DNA of 64,000 nt from Marsupella aquatica (lineage: Eukaryota; Plantae; Marchantiophyta), in contig OZ316895.1 in the NCBI GenBank assembly GCA_973895155.1, positions 17,989,880 to 18,053,879 of the forward strand, given 5' to 3'. The notes beneath the pieces were generated by a model. The model did no database searches. It saw nothing but the letters and a program-made list of their open reading frames with translations, and was not told the DNA's origin. Shown piece by piece: positions 1-64,000 of the stretch. Within the stretch, counting starts at the first letter, position 1. The number at the start of each line of letters is the position of its first letter. Position numbers and translations under genes: made by a program.

Positions 1-2
1 CT

Positions 3-830
3 AAATGGGTAGAGGCCAGACCAACAACGAAGGATGATGCAATTACTACCGCTAGATTCATGTATGAGCAGATCTTCACCAGGTATGGAGCACCCCTAGA
101 ATTAGTTAGTGATAGAGGAACCCATTTTTTGAATGATATAATTAGTCGTTTAAATGAGCAGTATTTAGTTAAACATAGGCCTACTACTCCCTACCATCCA
201 AAGGCAAACGGGTTGACAGAACAAGCAAACGGAATCATAGGAAAGATATTGAACAAGACAGTAGCTCAGAACAAACTCGATTGGGATGATAAATTGTTTG
301 CTGCTGTTTTTGCTTACAATCTTGCCTATAAATCCACTACCGGTCATACACCCTTCTTCTTAACCTTTGGACAAGAAGCCCTGGTACCCATGCAACTTGA
401 GATACCGACATTTCAAGTTACAATTGAGGAAAGAGCCTCAGCGGAGGAGAGCCTAAAGGAGCGAGAATATAGGTTAGAAGCTTTAGAGGAAGCGAGAATG
501 ATTTCAGCCGAGAGAGTAGAATATAGACAGAATATCATGAAGCAGCAGTATGATAAAAGGTTAAAAGTAGTTAGTATTCATACCGGTGATCTTGTGCTAC
601 TTTATGACAGTAGGTATAGTAGGTTTCCAGGAAAGCTTTACACTCGCTGGTTAGGACCCTTTAGAGTAACCATGATGTTCCCCAATGGCTCCGTACAATT
701 GGCCAACATTACGGGAGAGGTATATCCAGTTCGCATCCATTATGACCGCCTCAAGAAATACTATATGGACGAAGATGAAGTTGTTCGCGAGGACGCTTCA
801 CAATTAAGTGGGGAGCTATGTGATGCCTAG
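3..830 (+). CDS. pol: Ty3/gypsy pol, integrase core and C-terminus (5'-partial), family A
   Basis: Frame is open from base 3 (KWVEARPT...). rve motifs ELVSDRGTHF and TTPYHPKANGLTE, GPY/F motif WLGPF, no chromodomain. Stop codon (828-830) lies inside the LTR. Confidence 0.95.
   Translation, partial: KWVEARPTTKDDAITTARFMYEQIFTRYGAPLELVSDRGTHFLNDIISRLNEQYLVKHRPTTPYHPKANGLTEQANGIIGKILNKTVAQNKLDWDDKLFAAVFAYNLAYKSTTGHTPFFLTFGQEALVPMQLEIPTFQVTIEERASAEESLKEREYRLEALEEARMISAERVEYRQNIMKQQYDKRLKVVSIHTGDLVLLYDSRYSRFPGKLYTRWLGPFRVTMMFPNGSVQLANITGEVYPVRIHYDRLKKYYMDEDEVVREDASQLSGELCDA
806..815 (+). promoter_or_regulatory. Polypurine tract (PPT) of family A element
   Basis: aagtggggag ends 3 nt before the LTR start tgtgatgcc (819) and lies within the integrase reading frame. 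Confidence 0.75.
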
Positions 831-3800
831 ACAGGAATCACTCGGCCGGTTAAGTGGGTAAAGCAGGAAGGCACCCTAGGAACACCTTAGTATAGGGACA
901 AAACAAGGAAAATATAAACAATTAGGGGCAACCATGGAACCCGGGCAGAGGCCGGAGGTAAGGCTGAGGGTGAAAACCCGATTAGGGTTAGGGCGCGTTA
1001 AGCGTCGGCGGCTAGGAAGGATCAACGGGAAGAAAGACCGGCAGAGGAGAGGGGTAAGGAGCGCTTGCAGGAGATGGTGGCTCATTTGCGAGCACGAACT
1101 AGGCAGACGACTACGGGAGGCCAACTACTGTCAGCTGCTTAGGCAAGCACTCGGGGAGAGAGTAGATACCGACGATCGACCTAAGGAGGGTATGAGCAAC
1201 GTCAATCAAGCGGCACATTTCTGGGGATGCCTGTTCGAACGGGCAACTGAGAACATCAAGACTTACGAGGACGAGGAGTCAGAAAGGGCAGCTCGAGAAC
1301 GGCAGGAGCTCGCTCGATTGTGGGAGCTGCAGAAGACGGCTTTCTTAGGAGGCGAACTCATCAAGGACGAGTTCCTGTGGACGCCTACTTCCAATCAACT
1401 CGACGATCTTCTGTTTTGCAAAGACAGCGTCGTCGACATCCGAGAGGCCATCAAGAACTGCAACGACATACACTGGGAATTAAAGGGTAGCACGGAAAGG
1501 TGGACCCAGGCAACGGTGCTAGGAGAAACCTCCACGGCAGCAGAGATGAAGAGGAAGGGGGCCGTCAACGATGAAGCCACCCCGGCAAAAAGAACGAGGT
1601 CGGCGGCACCAAAGAGGCCAGCCGAGCAGCAGAGCAGGAGGCAGGGAGAAGCCGAAGAGGAGGAGGTCAATCCCATCAAGGCCATTCCAACCAGGGATGA
1701 CACCTGGAAGGGCTGGGCGGCAACCCTACCGGTGGAGGTGCAACTACATTTTGCACGGGAGGAGGATGCATGCTTTACGGCCATGCAGACCAAGAAGTAC
1801 CAAGGCTTCATGGCCGGATCCGGCTTGGAGGCCTTTGTAAGATTACCATGGCTGAAGCCGGAGGTACCGGAGTCAGACCTATTAGAATTCGTGGGGTCAT
1901 GGGAACCCGAGACCAATTGCACGAGGATATATGGGAAGGATTTCTATCTTACTCCCAAGGTAATTGCCGAAGTGTTTGGCTTGCCGATAGGCAATAAGAC
2001 CAAAGTTGATACCAGGAAGACCTTGCCTGACAAGGAGTTCCGGTCGTTCCCCGGGCCATCAACGAAGAATGGCTTCTTCCGGAACACCTGCACCAACCCG
2101 CACATAGGAGAGATGATCGACTTCTTGCGGGTGACCATGCATTGTAACTTGCCGAGGGCAGAGATCGGCAAGGCAAAGGTCTATCTGGCAGAAAGGCCAG
2201 ACCCAAGCCGGGACTACAACGGGTACCTCCTCAACCAATTGAAGAAGATCTTAAAGGAGGAGCAGCAGGTAATCGGCATGGGGAGCGTGTCGCGGCTTGG
2301 CTATCACATGCCGCTGTTGTGCCGGTATGCCAGAGGTCAGACTTTTGCCCCGGTACTTCCCCTGCAGGTAAGGGCACCCGAGGAAGCTCCAACGCCGAGG
2401 CCGTTGGCTGAGAAGCCTCAACCACCTGTTAGTCCTACGATCGAGCAGGTGTTTAGGCCCAGGAAGGAAGACTTGCCGATGCAGCAACCAGGCATGCAGA
2501 GTGTGCTGAAACTACTGGAGAAAGAAAAGAAATCGGCATCGGCAACAACAACGGCAACGGCAACAATGCAGGACACTACTACAGAGGTAGGCCTACACCG
2601 GCTCACAAGAGAAAACCCCTTTGCTGGAGACAAGGAGAGAATCAGGTCGGAATCCAAGCCAGGTGTTCGAATGTACGTGGGAACCTCAAGCTCCGAATCT
2701 GAGGCAGAATTGCCTGAAGCTCCTACCGACGAAGAGGAGAGGGAGAAGCCGGACGTCCAAGAGGTAGAGGAGGCAGTGGAGGACTGCAGCCATGATAATT
2801 CCGGCTATGGGTCGGACCATCACGTTCCAGGAGTAAGGACCTGTGGCCGGTTTGTCCCCACACTTCCAAGGGTAGTGCGAGGGGACCCCAACCAGCAGAG
2901 TAGCCCTGAGTCTCCCCCACCAGATGTTGCTCCCCCGAGCTTCGACGGCATAAAACAGACGGTGCAGGAATTTCAGGAGCGAATCAAGCAGGAGGAAGAG
3001 GCCGCCCTGGCTAAGGAAAAGGATTTACCAGGAGGAGATTGGCCGGAGGACATCAGGCGGCTAGCCGAAAAAGGAAGCAAACCTCTAGCCACGATTGAAG
3101 AGATCCGCAGGACGGCTTGGGAGCAGAGGCCACGATGGGCGATGCCGATCACTTCTACTTACTCCACCTACGCTAAGAATAGAGCCATGGAGTATGGTGA
3201 GATGTGTGGGGAACTTGCGCTCGGCATCTTTGGAGAGGAGTTGGAGGTAGGACCCTTTTTCCATAAGGAGCAGTTGGAGAAGCACCAATTAGAAGAAGCG
3301 GTGGCTTTAGAGAGAAGCAAGAAGGATGAGGTCATTCGGCGGCTTAGGAGGATGGAAGCCGAGATTGAAGATCTAAGGGCGGCCAAGAAAGCCCAAGATG
3401 AACTGCGGATTAAACGACATGAGCTGAACATCATGCAGGGGCAGTTGGACACCGCGCAGGCTGATAATCAGAATATCAAGGATAAACTGACTCAGACGCA
3501 GGAAGAGTTGGCCGACACGATCAAAGAGAGGGAGAAGTGGAAGCAAGAGCTGAAGAATACAGAGGAGGCCCACATAACAGCCAACAGCCGGGCCATGGCG
3601 GAGACCCAAAGAAAGGAATGGGCGTTGAAAGGGGAGCTCGAGAAAATCCGCGGAGCCCTTGAGCAGAAGGAGGTCGAGTTAGGGAAATCCTATCAAGGGA
3701 TTATGGCGCTGCAGCAGGAGCTTGCGTCCCTGACGGCCAGCTTCAAGGCCGACCTAAGGGAGAAGGACGAGATGCTCGAACAGACTTACGCCAAGATGAA

Positions 3801-5477
3801 CCAGATGGAGTCTGTCATCATTGCAGAACTCGACAAGGAGCTAAGAGCAACCCAGGAGGAGAGGGCTACCTTGAAGAAGGAATTGGAGGAAGCCCACAGG
3901 GAGCAGGAGGAGGCCAAAAACGAGCTGGAGGGGGCACGTAAGGACCTGGATGAAACCCAAGAGGAGTTGGAGGAAATCACGAGGAAGATGGAGAACCTAC
4001 AGCGGCGGGCCGACAACCAAACAGAGCGGCTGAAGAAACAAGCCGCAGTATTTAAATGCTTAGCTGCAACAGGTCCATCTCCCGTTGGGACAAACCAGTT
4101 ACCAGGGGTGGTAATTGCCGAAGGACAAGCCGCGCCAACTGCACCAGTGCCGGAAGTAAGTAGGAAGGGGAAGGGACCAGCTGCCGAGCCACCAACGAAG
4201 AAGAAGCGGAAACCTTCAGGGTCAAGGAGTAATACGACTTCACAGGCCACGTGATCAAGGAGGTAGACCCAGCACCGACCCCAGACAGGGTCACGGCTAA
4301 GGATCCAACTACCCTAGGGGAAGGGGAGGCCGAAGCCGAGGGAGTGGCTGAAGCCGAAGCCGTGGGAGTGGCTGAGGCCGAAGCCGTGGGTATTGCCGAG
4401 GCCGGTGTCGAGGCTGAAGCCGAAGGTGGACCCAGTCAGGCCGATGGAGAGTTGACTCAGTCAAGGGCAGGTAATCTGTCAGAGAATGAACCTACGGCAG
4501 TGGCTGAGGAGGAAGCGTTGGGGGCGTCCATTAAGGATCCACCACCGGTGTCGTGACGGTGCAAGGGCGCCGTTCCTTGTAGGGAGGGCGGACGTGGAGG
4601 GAGGAGGCGTGAGTGGGCAGGGCGGGCGCGGATCTCCACGTTTAGGATTAGGATCAGAACCAGGAGCGGCCCTGACACTTAGCTTAGTGGGATTGCGGTC
4701 CCACTGGTAGGAGCAACACTTGTGCTCCTGCCTTGCTGTACATAGGTAGATTTGGGCAAGTAGATTACTGTTAAGTAGATTAGGCTTACGATGCAAAGAA
4801 TGGCGGATCCACTACCAGGATAAGTACCTGGGCAGCGGGGAGCTCAGGGCCTCTTCTTTAGCAAGTTTTTAGTTTGCACCAGCCGGGCTGGGATCAAGTA
4901 GTACGAGAAGCTCTCGGTTAGTCATACAGTGACCCTTGTGTATATTCATGTTTCCTCATGCCTAAGAGCTGAATAGAGTTGGCCTCACGGCTTAGTTCGC
5001 AGAACTTGTGTATGAGATGTACTGTTTGTATGGCAAGTGCATGGTATGACTCAGTCAGAATGAGTCATTTTGCTATTTGTGTGTCGCATTAACTTGTGTG
5101 AAGAGTGCCCACATCAACAGAAGGAAGGAAAGTAAGCAGGGGAGTGAGAGTTGGATGTGTCGAGCTGAGAGAGGTCTTAGCAGCTTAACCAAGCCTATTG
5201 GGGATCATTCCGGCGGCGGAATCCAAACATACCTAACAAGACGGAGGGGAAGACAGGGGAAGACAGGGGAAGGCCTATATTAGGCCGGCTACGTATCTCA
5301 TGACCCGATGAAGGATCTGTCCAGTATATGTGTGTAAAATATTAGTAGTAGTAGTAGAAGGTTAGCAGCGTCCCATGCCGCTAAGCCGCGGAAACGGCCT
5401 CGCCAAGCACGAAACCTGCGGGAATCGGCTTGAGCTGGGGGGTTTCTTGGGTTTAGGGAGCCATGGGACGCACCACA
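819..5477 (+). mobile_element. 3' LTR of gypsy family A (4,659 bp, ORF-containing)
   Basis: Starts TGTGATGC after the PPT and ends GCACCACA. The same termini bound copies at 7868-14087, 37755-42369 (followed by PBS) and 47650-54034. Confidence 0.92.
934..4556 (+). CDS. LTR-encoded ~1,200-aa accessory protein (plant-transposon/PMD-like domain + coiled coil); 1-bp frameshift near 4250
   Basis: 1106-aa ORF 934-4254 plus 101-aa ORF 4251-4556. Copies at 41161 and 45781 read through this point (SQA(V/M)VIKEV). Motif EFVGSWEPETNCTRIYGKDFYLTPKVIAEVFGLP, long heptad region, KKKRK tail. The true start could be a downstream ATG (e.g. 1192). Confidence 0.8.
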
Positions 5478-5667
5478 CCGACGCTTAACGCGCCCTAACC
5501 CTAATCGGGTTTTCACCCTCAGCCTTACCTCCGGCCTCGGCCCGGGTTCCATGGTTGCCCCTAATTGTTTATATTTTCCTTGTTTTGTCCCTATACTAAG
5601 GTGTTCCTAGGGTGCCTTCCTGCTTTACCCACTTAACCGGCCGAGTGATTCCTGTCTAGGCATCACA
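5478..5667 (-). mobile_element. 5' end of another family A LTR (opposite strand), target of the 819-5477 element
   Basis: Reverse complement of ~819-1008, ending ...ggcatcaca at 5667. Confidence 0.88.
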
Positions 5668-6627
5668 GAAGCAGACGCCGTGCGAGGCAGTTAAGTCAGC
5701 GGCATCTTTTGGTTAGGCGTAACGACAGAATGACTGTCATTAGGCGCCGATTAGCGGTAGTAAGAAGAATTAGGGTCGGGTCAGTTAGGATTAGCCAACG
5801 TAGGATGGAGTCCATCAACGGACTAGAATTAGTCAGTAGGATTGGCCGCTGCCATCCCGGTCGGCACCTTGTCGTCGACGGTCAACCAGTCAGTGCGGCG
5901 CGGCTAGTAGTCAGTAGGTAGTTAGTCAGTAGGTAGTATCCCAGAAGGCAGTATCCTCCGGCTCTCCTCCGCGATTGTAGTATTTAGGTTTCCCCCTCCG
6001 CTAAGGAAGGGGAGAAGGCTTAGTTATCTCAGCAGAGGGAAGGTGAGGCACGGGGAGTCCCGGCCTGAGCAGGGTCAGAGTGCACCAAGGAGTGAGAGCC
6101 AGAGTCGAGCTTGCTGGGCAAGTGCGTGGCAGGGCCTCGTAGAGACTGGGCATCGACTGCCGTTGGGCCTGCTGACCCCCTTTGAAGTCGAGTCAACCAT
6201 GTAAACTGATGCTTCGCTGAGTAAATGTAGTCTTTTCCCCCTAATGTTTCTGCAAGTAACTGGTGTTGTGTGGATGCTTTGGCTGGGTAAAGGCGCCATT
6301 TTAAGGGACGTACTGGGTGCGGACTAATGGTAGGGATTGCCACTCATTGTATGTCACAAGGTCCTGTCGTGCGATGGCTTGAAAGGCCCCAAGCCGGGAG
6401 TTAGTCCGAGTCACTAACTGAGGGAATATTCCAGCGGTGGAAAACAAATATACCTATGACTAGTACGAGTTATTCAGGTGTTATACCGGTAAGTATATCG
6501 ACTTAGCCCGACTTAGGGCTAATTGAGGTCACTACACACCTCCTTGCCCGAACCCTCACCCTTACTGGTGGTCGAGGTCGCACCATGGCACTAAACTGGA
6601 TTTAAGGCCCAGGTTAGCGGCGCGACA
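5668..6627 (+). mobile_element. 3' part of a family B LTR
   Basis: Reverse complement of 37325-37754 joined to 46996-47545. Ends ...gcgcgaca at 6627, directly abutting Copia integrase sequence. Confidence 0.85.
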
Positions 6628-8761
6628 CGGTGACAGGTTGTAAATGTATGCAACTTGGTTGACAGCTTTAGCCCCAAAATTATGGGGCAACTTGGACCTA
6701 CATAGCATGCTGCGTGCTTTCTCCAGTAATGTCCGATTCAACCGTTCTGCCACTCCATTCTGTTGTGGGGTCTCCGATACAGTGTAATGACGTTTGAGGC
6801 CAAGGTCCCGACCAAATTGGTCAAACTCATTGGACTTATACTCGCCACCATTATCTGACCGAACACACTTCAACTCCTTCCTAGTTTGTAGCTCCACCAT
6901 GGCTTTCCACTCCTTGAAGATCTCAAATATTTGAGACTTCTCCTTCATGTAGTATAGCCAACACATTCGAAAGTAATCATCTACAAACGTCACAAAATAT
7001 CTGGCTTCACCCAACGACGGCTCCAACGCTGGACCCCAAACATCCGAATATACATACTCAAGAATCTCATGAGAATGGTAGGAACTAGAACTGAAACTCA
7101 CTCTCCTCTGCTTGCTATAGATGCAATCTTCACAGAAAGAAATTTTCCCAGATTTGTGCCTTGTAGCAAATCTCTATTGCCAAGGCTGCTAATCCTTTAC
7201 CACTCAAGTGCCCCAAACGTGCATGCCATAAATCTATGGCTTGTGTGCGACCAGATGTTGATGGTGCTTCAATTGAAGCAACCGACGATGCCACTGCATC
7301 CAAACATTCCACCACATAATCCACATGCTCCACTCTAGGAGCAATGACATCTCCTTGCAAGATGTACAAATTATTCTGTCGGAGCGCCTTAATCAAAGAT
7401 ACCTCACCTTTGACAACAAAGAGCGCACCATCACGTGCAATGAAATGATATCCACCAGCTTCCAAAGCACCAAGAGAAATCAAGTTCTTAGAGATGTCTG
7501 GTATGTGCCTGACTTCCGTCAATGCTCGCACAACACCATCAAACATCCAGAATTTGATAGTCCCCATGCTAACAATCTCACATCGGACCCCGTTGCCGAT
7601 TTCCACGCTACCAATACACGGTTGGTAAGTAGAGAAATAAGATCGCGTTGGACACACGTGATAAGAGGAACCTGAATCCAACATCCATTTATTGTCATAC
7701 ACAGAATTAATAACACCAATACATAACACTTCAGCACCATCCTCATGATCAGCAATCACTATGCCAGCTGAAGATGAAGATGCACCATCAAAAGCAGGAC
7801 GCTTGAACTGCTTGGTCAAAGAAGGGCAAGACCACTTGGTGTGGCCCTTCTCATGGCAATGCCAACATGTGGTGCGTCCCATGGCTCCCTAAACCCAAGA
7901 AGCCCCCCTGCACAAGCCGATTCCCGCAGGTTTCGCTCTTGGCAAGGCCGGTTTTGCGGCTTAGCGGCATGGGACGTTGCTAACTCTCTACTAACATTTT
8001 ACACACATATACTGGACAGATCCTTCATCGGGTCATGAGATACGTAGTTGGCCTATTCTATGCCTTGCCTTGTCTTCCTCTTGTGGTCTTCCTTTAGGTA
8101 TGTTTGGATTCCGCCGCCGGAATGATCCCCAACTGGCTTGGGTAAGCCGCTAAGACCTCTCTCAGCTTGACACATCCAACTCTTACTACCTTGCTTACTC
8201 CTTTCTCTTGGTTGATGTGGGCAATCTTCAAACAAGTTAATGCGACACACAAATAGCAAAATGACTCCTTCTGACTGAGTTATATCATGCACTTGCCATA
8301 CAAACAGTACTTCTCATACAGAAGATCTGTGAACTAAGCTGTGAGGCCAAATCTATTCATCTCTTAGGCATGAGGAAACATGAATATACACAAGGGTCAC
8401 AATATAACTAACCGAGAGCTTCTTTTACTACTTGATCCCAGCCCTGTTGGTGCACTAAAAACTTGCTAAGGAAGAAGGCCCTGAGCTCCCCGCTGCCCAG
8501 GTACTTATCCTGGCAGTGGATCCGCCTAATTCCTTGCAGCGTAAGCCTAATCTATCCTATTTGTAATCTACCTATGTACAGCGAGGCAGGAGCACAAGTG
8601 TTGCTCTTACCAGTGGATCTGCAATCCCACTAATCTAAGTGTCAAGGCCGCCTTTTGGTCCTGATCCAAAGTCTAAACTTGGAGATCTGAGCCCGCCCTG
8701 CCCACTCATGCCTCCTCCCTTCACGTCCGCCCTCCTTAAAAGGAGCGGCCCTCCACCACCA

Positions 8762-11700
8762 TCATGGTAGCGGTGGCTGGTCCTCAATGGACGCTCCCAA
8801 CGCTTCCTCCGTAGCCACTACCGTAGGTCCGTCTTCTGACAGATTACCTGCCCCAGACCCAGTCAACTCACCCGCAGCCTGACCGGGTCCACCCTTGGTT
8901 TTGGCCTCAGCATCGGCCACGGTCTCTAATACGGCTATGGCCTCCCCGACATGCTCAAGTGGTGGATCCGGTACTCCGGCTTCATCACTGAGTATCCTGG
9001 CCTTGGCTTTGCCATCCCCGCCTTCTAGGGCAGTTGGATCCTCTGTCGTGACCCTGCCTGAGGTTGGTGCCGGATTCTCCTCCGTGGTCACGACTGCTTG
9101 AGAATCCGTGTTACTCCCTGACCCAGAAGGTTTCCGCTTCTTCTTCTTCCCTGGTTTGGCAGCTAGTCCCTTCCCCTTGCCACTTACCTCCGGCACTGGT
9201 GCGAGTGTCACGGCTTGTCCTTCGGCCAATACTACTCCTGGCAACTTGGTTGCCCCAATTGGAGTTGGAACTGATGAAGCCAAGCACTTAAATATTGTGG
9301 CTTGTTTCTTTAGCCACTTTGTTTGGTTGTCGGCCCGTCGTTGTAAGTTCTCCATCTTCCTCGTGCTTTCTTCCAACTCCTCTTGTGTTTCGTCCAGGTC
9401 ATTCCGCGCCTCCTCCAGCTCCTTTTGGGCTTCCTCCAACTCCTTCTGGGCTTCCTCCAATTCCTTCTTTAAGGTAGCCCTCTCCTCCTGAGTTTCTCTT
9501 AGCTCCTTGTCAAGCTTCGTTACGACCTCAGACTCCATTTTATTCATCTTGGCATAAGTCTGATCGAGCTGGTTGTCTTTCTCACGCAGGTCGACCTTGA
9601 AGCTGGCCGTTAGGGATGCAAGCTCCTGTTGCAACACAATAATCCTTTGATAGGATTTCCCTAACTCGGCCTCCTTCTGATCAAGGGCTCCATGGATATC
9701 CTTGAGCTCCCCCTTCAATGCCCTCTCCCTCCTCTGGGTCTCCGCCATGGCCCGATTGTTGGTTGCTATGTGGGCCTCCTCTACGTCCCTTAGTTCTCGC
9801 TTCCACTTCTCCCTTTCCTTGACCGCATCGGCCAACTCCCCTTGGGTTCGAGTCAGTTTATCCGTGATAATCTGATTATCAGACTAAGCGGTATCTAGTT
9901 GCCCCTGCATGATGTTTAGCTCATGCCGCTTAATCCACAGCTCATCTTGGGATTTCTTGGCCGCCTTCAAGTCCTCTGCCTCGGCTACCTTCTCCCTAAG
10001 CCGTCAGATGACCTCGTCCTTCTTCCTTCTCTCCAAAGCCACCGCTTCTTCCAATCGACGTTTCTCCAACATCTCCCTCTGGAAAAAGGGTCCCTGCTCC
10101 AACTCCTCCCAAAGATGCTGAGCACAAGTTCCCCACACATCTCCCCGTACTCCATGGCTCTTTCTTTAGCATAGGTGGAGTGAGTAGAAGTCATCGACAT
10201 CAACCATTGCGGCCTTTGTTCCCAAGCCGCCTTCCGTATTTCTTCTATCGTGGCTGGAGGGTTGCCCCATCTTTCTGCAAGCCATCGGATGTCCTCTGGC
10301 CATTCTCCCCCAGGTAAATCCTTCTCCCTAGCCAGAGCTGCCTCCTCTTCTTCCCTGAGTCGCTCCTGAAACTCCTGTGCCGTCTGTTTTATTCCGTCAA
10401 AGCTTGGGGGAGCGACATCTGGCGGGGGAGACTCGGGGCTGTTCTGCTGGGTGGGGTCCCCTCGAACTGCTCTTGGAAGCGTGGGGATGAAATGGCCACA
10501 GGTCCTTATTCCTCGGACATGATGGTCCGACCCGTAGCCGGAGTCATCATTGCCGTAGTCCTCCACCACCTCCTCCCCAACTTGGACTACCGACTCCCCT
10601 CGCTGCTCTCCTGGTCTTGCTGTGAACATGGCCTCCTGCCGATCATAGCTCACAGGTCCTAGTTCCTCCTCCGGCTTCCAGGCTGTCTTCTCCCTTTGTT
10701 TCCCGTAGTGGTGGACCTTGCTACCCAACGCCCTCACCAATCCCAGCACTTGCGCCTAAGTGCCCTTGGTGCCCGAACGCCTCCACGGAATACCTTGAGC
10801 AAGCATCCAAGTGCCTCTAGCACCACCAGTGGTCACTCCCATACGAAGCCACACTTGCTCACCTACACGACCGCTACTCAACGGTCCTCACTGTCTGCAC
10901 AAACAACCAAGCACCTTGGTAAGTAACCCCTTCGGATCTAGAACTCGCCAAGTCTAGCATCCTAACTCAAGCTCAACAGACGTTGGTAAATAGGTCAGCG
11001 ATAGGTCCTCCCAATGCCATAAGCCGGAACCAGAACCCACGCCCACTGTCCGTCCAGGACAGCTCCTTCCTTGGCGCGGCCCGGGTTCCCCCTTGTACCT
11101 ATCCATCACCAACTGACCGCCCTGACCTCAGGACTTGCTCATGGCCCAATTAGTGTAGCTTGTCCTAAAGCTTGTCCCAAGCTTGTCTCAACACGCCGGG
11201 ACCAGAACGGCCCCGACTCTAACACCGACTCCCGGTTTGCCCCACTGATGGTCTAGGGACCGATCGCTCTTGGGACTCAGCCTCCATACCTACTTGGCCT
11301 TGCCTCCCCCACGCAAGTTCCCTTGGGAGACTGAATGTGGCTTGGTTGCTGTTCGGCAGGATTTGGTACACGGGCGAGCTAACACCCGCAAACCACGAGA
11401 ACCCATGGCACCCCCAGACCCAGATGAGCTCAGGAGAGCGTAGCCCTCCTCAAGAGCTTTCCAACGCACCTAAGAAGTCCTCCAACGGACTTCCCGTTGG
11501 GAAGATATTGCCATTTTTGTTTGGCTGTTTCCCTTAGTGTCGGGACCGCCGCGGCTCACGACTTCGGCTCGCCCTTAGCCCCCAGGGAGACACCACTCCC
11601 CTCATATATGCTTCTGGAGACCTGCCACCCCCGGACCAGCTTTGGTCCCTAAACATTTGGCCCCCAACCCGGATCCCATCGCGCATAACGGGCGCGCCAC

Positions 11701-13969
11701 CAACTGGCAATGCCCATAACTTTCTTGATAGGCATCCGCAAGCGAAGTGCCTTAGCCCGTTCTGACCGGGCCGACCCAGTGCTCATGCCTAGGCCTTCAG
11801 GTCTGATCGCCGCTCGGGGCCCCCGACCGGCCCAACCCGGCTCGGGCCACAACTTGCGCCCCAAGCGTCCGTTGCCAATGGCATCAACTCCATTGGCCAT
11901 GGGCCCAAGAGGAGCTCACTCCCAAGCCCTCAGAACTCGAAGTCCATCCGATGGTTTGGACGGCCACCCTTGAGCCCGGCCCATTTCCCCTTGACTCAAC
12001 CAGCCATAGGCTAGTCCAAGTCCTTAGTGTGTGTCCCCAGCTTGGCCCTTTGCCTCGCTAGTGCCACATCTCATTGCCCACAAGTCTCCCCATGCTAAGT
12101 CCTCCTCGGATGGCCTATCCGGGCCTGGACCGTAAGGGAGCTCGGCGTCGGAGTCAGCGACGCCGGAGCTAAGTGTTAAGGTAGTCGAGTTCCGCGACTC
12201 CCGTGAACATCCTTAGGCTGCCTTCCCTCGGCTTCGGGACTCAAGGCTCCTACATACATTCAAATCCCCGGCTCGTGTTCCGGCCTCCTTCTTTCCTTGG
12301 CTCCGGTAAAGGGGTTTTCCTTCATGAGTCGGCTTAGGCCGACCTCTGAAGTAGTGTCCTGTACCTGTGCCATTGCCGTTGCCGTCCTCTTTTCCTTCTC
12401 CAGCAATTTCAGCAGATTCTGCATGCCTGGTTGCTGCATCGGCAAGTCTTCTGTCCTTGGCCTAAACACCTGCTCGATTGTCGGGCTGGTTGGGCTTCTC
12501 TGGTGCCGGCCTCTGTTCTTGAACCTCCTCTAGTGCCCTTGCCTGTAGGGGAAGTATCGGGGCAAAGATCCGACTTTGGGCATACCGGCACAACAGCGGC
12601 ACATGATAGCCAAGCCGGGACACGCTTCCCTTGTCGATCACCTGCTGTTCCTCCTTCAAGATCTTCTTCAGTTGGGTGAGGAGGTACCCATTGTAGTTCT
12701 GGTCTCTCTGCCAGGTAGACCTGCGCCTTGCCAATCTTTGGCCTCGGCTAGTTGCAATGCATGGTTACCCGCAAGAAATTGATTATCTCTCCTATGTGCG
12801 GGTTGGTGCAGGTGTTCTGAAAGAAGCCATTCTTCGTTGATGGCCCTGGGAACAACCGGAACTCCTTGTCTGGCAAGGTCTTCCGGGTATCTACTTTGGT
12901 CTTATTGCCCATCGGCAAGCCAAACACTTCAGCAATCACCCGGGGAGTGAGATAGAAATCCTTCCCATACCCCCTTGTGGAATTGGTCTTGGGCTCCCAA
13001 GATCCCACAAATTCTAATAAGTCTGAATCCGGCACCTCCGGCTTTAGCCATGGTAATTTCATGAAGGCTTCCAAGCCGGATCCGGCCATGAAGCCCTGGT
13101 ACTTCCAAGTCTGCATAGCCGTAAAGCATGCATCCTCTTCACGTGCAAAGTGTAATTGCACTTCCTCGGGGAGGGTCGCCGCCCAGCCTTTCCAAGTGTC
13201 ATCCCTTGTTGGAACGACATTGATGGGGTCAAACTCCTCTTCTTTGGCTTCTTCCTGCCTCCTGCTCCCTTGCTCGGCTGGCTTCCTTGGTGCTACCAAC
13301 CTTGTTCTCTTTGCAGGGGTGGTCTCTTCGTTGTTGTTCCCTTTCCTCTTCATAGCTGCTGCCGTGGATGTTTCTCCGAGGACGGTTGCCTTTGTCCATC
13401 CCTCCGTGCTATCCTTCAACTCTCAGTGTATGTCGTTGCAGCGGTTGATGGCTTCCCGGATGCTGACTATTCTGTTCTCGCAAAACAGAAGGTCATCTAG
13501 CTCGTCGCCAGTAGGTGTCCACAAGAATTCAGCCGTGATGAGTTCTCCTCCTAAGAAGGCAGACTTCTGCAACTCCCACAGTCGAGCGAGCTCCTGTTGT
13601 TCTTGAGTTGCTCTTTTTGATTCTTTGTCCTCGTAGGTCCCAATGTACTCAATTTCCCGTTCTAACAGGCATCCCCAAAAATGAGCAACTTGATTGATAT
13701 TGCTCATATCCTTCTTTGAATTGATAGTCTGTATCTGCTCCCGCCCCGAGTGCTTGCCTAAGTAGCTGACAGTAGTTGGCTTCACGTAGTGTCGTCTGCT
13801 TAGTTCGTGCTTGCAAATGAGCCACCCTTCCTTGCAATCGGTCCTTACCCCCCTCTTGCCTAGTCTTCCTTCCCTTAGTTACCCATAGCCACCAATACTT
13901 AGCGCGCCCTAACCCTAATCGTGTTTCCTCCCTCGACGTCCTTACTTCCAGCCTCGGCTCGGGTTCCAT
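8762..13969 (-). pseudogene. Disrupted copy of the family A LTR-encoded protein
   Basis: ORF pieces 13423-13785, 12748-13419, 9985-10749 and 8762-9835 are colinear with the 934-4556 protein. Confidence 0.88.
10707..12199 (-). mobile_element. Family F element (1,493 bp, AGT...ACT ends; probable solo LTR)
   Basis: agtggtgg...ccgcgact with TSD CCCGT (10702-10706 / 12200-12204). Homologous along its length to 34301-35803. No long ORF. Strand inferred from a TATA-like motif. Confidence 0.8.
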
Positions 13970-14496
13970 AGTTACCCTTAATTGTTTATATTTTCCTTGT
14001 TTTTGTTACTATACTAATGTGTTTCGAGGGTACACTCTTGATTTTTACCATTTAAACTGGCCTAGTGATTCCTGGCTAGGCATCACACAACACTGAACCT
14101 TCTTACTAAGGGACTTAGATTTAGATTTGTTCTAAGATCTAGATCTAGATTGATCTGCAGTACGCTCAATGGATCTACCTCTAACCATTAAGGCAGCACA
14201 CTCATCATCACGGGAAGATAGATATCGCTTGCTCCATTCTGCAAGAATAGTAGTCTTCATCGCATCCAGCTTCAACGTAGGCTTGTCATGCGTGTTGACC
14301 GTTACCAACGTTGAAAAGCTCTTTGGAAGTGACATCAACAAATGCATTGCAAGGTACTCATCGGTCAACTTATCTCCCGCCATGGTCACCTCGTGCACAA
14401 TCTCATCGAAGAGACTAAGATGATCATGCATGTTTCCACCATCCTACAACTTCAACCTGAATAGCCGCTCCAACTGGTAAATGCGAGTAGTCAATG

Positions 14497-14783
14497 CTCG
14501 GGGGGTTGACTATCAACAATCTTAGGAACCACGTGCGATCCAAAATAGGTATTTTTCATATAAATTAGCTAAATTTTTAAAAAGCGTAGGAAGCAAAAGA
14601 AGGTATTATAAACCTATATTTGTAGAATATTTGCTAATATATATTTTTTATAAAGTAAAATAGGTCATTAGTATTGAAAATAGAGAATATTTTTAGAATA
14701 TTCCCATTATAAAATAGGTGTGTTTATATTAGGCTAGGATCGCACGTGGTACCCCAAAATATACACTAAGTTAACCCCCCGAG
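14497..14783. mobile_element. MITE (287 bp) with 8-bp TSD
   Basis: TIRs ctcggggggttgact / agttaaccccccgag, inner inverted pair ggaaccacgtgcgatcc / ggatcgcacgtggtacc, TSD AGTCAATG (14489-14496 / 14784-14791), AT-rich core. Confidence 0.88.
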
Positions 14784-16120
14784 AGTCAATGAAGTACTTT
14801 GGTATAGCTGAATAAGCGTATCCCAAATCTTCTTGGCGTTGCGATCCATCCCCAACACGTTCTTGAGAATGTTGTTCGCCAAGAACAACTCAATTGTACT
14901 ACACGCCTGCACCGACATGTCTTCCCAATCCTCATCTATAAGAGTCGGGGGCTTCACTCCAGTGATGGTCTTCTCAAGACCCTGCTGGATCAACACGTTG
15001 GTCACCTTCCGAGTCTAGAGGCTAAAGCTGACCTTCCCATCAAACTTTTCCACCTCAAACTTTGGCGCCGCAAGCTTTCGTGAAGTCATTGATGCTGACA
15101 CAAACACACAGGAAACACAAGTACCAAAATACCTCTACACACAATCACCAAAAATGAAAGTTGGCAAAAGTGGAACTGTAATGCACCACCGCATAGCCTG
15201 CAAGGTACACTACCAATATCTAAAAACAATTTGGCAAAAAACTGCTTTAAAAAAAAGTTATCCAGAATTTTTATTTTTTTGGTCCTCAAAGCACCCGCGG
15301 AATGGTGTTTTGTGGGTCACTATTTTTTCCCACCGCCAAATTGCCACGGAACGGTGTTCCGTGGGTTCTGTTTTTTTCCCACCAACGAACCGCGATGGAA
15401 CAGTGTTCCGCGGGAGACTATCTCACCACCACTGAGTTGCGATAGAACAGTGTTCTGCGGGTGAAATTTCTCACCACCACTCAGAACAGCCCTAAACATG
15501 GCGTGATTTTTGGACAAAATCAGTGTTCACTTGTCATTTTCTATTTGCCCTAAGTAACAACCACACCTCACCGCTACAGTGCCCGGCAGCTGCGTACTCC
15601 ACTCGTACTCCACCACACAAATTGTCGGCGTCGCAGAAAATTGTTGCGCAACGCAACCCAAGAGGTGAACAAAGAAAAAATTGAGAAAAACCATGAAGAA
15701 AAAAAAACATTTACATTTTCCCGAGAAAACATCAACCCAAGACCCCGTAAGAGATCAAGCTGAGCACAAAGACTCCATAGCCAAAGAGATTAGGCTACAA
15801 ATAGCAAAACATAAAACAATATTGCTCCGCACTCGCCGGATGAAAAGCTGTGAAATTTCACTGAGACGAAGTGCTCGCCGATGCGCACAATGAAACGCAA
15901 GACTGTCTGCCTGACAGTACATTCAAAAAACCAAAGACACATCTGACACTTCTGATGTGAAGTTTCAATTGGGAAACCGTCACTCCTTCTGAACGCAAAA
16001 CCTCCAGCGCACAACGTCCAGTGACACAATCACACAAATTGTTGAAAACAATTTGATCTGTCACCACGATTCAACACAAAGAATACTCTCACCACTGTCC
16101 AGGCAACCAAACGTCAAACA

Positions 16121-16136
16121 CGAAGCTCTGATACCA
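16121..16136 (-). promoter_or_regulatory. Primer-binding site (tRNA-iMet) of Copia 1
   Basis: Minus strand reads tggtatcagagcttcg, 2 nt from the LTR end. Confidence 0.92.
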
Positions 16137-16138
16137 CT

Positions 16139-16434
16139 TGTAGGAAAACCGTTAGCTCCAGACTAGACAGCAATGCGGAACATGAGAGCACTCAATTTCA
16201 CACTACACCAACAAGACACCACGATCATGGAGAAACTCCTGAAGGATCCATAGCTCATGAGATTGAACATGTGAAGAATGAGAGAGAGAATGCTCTCCCT
16301 CCAACCTATACCCCCAAGGGGGACTAAGATGTGTGGGCCTAAATAAGTGGATCTTATCCTAAAATAACCAAGGGTCAATTAACCCTAGTAAGGTCAAACT
16401 AACTATAGTCGGGAACTCGAGTCAATTCTTAACA
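16139..16434 (-). repeat. Copia LTR (family E), 5' LTR of Copia 1
   Basis: tgtagg...cttaaca. Homologous to 23566-23853 and 33770-34060. Confidence 0.88.
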
Positions 16435-16621
16435 ATCTCTTCCTTAGATCTTCTCATTTTTTAAGCTTAGAATAAATAGTGTTGAAAGCCAGACCACGAG
16501 CAAGTTAAGTGACAGGTGACTGCTGCACCTTCATCATATTTTTTGACAACTAGTCACGGTGTTACCCCAAATGCTACAACATTGAAAGGATACAGGTCCT
16601 TACTGCACCCTACCTCGACAT

Positions 16622-16781
16622 TGGAAAGAGATGTTCTACTATAAACATGTCCTCCTATGTTGGCAAAGTTGGCAACCAAATACAATTACTATGCAGCAAA
16701 TTGGGAAGAGATGTGCTACTATAAACATGTCCACCTGTGTAGGCAAAGTTGGCAACCAAATACAATTACCATGGAGCAAAT
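16622..16781. repeat. Tandem duplication, ~80-bp unit x2
   Basis: aagagatgt..tactataaacatgtcc..ggcaaagttggcaaccaaatacaattac occurs twice. Confidence 0.8.
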
Positions 16782-18327
16782 GTAGGAGTGGCTACTAGAC
16801 ATTAAAAATTATAATACAAGGTTGAGCCTTTTTATAAAGTGATCCTCATTCAAATTTGCAGTGCCAAAAAAAGAAGTAATCAATAAACAGAAAGGTTTAC
16901 ACCAACAGTGAATTAAATGTAGCATGGACCTAAAGGACGGGAAACTTTTATACACAAAAAGAAATCAAATGGTGACAACAAAAGACAAAAAATGAAACTA
17001 ACCTTGTTGCATGCACGAGTATCAAGGAGGTCTTCACTTTCTCATTATGAATGCACAACATGAATGCACAAGAAAACAATATTAACTACATAGTGTAATC
17101 ATGAGAGAAAATTAATTGAATGAAATCAAGCACAATACCTTATTTGGTACAAGGAGGGGACAAGTTACTATTCATGAGAGCAGCAAGGGCTCTCCATTCC
17201 AAAAATTCACTTTTGGTCAATCAAATTACTTTTATTCTTTTTGTGATTAGTTAGATGAAAAGACTTAATCAAGAGACACCACTGTTAATTAATAAAACTA
17301 ATCTCCAGGTTGTGAAAACAAATAAACTTAGGTTTAATTAGAGATGACCATAAACTCTCTACTTGTTTCTCCTACTTTGATTACTTTTACTTTGTAGCTC
17401 CGATCATCTCTTGAACTCTTTCTGTCCATTTGTTTGTTGTTCCAAGTTTCCAACCCACTTCGACTAATCTTCCTTTAAATTGATTATGTACATTTGCCCT
17501 ATCCATCTATGCCTAAAGCTTGAAGACAATGAAGACAAATCGCAAACCAATCAAATGCATCCGCTGATCTAGCAGTGAGAGAGCCAGGCTACAATTGCAT
17601 GTAGGTGTTGCTCTGTGCAGGACAACAGCGATCTATCTATCAATTCATCAACAACATTAAGCCAAGTATTGTTGTTGTGATAGAGGAGAACAAAACTGTC
17701 TCTCAGCAACAGCACTTCCGGTTATGTGCCCAACCAAACTTTGCTATGTGCCCGATATAATTATAAATATATAATTCTACTATATTTTTGGCAAAAGTAT
17801 AAGATAAATAACACATTAATCATTTAAATCAATTGTTATGACTATTTCACTTCAATCTATAAATCAATTATTTACCATAAAGTAGTCCATAACGATGGTC
17901 TTTTTCTTCACAGCCACTACTAAAATAATATGATAGAAATCTTACATGTACAAACTCTAGAAAAAAATGGGAACCAATCCTAGCCCTTCATTGAAAATCT
18001 GTTTTCTAAAACCTTTGGATCCATCCATACCCCTTTTAATCTCAATTACCTCTTTCTAAGCTACCCATAGTCTACCCAAACATGAGCAAGATAAACAAAT
18101 ATTTGAGTATTGATTTAAAAGTAATTATTAAAATTTAGATTTAAAGAATTAGATTATTAAGTTTAAAGTTTTCTAAAATCTTGAGTATAAATAAATATAT
18201 GAAATGTTCATTTCTCTAAAAATTTAAAAACATGTTTTTTTATCACTCGGTTGGACACTATTTTACGGTGACTGTTATCTCGCATCTCTGTGCATGCAAT
18301 GCTCGGGTTGTTGAACACCATCACAAC

Positions 18328-18669
18328 TGTTAGGTATTTACTCAAGGTCTAAGTTACAACATGTAATCGTAGTTAGGCTAACTGTAGTCAAAGACTGAGT
18401 AGGTTAACTAGGATGCACACTATATGCCAAACTGTGTTTATTTGGATAAGTGGAACTTAGGCTCATTGTTACAAAACCAGTTGAGAAATAAGGAGAGCTT
18501 GTGTTGTGGAAGCTAGGTATGGTCGGTTGGCCTAGAGTGCAGTAAAGCTCTTGTGTGTTCCTATGGACATAGCCTCATGTGGAGGTGAACCACATGTCTC
18601 TCTATGTTGACTACTTGGTCGTTGGATGTGTCATGTGCTTACCTTTGCGATTGTCATCTATGCTCAACA
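18328..18669 (+). mobile_element. Small solo LTR (342 bp)
   Basis: tgttagg...ctcaaca with TSD ACAAC (18323-18327 / 18670-18674). Related sequence on the opposite strand at ~23224-23490. Confidence 0.75.
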
Positions 18670-18679
18670 ACAACTACTT

Positions 18680-19300
18680 TACCTTGCCTTGACATATTTT
18701 TCTCATCTTGCCTATTTTCTCACATTGAATCTTTATCTCACCCTTGACATCTTTTTTTTCTTGATATTTGTTTCTCTCCTCAAAATCTTTTCTCACTTAA
18801 CCTGATATCTTTTCCTCACCTCCACATCTTTTCTCACCTCAACATCTTATCTTTTTTTCACCTTAACATCTTTATCTCACCACAACATCTTTCCTTCACT
18901 CTCAACATCTTTTTGCTCCTCGACATCTTTTCCTAATCTTTACATCTTTTTCTCACCTTGCCATGTTTTCTCTCTTTGACATCTGTTTTTTGCCTCAACT
19001 TCTTTTCCTCACCTCAACATCTCTTTTTCTCATTGACATTTGTCTTCACTTGTTTATCTTATCTTTTTCTCACCCTCACATTTTTATCTCACCCCCAATC
19101 TCACCACAACATCTTTCCCTCACCCTCAACATCTTTTCTTACCTCAGCATCTTTGCTCATCTTCACATATTTTTCTCACCTCGCTATCTTTTCTCTCTCT
19201 GACATCTTTTTTCATCTTGACTTCTTTTTCTCATTGACATCTTTGTTCACCTTGACATATTTTCTCTTCTTGACATCTTTCTCTCATTTCAATTTCTTTT
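18680..19300. repeat. Degenerate pyrimidine-rich minisatellite (~20-bp unit, ctcaccttgacatcttttt-like)
   Basis: Many recurrences of acatcttt and ctcacc(t/c) at roughly 20-bp spacing. Confidence 0.8.
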
Positions 19301-21936
19301 TCTGCATGTCATCATAGTCCAGTGCGTCAGACAGCAACTAGCTCAATTATTGATCAACGCTGTAGTAGATAGCATTTTATTGGACGCAACCAACTGAAGT
19401 TTAAGTTCCTACGGTGCCCATGCCTCTCTTGATGCATTGGATATCTGCAAGTGACCGTTAAGGGGGGGGGGGGGCTTGGTAACTACACATCAAAATATGA
19501 CATATATTGTGTACAACATCACTCCATACCATGATAAACTTGTAATTTTCTTTAAATTGATGAGTGCAACCCATAGAGATAGTTAATCTCATTAGTTATC
19601 AGTTATTTTCATCAGCCAATCTGATATCAGCTGCCACCTGATCTCAGAGAGGCAGTCAAGTTGCGGTGCGAGGAAAAAAAAGGGAAATTCCTTCATTTTT
19701 TAAGAAACAATTAAGGGAGAAAGTTTTTTTTTTAATTTTGTTTCACTATGGGGTGTCTGTACCCCATCATCAGTCAAGATGGGTAGGTGTCCGTACAGTA
19801 TAGACGTACCCCATCAGCCAAGATGGATAGGTGTCCGTACAGTATAGATGCAAACAAAATCCAAGTGTTTTTTTTCCCAAAAAAAAATCAGATTTTTTTT
19901 ATTTTTTAAATGTTTTTTTTTGTTGCATTTGCCTATCTTGGCGGGGTCAGCCAAGATTGAATCAATCTCAACTGCCAAGCTGAGATGCGCTGAGGTACAA
20001 AGGCCCATCTCAACTCAGATTCAGAAAAAATTGAGATAACTGCTGATAACTCATAATGTTGTGTACCCCAGCAGAAGCCAAGAGCTCACACTAAAAATGT
20101 GCTAGCTAATAATGGATACAATACAATCTGGGATACAATTTCACAATTATAATAGAGATTCATTCATGGAATCTCACATATGTACTGTATGTTTTCAGGT
20201 ATCGAATTAGAGTGATGAGTTGAAGGTGAGAGTTCATTCTTGGTGCAACATCTGGTCCACGAGGTAATTTGTGTGATTTTACCTTGAAATATGTTACTTG
20301 CACAGATTTCAACTGAAGTGACCTTGACTTTATGATTTGGACCCGTGACAACTATTAATAGCTGATCGCAGATGATTGCCTTTCAAATGGGGAAATGGAC
20401 GGAATGCGACCGTCCAAATTTATCATAGACTGGTTCAGGGTGTAACAATCTTGGAATATGAAAGTCGATTGGCAGAGGCAGATTATGCCCAACTTTTCAA
20501 AGCGCAGGCGCGCTTTGTGGTTGATCGCAGGTTCATGAGGTCAATAATTAAGCGGGTAATTAAGTGAGGCTCCCAGAGGAATCTCTTTCTCTGAAAATCT
20601 GGACAAAGACCAATTCTATTCAGCCTTTCGTCCCAATGTAAACAGGTCCTGTTCGGAATATCCCCAGTTCATATTTGGTGAATTGATTTGTGTTGTCTTT
20701 CCTGTAGAAACGACGATTTTAGGCCAGGAATTCGATCGCAAAACCAGAAGGATTAAGTGTAAGTTCAAGATGAGCAAGTGCGAAGGGACCTGGCGAGAAA
20801 TCCTTAAAGATGACCTTTGGATTGCTTTCATCAGCTATTTCTGTTGTTTTACTGGAGTCTGTCATGATATGCGTGAGAGTCACTAGCGTCATTGTACTCG
20901 TGGAGACCAGCGGACGGTAGCTGAACATGGTTGCTCTCTGTATGGATGATGTCTTCGACAGAAGCCGCCAACCATCCATGGTGAACACGACATTTCTCTT
21001 ATTTTGACATATTGTATGGGTTCGAGGTGACATCTAAGATTCAAATTGTGCACTAGTCTTCAGGAGATTATGAGGCTTACATGCTTTCTCGTCTTGAGAC
21101 GCCATATCTTGCAAGTGGAAGAAGACATTCTCAGAATGTTCGGACACTCTCTTCAGAATATACGAGAAAACAAATTTAAAATATCTCTCTTTGTGAACTT
21201 AGTGCTATTTTAATCTATCTAGCATCCAGTCAGCTCACCCTAAATCTATACGCAAGTCTTCCTGAGCATGAAATGTCACAAAGATGCCAATCTCGCGCTC
21301 TCTTCTATATTCAATCTTACGACTTTCTTGGGTACACAAAAATTGAGGCAAGACTGAATATCGTATTGAGTACAGCTTACATAAACTGTAGTTATTAAAC
21401 AAAATACCCTCTCGAGAACCATGGGAAGTCTGGAGGTTGGTTACCTGTTATTTCGGACCATTCAAGTGTCCTTCTACGACGATACATGAGCATACGATGA
21501 AACGATGGAAAGACCAATGCGATGGGAAGTGTCCTGTGACACTTGCACAGAAAGGTCAAAAGTCGGAATGGGCGGTTGGAAAACTTCCAGGATTTTTGGG
21601 TTACAACTCTTATCCTCAATTATCGAATTATAATCAGAGTAGTCACTGCCAGTTTTGTGAAAGCCGTAAACAGCGTCACCCCAATAGGTTATCGCATCAT
21701 ATACTTCATCAAAGCATTGGCTTTGTTCATCACATAAAAGATGACCACAGACATGCAAGCCTCCGGTGGGATACAATTCTTCGATTTTGAAACAGTAAGA
21801 AAGGATCTCGAGAGGAAACAAATGTCCTACTGTTAAAACACTTCGGACAAGTCCATAAAAATTCGAAAGCAATAGAGGGGCAATGATGTACAATGCAAAT
21901 GAATGGTTTGTTACATGCAGGGAACGAAGATAACGT

Positions 21937-22464
21937 CTATCCTTTCAAGCGGTCAGAGATGTCGAGATCGTCCTCTGTTCCCTTTCTCCCGAACGCAACC
22001 TCTTCCAAACTCTGCCCTATTCTTCGATAGCGCCCTCCAGTCTCTACGAAAGCCGGGCATGGCCTGAATGCTTTGATTGGCCACCATCCAAATCCTGGAA
22101 CTGCTCCGATTCCTCCTTGAATCCTTCCTTCCCCATTGCAGCCTCCCAATTTCTCTGCCTTCCCACAGCCTGGGCATTCTCCGCCCCCTCCCGCTCCGTC
22201 CTTCAGTTCCAATGTTACAGTAGTTGCCGTAGCAGGAGCTGAGCTGGTGGATTCTTCCACGGCTTGGACTCTGGTAGATCGAGATGAGGCCCTTCCCGCT
22301 GCTCCTTCCGGCAACTGGAGAGATGGAACTGCGCTACCTGCTTTCCTGCATGAGACTGCTTGACGAGAGCCGAAAGCACGAGCTGCTGAGGAACGGTCTC
22401 CGCTCAAAAGAGGGAGAGCATTTGGGAAACATCCAGAGGTGCTAACGAATGAAGAGCAAGCCAT
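21937..22464 (-). CDS. Conserved plant protein of unknown function, predicted chloroplast-targeted, Cys-rich C-terminal domain
   Basis: Uninterrupted 175-aa ORF with ATG context gccATGG and a Ser/Ala/Arg-rich transit-peptide-like N-terminus. C-terminal CPGCG...GCNGEGRIQGGIGAVPGFGWWPIKAFRPCP motif, which I recall from land-plant proteins. Confidence 0.85.
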   Translation of the reverse strand: MACSSFVSTSGCFPNALPLLSGDRSSAARAFGSRQAVSCRKAGSAVPSLQLPEGAAGRASSRSTRVQAVEESTSSAPATATTVTLELKDGAGGGGECPGCGKAEKLGGCNGEGRIQGGIGAVPGFGWWPIKAFRPCPAFVETGGRYRRIGQSLEEVAFGRKGTEDDLDISDRLKG

Positions 22465-23223
22465 GGCCTTAGGTGTTGTCGTTAACTCCTATGCAATCTC
22501 CTGGATTTTGCTGTCGATTCACCGCGCCAGACCGAGCACGTAATTCGCGAGTGGGGAACAGAAAAATAGAAAGAGCAGTCCCTAATAGAATCCACTCTGG
22601 TCGAGAGCTCTCTATATCAAGTTGACTATATGTTGAGAGAATGGCAACTCAAAGAGAGCAACTTAAAGAGCAGTAGACTGGACTTCAGGGGTGTCAGGCA
22701 GAGGAGGAGAGGAGATATGTTTTAGTTGTCTGCCATGGCCATCAATCACCAATCCTCGTTCGATCTTGGGAGAGACGCTGGTTGACTGGTTCGTTCTCTC
22801 ATACAGATAGCGCGCAGTTGTAAAAATCTGCTGTCTGAAGAGGAGCAGCTGGCGTTTTTCAACACACGACAAACTGGATAGTCTGAACAAGTTAGAAACC
22901 AGGCCTGGTCACCGGCTGACACTATGGTTTGACACTATGTTTTGTGACATTGCTGTTTTGGCATACTATGTACAATCCTTCGGAGAATAAGTTATGGGGC
23001 CATTTTGGGTCCCATCACTACATGTGAACTTTGTTGAATCAAAATAAATAACTTATAGAGTCAAAACCTCCTAAGTAGATTTTGAATATGTAACCAAAGC
23101 AAAGACTCTTGCAAAACATTTCATGAAGACAGTACGTTGGAAAGAAATTTAAACACTATAAGATGCAATCCAGTTTTATCTTTCTCATCATGACATTTGT
23201 GAAGTGTCATTCTGGTGGAAAAT

Positions 23224-23490
23224 TGTTGAACAAAAGACCGCTACTCAAAGACAACATGCACATGTGCAATATGACGAACAAACAATAGTTAACACCAGAA
23301 ATATATGGTTCACCTCCCAAACTATGTCCACGTGACACGCAATAGAGCCTTAATGTACTCTTTGTCAGCCATGCCAAGTATAGACTAAGCTCTCCCTATC
23401 TCTTAGAGGGCTCCATAAGAATGAACCTTAAGTTCCACTCACTAACTAAGTCTTGTTTGTGACTCTAACCTTAACCAAGCACTTGACTTT
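23224..23490 (-). repeat. LTR fragment of the same family as 18328-18669
   Basis: Starts tgttgaac. ggttcacctcc, ctatgtcca and taagttccact are reverse complements of motifs in 18328-18669. Confidence 0.6.
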
Positions 23491-23493
23491 TGT

Positions 23494-23995
23494 TGTTGGG
23501 AATAAATCTAGACTGAATGAGACAGCATCAACACAGGTGAACAGCATCAACACAGGTGAACAGCATGTTAGGAGTTCCCTACTTAGTTAGTTTGGCTTTA
23601 CTAGGGTTATTTAACCTTGGATTACATTAGGATAAGATCCGTTTAGTTTAGGCCCACTCATCTTTGACCCCCTTGGGGGGTATAGGCTGGAGGGAGAGCA
23701 CTCTCTCCCTCGTTCTTCACATGTACTCTCATTTGCTATGGAGCTTTCAGGAGTTTCTTCACTCGGGGTGTCTCGTCGGTGTAGCGTCTGATTGAGTGTC
23801 TCTCACATATTTCCGCATTGTTGTCTATAGTCTGGAGCCGACGGTTTCTTACACAACATCCATAGACTCCGACACTGAAGGTATGTGGTTCACCCTGTCT
23901 AGGCTACATCCATGGCCATGAGAGAAATCTAGTAATACTCAATGCGATTACACCTGCTCCATAGCCAACGTGCTAGAGCTCCTCCTCTCACCTCC

Positions 23996-24036
<41 letters not shown>

Positions 24037-24202
24037 GAGACTGAACCTTCAAGTGTGAGCACAAGTTTGTGTTCCCCTTGGGTGTACCCCTCCCATGGTC
24101 TATGGGAACCTGGAACTCAAACTAATGTTATCCTAGTCTACTGAAGTCTACCTAGTACTATGGAAGTATATAGCTAGGTTATACTAGAGGCATATCCTAA
24201 CA
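23494..24202 (-). repeat. 3' LTR of Copia element 2 (contains solo LTR E and a (CT)n tract at ~23999-24033)
   Basis: ...cctaaca at 24202 is followed by aactccccctc (PPT gagggggag on minus). Left end tgttggga is approximate. Confidence 0.6.
23566..23853 (+). mobile_element. Solo LTR of Copia family E (288 bp)
   Basis: tgttagg...tcttaca with TSD CAGCA/CAACA (1 mismatch). Reverse-complement homologue of 16139-16434. Confidence 0.82.
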
Positions 24203-24327
24203 AACTCCCCCTCAGTTGACTCTACTCCTCAGCTAACTACCTAGTAGTGTTACTTGTAACTATCCGTATGAATCTCCTCAAGAAGTTCTAGAAGGTAAAA
24301 CATATAAGTTTTCTCCCTATACCTTAG

Positions 24328-27037
24328 TGTGACGCCGATGACATGGTCCTTATTCTATAATCTGAGTAAGTAGGTTACTGTATGTAAGGAGTAGCTATTG
24401 ATATTGCATAACAATTAGCAAGCTGGCAAGAATAAGGGCAATCATGGTGTTAAGAGTAGGGATAAAGGTATTTCAGCTTGAAGACTGCACAACCAAGGCA
24501 GACACAGTTGAGGTAGTCACTCTCAAGGCCACAAAGGAGAAATTGGGGAAGAGAGGATTCAGCTCTTCAAGCATACCATCTTCTTGACAAGCAAGATGGA
24601 GCATGGAGGCTCTTCAAGACGCCGGTATGGAGGTAGGCGTGGTAATTCAAGGAAGTGAGTCTCCATAGCTGAATATGAAGCTGTGGGGTATGGTGATTGT
24701 GCTCAGGATGAAATCTAACTGTCTTGGGTGTGTAGCTTCATTTTGTTATTTGGGTTAGTGGTTCATAGTCTAGTCTTAGAATGTTAGGGAAATAAAAGCT
24801 ATGTTGCGGGTGGTCGGCAACCATGTCTATTTCAATACATCACCAAATCCGGATCTGTAAAGAGCATTGGAAAGATCTGGTCAAGGCGAGTAAATTCGAT
24901 ATAAAACACTCGGGAAACGGAGGTGTATTAAGGAAGATACGACCTGATTAGTGTGACGGGTTAACTTGTGGCCGGAATTAGCGGATTCGGCTTCGGTTTC
25001 GGGTTAACCTAAGCTCGGCCACGGCTTAGCTTATGTGAGCATGGCTTCAGCTTAGCTCATGTAAGCATGGCTTCAGCTTAGCTCAGGTCAGCCTAGCTTC
25101 AGCTTAGGCTTAACCCGGGTTCGGATTAGATTGATCCCGGATTAGACTGAACTCGGGTTTGCCTAAACTCGGGCTTGGGTTAGCATAGGTAAGTTCGGGT
25201 TCGGGCTCAGCTTAGCCTAGGTTAGCGGATAGCGGGTAGCGGCCTAACCCGAGACCACGGGTTAGCTCTACTCGGGTTAGCTATGTAACTCGAGTTAGCA
25301 TAGCAGTGAGTACCCCCTCTCGGTTGCGGGGGCATAACTTTCTCTGTATTTGCCCAAATTGGCTATAATTGACCTCGTTGGAAAGAGGAGCTCAAGCCGC
25401 TTCCAACGCTGCTATCCACGCAGCAAATGGTTGAATAGAGAAATCGGGAGAGGAGGCGCAAGCTCCCAAAAACCATGGAGGAGGGCCAAATCCGAAGTAC
25501 ATAGTCAATTCGAGATAGAAATAAAGTTGCGAGTTAGGGTTCAGTAGTTAGAGATAGTGGCGGCTCTGTTAGGGCTGGGATGGGGCTCCAGCGGCGTAGT
25601 ATCCACCCATTTGGGCTCAGTATGAGAGTATATAGAGCAGCCCCCCCGGTAGAGGCAAGGGGGGGGACTTCAGTTGTGTGATCTCACGTAGACTAAGCAG
25701 CAGAGAGGAGCTCTGTGCAAGGAAGGCTGGGCTTGGAAGCTGTGTGTTGGGGAGAGCTTGGTTGTGCTATTACTCAGGGAGTAATCAATCACGCTTCACA
25801 GCAATAGTTGGCCAGGTTTGTAAGCTGGATTGTGGCTCTTTCTAGTAGGCAACACAACTGGGTTCTTTTCCCCAGATACAGAGCCTTGGTGATGTGTTGG
25901 TGATTGTAAACTGTGGGGAGGATTTCAATGTGATTTGCGATGAGCACATTAGGGAGGTTGAGATATTGATTGAGGGGCAGCAAGAGGAGCATTTACAATT
26001 TAGTCTGGCAAGGCTACGTGATCCATGGGGAGTCCCGGCCTTTGTCTGGTAGAGAGCACTAAGGGATTTATGGCCAGGGCTGAGCTTGCAGGGCAAGCAT
26101 GAGGCCGGGCCTCATTGCAATCTGGGGTAGATCGCCGTTAGGCCTGGTACCAACTTTGAAGCCGAGTCAACTGTGCATGCGTAACTTGACATTTTGAAAT
26201 GGAGGTGTGAGATCTGTATGTGCCCCCCAAGAATGAAGTGCAGTGAAGGAGGTTGAGTTCAGGATTGAGTTTGCAAGGCAAGTACGGGATTGGTTCAAGT
26301 CCAATCTGCCGTCGCAATCTGGAGTGAGTCGGGCTCAGGTTCAGGATTGAGCTTGCATGGCAAGCACGGGGCAAGCACGTCGCAATCTGGAGGAGACAGC
26401 CTTTGGGCCTAGTGTTCGGATCAAGTGTTCTCAGTGAACTATTGTGCACATCTTTGAATCTAATTGAGTTTTCCTCTCTGGCCTCATTTCTCTCATGGAT
26501 GTGTGTGTGTGTGTGTGTGAGGCAATCTGAGTGTATGATGGGACTAGCAGCGCCACTGAGAGGTGTACCGGGTGCATTGAAGTGGGTTGGGTGAGGGCTA
26601 TCACAGCTCTGATTGCTAAGAGTGGAATGGCAGAGTGGTGGGGCAATGGCTTAGAAGTCCCTAAGCCGGGAATCAGTCAGGAGTCACTGGTTTATGGGTA
26701 CATTCCGGCAGCGGAATAGAAATATACCTATGATAGTAAGCATACGTATAGACATATGCGCATCGTAGCGCTAGGCCCTGTGTGTACGGGCCCGATATGA
26801 AGACCCCTTCTCACCAGAACTATCATGAGCACAGGATCTAAATCCCAACCTTGGTTCCTAGAGATTGAGCTTGGGTGATATGTGACAGAGTCTGGCTATG
26901 ATAGTCTGGTGTTAAGGGCTTAAACTGGTGTTTACCGGCCTTCACAACATCCCTTCGTGATCCTCAGGTACAAGGAGATGGTTTTGACACCCAATAGTGA
27001 CGGTTTTGGTGTTGAGACCCATGTCAATTGCGTGACA
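24328..27037 (+). mobile_element. Family G probable solo LTR (2,710 bp), no long ORF
   Basis: tgtgacgcc...gcgtgaca with TSD CTTAG (24323-24327 / 27038-27042). Internal ~24-bp tandem repeats at ~25015-25110. Confidence 0.88.
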
Positions 27038-27249
27038 CTTAGAGCTAACTAGAACTAAGTTGTAGCTAACAAAGTGTCAGATAAAGCAATCACATATACT
27101 TAGAAGTTAAACTACCTATCTAGTAATCGCTCTAGCTTGCTAACCATATGTATCTCCTCGGGCAATTCTACACAGCAAACCGACGTTTCCCCCTTCTCCG
27201 TGAGGGTTAACTAGATTAGGCTGTAGCCGGTACATATCGGATAGAGAAT

Positions 27250-28951
27250 ACATATACAAGAATTCTAACACTAAGTATCCTTGTGCAAAATTTGAAGCCT
27301 TGCACAATGCTTCGTGAAAAAATAGCCAATGGAATGACTTTAGTTAACATATCAGCCGGATTGAGTTTCTCGTCAACCTTGATTAATTCAATCTCTTTCA
27401 ATTCTTAGTAGCTGCTTGCCTGAGAAAGTGGTACCTGATATCAATGTGCTTTATCCTACCATGGTGTGGTTTGCCGCAAAATATACAACATTGTTGCCAT
27501 CACAATGAAGATCCACTTGCTCCTATATATGGAACAACTTTTTACTAACCTATCCCCCAAGCTGACCATAATTATCAACCTGTCCCCCAAACTATTTTAA
27601 TTCCTAAGTTGACCCCCTAATTGTACAATGGTTAACTTTAACTCATGTACTTAACCCAAGGTCAATCACTATTGGCCCACGAGCATTTTTTAAACGAGAG
27701 TACATGTTGGGAAGGAAACAGGGGCACGATGGGACGGAAGGGATGGCCCTGTCATCGGGCCTGCCTTTGTGGGTTCGTTGGGGCTAGGATGAAGCCGGGG
27801 TTGTGGCTGCCCTATTGCAATCATGCCAAACAACCGGGGTTAGGGTAGGACAAGCTAGGGTTTGGCATGGCCAATAGGGCCTTGCCATAAGTCATGCGAC
27901 AAATAGGGAATGACCTCAGGTTAAGTACATGAGTTTAAGTTAACCCATATACCGAAAGGGGGTCGACTTAGGAATTAAAATAGTTTGGGGGACAGATTGA
28001 TAATTATGGTCAGTTTGGGGGATAGGTTAGTATATATATCCATAGGTTAATTTGGGGATAGGCTTAGCCAACTTCCCCAACCAAAAGGTCTCCTTTGCTT
28101 TCGCTTGCAACTTTCTGAACTTCAATTGAAGATGGGATTGAAATTTGAGATACACACCTTTGTTTAATGGACTGCCATCTCTCACAACCTTGTGAGAATT
28201 ACTATGAACAACTCCCAATGTCCACATTCTGGGACTTTGTTTCTGTCCATACAAAACAACAACCTGCAAACCAGATTTACTTCACCCTTTTCCACAAAAC
28301 TTTGTGGCTTCCCCATGAAAATCATTCATAATGACATAGTCCCCCACATAGTCCAAACAAGAATAATGTAACTATATCCACATGCTCCACGCAAAACCCA
28401 AACAAGTGCCATAGCCAAGCACAAAAGTAGTTGTTGCTACAACACGTCTTCTATGGTCAACCCACACCCTTCCTCTTCTCAACCCATTCAGAAGCACCAT
28501 CCTACTTCACGAACACCCACTTGCTATCAATGATTGTCTTGCTTTCCTTCTTGTTTCTCTACAAGACTGCATCTCTATTTGCATGGCAACACACCACTTT
28601 TCTTTCTCTAATGAAGATCACCATCTTCTATCAGCGAAGTAGCTCCATAATCATCACTATCATCAGCACTATCTAGTCTCTCAAAGGGGATACCACATAC
28701 CATACTGGACTTCTTGATGGGCAGGAAAATGATCTCCTACATGATTCTTTTCCACCAAAATCAATTGGTGATCTTGGTACCGCTGGTACAATTGGTGCTG
28801 GTGTTGGTACATGAGCATACACATGCTCATACTCCCCCTCAATCCTGTCAACACCTGGAGTTTCTACTGTTTCCTCCCCCTCCTTCGATGATGGACCCTC
28901 ATTGAAGGAAACAATCTTGTTGACAACCAACTTTTGTGCCATGGGTCCCAT
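27250..28951 (-). pseudogene. pol: Copia 2 pol remnants (RNase H, integrase C-terminal region), internally deleted
   Basis: AKETFWLGKLA, VDLHCDGN, KHIDIRYHF-like, IELIKVDEKLNPADMLTK. KLVVNKIVSFNE resembles the post-integrase region. Confidence 0.7.
27545..28030. mobile_element. MITE with ~115-bp TIRs
   Basis: ctaacctatcccccaagctgaccataattatcaa... and ...ttgataattatggtcagtttgggggataggttag, flanked by TA on both sides. Inserted in Copia RNase H. Exact ends uncertain. Confidence 0.75.
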
Positions 28952-29259
28952 AAACCCCCTTTGGTACCTAATACAAACTACCCATAATTATGTATCTCCG
29001 TAGGAAATTTTAGAAGGTAACCCCCTCTATAAGTAGAGCTAACTAGAATTAAGCCGTAGGTGACAAATTGTAAGATAGAGCATTGTCGTCGGGGTGGAGC
29101 ACAGGGAAGCAACAAACCCTAGCCAGAATTATGTATCCGCACCAATCTTCTCCCTTGATGAGTGTCGTGCTTGACTTAAGATGAGCAAACTAACTTGGAA
29201 CACTAGCTAACAATCCTCTTTCGAGTGAACCCCTCTATAGCCTTGGATTACTAGGCTTC

Positions 29260-30717
29260 ACACCAACATAGACTTATTACCAATAATATTTCCTACCACC
29301 CTTGCACTACTACTACTGCATGCTTGCTGTAGGGTTGTGGTTGCTTCTTCATATTTCTGTCTCTTCTTATCTAGTAATTCTTCTGTTTCCGTCAGCTGCT
29401 TCATCATGACCTTGTTAGATGCAGACTTCTTCTACACTTTCACGAGGAGTCACTCAACCTTCTCTTCTGCTACTCTCAACTTTTCTTTGTCTCGGGTCTT
29501 GCCCTCGGACTCCATGACTATTATCCTAACCATCGCCCTGGCCTCCTTCAAATCCCTCAACCAGTAGCGTAGATCCTTGGTGTTGGGGATTGGCTTCCCT
29601 ATAAAAGCCAGGCTTTGGGCGAAAGTCTTTAATTTGGCCAAATTGGTAGTGTCCGGGAGTTTGGACAGTGTGGGTTGTTGGAAGGTGGCTTTCCTCCTTT
29701 CTTCTTCCTCTTCTTCTTCTTCATCTTCTTCACCTAGGAGGTTCATCGCCCTCCTCTTTCTCTTGAGACTCTTACGACATTGCTCGGCTTGCTTGCTCAG
29801 GTTCCGTAGGGCCTATGCTCCTCCCTCACTTTTTGCATCCAAATTTAGGGGTGCTTCCCCCTTGTCTTCCTCTTCATTGCCCTCAAAGTCCTCCTCGTTG
29901 TACTCCGAGGGATCCACATTGACGTTGGCTTGGATCCCAACGTCGTCCTCATCTGCGGTATCCACTGGGCCTCTACTTGATCTTCTGGCTCCAATTCATC
30001 TGAGTCCAAATTATCCGGCGGGGCCCTACTGATTGCCTCCTGGACACCAATTACATTGTGCACTATAATCCCCAATTGATATGCTAAGAGCAACCGGAAC
30101 TTCAGACAGCCCTTCAAGTCGATCATAGCGGATACACTTGAATTCCATAATTGAAGTAGATGGAGGCATCCCACAAACAGAGCTCTTGTGACAGAAATTC
30201 TTGGTGATTTGGCGTGATGGTATCCACTCTTAACCATCACCCACTTGGTGCAAAATTCTATGAAGTTCAGATACTCCTTCTGCTGGATGGCTCCATACTG
30301 CATGTTTTCTTGGTTTATCCGGACCTCTGTCTGCTGCAAGAAGGCTGCCACGCCCTCCTTCTTGATTGGGTCTACTTGGTAAGTGAGCGGCAATCCCCCC
30401 GCCCTGGGTAGTCCAAACATGTTGCATAGCTTCAAATTGGAGAAGGTATAAGTCTTCTCCTTGTATGTAATAAACATCCCCTCAGGTGACATTGTCACCT
30501 TTGTAATTTGCGAGCAGATTTCTCCTGCTTGAGAGGTCGATAGATAGCGGTCCATCCGGACCAAGCCATAAATTATGGCTCTGTCAAGTATTGCTCGGCT
30601 CTCCTCAATGCGCTGTACCTCCGTGATGGAGTTGCGTGTCTTCTCCTCTGCAGACAGAGCTCCCTTCTTGTTTTTAGTCGGGGGAACTTTTGCTCTCCGT
30701 GCTCCCGCTCCCTCCAT
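29260..30717 (-). pseudogene. ORF H: plant-transposon-domain + coiled-coil protein, homologous to the LTR-encoded proteins
   Basis: 290-aa ORF 29845-30717 (EGMFITYKEKTYTFSNLKLCNMFGLP), then frameshifted acidic/basic and heptad segments (29450-29746 and beyond). Confidence 0.65.
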
Positions 30718-31180
30718 CTTTGCTCAATGAAATTAGTAATGTAAATGAGGAGTGAGTGGGCAGTTGCGCTGCGATCCAGCGTATGCTTTTGTTGAGAAGG
30801 AGGGCCAATGAGTGCACAAATGCTTTGTGAGGCAAATTGAGCTTGCCTCTTTGCCTTAAGCTTGAAGGATTTCCTGCTTTGGTCTATGAATGTCTGGAAG
30901 GGCGGGATGGTCCTTGTCTCCTAAGCATGCGGTGTCTTGGTCAAGTGCCCCATTGATGATGGCCCTAGTTGTGGTATTATTTTGGGGGCTACTTATGATT
31001 GCCTTCTACTCATGCCTTAGTGAAGGCACGGCACCTGATGTGGTTGTGTACGCAGCCCCCTCTTGTTACGACTAGCGGCGGTACCTTAAGTACTATTTAT
31101 GGCTATCCCAATTGTATCACGGTAATAATTGTGCTTTATTAAAATGACAAAAAAAGATTGGGATCCTCACAAGCATACAT

Positions 31181-33510
31181 TGTCACGCGATTGACATGGG
31201 TCTTAACACCAAAAACGTACTATGGGTGCCAAAACCATCTCCTTGTACCTGAGGATCACGAAGGGATGTTGTGAATGCCGGTAAACACCAGTTTATGCCC
31301 TTAACACCAGACTATCATAGCAAGACTCTATCACACATCACCCAAGCTCAATCCCAAGGAACCAAGGTTGGGGATCAGATCTGCGCTCATGATAGTTCTG
31401 GTGAGAAGGGGTCTTCATATCGGGCCCGTACACACAGGGCCTAGCGCTACGGTGCGCATAGGTCTATACATATGCTTACTGTCATAGGTATGTTTCTATT
31501 CCGCCGCCGGAATGTACCCATAAACCAGTGACTCCTGACTGATTCCCGGCTTAGGGACTTCTAAGCCATTGCCCCACCACTTTGCCATTCCACTCTCAAC
31601 AATCAGAGCTATGACAGTCCTCACCCAGCCCGCTTCAATGCACCCGGTACACCTCTCAGTGGCGCTGCTAGTTCCATCATACACTCAGATTGCCTCACAC
31701 ACACACACATCCATGAGAGAAATGAGGCCTGAGAGGAAAACTCAATTAGATTCAAAGATGTGCACAATAGTTCACTGAGAACACTTGATCCGAACACTAG
31801 GGCCGAAGGCTGTCTCCTCCAGATTGTGACGTGCTTGCCCTGCAAGCCCCGTGCTTGCCATGCAAGCTCAATCCTGAACTCAACCTCCTTCACTGCACTT
31901 CATTCTTGGGGGCACATACAGATCTCACACCTCCAATTCAGAACGTCAAGTTACGCATGCATAGTTGACTCGACTTCAAAGCTGGTACCAGGCCTAACGG
32001 CGATCTATCCCAGACTGCAATGAGGCCCGGCCTCACGCTTGCCCTGCAAGCTCAGCTCTGGCCATAGATCCCTTAGTGCTCTCCACCAGACAAAGGCCGG
32101 GACTCCCCATGGATCACGTAGCCTTGCCAGACTGAACTGTAAATGCTCCTCCTGCTGCCCCTTAATCAGTACCTCAGCCTCCCTAATGTGCCCACCGCAA
32201 ATCGAATTGAAATCCTCCCCACAGTTTACAATCACCAATACATCACCTATCACCAAGGCTCTGTATCGGGGGAAAAGAACCCAATTGTGCTGCTCACTAG
32301 AAAGAGCCACAATCCAGCTCGCAAACCTAGCAACCCGTTGCTGTGAAGCTTGGCTGATTACTCCCTGAGTAATAGCACAACCAAGCTCTCCCCAACACGC
32401 AGCGTCCAAGTCCAGCCTTGCTTGCACAGAGCTCCTCCCCGCTACTCAGTCTAAGTGAGATCACACAACTGAAGTCCCCCCCCTGCCTCTACCGGAGGGA
32501 TGCTCTATATACTCTCTCATACTGAGCCCAAATGGGTGGATACTATGCTGCTGGAACCCCATCCCAGCCCTAATAGAGCCGCCACTATCTCTAACTACTG
32601 AACCCTAACTCGCAACTTTATTTCTATCTCGAATTGGCTATGTACTTCGGATTCGGCCCTCCTCCATGGTTTTTGCGAGCTTGCGCCTCCTCTCCCGATT
32701 TCTCTATTTAACCATTTTCTGCGTGGATAGCAGCGTTGGAAGCGGCTTGAGCTCCTCTTTCCAACGAGGTCAATTATAGCCGATTTGATCAAATACACAG
32801 AGAGTTATGCCCCCGCAACCGAGAGGGGGTACTCACTGCTGCGCTAACCCGAGTTTGGCTAACCTAGCTATCCTATCTAACCTGAGTAGAGCTAACCCGT
32901 GGTCTCGGGTTAGGCCGCTACCCGCTATCCGCTATCCGCTAACCTAGCCTAAGCTGAGCCCGAATCCGAGCTTACCTATGCTAACCTGAGGCCGCGCTGA
33001 CCTGAGCTAACCTGAAGCCGTGTTGACCTGAGCTAAGCTGAAGCCGTGCTGACCTGAGCTAAGCTGAAGCCGTTCTTACCTGAGATAAGCTGAAGCCGTG
33101 CTTACCTAAGCTAAGCTGAAGCCGTGCTCACATAAGCTAAGCCGTGGTCGAACTTGGGTTAACCCGAAACTGAAGCCGAATCCGCTAATTCCGGCCACAA
33201 GTTAACCCGTCACACTAATCAGGCCGTATCTTTCTTAATACACCTCCGTTTCCCGAGTGTTTTATATCGATTTTACTCGCCTTGACCAGATCTTTCCAAT
33301 GCTCTTTACAGATCCGGATTTGGTGACATATTGAAAGAGATATGGTCACCGACCACCTGCGACATAGCTTTTATTTCCCTACTCTTAACGCCATGATTGC
33401 CCTTATTCTTGCCATCTTGCTAATTGTTATGCAATATCAATAGCTACTCCTTGCATACAGCAACCTACTTAATCAGATTACAAAATAAGGACCATGTCAT
33501 TGGCGTCACA
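31181..33510 (-). mobile_element. Family G probable solo LTR (2,330 bp)
   Basis: tgtcacgc...ggcgtcaca with TSD TACAT (31176-31180 / 33511-33515). Inverted homologue of 24328-27037 lacking ~330 bp. 24-bp tandem array gctaagctgaagccgtgctgacct at ~32980-33145. Confidence 0.88.
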
Positions 33511-34169
33511 TACATACACCTCAAAACTTACACCATGTTGTTTACCAAGGACATGGTCTCCCTTCAATGAAACAGTGATAACATCAGCAAGAATAGTTGT
33601 GATCCCTTGAATATGCAAACTTTCCCACTTCTTTCATTTCATCACCTTTAGAGAGCCCTAAGAGACTCTCAAAACTCCATTAGTTATACCTTAATAGCCA
33701 ACCATATCCAAAATTGCATGTTTCATGTGAACCTTAAAGGTACCACGTACCAAAGACTTGACAAGGTTGTGTAAGAAATTGTCGGCTTTGGATTAGTTAG
33801 CCAGCAATGCAGAACATGAGAGCACTCAATCTCACACTACATCAACAAGACACCACGATGGAGAACTCTTGAACGATCCAGAGCTTATGAGAAAGTACAT
33901 GTGAAGAATGAGGGAGAGAATGCTCTCCCTCCAACCTATACCCCCAGGGGGCCAAGATATGTGGGCCTAATCCAAGTGTATCCTAATGTAATCCAAGGTT
34001 TAACTAACCCTAGTAAGGCCAAACTAAGTAGAAGTCGGGAACTTGAGTCAATTCGTAATAATCTCCACCTTGACTCCAGTTCACACAATGAATCAGGTTA
34101 AACACAATATGTAACTAAGTAACATATCTAAAGTCTCTCGTTTGGCCCTAATTAACTATATCCACACAA

Positions 34170-36745
34170 TGACTTTAAAGCTACTAGTACTAAAGCTATT
34201 GGTAGGTAAAACTTTGGTAAGCATGTCTGTCTCGTTCTCCTTTGAAGCCACCTTCTCCAGAAACATATGCCTTGTCTCAATCACCTCATGGATGAAGTGA
34301 AGTGGTGGGCCTAGCCACCCAATGCCCTCACCAATCCCAGCACCCATGCCTAAGTGCCCTTGGTGCCCAAACGCCTCCATGAAACTCCTTGAGCAAACAA
34401 CTTTATGCCTTTTGCACCCCCAATGACCACTCCCATACAAATTAAGCCGCACTTGCTCCCTAACACGATCGTTGCTCAACAGTTCTCACTATTTGCACAA
34501 GCGACCAAGCACTCTGGTAAATAACCCAAGGATCTACAATAGGCATTCCAAGACTAGCATCCTACTCTGCAAGCTCAAAGACATTGGTAAGTAGGTCAGC
34601 GAATAGGTCCTCCCTAGCCCATGTGGCCTTGCCATAAGCCGAAGCCAGAGCCAACACCCATTGTTTATCTAGAACAACCCCGCTTGGGTGCAGCCCGTGC
34701 TCCCCCACGTACCTATCCAACATTGGCTGACTGTCCTACCCCTAGGACATGCTTGTGGCCCAAATAACGTAGCTTGTCCTAAACCATCGAGACCAGGATG
34801 GTCCTAACTCTTGCAACCAACTCACGATTCTCACTCAATTGATAGCCTAGGTTCCAAGTGCACTTGGAATTCAACCTCCATGCCTACATGGCCTTGCCTC
34901 CCCAACACAAGCTCTCGTGAGAAACTGAACACGGCTTGGCTGTTGTTTTGGCAAAATTTGGCAAGCAAACAAGATAGCCCGGGCCCAGAAATTCCAAGAA
35001 TTTGTGGCACCCCCAGACCCAGATGAGATCAAGAGGATGTAGTTCTCTTTTAGATCTTTCCAACGCATCCAAGAAGTCCTCCAATGGACTTCCCAATGAG
35101 AAGATATTATCATTTCCGTTTGGTCTCTCCCCTTGGTGTACGTCGCGACCGCCACGGCTCACGATTTGTGCTTGCAATCTTAATTGGCCCCAGGGAGACA
35201 CCACTCCCTTTATATATGCTACTGGAGACCTGCCACCCCCAAACCCACTTTGTTCCCCAAATTTGACCCCCTACCTGGACCCCAACCCACGCATGGGCAT
35301 GCAACTAACTTGCTACGCCCATAACTTTCTACCTAGTTAGGCGTCCGTAGGCAAAGTGCCTTAGTTAGCCTGTTGTGATCAGACTGACCTAGTGCTCATG
35401 CCTAGGCTCTCAGAGCCCATTGTCACTCTGGTGTCCCGGGCGGCCACACTTGGGCCGCGCCGTAACTCATGCGCCCAACGCCCGTTGCACATGAAGTAAA
35501 CTCCATTAGTCTTAGGCCCAAGAGAAGCTCTCACTCAAGCCCTCAGAATCCAAAGTATGTTTGGGGGTCCAAACGTTCCACCTTGAACCCAAACCCTTCC
35601 CCTGACCCGACCAGCCTAAGTCCTTAACTAGTGTGCGCCACCAGCTTAGTGCCTCGCCTTCGCTAGTGCAATGCCTCAGTGCCCACTAGTCTCCCCATGC
35701 TTAGTCCTCATCGGATGACCGTTCCAAGCTTGGACCATAGAGAAGCTCGGCGTTAGAGTCAGCAATGTGGGAGCTAAGTGTTAAGGTGTTGAGTCCCATG
35801 ACTAGTGATAATGAATGTCAATGTGCTTTGCCCTAACATGGAACACAGGGCTCTTAGCCATATGCAAAGCACTTTGACTGTCACACATCAACACCGGTCT
35901 TTCAGTTGAAAGACCCAGATCACTCACCAATCTCTGTAGCCAAATCAACTCCTTGGTTGCCTCACAGACAACCATATACTCAGCATTAGTACTAGACATT
36001 CAACGCAACATAGGATTGAGTTGTCGACTTCCAGATGATACAACCTCCACCCAACATAAACATATGATAGCCTATGGTAGACTTCATGTTATCCTTGGAA
36101 GTTACCAACATAATTTGAATTTACAAAACCTTCCAATTCTAATGTAGAGTCTCTTTTACTGTCAATAGAATTCCACAATCTAAGGTATCTTTCAAATACC
36201 GCAAAACCCACTTCACTGCTTCCCAATGAAGTTTACCAGAGTTTGTCATAAATCTGTTCAAAATGCTATATAATAGTGTGGGCAATGTCAGGTCTAGTGG
36301 ATGTCATTGCATACATGATCAAACTACCAACCCACAACACTATCATAGGGAACCTCTTTAATCGTCAATCTATCATTGACTCTCACTAGAAGGGCAATCA
36401 TTCTTTGAGAGTTTAAAGTGGGAAGCCAATGGAGTACCAACTGGTTTTGCATTCTCTAATGCCATACTTGGCAAATACCTTCTCCAAATAATGCCTTTGA
36501 GACAACCTCCTCTCAAGGGCTCCTCCGCGTAACCCTTGAGACAACATGAAGGAATGAAAACGCTTATTCCATTGACTGGGACTCTACTTCAACCCGTATA
36601 AGGAGTGCAAGAGCTGACACACCAAGTGTCTAGTCTTTTCATCAATAAAACCTGGAGACTGAGTCATATAACTCTCCACATCAAGCAATCCATGTAGGAA
36701 AGCAATAATTACATTCATTTGATCTAACTCAAGATCATAGAATGT
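34170..36745 (-). pseudogene. pol: Copia RT / RNase H pseudogene
   Basis: YDLELDQMNVIIAFLHG, SLYGLK, SSTNAEYMVVCEATKELIWL, CDSQSALHM, RAKHIDIHYH|FIHEV, DMLTK. Confidence 0.88.
34301..35803 (-). mobile_element. Family F element (1,503 bp, AGT...ACT ends)
   Basis: agtggtgg...cccatgact with TSD AGTGA (34296-34300 / 35804-35808). Splits Copia RNase H at HYH|FIH. Confidence 0.85.
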
Positions 36746-37869
36746 TGTGACCGGGTCCCCGTTCCCAAAGACCAACCTTAATTGATTACAGAGCATTTTT
36801 AATGTATATAAGCCACATGTAAATATCCTATTTCAAGCACAATTTTTTATTTTCTTGCATAACTAACTAAGTTAATGAGACGGTTTTGTGTGTTCATGGT
36901 GCACTTGAGGGTCGGCGCACTTGGACCCGGGGAGTAACTCAATTTTTCTATGGCCCCTTAGTTCACTTTGTGGTTGGCCGTGCCGTGAAAATAGAGTACC
37001 CTGACGGGCTGTTTAAGTCCCGGCTAAGGTACAGGGCTTTTGGGGGGTTTAAAACCCCATTTGTTAAGGCCAGGAGGAGAGGGGGAGCCCATAAGGGGCA
37101 ACCCCGGGAGGCTGCCACTTGGAATCCCAGAGACATAAGGAACATGCCGGGAACTCATAAGGACAACCGGGTCTGGCAGTATGGAACCCGGCTTTTGGAG
37201 GCCCCGACAAGGGAGGTTAGTGAATAAAGGGCAACCCCGATAGTGAGGGCGACCCCTGCAGCAAGGCAAAACCGTAGGAAGGAGGTTGAAGGGAGGGGGG
37301 CAGTAAATGACCCCCAAACCGGAGTGTCGCGCCCCTAACCCGGGCCTTAAATCCAGTTTACTTTCATGGGGCGACTTTGACCACTAGTCGGGGTGAGGGT
37401 TCGGGCAAGGAGGTGTGTAGTGGCCTCAATTAGCCCTAAGTCGGGCTAAGGCAATATACTTACTGGTATAACACTCACGCAACTCGTACTAGTCATAGGT
37501 ATATTTGTTTTCCACCGCTGGAATATTCCCACAGTTAGTGACTCGGACTAACTCCCGGCTTGGGGCTTTCAAGCCATTGACGTGACAGAACCTTGTGACA
37601 TGAAATGGGTGGCAATCCCTACCATTAGTCCGCACCCAGTACGTCCCTTGAAATGACGCCTTTGCCCAGACAAAGCATACACACAACACCAGTTACTCGC
37701 GGAAACATTAGAGGGAAAAGACTACATTTACTCAGCGAAGAATCAGTTTACATATGTGATGCCTAGACAGGAATCACTCGGCCGGTTAAGTGGGTAAAGC
37801 AGGAAGGCACCCTAGGAACACCTTAGTATAGTGACAAAACAAGGAAAATATAAACAATTAGGGGCAACC

Positions 37870-40800
37870 ATGGAACCCGGGCCGAGGCCGGAGGTAAGGC
37901 TGAGGGTGAAAACCCGATTAGGGTTAGGGCGCGTTAAGCGTCGGCGGCTAGGAAGGATCAACGGGAAGAAGGACAGGCAGAGGAGAGGGGTAAGGAGCGC
38001 TTGCAGGAGATGGTGGCTCATTTGCGAGCACGAACTAGGCAGACGACTACGGGAGGCCAACTACTGTCAGCTGCTTAGGCAAGCACTCGGGGAGAGAGTA
38101 GATACCGACGATCGACCTAAGGAGGGTATGAGCAACGTCAATCAAGCGGCACATTTCTGGGGATGCCTGTTCGAACGGGCAACTGAGTACATCAAGACTT
38201 ACGAGGACGAGGAATCAGAAAGGGCAGCTTGAGAACGGCAGGAGCTCGCTCGATTGTGGGAGCTGCAGAAGACGGCTTTCTTAGGAGGCGAACTCATCAA
38301 GGACGAGTTCCTATGGACGCCTACTTCCAATCAACTCGACGATCTTCTGTTTTGCAAAGACAGCGTCGTCGGCATCCGAGAGGCCATCAAGAACTGCAAT
38401 GACATACACTGGGAATTAAAGGGTAGCACGGAAAGGTGGACCCAGGCAACGGTGCTAGGAGAAACCTCCACGGCAGCAGAGATGAAGAGGAAGGGAGCCG
38501 TCAACGATGAAGCCACCCCGGCAAAAAGAACGAGGTCGGCGGCACCAAAGAAGCCAGCTGAGCAGCAGAACAGGAGGCAGGGAGAAGCCGAAGAGGAGGA
38601 GGTCGATCCCATCAAGGCCATTCCAACCAGGGATGACACCTGGAAGGGCTGGGCGGCAACCCTACCGGTGGAGGTGCAACTACATTTTGCACGGGAGGAG
38701 GATGCATGCTTTACGGCCATGCAGACCAAGAAGTACCAAGGCTTCATGGCCGGATCCGGCTTGGAGGCCTTTGTAAGATTACCATGGCTGAAGCCGGAGG
38801 TACCGGAGTCAGACCTATTAGAATTCGTGGGGTCATGGGAACCCGAGACCAATTGCACGAGGATATATGGGAAGGATTTCTATCTTACTCCCAAGGTAAT
38901 TGCCGAAGTGTTTGGCCTGCCGATAGGCAATAAGACCAAAGTTGATACCAGGAAGACCTTGCCTGACAAGGAGTTCCGGTCGTTCCCCGGGCCATCAACG
39001 AAGAATGGCTTCTTCCGGAACACCTGCACCAACCCGCACATAGGAGAGATGATCGACTTCTTGCGGGTGACCATGCATTGTAACTTGCCGAGGGCAGAGA
39101 TCGGCAAGGCACAGGTCTATCTGGCAGAAAGGCCAGACCCAAGCCGGGACTACAACGGGTACCTCCTCAACCAATTGAAGAAGATCTTAAAGGAGGAGCA
39201 GCAGGTAATCGGCATGGGGAGCGTGTCGCGGCTGGGCTATCACATGCCGCTGTTGTGCCGGTATGCCAGAGGTCAGACTTTTGCCCCGGTACTTCCCCTG
39301 CAGGTAAGGGCACCCGAGGAAGCTCCAACACCGAGGCCGTTGGCTGAGAAGCCTCAACCACCTGTTAGTCCTACGATCGAGCAGGTGTTTAGGCCCAGGA
39401 AGGAAGACTTGCCGATGTAGCAACCAGGCATGCAGAGTCTGCTGAAACTACTGGAGAAAGAAAAGAAATCGGCATCGGCAACAACAACGGCAACGACAAC
39501 AATGTAGGACACTACTACAGAGGTAGGCCTACACCGGCTCACAAGAGAAAACCCCTTTGCTGGAGACAAGGAGAGAATCAGGCCGGAATCCAAGCCAGGT
39601 GTTCGAATGTACGTGGGAACCTCAAGCTCCAAATCTGAGGCAGAATTGCCTGAAGCTCCTACCGACGAAGAGGAGAGGGAGAAGCCGGACGTCCAAGAGG
39701 TAGAGGAGGCAGTGGAGGACTGCAGCCATGATAATTCCGGCTATGGGTCGGACCATCACGTTCCAGGAGTAAGGACCTGTGGCCGGTTTGTCCCCACACT
39801 TCCAAGGGTAGTGCGAGGGGACCCCAACCAGCAGAGTAGCCCTGAGTCTCCCCCACCAGATGTTGCTCCCCCGAGCTTCGACGGCATAAAACAGACGGTG
39901 CAGGAATTTCAGGAGCGAATCAAGCAGGAGGAGGAGGCCGCCCTGGCTAAGGAAAAGGATTTACCAGGAGGAGATTGGCCGGAGGACATCAGGCGGCTAG
40001 CCAAAAAAGGAAGCAAACCTCTAGCCACGATTGAAGAGATCCGCAGGACGGCTTGGGAGCAGAGGCCGCGATGGGCGATGCCGATCACTTCTACTTACTC
40101 CACCTACGCTAAGAATAGAGCCATGGAGTATGGTGAGATGTGTGGGGAACTTGCGCTCGGCATCTTTGGAGAGGAGTTGGAGGTAGGACCCTTTTTCCAT
40201 AGGGAGCAGTTGGAGAAGCACCAATTAGAAGAAGCGGTGGCTTTAGAGAGAAGCAAGAAGGACGAGGTCATTCGGCAGCTTAGGAGGATGGAAGCCGAGA
40301 TTGAAGATCTAGGGGCGGCCAAGAAAGCCCAAGATGAACTGCGGATTAAACGACATGAGCTGAACATCATGCAGGGGCAGTTGGACACCGCGTAGGCTGA
40401 TAATCAGAATATCAAGGATAAACTGACTCAGACGCAGGAAGAGTTGGCCGACACGATCAAAGAGAGGGAGAAGTGGAAGCAAGAGCTGAAGAATACAGAG
40501 GAGGCCCACATAACAGCCAACAGCCGGGCCATGGCGGAGACCCAAAGAAAGGAATGGGCGTTGAAGGGGGAGCTCGAGAAAATCCGCGGAGCCCTTGAGC
40601 AGAAGGAGGCCGAGTTAGGGAAATCCTATCAAGGGATTATGGCGCTGCAGCAGGAGCTTGCGTCCCTGACGGCCAGCTTCAAGGCCGACCTAAGGGAGAA
40701 GGACGAGATGCTCGAATAGACTTACGCCAAGATGAACCAGATGGAGTCTGTCATCATTGCAGAGCTCGACAAGGAGCTAAGAGCAACCCAGGAGGAGAGG

Positions 40801-41448
40801 ACTACCTTGAAACAAGAACGGGAGGAAGCCCAGAAGGAACTAGAGGAGGCACGCAAGGACCTGGATGAGACCCAGGAGGAGTTGGAGGAAATCACGAGGA
40901 AGATGGAGAACCTACAGCGGCGGGCCGACAACCAAACAGAGCGGCTGAAGAAACAAGCCGCAGTATTTAAATGCTTAGCTGCAGCAGGTCCATCTCCCGT
41001 TGGGACAAACCAGTTATCAGGGGTGGTAATTGCCGAAGCACAAGCCGCGCCACCTGCACCAGTGCCGGAAGTAAGTGGGAAGGGGAAGGGACCAGCTGCC
41101 GAGCCACCAACGAAGAAGAAGCGGAAACCTTCAGGGTCAAGGAGTAATACGACTTCACAGGCCGTGGTGATCAAGGAGGTAGACCCAGCACCGACCCCAG
41201 ACAGGGTCACGGCTAAGGATCCAACTACCCTAGGGGAAGGGAAGGCCAAAGCCGTGGGAGTGGCTGAGGCCGAAGCCGTGGGTATTGCCGAGGCCGGTGT
41301 CGAGGCTGAAGCCGAAGGTGGACCCAGTCAGGCCGAGGGAGAGTTGACTCGGTCAAGGGCAGGTAATCTGTCAGTAGGCGGGCCAACGGCAGTGGCTGAG
41401 GAGGAAGTGTTGGGGGCGTCCATTGAGGATCCACCACCGGTGTCGTGA
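37870..41448 (+). pseudogene. Family A LTR-encoded protein in the 5' LTR (in-frame stops only)
   Basis: ORF pieces from 37831 to 41448 are all in one frame, separated by CGA>TGA and CAG>TAG stops. Confidence 0.88.
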
Positions 41449-42373
41449 CGGTGCAAGGGCGCCGTTCCTTTTAGGGAGGGCGGACGTGGAGGGAGGAGGC
41501 GTGAGTGGGCAGGGCGGGCGCTGATCTCCAAGTTTAGGATTAGGATCAGAACCAGGAGCGGCCCTGACACTTAGCTTAGTGGGATTGTGGTTCCACTGGT
41601 AGGAGCAACACTTGTGCTCCTGCCTTGCTGTACATAGGTAGATTCGGGCAAGTAGATTACTGTTAGGTAGATTAGGCTTACGATGCAAAGAATGGCGGAT
41701 CCACTACCAGGATAAGTACCTGGGCAGCGGGGAGCTCAGGGCCTCTTCTTTAGCAAGTTTTTAGTTTGCACCAGCCGGGCTGGGATCAAGTAGTACGAGA
41801 AGCTCTCGGTTAGTCATACAGTGACCCTTGTGTATATTCATGTTTCCTCATGCCTAAGAGCTGAATAGAGTTGGCCTCACGGCTTAGTTCGCAGAACTTG
41901 TGTATGAGATGTACTGTTTGTATGGCAAGTGCATGGTATGACTCAGTCAGAATGAGTCATTTTGCTATTTGTGTGTCGCATTAACTTGTGTGAAGAGTGC
42001 CCACATCAACAGAAGGAAGGAAAGTAAGCAGGGGAGTAAGAGTTGGATGTGTCGAGCTGAGAGAGGTCTTAGCGGCTTAACCAAGCCTATTGGGGATCAT
42101 TCCGGCGGCGGAATCCAAACATACCTAACAAGACGGAGGGGAAGACAGGGGAAGACAGGGGAAGGCCTATATTAGGCCGGCTACGTATCTCATGACCCGA
42201 TGAAGGATCTGTCCAGTATATGTGTGTAAAATGTTAATAGTAGTAGTAGAAGGTTAGCAGCGTCCCATGCCGCTAAGCGGCGGAAACGGCCTCGCCAAGC
42301 ACGAAACCTGCGGGAATCGGCTTGAGCTGGGGGGTTTCGTGGGTTTAGGGAGCCATGGGACGCACCACATTTT

Positions 42374-42390
42374 TGGCGCTAGATGGAGGG
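42374..42390 (+). promoter_or_regulatory. Primer-binding site, tRNA-Asn type
   Basis: tggcgctagatggaggg after a 4-T spacer. Complementary (1 mismatch) to the plant tRNA-Asn 3' end CCCTCCTTCTAGCGCCA as I recall it. Confidence 0.8.
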
Positions 42391-42438
42391 GGCATTTCTT
42401 AAGCCGTGAGATATGAAGTTAGAACGGAAGCGTAGGTA

Positions 42439-43557
42439 ATGACTGACCTTACGCCGAGGGAAGAAAGAGTGATTCAACGGGAGAGAGCTCGACTGCAGCA
42501 GCTCGCCGGGTGGCATGATACACAGCGACTGAGAGGGGCAGAAAGAGCTGGTAGCTCCAAAACTGGAAGTGGCGTCGAAGAAGACATACCAGAAGAAGAG
42601 TCGGTAAGGAGAAGTGAGTCTCCAACCGACATGGGGGAACCAGAGGCACGGCCAGACGAGAGGCCAGGGACCAGATTGAGCCAGCGGTCGCGCATACATT
42701 ACAAGGCATTTCATGGGAGAGGAGATGAGGATCCGGACAAATGGTTGGATGATTTCGAGGGAACCGCTGCAGCAAATGGAGAATCGGCCATCAAGATGCA
42801 GATTCTTCCCGGCCTGTTCAAGGGTGAGGCTAGGCCTTGGTACAGAGCATTAGATGTGGAAGATCAAGCCATCTGGGATATCTTCAAAACACTCTTTGTT
42901 AAGGAGTTTCGACCCATTGGAACTTCAGAACTAGCAGTGCTGAAGTTGGGACAACTTCGGTTCAAGGAGAACAAATCCTTCAGGAAGTTCTTGCAACGCT
43001 TTCAGAAACTGGTAAGACGTACAAAGACCAATGCATCTGAATCTAGAGTCTCGGCAACAGTAGGTCAACTATTGAAAAATAGCCCGTATTTCCGGAAGCA
43101 ATTAAGGAAGGCTATTCTCGGCAAGCCGAGATTACCCAAGGTAGCAACCAGATCCGACGTACTAATGATAGAAGAAGATCAAGGAGCCCCAGCATTACCA
43201 TTAATGATTCAAGGAGAATTATTACTACGGGTACCCATCGATGGAGGATCAGGGGTATGTATTATGATTGATTCAACAGCAAAAGGGTGGGGTCTAACAC
43301 CGGAGATGACTGGAAGAGTGTTGAACATGGCCAATGGATATCAGGTCATTCCGACGGGAGTGTTAACCGGCATCAAGACAGAGATAGGAGGTATCTTCTT
43401 TAGCATTAACTATGTAGTAATGAAGCCGGTAAATCCTACGTCATTCCGGCTATTGATTGGTAGGCCATGGCTGTACCTAGCCGAGGTAATAGAAGATTGG
43501 GGTAAAAAAGCAGTTCACTTTCGGGACCCCCTCTATCACGGTATCCTGGGACACTAA
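42439..43557 (+). pseudogene. gag-pol: Gypsy gag (capsid) joined by an apparent deletion to aspartic protease
   Basis: FHGRGDEDPDKWLDDFE, LFKGEARPWY...WDIFKTLFVKEF (retrotransposon gag). Protease VPIDGGSG...LLIGRPWL. Confidence 0.85.
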
Positions 43558-44139
43558 GGATGACCGTAGAAAAAGCATAAGGGAAGTAGATGGGTACGAC
43601 AGTGGACTGGAGTCAGCCGATGAAGTACGTTGGTTAGAATGCCTCACTAACCTAACCGAAGAAGGTGTCTTTGGACCAGAGGTAGCCCCCAGCGGATTAT
43701 GGCAAGAACCAATGGAAGGTGACTTGGAAGAAGAAGACGAAGAGGTCGAGGACTGCTTTACAATAGAATCCACCTTTTTCGCTGCAATTCCGGAGGAAGT
43801 AAAGGATGTAGACCAATTGGATGAAACGGCTAAGTGGGGAGCAGTAGCAGGGACAGTGGATTTTCTGCAGGCCTTGTGGCAGAGCCGACGGGGTCCACAA
43901 CGCCATCGATCATCGGCAAGGAATTAAATACCAAGGGATCGGCATACAAGCCGATTACGAGGGCAGAACAAATTGAGGCCCTATTAGAAGCCGAGAGAGC
44001 ACAGCGGCCTAACTCTCAGGAGCAAGAAGTGGATGAGATGGACAGACACGATCCAGAGCCAAGGCAGGAAGGGGAGCCGACCACTAATTCAAAACCGAAT
44101 AGACCGGTAAGGGGACAATCTATGGACACCAAGGAAGGG

Positions 44140-44809
44140 ACCATCCCATATACTTCGCAAGCCGTCAGCTTGCCGATGCCGAACGGAACTACTCTACCAC
44201 GGAAAGAGAAGCATTAGGAGTCATTTATTCTTGTAAAAAGTTTAGGCATTATTTACTAGGGTACAAGGTAATCTTTCATACTGATCATGAAAGTTTGAAG
44301 TACCTAGTCAATAAGCCGGACCTTACAGGCAGAGTAGCAAGATGGATTTTGCTATTACAGGAGTTTGACTATGAGCTGAGGATCAAGCCGGGAAAGTTAC
44401 ATGCCAATGCCGACTTCTTTTCAAGGATCACAGGTAAACCTGCCACGGATTGCATCGATGATCGATTCCCCGACGAGGAGCTATTCGTTGTGGAAATAGC
44501 TGGTACATGGTACCCTGAGATTTTACAATTTCTCAGCACTTCCAGATTACAGCCAGGATTAAGCCGAGAGCAAGCCGCAGTCTTTGTGCGGAAGGTCAGA
44601 CAGTATCAGTGCATTAAAGGCATACTGCACAAGCATGGAATCAACGGCACGATTCAAAGATGTTTGGAAAAGAGAGAGGTAAAACGAGTCCTACGGGCCA
44701 TGCATGGAGAGGAGGCCGGAGGACATTTTGCCCCAGTAACCACGTCTAAAAAGATATTAAATGCCGGTTACTGGTGGCCCACCTTGCACAAAGATGTCTA
44801 TCAGTTTAT
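44140..44809 (+). pseudogene. pol: Gypsy RNase H and integrase Zn-binding fragment (RT deleted)
   Basis: PIYFASRQL..AERNYSTTEREAL, HTDHESLKYL, RVARWILLLQEFD, MHGEEAGGHF...GYWWPTLHKD. Confidence 0.85.
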
Positions 44810-46068
44810 CCCTTTTTCCATAGGGAGCAGTTGGAGAAGCACCAATTAGAAGAAGCGGTGGCTTTAGAGAGAAGCAAGAAGGACGAGGTCATTCGGCGGC
44901 TTAGGAGGATGGAAGCCGAGATTGAAGATCTAGGGGCGGCCAAGAAAGCCCAAGATGAACTGCGGATTAAACGACATGAGCTGAACATCATGCAGGGGCA
45001 GTTGGACACCGCGCAGGCTGATAATCAGAATATCAAGGATAAACTGACTCAGACGCAGGAAGAGTTGGCCGACACGATCAAAGAGAGGGAGAAGTGGAAG
45101 CAAGAGCTGAAGAATACAGAGGAGGCCCACATAACAGCCAACAGCCGGGCCATGGCGGAGACCCAAAGAAAGGAATGGGCGTTGAAGGGGGAGCTCGAGA
45201 AAATCCGCGGAGCCCTTGAGTAGAAGGAGGCCGAGTTAGGGAAATCCTATCAAGGGATTATGGCGCTGCAGCAGGAGCTTGCGTCCCTGACGGCCAGCTT
45301 CAAGGCCGACCTAAGGGAGAAGGACGAGATGCTCGAACAGACTTACGCCAAGATGAACCAGATGGAGTCTGTCATCATTGCAGAGCTCGACAAGGAGCTA
45401 AGAGCAACCCAGGAGGAGAGGACTACCTTGAAACAAGAACGGGAGGAAGCCCAGAAGGAACTAGAGGAGGCACGCAAGGACCTGGATGAGACCCAGGAGG
45501 AGTTGGAGGAAATCACGAGGAAGATGGAGAACCTACAGCGGCGGGCCGACAACCAAACAGAGCGGCTGAAGAAACAAGCCGCAGTATTTAAATGCTTAGC
45601 TGCAGCAGGTCCATCTCCCGTTGGGACAAACCAGTTATCAGGGGTGGTAATTGCCGAAGCACAAGCCGCGCCACCTGCACCAGTGCCGGAAGTAAGTGGG
45701 AAGGGGAAGGGACCAGCTGCCGAGCCACCAACGAAGAAGAAGCGGAAACCTTCAGGGTCAAGGAGTAATACGACTTCACAAGCCATGGTGATCAAGGAGG
45801 TAGACCCAGCACCGACCCCAGACAGGGTCACGGCTAAGGATCCAACTACCCTAGGGGAAGGGGAGGCCGAAGCCGTGGGAGTGGCTGAGGCCGAAGCCGT
45901 GGGTATTGCCGAGGCCGGTGTCGAGGCTGAAGCCGAAGGTGGACCCAGTCAGGCCGAGGGAGAGTTGACTCGGTCAAGGGCAGGTAATCTGTCAGTAGGC
46001 GGGCCAACGGCAGTGGCTGAGGAGGAAGTGTTGGGGGCGTCCATTGAGGATCCACCACCGGTGTCGTG
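44810..46068 (+). pseudogene. C-terminal half of the family A LTR protein in the truncated 3' LTR
   Basis: Near-identical to 40189-41448 at offset 4621. Confidence 0.85.
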
Positions 46069-49000
46069 ACGGTGCAAGGGCGCCGTTCCTTTTAGGGAGG
46101 GCGGACGTGGAGGGAGGAGGCGTGAGTGGGCAGAGCGGGCGCTGATCTCCAAGTTTAGGATTAGGATCAGAACCAGGAGCGGCCCTGACACTTAGCTTAG
46201 TGGGATTGCGGTTCCACTGGTAGGAGCAACACTTGTGCTCCTGCCTTGCTGTACATAGGTAGATTCGGGCAAGTAGATTACTGTTAGGTAGATTAGGCTT
46301 ACGATGCAAAGAATGGCGGATCCACTACCAGGATAAGTACCTGGGCAGCGGGGAGCTCAGGGCCTCTTCTTTAGCAAGTTTTTAGTTTGCACCAGCCGGG
46401 CTGGGATCAAGTAGTACGAGAAGCTCTCGGTTAGTCATACAGTGACCCTTGTGTATATTCATGTTTCCTCATGCCTAAGAGCTGAATAGAGTTGGCCTCA
46501 CGGCTTAGTTCGCAGAACTTGTGTATGAGATGTACTGTTTGTATGGCAAGTGCATGGTATGACTCAGTCAGAATGAGTCATTTTGCTATTTGTGTGTCGC
46601 ATTAACTTGTGTGAAGAGTGCCCACATCAACAGAAGGAAGGAAAGTAAGCAGGGGAGTAAGAGTTGGATGTGTCGAGCTGAGAGAGGTCTTAGCAGCTTA
46701 ACCAAGCCTATTGGGGATCATTCCGGCGGCGGAATCCAAACATACCTAACAAGACGGAGGGGAAGACAGGGGAAGACAGGGGAAGGCCTATATTAGGCCG
46801 GCTACGTATCTCATGACCCGATGAAGGATCTGTCCAGTATATGTGTGTAAAATGTTAATAGTAGTAGTAGAAGGTTAGCAGCGTCCCATGCCGCTAAGCC
46901 GCGGAAACGGCCTCGCCAAGCACGAAACCTGCGGGAATCGGCTTGAGCTGGGGGGTTTCGTGGGTTTAGGGAGCCATGGGACGCACCACAACATAGTTGA
47001 CTCGACTTCTAAGGGGGTCAACAGGCCCAACGGCAGTCGATGCCCAGTCGATGCCCAGTCTCTACGAGGCCCCGCCCCGCACTTGCCCAACAAGCTGGAC
47101 TCTGGCTCTCACTCCTTGGTGCGCTCTGACCCTGCTCAGGCCGGGACTCCCCATGCCTCGCCTTTCCTTACGCTGAGATAACTAAGCCTTCTCCCCTCCC
47201 ACAATGGAAGGGAAAGCCTAAATACTATGGTTGGGGAAAGGAACCGGAAGATACTACCTTCCGGGGGGGTAATGCCTACTGACTAACCACCCTCTGACTA
47301 GCCGGCCGCACTCCTCTAACCGGTTGACCGTTGACGACAAGGGCGTTGACCGGAATGGCAGCAGCTAAGTCTACTGACCAAAATCTAGTCTGTTGATGGA
47401 CTCTATCCTATGTTGGCTGATCCTAACTGATCCGGTCCTAATTCTTCCTACTGTGCCACTAATCGACGCCTAATGACAACTATTCTGTCGTTACGCCTAA
47501 CCAGAAGATGCCGCTGACTCAACCGCCTTGCGCAGCGCCTGCTTCCTCCCTTCACTAACCACCCCTTATGTGCGAGCCATGGTCGGACCAGGGTTTGTCC
47601 CTCTGTCGGGGCGAGACCTCGAGCCACCTTGATCAGAGGTGGGCCCAGGTGTGATGCCTAGCCAAGAATCACTCGGCCAGTTAAGTGGGTAAAGCAGAAG
47701 TGCACCCTAGAAACACCTTAGTATAGGGACAAAACAAGGAAAATATAAACAATTAGGGGCGACTATGGAACCCGGGCCGAGGCCGGAGGTAAGGACGCTG
47801 GGGGTGAAAACAAGATTAGGGTTAGGGCGCGCTAAGCGTCGGCGGCTAGGAAGGATCAACGGAAGGAAGGACCGGAAGAGGAGAGGGGTAAGGACCGCTC
47901 GCGAGGAATAGTGGCTCATTTGCAAGAACGAACTGGGCAGACGACTACGGGAGGCCAAATGCTATCAGCTGCTTAGACAAGCACTCGGGGTGGGAACAAA
48001 TACCAACGATCGACTCAAGGAGGGTATGAGCAACGTCAATCAAGCGGCACATTTCTGGGGATGCCTGTTCAAACGGGCAACTGAGTACATCAAGACTTAC
48101 GAGGACGAAGAATCAGAAAGGGCAGCTCGAGAATGACAGGAGCTTGCTCGATTGTGGGAGCTGCAAAAGACGGCTTTCTTAGGAGGCGAACTCATCAAGG
48201 CCGAGTTCTTGTGGACTCCTACTTCCAATCAGCTCGACGATCTTCTATTTTGCGAAGACAGAATCATCGGCATTCGAGAGGCCATCAAGAACTACAACGA
48301 CATACACTGGGAATTGAAGGGTAGCACGGAAAGGTGGACCCAGGCAACGGTGCTAGGAGAAACCTCCACGGCAGCAGAGATGAAGAGGAAGGGAGCCGTC
48401 AACAATGAAACCACCCCGGCAAAACGAACGAGGTCGGTGGCACCAAAGAAGCCAGCCGAGCAGCAGAGCAGGAGGCAGGGAGAAGCCGAAGAGGAGGAGG
48501 TCGATCCCATCAATGCCATTCCAACCAGGGATGACACCTAGAAAGGCTGGGCGGCAACCCTACCAGTGGAGGTGCAACTACATTTTGCACGGGAGGAGGA
48601 TGCATGCTTTACGGCCATGCAGACCAAGAAGTACCAAGGCTTCATGGTCTGATCCGGCTTAGAGGCTTTTGTAAGATTACCATGTGTCACGTCATCGGCT
48701 GTGGCCTTAACTCAGACTTCAGTTTAGACGGGCATATCCCTCGTAAATCTGAGGGTTCGGGCAGGAAGGGAAGCATGTAATGCACCTTATTCTCGTAAAC
48801 TAACGCTAAGTGCGCATACTGCTAAATACGGACACCTCCTAGGTATGGTTTGTGTTCCGCCGCCGGAACGTACCTTAGTCGATAGTAGGATCGACCCCGG
48901 CTTAAGGGCTTCTAAGCCTTCGTGTTGTCCGCCTTCGATCCGGATTCGATGATACAGGTCCTCAACCCGTGCTCGCAACCACTTACCCGCAGGCTGCACC

Positions 49001-49582
49001 CTGTGCACGTCTCGGGTAGTGCGTTTGGCCTGGCGCTGCCACCCATATAGGAGAAACCCACACACATACACGCGCACATGCATACAATCTCGATTTACAC
49101 GAAGGAAAATGATGGGAAAGGATTTTACTACAAAGGGAACATATGCGTACACTTAGTTGACCCGACAGCCCTGGAATGAACAGGTTCAAGGCCGAGGGTG
49201 CACACTACAATGGAGCCCGGCTCCGCACTCGCCCGGCGAGCTTAGTCCTACCCCCTCCCCTTGGTACTCTTTCATTCCCAGAGGTTGGGACTCCCCGCAC
49301 ATACTGCGGACGCCCAACTTTGCAACTAAAAACCCCCCCCTCGCTCTACCGAGGGGGTGCACTAAATACTAAGGGCCGAGGGACGGGGTGTCCTCTCGCC
49401 AAAGATTCACTGACTACGGTCCTAACTAAGCTGACAGTCAGGCCGGAAACGGTTGTGTTTTATTAGAAGATCCTAATCTATGCAGGCTGGACAGCACGGC
49501 AGCGATGCTGTCCCTGAGGCAGGTGCCTGTCCCAAGAGCCTGACTAAGCTAGTCCTAATCCTACTCTATTCCTACTCCGCCA

Positions 49583-52304
49583 CTAATGCCTGGCACGCTT
49601 GCCAGAGCCACCTGAATGGGAGCGGCCATCCCGCTGCCTTCGGAGCCTGTCATTGTCCGCTTTGAGGAGCTGGACCTGGTCCAGCAGAGATTCGTTCTCT
49701 CGCCTCGCCGCGTCCGTCTCCTCTACTGCCTCCTGACAAGCCTCCTCCAACTGCTGGGCGTCACTTGTCAGTTTTCCCGCCAGCTGGTCCTGCCTCTCGG
49801 CCTCGGTTTGGAGCCGCGCCACCTCGGCCTGCAGCGTGGCTATCTCCGCCGTGTCCCGCTGGGCCCGTTCCTCGGCCTCCTCTAGGTCTTTCTGCCAGGT
49901 GACAGTTTGATTCTTCAAACTGTCAATCTGGTTCCGGAGTCTTGTAATCTCGGCTTCGTTCCCAGCTTTGGCCTGTTCGGCTAGGGCGGTAAGAGCGTGC
50001 GCCTTTGCTAACAACTCATCGGCGGCTGCAACCTTGGGTTGTAGTTGCTGAAGCTCAGCCTCTTGAGCCGCAACTTCGTTCTTTAGATACACGAACTCCA
50101 CCCGGTACCGCTCTATCCTCTGAAGGGCCTCTGACTGGGCCCGACCTGCCTTTACTGCGGCAACCAACTCCTGATTGAAGAAACATGCTACCTTCCAGGC
50201 CATGAACTCCCCAGTATCCCAGGCAATTTGATGAGAGAAATCTCCCAGAAGCCCGTTCAGAAATGTACCCGGTACGAAGAGTTCCGGGTGTTCCAGGTTG
50301 TGCCTGTCCGGAGTTGGGCATGGGCAAACGTCCACACGCGCGGGGGCCGGGGCAGTGACGTCCAGCCCTGGGGACGTAACGTTGGAAGGGGCTGGAGCGT
50401 CCTCCTGTAGCAATGTCCGGTTCTCTGGAATAGCCACCGGTGGGTCTTTGGGAGAACCGGGCTCGGGTAAGACCTCCGCCGTACCGACTTCTGTACTTAG
50501 CCCGGCCTATTGGGTCGCATCAACGGTTGTGACACCCAACCCATCCGGTACCTCCTCGGTTACAACTACAGCTACTTGTGGAGGTGGGGTGGGTGAAGTT
50601 GGCGTGTCCGCTGGACTTCGGGCCTCGGGCTGGGGCCGTCTCTCCAAGGCCAGGAAAACTCACCTAGCTGGGACCAGCTTTGTAACGTTGACACGGGGAA
50701 GGGTTCGTCGATCAAACCGGGCGTACCACTCAAGAATGATCTCGATGTGGCTAGCGAAATACGCCTTCCCGCCAATGTACAGCGTCTTCCTTTGCCGCTC
50801 CATCTCTTCATGGAATTTCTTAGCGAAGTACGACGCCCACCTCCTAGGTCGATAGTTCTGGACCTGGATAACCTGGGCGGCGGAGATCTCCCCCCGGGGT
50901 TCCATCATGTGGAGGGCGTACCTCTGGAACTCCAGTCGCTCAGCTATCGGGGATGAGGCAGGTTTTCATCATGAACCCGTTATCCACTGCTCCCTCTGAG
51001 GGAAAACTTGAAGATTGGTACTTGGCTCCCTTGCCCCTGGGAGCCCGTGATTCGACTCGATGGTCACCTTTGGGTAACCCGAAGATCATCCTGAGCCGTT
51101 CTTCCGTGAGGGACATACTCCTTCCCCGTAGCCGAGTATGTTGACGCGCGTCGTCATAATTCCTGACGAACTCCGTCATGTCCTCCCCGTAGTACCTGCA
51201 AGTGTTCCAGGGGAGGGAGGCGAGGTGCTCGAATCCCTGAGTCTTCAGGTACACTGCATGCTTGGGATGGAGGATGTTTTTGTGAACGTTTTCCCCCATG
51301 CGGTGCATCGTCACCTTGGCCACGGCTACCGTGGCCAATGGTAACCCGGACGCAGTGGCGGATTCCTTCCTCTTCTTCCCCCATGACTGGCTTGGGGAAG
51401 GTGACACCTCCCCATCCTCCCGATCGGGCCTGGGTAGTGCTACTGCCGTTAGTAACGGGCCCGGGTCAGCCACGGTCACCATGTTGTCTGCCGGGGCCGC
51501 TCCTGGGGTCAGAGCAGGGGGTGGGGACGATATAGTATCGGCCCCCTGAGCGCTTGTTCCTCTAGGCCGCCTGGTCAAGGGTAGGGTAGCCTCGTCGTCA
51601 TTGCTAAGATCCACAACGTTGATGACGGATCATACTTGTACTGGCTGGGCGATCGGTGGTGGGGTTTGGCTAGGCTGCGGCTGAGGCTGAAGCTGAAGTT
51701 GAGCCTGAGGTTGTACGGGTACGGGTACGGGTATGGGTACGGGTACGACTGAGTTGGTCATGTTGGTTGCTGGCCGAGTTCCTATGAAGCTCTGCAGGTG
51801 CTGGTAGAAGTTCTCCAAAGCGAGTGCAGACGATCTTGTCAAACGGGTAGTGCTGGACTCGCTGTTAGCCCGAACCTGAGCAGGGATGTGGTCGAAGTGA
51901 TGTCGCTGCAAGTCGATCGTACCCGGGATATTGAAGACCTCGTCCGGAAGCCGAAGCAATGCTTCCCAGAACCCGATATATTTGTCTCCGTTGAAGAAGT
52001 ACCCGGATACCTCTACTGGTCGGTAAAGCTTGCTCTGAGACGGGTAGTCAAAGTTAAGGATGTAGTGGTGTCGTCCTGCTAGGCGGATGGCTCGCTCGTA
52101 CTCGCGTTCGATTTTGTATCGGCGTGGGTTGGCGTGTTTCAATGAGTCGGCCAAGTGCCTTCCGGTAGATAGGAACTGCATCCAAATCGAATGGCCGAGC
52201 TGGAGAGAATCGTGTGCGACATTCAGAGGAGATAGTAGTGGCGACTTAGAGCGAACGAGAGAGCTGGGGTCGAAGTTGGCGCGTGGACTGATGGACTGGT
52301 GCAC
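49583..52304 (-). pseudogene. Family C LTR-encoded protein (~900 codons, several stops/frameshifts)
   Basis: ORFs 51630-52304, 50940-51614, 50660-50908 and 49583-50437. Motif DMTEFVRNY...RGRSMSLTEERLRMIFGLP, C-terminal coiled coil. Confidence 0.8.
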
Positions 52305-52323
52305 TACAAAGGGTTGGCTCCCC

Positions 52324-52331
52324 TTTTATAC
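52324..52331 (-). promoter_or_regulatory. Candidate TATA box of LTR C
   Basis: Minus strand reads ggTATAAAAGgggag, ~360 bp from the LTR start and just upstream of the ORF. Confidence 0.5.
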
Positions 52332-55300
52332 CTTGAGGGCTTGTCGATCCCCCGACGTCTCCTCGACGCCCATAGGCTGAACCGCTCACGCTTGTGGTGT
52401 GCCGGCCACTCCGCCGGTCTGAGTCAGCGCGTGTCAGTGGCCGCTTCCTTAAGTTCGTTATATGGACCCGAGGGAGGGGCCCCTCCACGCTCGTAACCCG
52501 GGTGTGCGAATAGCGACCAGCCGCCAGTCCGAACCTAAATTCCCCCTTATTGCCTAATGATATCCTACCCATAATGATTACCTAAATACTGTCGTTATGC
52601 TAATAATAGCGGTCTAAGACACTCCTAACGCGCGTGCCGAGCGTAGTTAGACCGAATCACTCATTAACCGCCGTACCGGCGGCGTCACACCATGGCTGAA
52701 GCCGGAGGTGCCGGATTCAGACCTATTAGAATTCGTGGGGTCATGGGAACCCGAGACCAATTGCACAAGGATATATGGGAAGGATTTCTATCTTACTCCC
52801 AAGGTGATTGCCGAAGTGTTTGGCTTGCCAATAGGCAATAAGACCAAGGTTGATACCAGGAAGACCTTGCCTGACAAAGAGTTCCGGTCGTTCCCCGGGC
52901 CATCAACGAAGAATGGCTTCTTCCGGAACACCTGCACCAACCCGCACATAGGAGAGATGATAGACTTCTTACGGGTGACCATGCATTGTAACTTGCCGAG
53001 GGCAGAGATTGGCAAGGCACAGGTCTATCTGGCAGAGAGGCCAGACCCAAGCCGGGACTACAACGGGTACCTCCTCAACCAATTGAAGAAAATCTTAAAG
53101 GTGGAGCAGCAGGTAATCGGCATGGGGAGCGTGTCGCGGCTTGGCTATCACATGCCGTTGTTGTGCCGGTATGCCAGAGGTCAGACCTTTGCCCCAGTTT
53201 AGGATTAGGATCAGGACCAGGAGGCGGCCCTAACACTTAGCTTAGTGGGATTGCGGTTCCACTGGTAGGAGCAACACTTGTGCTCCTGCCTTGCTGTACA
53301 TAGGTAGATCCGGGCAGATAGATTACTGTTAGGTAGATTAGGCTTACGCTGCAAAGAATTAGGAGGATCCACTACCAGGATAAGTACCTGGGCAGCGGGG
53401 AGCTCAGGGCCTCTTCTTTAGCAAGTTTTTAGTTTGCACCAGCCGGGCTGGGATCAAGTAGTAAGAGAAGCTCTCGGTTAGTCATACAATGACCCTTGTG
53501 TATATTCATGTTTCCTCATGCCTAAGAGCTGAATAGAGTTGGCCTCACGGCTTAGTTCGCAGAGCTTGTGTATGAGATGTACTGTTTGTATGGCAAGCGC
53601 ATGGTATGACTCAGTCAGAAGGAGTCATTTTGCTATTTGTGTGTCGCATTAACTTGTGTGAAGAGTGCCCACATCAACCAACAGAGGAAGGAAAGTAAGC
53701 AGGGGAGTGAGACTTGGATGTGTCGAGCTGAGAGAGGTCTTAGCGGCTTAACCAAGCCTATTGGGGATCATTCCGGCGGCGGAATCCAAACATACCTAAC
53801 CAGAAGGAGAGGAAGACAAGGGAAGGCCTAGATTAGGCCGGCTACGTATCTCATGACCCGATGAAGGATCTGTCCAGTATATGTGTGTAAAATGTTAATA
53901 GTAGTAGTAGAAGGAGGTTAGCAGCGTCCCATGCCGCTAAGCCGCGGAAACGGCCTCGCCAAGCGCGAAACCTGCAGGAATCGGCTTGCGCTGGGGGGGT
54001 TTCTTGGGTTTAGGGAGCCATGGGACGCACCACACCAGGTCTTCCCCGCTGGAGGACGAGCAGGGTAATGCAGTCCTGTAAGGCCTTGTTGTCCCGCATT
54101 GCCTCCTTCGCCTCGTTTGCAGCTTCATTGGCCTCTGTCTGGAGCCGTGCTACCTCCAGGTTGAGCTTGTTAATGGAGTCGCGATGGGTCTGGTCCTGTG
54201 TCAACAATTTATCCCGTTCGGTGGAGAGACTAGCTACCTGCTGAGCCGCTTGTAGGAATTGGTTGTTGAGGTCGGTCAGGTTGGTAACCCGAGCTGAGGA
54301 TTCCGAGCGCAACTGAAGCATAGTGTCGTCCAGCTTCTTGAGATCCGCTTGTGCCCTGCTTAACTCCTGGGTTAGTCCGTCCCGCTGTTCGATGGTGCGG
54401 ACTAACTCCTCACGGCGGGTAGTGGCCTCCTCCTCGAGGTGTTCTACCAACATTTGGAGGCGCCCGATCTCATTCCCCTTCGCCATGAGTTCTTCTTCCA
54501 AGCGGCTTACGATCCGTGGTTGGTGCTCTAACATGAAGAAGGCTGGTTGAAAGTACACCAAGACTTGTTGTCCGATGTACGTCGCCAGCTCCCCGGATAG
54601 AGTCTGACTAAACTTCTGGACCAGGTCGTAGGCCATGGTCCCTGGGGCTACTTGGTAGTCCTCCATCCTCTCGGGTACCGGTAGTTCCTCAGGCGGGGCA
54701 ACGAGCTCCTCCGTAGTCTGCGCTGGGGAGGGGAAGGTTTCTTCAGGTGGTGGAGGGATTGGAGGTGGTTGTACTGGGGGTAGCGGAGGCTCAACGGAAG
54801 GGGGCGGCGGAATTTCAACCCGGGGAGGTGACGGAGTATTAGTCAGGGCTTCCGGCTCGGGGTTTTCCCAAGGCGAGGTAGTCTGCTCGCTCGGGGTAGC
54901 CTCCTCCGTAGCGGGGGTGACATTAGTCGGGGCTGAGGTGGCCATATTCTTTCCCGTGGCCTCCCGCCGTGCCTTGTACCAGGCGAGGATGATGGCGATA
55001 TGACTTCCCAGGTAAGTCTTCCCCCGGATAGCCATACCTCCCTGAGCCCGATTAAGCTCTCCCGAGAACCTTCGGTAAAAGAATTGGGCCCAGTTCCGCC
55101 GTTTGTACTGTTCCACATGCATGATCGTGCAGAGGGAAATCTTGGATCGTGGCTCAATCATGTGTAGGGTAGTCCGTATGAAGTTAAGCCGCTCCATGCA
55201 GATTAAGTTGGTGCACGACCCCTGCTTGTATCCGTTGTCCATCTTACCTTTGGGTTTGAATTGCCGAGGTGTATACTCCTTATCCCGAATTTGAAGTTCA

Positions 55301-57916
55301 ACCGGCACCGGCCTGGTTGGCAGGCGGAAGATCTGTGCTAACCGATGCTCTGTGAATGATAAGGTCTGCCCTGAAACCTTGATGGTCGATGTGTTGGTGT
55401 TGAAATTGGAGATGAACTCACAAATCTCCTTTGGCCCGGCCGCGCACGGTCTCCATAGCAAGTGAGCGAACAGCTCCAACTGATGCTCCTTGAGATAGTC
55501 CGCGTGGTCGAGTTTCTTGATCACGATCTAGACTACCTCGGGAACGCGGATTACCTGTAATAAGTTAGACTTGGGATTATCCGGGGGCCGTTGGGTCTGG
55601 TTGGACGGGGGGTTTGCCGGGGCAGGTCAGGAGCGGCGTTGGTTCGCGTTGTCAATTCGGGGGCCGACATCGTTCTTGCCCGCTTACGAGAACGCTGCTC
55701 GAGATGCGGACTAACTCGCTCGGAACCCAAGAACACTCGGTGTTGTTCACGGGACGGACTTGGGATTGGTGTGGGGGTACGCCAGTGGTCAACGGCTGAG
55801 GGGCTGGTGGTGTCGGTGTAGCCATATCCTAGCTGAAGGCGTTGGAGCTTTCCCCGAGGAACGTAAGATTACGCGCCGCTTCCCGTTGTCTATTGATGTC
55901 TTCTTGGCGCTTTTCGGCTGTGATCTGCTGGTCTAAGTACCCCGAGATCTTGTCAAACTCCGCTTGAGTAAGCCGCTGGCTGCCCTTCAGCCTAAAGAAC
56001 TTTGCGGGGACTTCAAGAATCGCCTCTGCTACCGATCTAAGCCCTTCCTCACTGAGATATAGCTTGGTGATGTAGTCTCACAGCTCGTTGTAGCTGGAAT
56101 CCCTGGTGATGGTTGTCTTCTCGCAATTAACCTGTGCTACCTTGGCCACCAGCTTTGCGTATCTTTGTTCATAAGTGGCTTTCTCGGGACAAGAGTACCA
56201 GTAAGTCTCGGAGAACTTAGCACCTACCTCGCCAAACAAGGTCCAAAATCCCAAGGCTGTAAGGGTCATACTAACCTTTGTAGTCCGGTTCGTCGAGTCC
56301 GCGTTCCCGCTGTTTGGTCCGCTTACTGGTGGAGGCCTTCCTCGCCCTGACTAAATCTTGCCACAACCCGCTCTTATCCCTTGATGATTTCCTCGTAAAG
56401 GTCAGCTTGATTCGAGCAAGAAGGCAAGAAATTGGCAGCGTCCGCGAATTTTGAAAGGTAGAAATGAGCAAATGGCCCGCAACGCCATCAACTCCTCTCT
56501 TATGGAGGTGCCAGGGTGAGCTCGAGCGTGAGAGGGCCAGGCCGTTTTGGTCGTTGATAATGAGCTGAAGTCAGCGTCTCAGTCCAAGCGTGATTCTTCT
56601 AACGGATTTTTACTCCGCCGCCGCCACCGTACCTTGAGCGAGCGTAATAATCCTATTCCTTAATTCATAATCATTCAGTCAACTAACCTACTCCTAATCT
56701 ATTCATAATGGCAAAAGATAGCTATTCATGCTATTCTACGCTACGGCTACGGTCCTAATGACCGTATAAGACCTAATCTATGACCTGCGTTCGGTTAAGT
56801 GACACGTTATCCGTGTCACACGGAGGAGCCCAAATAGGGCCGCGAGCCAAAGTAGACGGCAGTTGTAACCAAGGATGCCTGGAACAAGCAAAGGGAGCCC
56901 GACAGCCAAGCAAGCCGGGAGGATGGGGCGAGTCCCGGCATAGGGCGGCAAGCCATGGAGGGCTAAGGGGCAGCAAAGAGGGAGGGGAAATTAACTTCCC
57001 CATCCCTGGGGAGGCCTCAGGAGCCGAAGGCAGGCCCATAGGGCCCCAGGCCATTCAAAGGAGGCCATTAAAGCCCGGTAGCAGGTACCAGGTACTTGAG
57101 GGGGAATTAAATCCCCCAAATCCTGGGGCAAACCAAGGCAAGGCGGGGATTTAGCTCCCCCGGTCCTGGGGGAGGCAGGTAAGGGCTTGAAGGAGGGGCA
57201 AAGGACAGGGGATATTAAAAGCCCCCGGGTCCCGAGGAAGCTTGTACGAGGAAGAGAGGGGGGCCTAATAAGAGCTCCCTAGATACGGGAGGCTCCCCAC
57301 ACCTGGGGGAGGCCTCCAAGGGCAGGTGAGTGAGGGGGGAGAATTAAATCCCCCAATCCTGAGGGCAGGTACCGGGCCTGTGGGGAAGCAGGTGCAAACG
57401 GAGGGGGATTAGATTCTCCACATCTCGGGGGGCAGCCAGCCGAGCGCGCGCTAAGAGGGCGGGGCACTTTGGTGACTCCCTCACTTTCTTTTATTTTCCT
57501 CCCTCATCCTGCCTTTTCCCTCACGATGCCAAAAGCTTCCCTCAAAACAACCTCCTTTGTGAAGAAGACCTCTCACTCTCTAGCATTTCCGATGCTTTTC
57601 TAGTTTTTTTCTCAAGCTTGGCATTGAGTTGTGTTGGAGCTCCAGTTGGCACTTCCGTGTGGCGACCTTTGGGGTGCATTGGCAAGTGAACTCAATCGTG
57701 TTACGGGGTCTTTTTTCAGGCCAGGGATTGAATTGGGTTACGGGTGATGGGAGGAATTTTTTGTGAGCTGAACGTGAATAGAGATTGCACATGAATTTGA
57801 GATTGCCGCTGGACAAGCCAAAGTTTAGTGTGGCCTGTATCCGTAGATACAAAGCCATCTATTGAGACTACATTGCATCATGGATTGCGGAGGAGAGAGA
57901 GAAGAGACTAGCAACC

Positions 57917-59398
57917 ATGAGTAACGGACCGTAAACACGTAACACATCCATTGCTAGGAAGGTTTTCCTCAGAGTGTACCCTCGGACTTCTGCTAAGGTG
58001 ATGGAGGAGTGCAAGGAGATATTTCAGGCCTCCGGTATCACAAATTTCATGAGGGTGGAGATCAAAATTCCCCCAAATAAGAGTTGGGACATTTGGGCAA
58101 GAATGGAGTTGCGAATAGAGGGGATATACTTTCAATGCACACGTTGTTTGATCCCCAACATTGAACTAGCCCAAATATTGTTTCTCAATAACCAAGACTT
58201 CTCATTTCAGCCGGTGGATCCACTAGGGGTACTCACATTGGAGAAGCTTGCAGAGGTGGTGTTCAAGGATCCCACCTCCGTAACCAACATTCCCTTCTCA
58301 TCCTTCAGGGAACCAGGGTACAAGGGGTTTGTGGCCAAGATACACCATTGGGTGTTTTGCCGTGGCCAATCCGGAGTGGTAAGTGGGAATCAGTTGGCTA
58401 TTGCCAATGACATCAAATTAAAACCACCCAAAACATGCCTACAGATGGTGGTACTTTGGATTAAAGAAAGTGTTGGCCCTGGATCCCAAGAGTGTGAAAT
58501 CAGGAGAAGTATCCATTTGATGGGATCCTTTCTCTTGGCTAGAGCAAAGGGACTCATCCTCCCACCTGAAGGAGAAACCGTGCCACCCTTCACCATGGAG
58601 ATCCGTACAAGATAACCACGACCATCTTGGGAGACCTGACTAAGGAGTCATTGTTTGAGGCTGCAACAAAGCAGATTACGGAGGAGGACCCTAAGGAGGA
58701 TAGCACGATGGAACGGTTGGAGTCACTTGTGGGGAATCCGGAGGAGCCACTTGATTACAATTTGCCAGACGTATACTTGGCTGAGTTCCAGGATTTCTGC
58801 AAGGGGGTGCATGAGGGGCTGAAGCTATGCCAAACATTGAGAGATGCTCTGAACCAAGCAAACGCCAAGGCGAGGACTTTACAGGTGGATAACCAGGCAT
58901 TGAAGGATGTCATCAAGGCTAAGGAGGAGAGGATCCAAGAGAGGAGTGGATTACTGAAGGAGGCCCAAGTACAAATTTCTCAGTTGCACGTAACATTGTC
59001 CACCAAGACCAAAAAAGCACAGGAGGTGGGAGCCTTGAGGGAGGAGTTAGCTAAGCAGAAGCATACCTCTGGAGAGGTGGAGAAACTGAGGAAATAGATT
59101 ACGGAGCTATAGAGTCAAGTTGGAGTTTTTGAGGCTAGGGCCAAGAGAAGCGATACATTGAGGTTGGGGAAGAGGAAGAGCCCTTGCCCACCTAGTTCCA
59201 CTCTCTTCCCCAATTTGGTTTCAAAAGCCATTGAGATGGTAGTAACGGAGCCAGAAGTACGGACCTATGTTGGAAGCGGCAAGGAAGAGCACGGAGAAGT
59301 GTAAGAGTTTGGAGAAGAGGCTGAGGGAGGCCCGTAAGTCACTACGGGAGGCACAACCAAGCCACAAAGTCACAGGAATGCCAGGGATGCCACCCTGA
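57917..59398 (+). pseudogene. Family D ORF: divergent plant-transposon domain + coiled coil
   Basis: ORFs 57974-58615 and 58627-59097 plus in-frame continuation through stops. Aligns by eye to ORF H. Confidence 0.65.
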
Positions 59399-61157
59399 TC
59401 AATGACCCCGGGAACTCCTATGGCCACTGGCCAGGTCTTGCCATTGGAATTGTGAGGTGGCGAGGAGGCAATGTTGTAGAAGGACACCATTGGTCACGGG
59501 TACATCAAGGCTTAGCGACGTTACGGAAGCAGGGAGCCTCGGGCCAAACATCAGGAAGGATCACCCCGGTGAAGAAGAGGGGAGGAGATGCTGCATCCAC
59601 CCAGGGAGATAGTGAGGCAAGTAATGATTCTCAAGGATGGAGTCCCGACACAATTAGTGAGGCAGAGGAGGATTAGTGGTCGTACGGATGTTGGCCATAC
59701 GGATTTTTTTCCAACATATCTCAAAACCGCCAACTCACATGCTTGTTGGAAGGAGCTTGGGGAGCTGATTTTGGCAAGGTGCGGTGATTCCCAAACAGAG
59801 CCAAGACGGGTAAGTTGTGAGTCTGGGAGTTTTTGTAGTTTTACGGATTGAGACCCCCATAACTTGGCCGTTCGGGATCCGTTTGGGGAACCGTTTACAG
59901 ATCCGTGATCAAGAGGAGCAGGCTAGGGTTGTCCAAGGCTCTCCTCATGGGAGTAGTTTGAATGGTTTTAGGTTTTAACCATGGTAGGGCTCCTTCACTT
60001 TTCATGGGCTACGGATTACGGATTGTTGGTGGCACCGTTGAAGGCACCGTCGGTTCCATACTTAGGTTAGGGTTTTAGGGGGGCATGTGTGTGCCGCATG
60101 TTTTAGGTTAGTGGATTTTGTGAATGGGGTTTTAGCGGCGCCGCTAGGGTAGCCGCCATCGTTTGACCTCATACGTGAGGGGTGCTTTGATGTGGTGGAG
60201 TATTTAGTTGGGAGCCCCATAGTGGAGTTGGGGGGGAACTCAGTTGAGCTTATGTTTGGAGATTAGCATTACATAAGAATAGAGAATCAATAAGGAATAG
60301 TGAGGTGAAGAGATACGCATTGTTCCGTGGAGGAGGCAGGAGTTGGGTGGATTGCAGGAGGCTGGATTGCCCATGCAATGTGTTATGCTGGCCACCAAGA
60401 GATATGGATTCGGTTGTTTCACTGATTTTTGCATGGAGTTGTCTCTCTTTCTTTTCAAGATTTTGTTCATTCTTGGAATGATTGTTTAAAAGATACTTGC
60501 ACGGTTTGGTCGGCTTTGGGAGTGAGAGTGGTGACAACACTTTGCCGAAGGCCATTGAGAAGGCTAGTCCATGGGACTTGATAAAAAATGAGTAGGCTAG
60601 TTCATGGGACTTGATAAAAAATGGAGAACATGCCCAATCAGTAGACTTGATGAAAAAATATATTTTGGGGAGCGGAAACCAATATACTCATCCTTGTATG
60701 TGAATAACCCAAATAGCATCCCTCCACGTTCCCATAATAGGACACAAACAAGTTTAGTAGAAGAAATGTGCAAATTTGTAGCGTAACTCGCCAATCTATT
60801 CATTAAAAGTGAATTATTATTCAATTTCTGAATATTTGGGTAATAGAAAGTGTACATTTGGCTTTCAAAAAGTGTACAAAAGGGCAAGAAATAAAGGTGA
60901 TGGCCATCAAATGTATCACCATGTTCATCCATTGTAAATGAACTAGGATGAGACTCCTTCTAGTAAAGATCATTTTTGTGCCCTCAAGTTTACAATTGAC
61001 AATTTAGGTGTAGAGTATTGTACTATAGTGTACCTTTTGGGGTTAAAAAGTGTACATTTAGAAACCAAAAAATGAACATTTAGAGGTCTAAAAGTGAACA
61101 AAATAAAATACACTTTTAATGAATAGGGTGAGTCGTTAATTTGATAAGCAGATGACA

Positions 61158-61460
61158 AATGCCACAATTGTAAGTAAAACACAGATAGTAGCAAGTTTGA
61201 CAAATGGTGATAATTTTTTTGTGTAGTCCAAACCCTCTTTTTGGTGTACCCTTTGGCCACAAGGCATGCCTTGTAAGTCCCATCCTTTGTTTTCTTGTAC
61301 AACCATCTACACGGAGCCAATGTCGTCCCACAGGGCTTGTCAATTAAGCGCCAAGTTTTATTCTTCTTCAAAGAATTTATCTCCATCCACTTATCTCCAT
61401 CCACTTATCCTTCTCTAGAGAGGCCATAACTTCTTCATAGCTAGAAGGGTCTTCATCCTC
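61158..61460 (-). pseudogene. pol: Copia RT N-terminal part (continuation of 34170-36745)
   Basis: EINSLKKNKTWRL, CRWLYK, YKACLVAKGY, EGLDY...SPFVKLATICVLLTIVA. Confidence 0.85.
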
Positions 61461-61558
61461 AGTGAGCAAAATAACATTGGGATCATCATTGTGCTCAACC
61501 ATGTGAACACAAGGATCTATGTCATTTGTTTATCAAACAAGAACTACGTATATTTCCA

Positions 61559-64000
61559 TGTGGTGCGTCCCATGGCTCCCTAAACCCAAGAAACCCCTCT
61601 GCACAAGCCAATTCCCGTAGGTTTCGCTCTTGGCGCGGCCGATTTCGTGGCTTAGCGGCATGGGATGCTCCTAACCTCCTTCTACTACTATTACTATTAA
61701 CATTTTACTCACATATACTGGACAGATCCTTCATCGGGTCATGAGATACGTAGTCGGCCTATTCTAGGCCTTCCCTTGTCCTCCTCTCTCTGTTTTCCTT
61801 TAGGTATGTTTGGATTCCGCCGCCAAAATGATCCCCAACTAGCTTGGGTAAGCCGCTAAGACCTCTCTCAGCTCGACACATCCAACTCTTACTACCTTGC
61901 TTACTCCCTTCTTGGTTGATGTGGGCAATCTTCAAACAAGTTAATGCGACACACAAATAGCAAAATGACTCCTTCTGACTGAGTTATACCATGCACTTGC
62001 CATACAAACAGTACTTCTCATATACAAGATCTGCGAACTAAGCCGTGAGGCCAACTCTATTCATCTCTTATGTATGAGGAAACATGAATATACACAAGGG
62101 TCATAGTATAACTAACCGAGAGCTTCTTTAACTACTTGATCCTAGCCCTGCTGGTGCACTAGAAACTTGCTAAGGAAGAAGGCCCTGAACTCCCCGCTGC
62201 CCAGGTACTTATCCTGGTAGTGAATCCGTCTAATTCCTTGCAGCGTAAGCCTAATCTACCTAACCATAATCTACCTATGTACAGCGAGGTAGGAGCACAA
62301 GTGTTGCTCTTACCAGTGGATCCGCAATCCCACTAAGCTAAGTGTCAGGGCCGCCCCTTGGTCATGATCCTAATTCTAAACTTGGAGATCTGAGCCTGCC
62401 CTGCCCACTCACGCCTCCTCCCTCCACGTCCGCCCTCCTTAAAAGGAGCGGCCCTCCACCACCGTCATGGCAGCGGTGTCTGGTCCTCAATGGATGCCCC
62501 CAACACTTCCTCCCTCCACGTCCGCCCTCCTTAAAAGGAGCGGCCCTCCACCACCGTCATGGCAGCGGTGTCTGGTCCTCAATGGACGCCCCCAACACTT
62601 CCTCCGCAGCCACTACCGTAGGTCTGTCCTCTGACAGATTACCTGCTCCGGACCGAGTCAACTCTTCATCGGCCTGACTGGGTCCACCCTCGGCTTCGGC
62701 CTCAGCATCGGCCACGGCCTCCCCGGCATGTTCTAGTGGTGGATCCGGTACCCCGACTTCATCACCAAGTATCCTAGCCTCGGCTTTGCCATCCCCGCCT
62801 TCTAGGGCAGTTGGATCCTCTGCCATGACCCTACCTGAGGTTGGTGCTAGGTTTACCTCCTTGGTCACGACGGCTTGAGGAGCCGTATTACTCCCTGACC
62901 CAGAAGGTTTCCGCTTCTTCTTCTTCTTTGGTTCGGCAGCTGGCCCCTTCCCCTTGCCACTTACCTCCGGCACTGGTGCGAGTATCTCGGCTTGTACTTC
63001 GGCCAGTACTACTCCTGGTAAATCCTTCTCCCTAGCCAGGGCTGTCTCTTCTTCCTCCCTGAGTCATTCCTGAAACTCCTGTGCCGTCTGTTTTATGCCA
63101 TCAAAGCTCGGGGGAGCGACATCTGGTGGGGGAGACTCGGCTCTACTGGGTCCGGTCCCCTCGAACTACTCTTGGAAGAGTGGGGATGAACCTGCCACAG
63201 GTCCTTATTCCTGGAACATGATGATCCGACCCGTAGCCGGAGTCATCATTGTCGTAGCCTTCTACCGTCTCCTCCTCGGCTCCCCCCGTTGCTGTCCTGG
63301 TCCTGTCGTGAACACGGCCTCATAGATCACGGGTCCTGGTTCCTCCGGCTTCCACGTTGATCTCATCTTCTCCTTGTCGTGACCAGGGGCTTCGGGCTGC
63401 TTTTCCTCGGCTTTGGGACTTGAAGCTCCTACATACATTCGGACTCCCGGCTTGTGTTCCGGCCTCCTTCTCTCCTTGACCCCGGTAAAGGGGTTTTCCC
63501 TTGTAAGTTGGCTAAGGCCGACTTTGGGAGCAGTATTCTGTACCGGTCCCGTTGCCATTCTCCTTTCCTTCTCCAACAATTTTAGCAGATTCTGCATGCC
63601 TAGTTGCTGCATTGGCAAGTCCTCCTTCCTCGGCCTAAACACCTGCTCGATTGTAGGACTGTCGGGCTGGGTTGGTTTCTCTGTTGCCGGCCTTGGTTCC
63701 GGAACCTCTTCTGGTGCTCTTGCCTACAGGGGCAGTACCGGGGCAAATATCTGACTTTGGGCATACCGGCACAACAGCGGCATGTGATAACCAAGCCGGG
63801 ACACGCTTCCCATGCCGATCACCAGCTGTTCCTCCTTCAAGATCTTCTTTAGTTGGGTGAGGAGGTACCCATTGTAGTCTTGGCTTGGGTCTGGCCTCTC
63901 TGCCAGATAGACCTGTGCCTTGCCAATCTCTGCCCTTGGCAAGTTACAATGCATGGTCACCCGCAAGAAATCGATCATTTCTCCTATGTGCGGGTTTGTG
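61559..64000 (-). mobile_element. Family A' LTR (3' part; runs off the window), deleted ORF
   Basis: Starts tgtggtgcgtcc and is homologous to 7868 onward. Internal duplication near 62410-62600 and a deletion near 63018. Confidence 0.88.

Follow-up and report, generated by a model that had tools for sequence, protein, structure and literature searches.

A selected open reading frame inside the LTR of a liverwort Gypsy retrotransposon, with a core domain predicted to fold like the anti-silencing protein VANC21

Family A, a Ty3/Gypsy LTR retrotransposon with an LTR of 4.6 kb, carries inside that LTR an open reading frame (ORF) of >1,000 codons that has the orientation of gag-pol and is under purifying selection. 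The window, the 64,000-nt stretch of DNA analyzed here, is a nest of TG...CA units bounded by 5-bp target duplications (TSDs). Two further units, B and C, are each likely a solo LTR from a sister family that diverged anciently and has a homologous ORF, and the core shared by the A, B, and C proteins is predicted, on structural modeling, to adopt a fold like that of VANC21, an Arabidopsis anti-silencing protein. The complete reading, in which the protein would also bind DNA and counter the silencing of its own family, stands in our judgment at an even chance.

Two copies together define family A: its LTR precedes the primer-binding site (PBS), gag, protease, RNase H, and integrase in one TSD-bounded element and follows integrase and a short purine tract (PPT) in another. 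The latter comprises the C-terminal part of an integrase (1..828, + strand), whose frame extends a few codons into the 3′ LTR, the PPT (806-815, +), and A1, a 3′ LTR of 4659 bp with TG...CA ends (819..5477, +). The former, A2, is an internally deleted element (37755..46990, +; TSD ACATA) with an ORF-bearing 5′ LTR (37755-42369, +) and a truncated 3′ LTR (44810-46990, +), the LTR parts showing 12 differences over 2181 bp. A PBS-like sequence beginning with TGG (42374..42391, +) lies 4 nt past its 5′ LTR, and the interior (42436..44809, +) encodes gag (PF03732), protease, RNase H (PF17917), and the integrase Zn finger (PF17921) in Gypsy order, with reverse transcriptase (RT) missing from this deleted copy. 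The gag gene starts 66 nt after the 5′ LTR, and the integrase frame extends up to the 3′ LTR with no chromodomain-length extension at its end. Also present are A3, a solo LTR that has lost the linker and coiled coil (47650..54034, +; TSD CCAGG); A′, a diverged solo LTR with a nested insert (7868..14087, −; TSD CAACA); and A″, a further diverged and deleted LTR that runs off the window (61559..64000, −). The initial annotation had called such LTRs giant, which is an overstatement, as LTRs of up to ~5 kb are known in non-chromovirus elements according to the available part of PMC6317226.

The ORF is stop-free in A1 (1192..4254, +), where the frame is open from 880, and runs further in A2, relative to which A1 is apparently frameshifted near the ORF end; all window copies other than A1 are broken. 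The ATG at 1192 (LTR position 374) is likely the start. Between A1 and A′, dN/dS is 0.16 to 0.31 over codons 106 to 1060 and 0.87 over codons 1 to 105, and this break in selection coincides with the ATG, which aligns to the starts of B and of relatives from outside the window. The core alone gives a dN/dS of 0.10 against A″ and 0.07 against A3. The low ratio (~0.2) spans three domains and their linkers, namely, an N-terminal helical domain common to B, C, and the outside relatives (1192..1530, +), a basic core with a pI of 9.1 whose model matches VANC21 (1765..2364, +), and an approximately delimited coiled-coil region followed by a KKKRK basic cluster (3307..4059, +).

Chance combinations of TG...CA ends with 5-bp pairs are frequent (6711 in the window), and unit ends were therefore checked independently. 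Contigs from other runs join across the insertion of A in B (47644>54035) and across that of C in A (48678>52689), and they display a depth step with mixed flanks at the B end at 37325 and an empty Copia site at the left end of D. The TSD-bounded units B, C, and D that had been described from the sequence are real, with sizes of ~3.86 kb net, 4005 bp, and ~4.9 kb net, respectively; their extents reach far outside the 47566..59398 span assigned to them because they are nested in each other, with A2 and A3 inserted in B, C in A3, and B in D, all insertions into same-group LTRs. With the nest resolved, a B end at 56804 or 57815 and a D start at 56813 were dropped as chance TSD-like pairs. An interpretation of B, C, and D as short-LTR nonautonomous elements was rejected, as they have no terminal direct repeats. 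It was also considered whether F1 and F2, two units of an ORF-less family, could be long inverted repeats belonging to a DNA transposon; since a separate TSD bounds each of them, they are two solo LTRs. The 3′ noncoding part of a second B-like LTR (5668..6628, +) is 86% identical to B.

Unit B (37325..56820, −; TSD CGGAG; net of A2 and A3) and unit C (48685..52689, −; TSD CCATG) have TG...CA termini, exact TSDs of 5 bp, and an LTR-type cis motif in common with A and lack internal terminal repeats, all of which suggest solo LTRs. Both ORFs are in pieces. That of B (54040..56269, −) comprises an N-terminal domain (55925-56269), the core (54943-55527), a Pro-rich linker, and a coiled coil, with its last codons resuming at 47649, beyond A3. 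That of C (49583..52196, −), which sits inside the core codons of A3, comprises an N-terminal domain (51846-52196), the core (50681-51287), and a coiled coil (~49586-50270) and is interrupted by stops at 51630 and 50507 and by a frameshift near 50946. At two of the stops and at the C frameshift, contigs from other runs do not match the window, and we read these breaks as private to the window copy.

Homology among the A, B, and C proteins is supported by BLASTP (E values of 2.5e-14 for A-B, 2.5e-14 for B-C, and 1.5e-8 for A-C) and by a hidden Markov model (HMM) of 84 outside relatives, which scores the three cores at 92 to 184 bits and reversed controls at 0.2. The core motifs quoted for A, B, and C in the initial annotation are present, and all three proteins, as well as that of D, have a linker and then a coiled coil after the core, as it had described. 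The three proteins also share an N-terminal domain of ~110 residues that had escaped that annotation; an HMM built from three outside proteins scores it at 45.6 bits in B, 38.3 in C, and 10.9 to 20.2 in the A copies (reversed controls, <0). One outside protein of 906 amino acids aligns to every part of C, another of 623 amino acids aligns to B residues 7 to 491, and among relatives with a named organism, which include proteins of Calypogeia fissa and Riccia sorocarpa, eight of nine are liverwort proteins. A single domain order is retained in A, B, and C at 20 to 30% identity. The cores are basic (pI 9.1 to 10.0) with conserved K/R columns, and basic clusters occur in A and C. The proposal of an old, selected gene in an LTR holds for age and selection, given the dN/dS values and the clustering of A and of C each with outside relatives, and for placement inside the LTR in A.

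The affiliation of this family is less direct. The initial annotation had likened the core to the Transposase_32/ATHILA ORF1/PMD group, and a kinship is indicated by language-model neighbors (Atlas), in which 23 of 30 hits of A are PF20167, and by weak PF20167 matches in 5 of 86 relatives (16.9 to 31.8 bits, below the Pfam cutoff of 45). Membership in these Pfam families does not follow, since the profile search that it had proposed against PF20167, PF03078, and PF10536, extended to DUF1985, gave no match for any window protein at E ≤ 1 in 12 frames. PF10536 and PF03078 matched none of the 86 relatives at E ≤ 0.01, and one relative matches DUF1985, which is a VANC domain according to the available text of PMC5735166. 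Word-based protein searches with the B core, PDB sequence searches with the core and the N-terminal domain, and alignment-based and DNA-motif scans of metagenomes returned nothing. The N-terminal domain matches no Pfam family; two of its five models were confident, and its structure search recovered nothing but helical bundles of a generic kind (Z ≤ 6.0, without a gap).

No DNA similarity is evident between the ORFs, as had been noted; a noncoding motif is shared, however. This 28-nt hairpin motif near the 3′ end is common to A, B, C, and F, with 10 hits in the window versus 0 in 100 shuffles. It is found in C at 48840..48868 (−), in A copies at 5208, 8095, 42100, 46721, and 53771, in B copies at 6429 and 37496, and in F copies at 26703 and 31485, and its orientation and position in B and C are the same as in A. 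The ORF-less family F carries the motif and yet has spread. TATA-like boxes occur at +95 in three A copies and at +360 in C (TATAAAAG), and B has only a degenerate one at +317.

Unit D (36746..61157, +; TSD AATGT/AATGC, 4/5 matching) is inserted inside a Copia RT and contains B. Its ORF pieces (57935..59097, +) include a core-like domain (57935-58612), with an acidic linker and a coiled coil in the next frame. The claimed homology does not extend to D by alignment: BLASTP against A, B, and C gave no meaningful match, the HMM of the 84 relatives no match, and word-based protein searches nothing, and hhalign against the A/B/C core gave a probability of 0.67% and a score of 15.3, below the shuffle maximum of 22.6. 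Neither an N-terminal domain match nor the 3′ hairpin motif was found in D. Language-model features are what connect it to the others, with 25 of 30 Atlas hits being PF20167 at 0.91 and the top hit (0.92) being an ATHILA-17% cluster also seen for A; the shared-feature counts are 159 to 167, where true members typically have 170. D is low copy except near its 3′ end, and a putative TATA box, TATTAAAAG, was discarded because it is one instance of a repeat that occurs dispersed. D likely encodes a more distant member of this protein superfamily and belongs to a separate type of element.

The A core model (pLDDT, 91.4) has a sole match at Z ≥ 5 among 48,161 chains, the VANC21-DNA structure 9LNK (rmsd, 4.1; 189 of 200 residues aligned; identity, 8%), with a Z of 7.7, within a range described by the tool as common where a model has no clear match, and the next at 2.2. 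Foldseek against the PDB did not recover VANC21 among 37 rows for the core and gave nothing at E ≤ 0.001 for the core or the N-terminal domain, and the best row in its viral library was A0A890CAY5 (E = 0.015; TM = 0.38). Structural homology between PMD and VANC has already been published (PMC13547354), and coiled-coil oligomers have been predicted for VANC and Athila proteins (bioRxiv 2024.09.27.615353). The anti-silencing or chromatin role suggested in the initial annotation gains a structural match, to VANC21, from the core model. Sharing a fold does not establish a function, and the host PMD proteins that have this fold were originally reported to promote silencing (PMC5418596).

Because the core is predicted to be VANC21-like, the likely product of each repeat is a DNA-binding protein, which would shield its family from silencing. 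In the proposed mechanism, the TATA-like box near the LTR 5′ end would drive an ORF mRNA ending in a noncoding tail of 0.85 to 1.0 kb. With such an mRNA starting and ending within the LTR, a complete gene would be present in every LTR, even a solo one. The ORF may lie in U3 and be followed by a second promoter that would drive genomic RNA, a placement about as probable as one in R or U5. The basic core would bind DNA and the coiled coil would multimerize, as described or predicted for VANC, making the protein a nuclear oligomer whose effect would be anti-silencing of its own family.

The same anatomy could instead belong to a chromatin tether, a protein that directs integration or keeps the element within heterochromatin and does not lift silencing. 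Such a role would suit the integrase end, the silencing-promoting host PMD proteins (PMC5418596), and the many insertions into same-group LTRs (A2, A3, C, and B), in a window made mostly of repeats, but the sole solved structural match is an anti-silencing factor, and we regard it as unlikely. Somewhat more doubtful is a transcription factor that activates or limits itself on its own LTR promoter and leaves DNA methylation untouched. The predicted DNA-binding core with its basic clusters, the promoter-like boxes within the same LTR, and the absence of VANC-type arrays fit this idea, whereas the kinship of the fold points to chromatin-state regulators (PMC13547354; bioRxiv 2024.09.27.615353). 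It is also rather improbable that B, C, and D are nonautonomous derivatives that move or persist alone, leaving A as the only true gene in an LTR: the ends, TSDs, A-like 3′ motif, and absence of internal terminal repeats give B and C the look of solo LTRs, although no B, C, or D pair flanking gag-pol was seen within the window, the B flanks listed are all different (agreement, 0.47 to 0.65), no PBS was found beside the B 3′ end among these flanks (24 of 98), and D has its low copy number and no shared motif. An ORF that was captured and is decaying as a passenger without a current role, an idea to which the stops, frameshifts, or deletions in most copies and the spread of the ORF-less family F might point, is very improbable and largely refuted by the low dN/dS over domains and linkers, the domain order kept in three families, and breaks that look private to the window copy.

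Returning to the anti-silencing reading, we tentatively propose that liverwort Gypsy elements moved a VANC-like anti-silencing gene into their LTR, making each LTR or solo LTR a self-contained gene. Solo-LTR recombination is the host's main route for deleting retrotransposons. If the proposal is true, a counter-silencing gene persists at high copy number after this recombination, and retrotransposons made use of the PMD/VANC anti-silencing fold well ahead of the dicot VANCs. The literature searched, with most subscription papers outside its reach, yielded no plant LTR reported to contain its accessory gene. The role of PMD-type extra ORFs and the origin of PMD and VANC are unsettled (PMC5418596; PMC13547354; the available part of PMC4408406). 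The predicted structural link would join a retrotransposon accessory protein, from a lineage other than flowering plants, to a proven anti-silencing factor. The A/B/C system is directly testable.

Among known systems, mouse mammary tumor virus (MMTV) sag and HIV nef are accessory ORFs that sit within the U3 part of the LTR or overlap it; they belong to vertebrate retroviruses, are far shorter, and encode proteins unrelated to the A ORF. Transposase_32 (PF20167) and ATHILA ORF1 (PF03078) are the nearest Atlas clusters for A and D, but the window proteins do not reach their models and the matches of relatives all fall under the 45-bit cutoff. Rice Retrosat2, RIRE3, and RIRE8, like family A, are described in the available part of PMC3485330 as having LTRs of >3 kb and an additional ORF, ORF0, whose function is unknown; ORF0 is described as lying upstream of gag-pol in a chromovirus-lineage family, whereas the A ORF is in the LTR. 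VANC21 of VANDAL21 (9LNK; PMC5735166, as far as its available text goes) shares the predicted core fold, a coiled coil, the status of a transposon-encoded accessory protein, and fast divergence between families. It differs in that VANCs, called dicot specific (PMC13547354), are on Mutator-like DNA transposons and the A ORF is in a Gypsy LTR, and no sequence similarity between VANC21 and the window proteins was detected. VANC21 also binds tandem arrays of short motifs, per the same partial source, and such arrays were not found in the noncoding parts of A, B, and C (top 9-mer counts of 3 to 5 versus shuffle maxima of 3 to 5; one copy each, 10 shuffles). The extra ORFs of Tat/Ogre elements (Tat lineages IV and V) encode a PMD and a coiled coil and, in the available part of PMC4408406, were not found in Tat lineages I and II or in moss Tat-like elements. 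Within the limits of that source, the likeness to A is that of an accessory ORF of non-chromovirus Ty3/Gypsy elements with a PMD-like domain followed by a coiled coil. The A/B/C protein differs in its extra N-terminal domain and in having no PF10536 match, and the Tat/Ogre ORFs are internal, 5′ in sense or 3′ in antisense orientation, whereas the A ORF lies inside both LTRs.

The ORF of family A has no room in the internal region and lies inside the LTR. The A2 element (37755-46990; target site duplication [TSD] ACATA) opens with a 4.6-kb unit, after which come a primer site starting TGG, gag (PF03732, E 5e-10), protease, RNase H (PF17917), and the zinc finger of an integrase; the reverse transcriptase (RT) is deleted, and a truncated second copy of the 4.6-kb unit closes the element. 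The window opens with an integrase frame, which leads into copy A1 together with a short purine tract. Because the unit precedes the primer site and gag in A2 and succeeds the integrase and purine tract at A1, it represents both the 5′ and the 3′ LTR. The A1 frame extends over 1124 codons without a stop and shares the sense of gag-pol.

Pairwise Nei-Gojobori dN/dS estimates (custom script; few pairs, all from one window) between copies A1 and A′ delimit a constrained stretch, with values of 0.16 (codons 106-224), 0.20 (225-300), 0.16 (301-495), 0.21-0.31 (496-700), 0.19 (701-820), and 0.20 (821-1060); past codon 1060 the value is 0.5-0.6. The value for codons 1-105 is 0.87, and the A coding start is therefore placed near the ATG at 1192. 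The core, the central domain of the protein, gives a dN/dS of 0.10 when compared with A″ and of 0.07 with A3.

The initial annotation regarded A, B, C, and D as families encoding homologous proteins, which holds for A, B, and C (BLASTP E-values: A-B, 2.5e-14; B-C, 2.5e-14; A-C, 1.5e-8). Searching 1.84 billion proteins with a profile of the window cores recovered 86 relatives at E<=0.001. Among 30 of them checked for a source, nine have a named organism: Calypogeia fissa (six), Riccia sorocarpa (two), and Orobanche minor (one); a liverwort is therefore the likely host of the window. An HMM built from 84 of these relatives (two short ones left out), without window sequences, scored A, B, and C at 92-184 bits and reversed frames at 0.2, with no match to D or G, a further TG...CA unit. 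The relatives also brought out a second domain common to A, B, and C at the N-terminus, where an HMM of three outside proteins scored B at 45.6, C at 38.3, and the A copies at 10.9-20.2 bits. All three proteins thus share an N-terminal helical domain, a variable linker, the core, a linker, and a coiled coil. In a FastTree phylogeny of 44 cores (length, >=150 residues; deeper nodes weak), A and C each form a cluster with outside proteins (three for A, four for C; 0.97 in both cases), and B is placed next to the C group (0.78). Since A and C each group with outside proteins, the families are likely older than the split of their hosts. A non-coding motif of 28-29 nt, ~170-270 nt from the 3′ end, is common to A, B, C, and the ORF-less family F (10 matches in the window, 0 in 100 shuffles); its small hairpin carries a two-sided change in B, and whole-region folding z-scores around it are weak (+0.6 to -2.0).

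The window (GC, ~50%) is plant DNA consisting almost entirely of nested retroelements. D (36746-61157; TSD 4/5) lies in a Copia RT and contains B (37325-56820; TSD CGGAG), which holds A2 and the A3 solo LTR (47650-54034; TSD CCAGG), itself interrupted by C (48685-52689; TSD CCATG). Without nested inserts, B, C, and D measure 3865, 4005, and 4912 bp, in agreement with the sizes first proposed. Unit ends were checked against contigs of other sequencing runs because the window holds 6711 chance TG..CA+TSD pairs. Contig joints omit exactly A3 and exactly C; at the end of B, where the flanks are mixed, depth climbs from ~100 to ~20,000; and the empty Copia site runs on into sequence past the right end of D. 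Depth sums, which are not copy numbers, are high for A, B, and C and low for D except near 60.6-61.1 kb. Family A is near-identical in runs of four organisms (share of words, 0.60-0.78).

The much deeper 3′ end of D (60648-61138) either is common to a more abundant repeat or marks D as composite. At 37360, contigs in three runs match the last 35 bases of B and then continue into one common, different sequence, which is another family with the B terminus. Copia pol fragments (protease, integrase, and RT) at 6562-7888 (-), 35850-36745, and 61158-61550 (-) are the insertion targets of A′, D, and B-like units. A further repeat (10707-12199 and 34301-35803; 72% identity) has one copy inside A′. An intronless host-like ORF at 21937-22488 (-) has a transit-peptide-like start and CxxC motifs, and we take it to resemble plastid DnaJ-like zinc-finger proteins.

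The place of D as a fourth homologous family stands only in part. The D core falls in the same Atlas clusters as the A core (PF20167 in 25/30 and 23/30 rows, respectively; top D row, an ATHILA-17% cluster at 0.92), where scores of 0.9 occur 4-10 times per 100 shuffles. The D protein did not align significantly with A, B, C, or the relatives of these three, database searches found no relatives of its own, and neither the N-terminal domain nor the shared 3′ motif was detected. D is probably a distant superfamily member, and fourth-member status exceeds the evidence. In its 5′ non-coding part (56980-57430 [+] and 37040), a near-palindrome made of a G-run, ATTAAA, and a C-run recurs in six degenerate copies, a candidate binding-site array that was not above shuffles in a 9-mer test. 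Unit G (29084-31171 [-]; 2088 bp, TG...CA, TSD AGCAT) has a minus-strand ORF from 30723 to about 29400 with a core-like motif, an acidic run, and a coiled coil; it resembles D only, weakly (BLASTP E 0.044; hhalign not above shuffles), and is possibly a small fifth LTR with an ORF. The two F solo LTRs (24328-27037 [+] and 31181-33510 [-]) carry tandem arrays above shuffles; they have two longer blocks in common with B and, with C, one block that combines a TATA-like sequence and a C/G hairpin, so that F is a candidate ORF-less relative or passenger.

No window frame matched PF20167, PF10536, PF03078, or DUF1985; weak matches among the 86 relatives (PF20167, 5/86; DUF1985, 1/86) were all below the cut-off. 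Foldseek with the AlphaFold2 core model (61-row alignment; pLDDT 91.4) returned nothing significant. Exhaustive structure alignment found a single chain at Z>=5 among 48,161, VANC21 with its target DNA (9LNK, residues 306-533), at Z 7.7 and rmsd 4.1 over 189 aligned residues; the next chain reached Z 2.2. For this modelled fold, Z is moderate and the coverage and gap to the next chain are large, consistent with published links: in the sections available, VANC is described as carrying DUF1985 (PMC5735166), the MAIL1 PMD as resembling that domain (bioRxiv 2024.09.27.615353), and MAIN as resembling VANC, with coiled-coil oligomerisation predicted for VANC and Athila proteins (PMC13547354). The N-terminal domain is modelled as helices (pLDDT 85), and searches gave no specific family or structure match.

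TATA-like boxes lie 5′ of the ORF in A (+95, three copies), C (+360), and B (+317, degenerate). The simplest reading would place the ORF in U3 under its own promoter, terminating in the R/U5 tail; if the transcript starts and ends within the LTR, any LTR would form a whole gene. An exceptionally long R or U5 holding the ORF has about the same odds. A block shared by C and F just behind the C stop codon (82% over 50 nt; TATA-like start in F) hints at a second promoter. The protein is likely nuclear, given basic clusters in A and C, and likely DNA-binding, as predicted from core pI values of 9.1-10.0 and conserved K/R columns; it is also likely oligomeric by prediction. We give about an even chance to a putative role in countering the silencing of its own family. 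VANC-type motif arrays were not found in A, B, and C, and host proteins of the same fold are described as promoting silencing (PMC5418596); both speak against anti-silencing. Its main rivals are tethering, which we consider improbable, and transcriptional self-regulation, for which we hold still less expectation.

The available sections of PMC4408406 place the PMD-plus-coiled-coil extra ORFs of Tat/Ogre elements in the internal region, whereas the family A ORF is inside the LTR; they report no such ORFs for the early Tat lineages or for the Tat-like elements of mosses. Reviews, as far as available, treat extra ORFs as internal-region features (PMC7264820; PMC6317226) and give LTR lengths reaching about 5 kb (PMC6317226). 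An LTR-internal accessory gene is not described for Retrosat2 (PMC3485330), in the Apopellia genome paper, or in PMC12844716 or PMC1560396, in the parts available, and the literature searched (partial coverage, main texts) yielded no report. The protein resembles VANC in its predicted mode of action, yet falls outside the VANC family, and likewise outside the PMD and PF20167 families, in our tests. The protein superfamily and its architecture are already known; the position of the ORF inside the LTR, the extra N-terminal domain, and the lineage are new.
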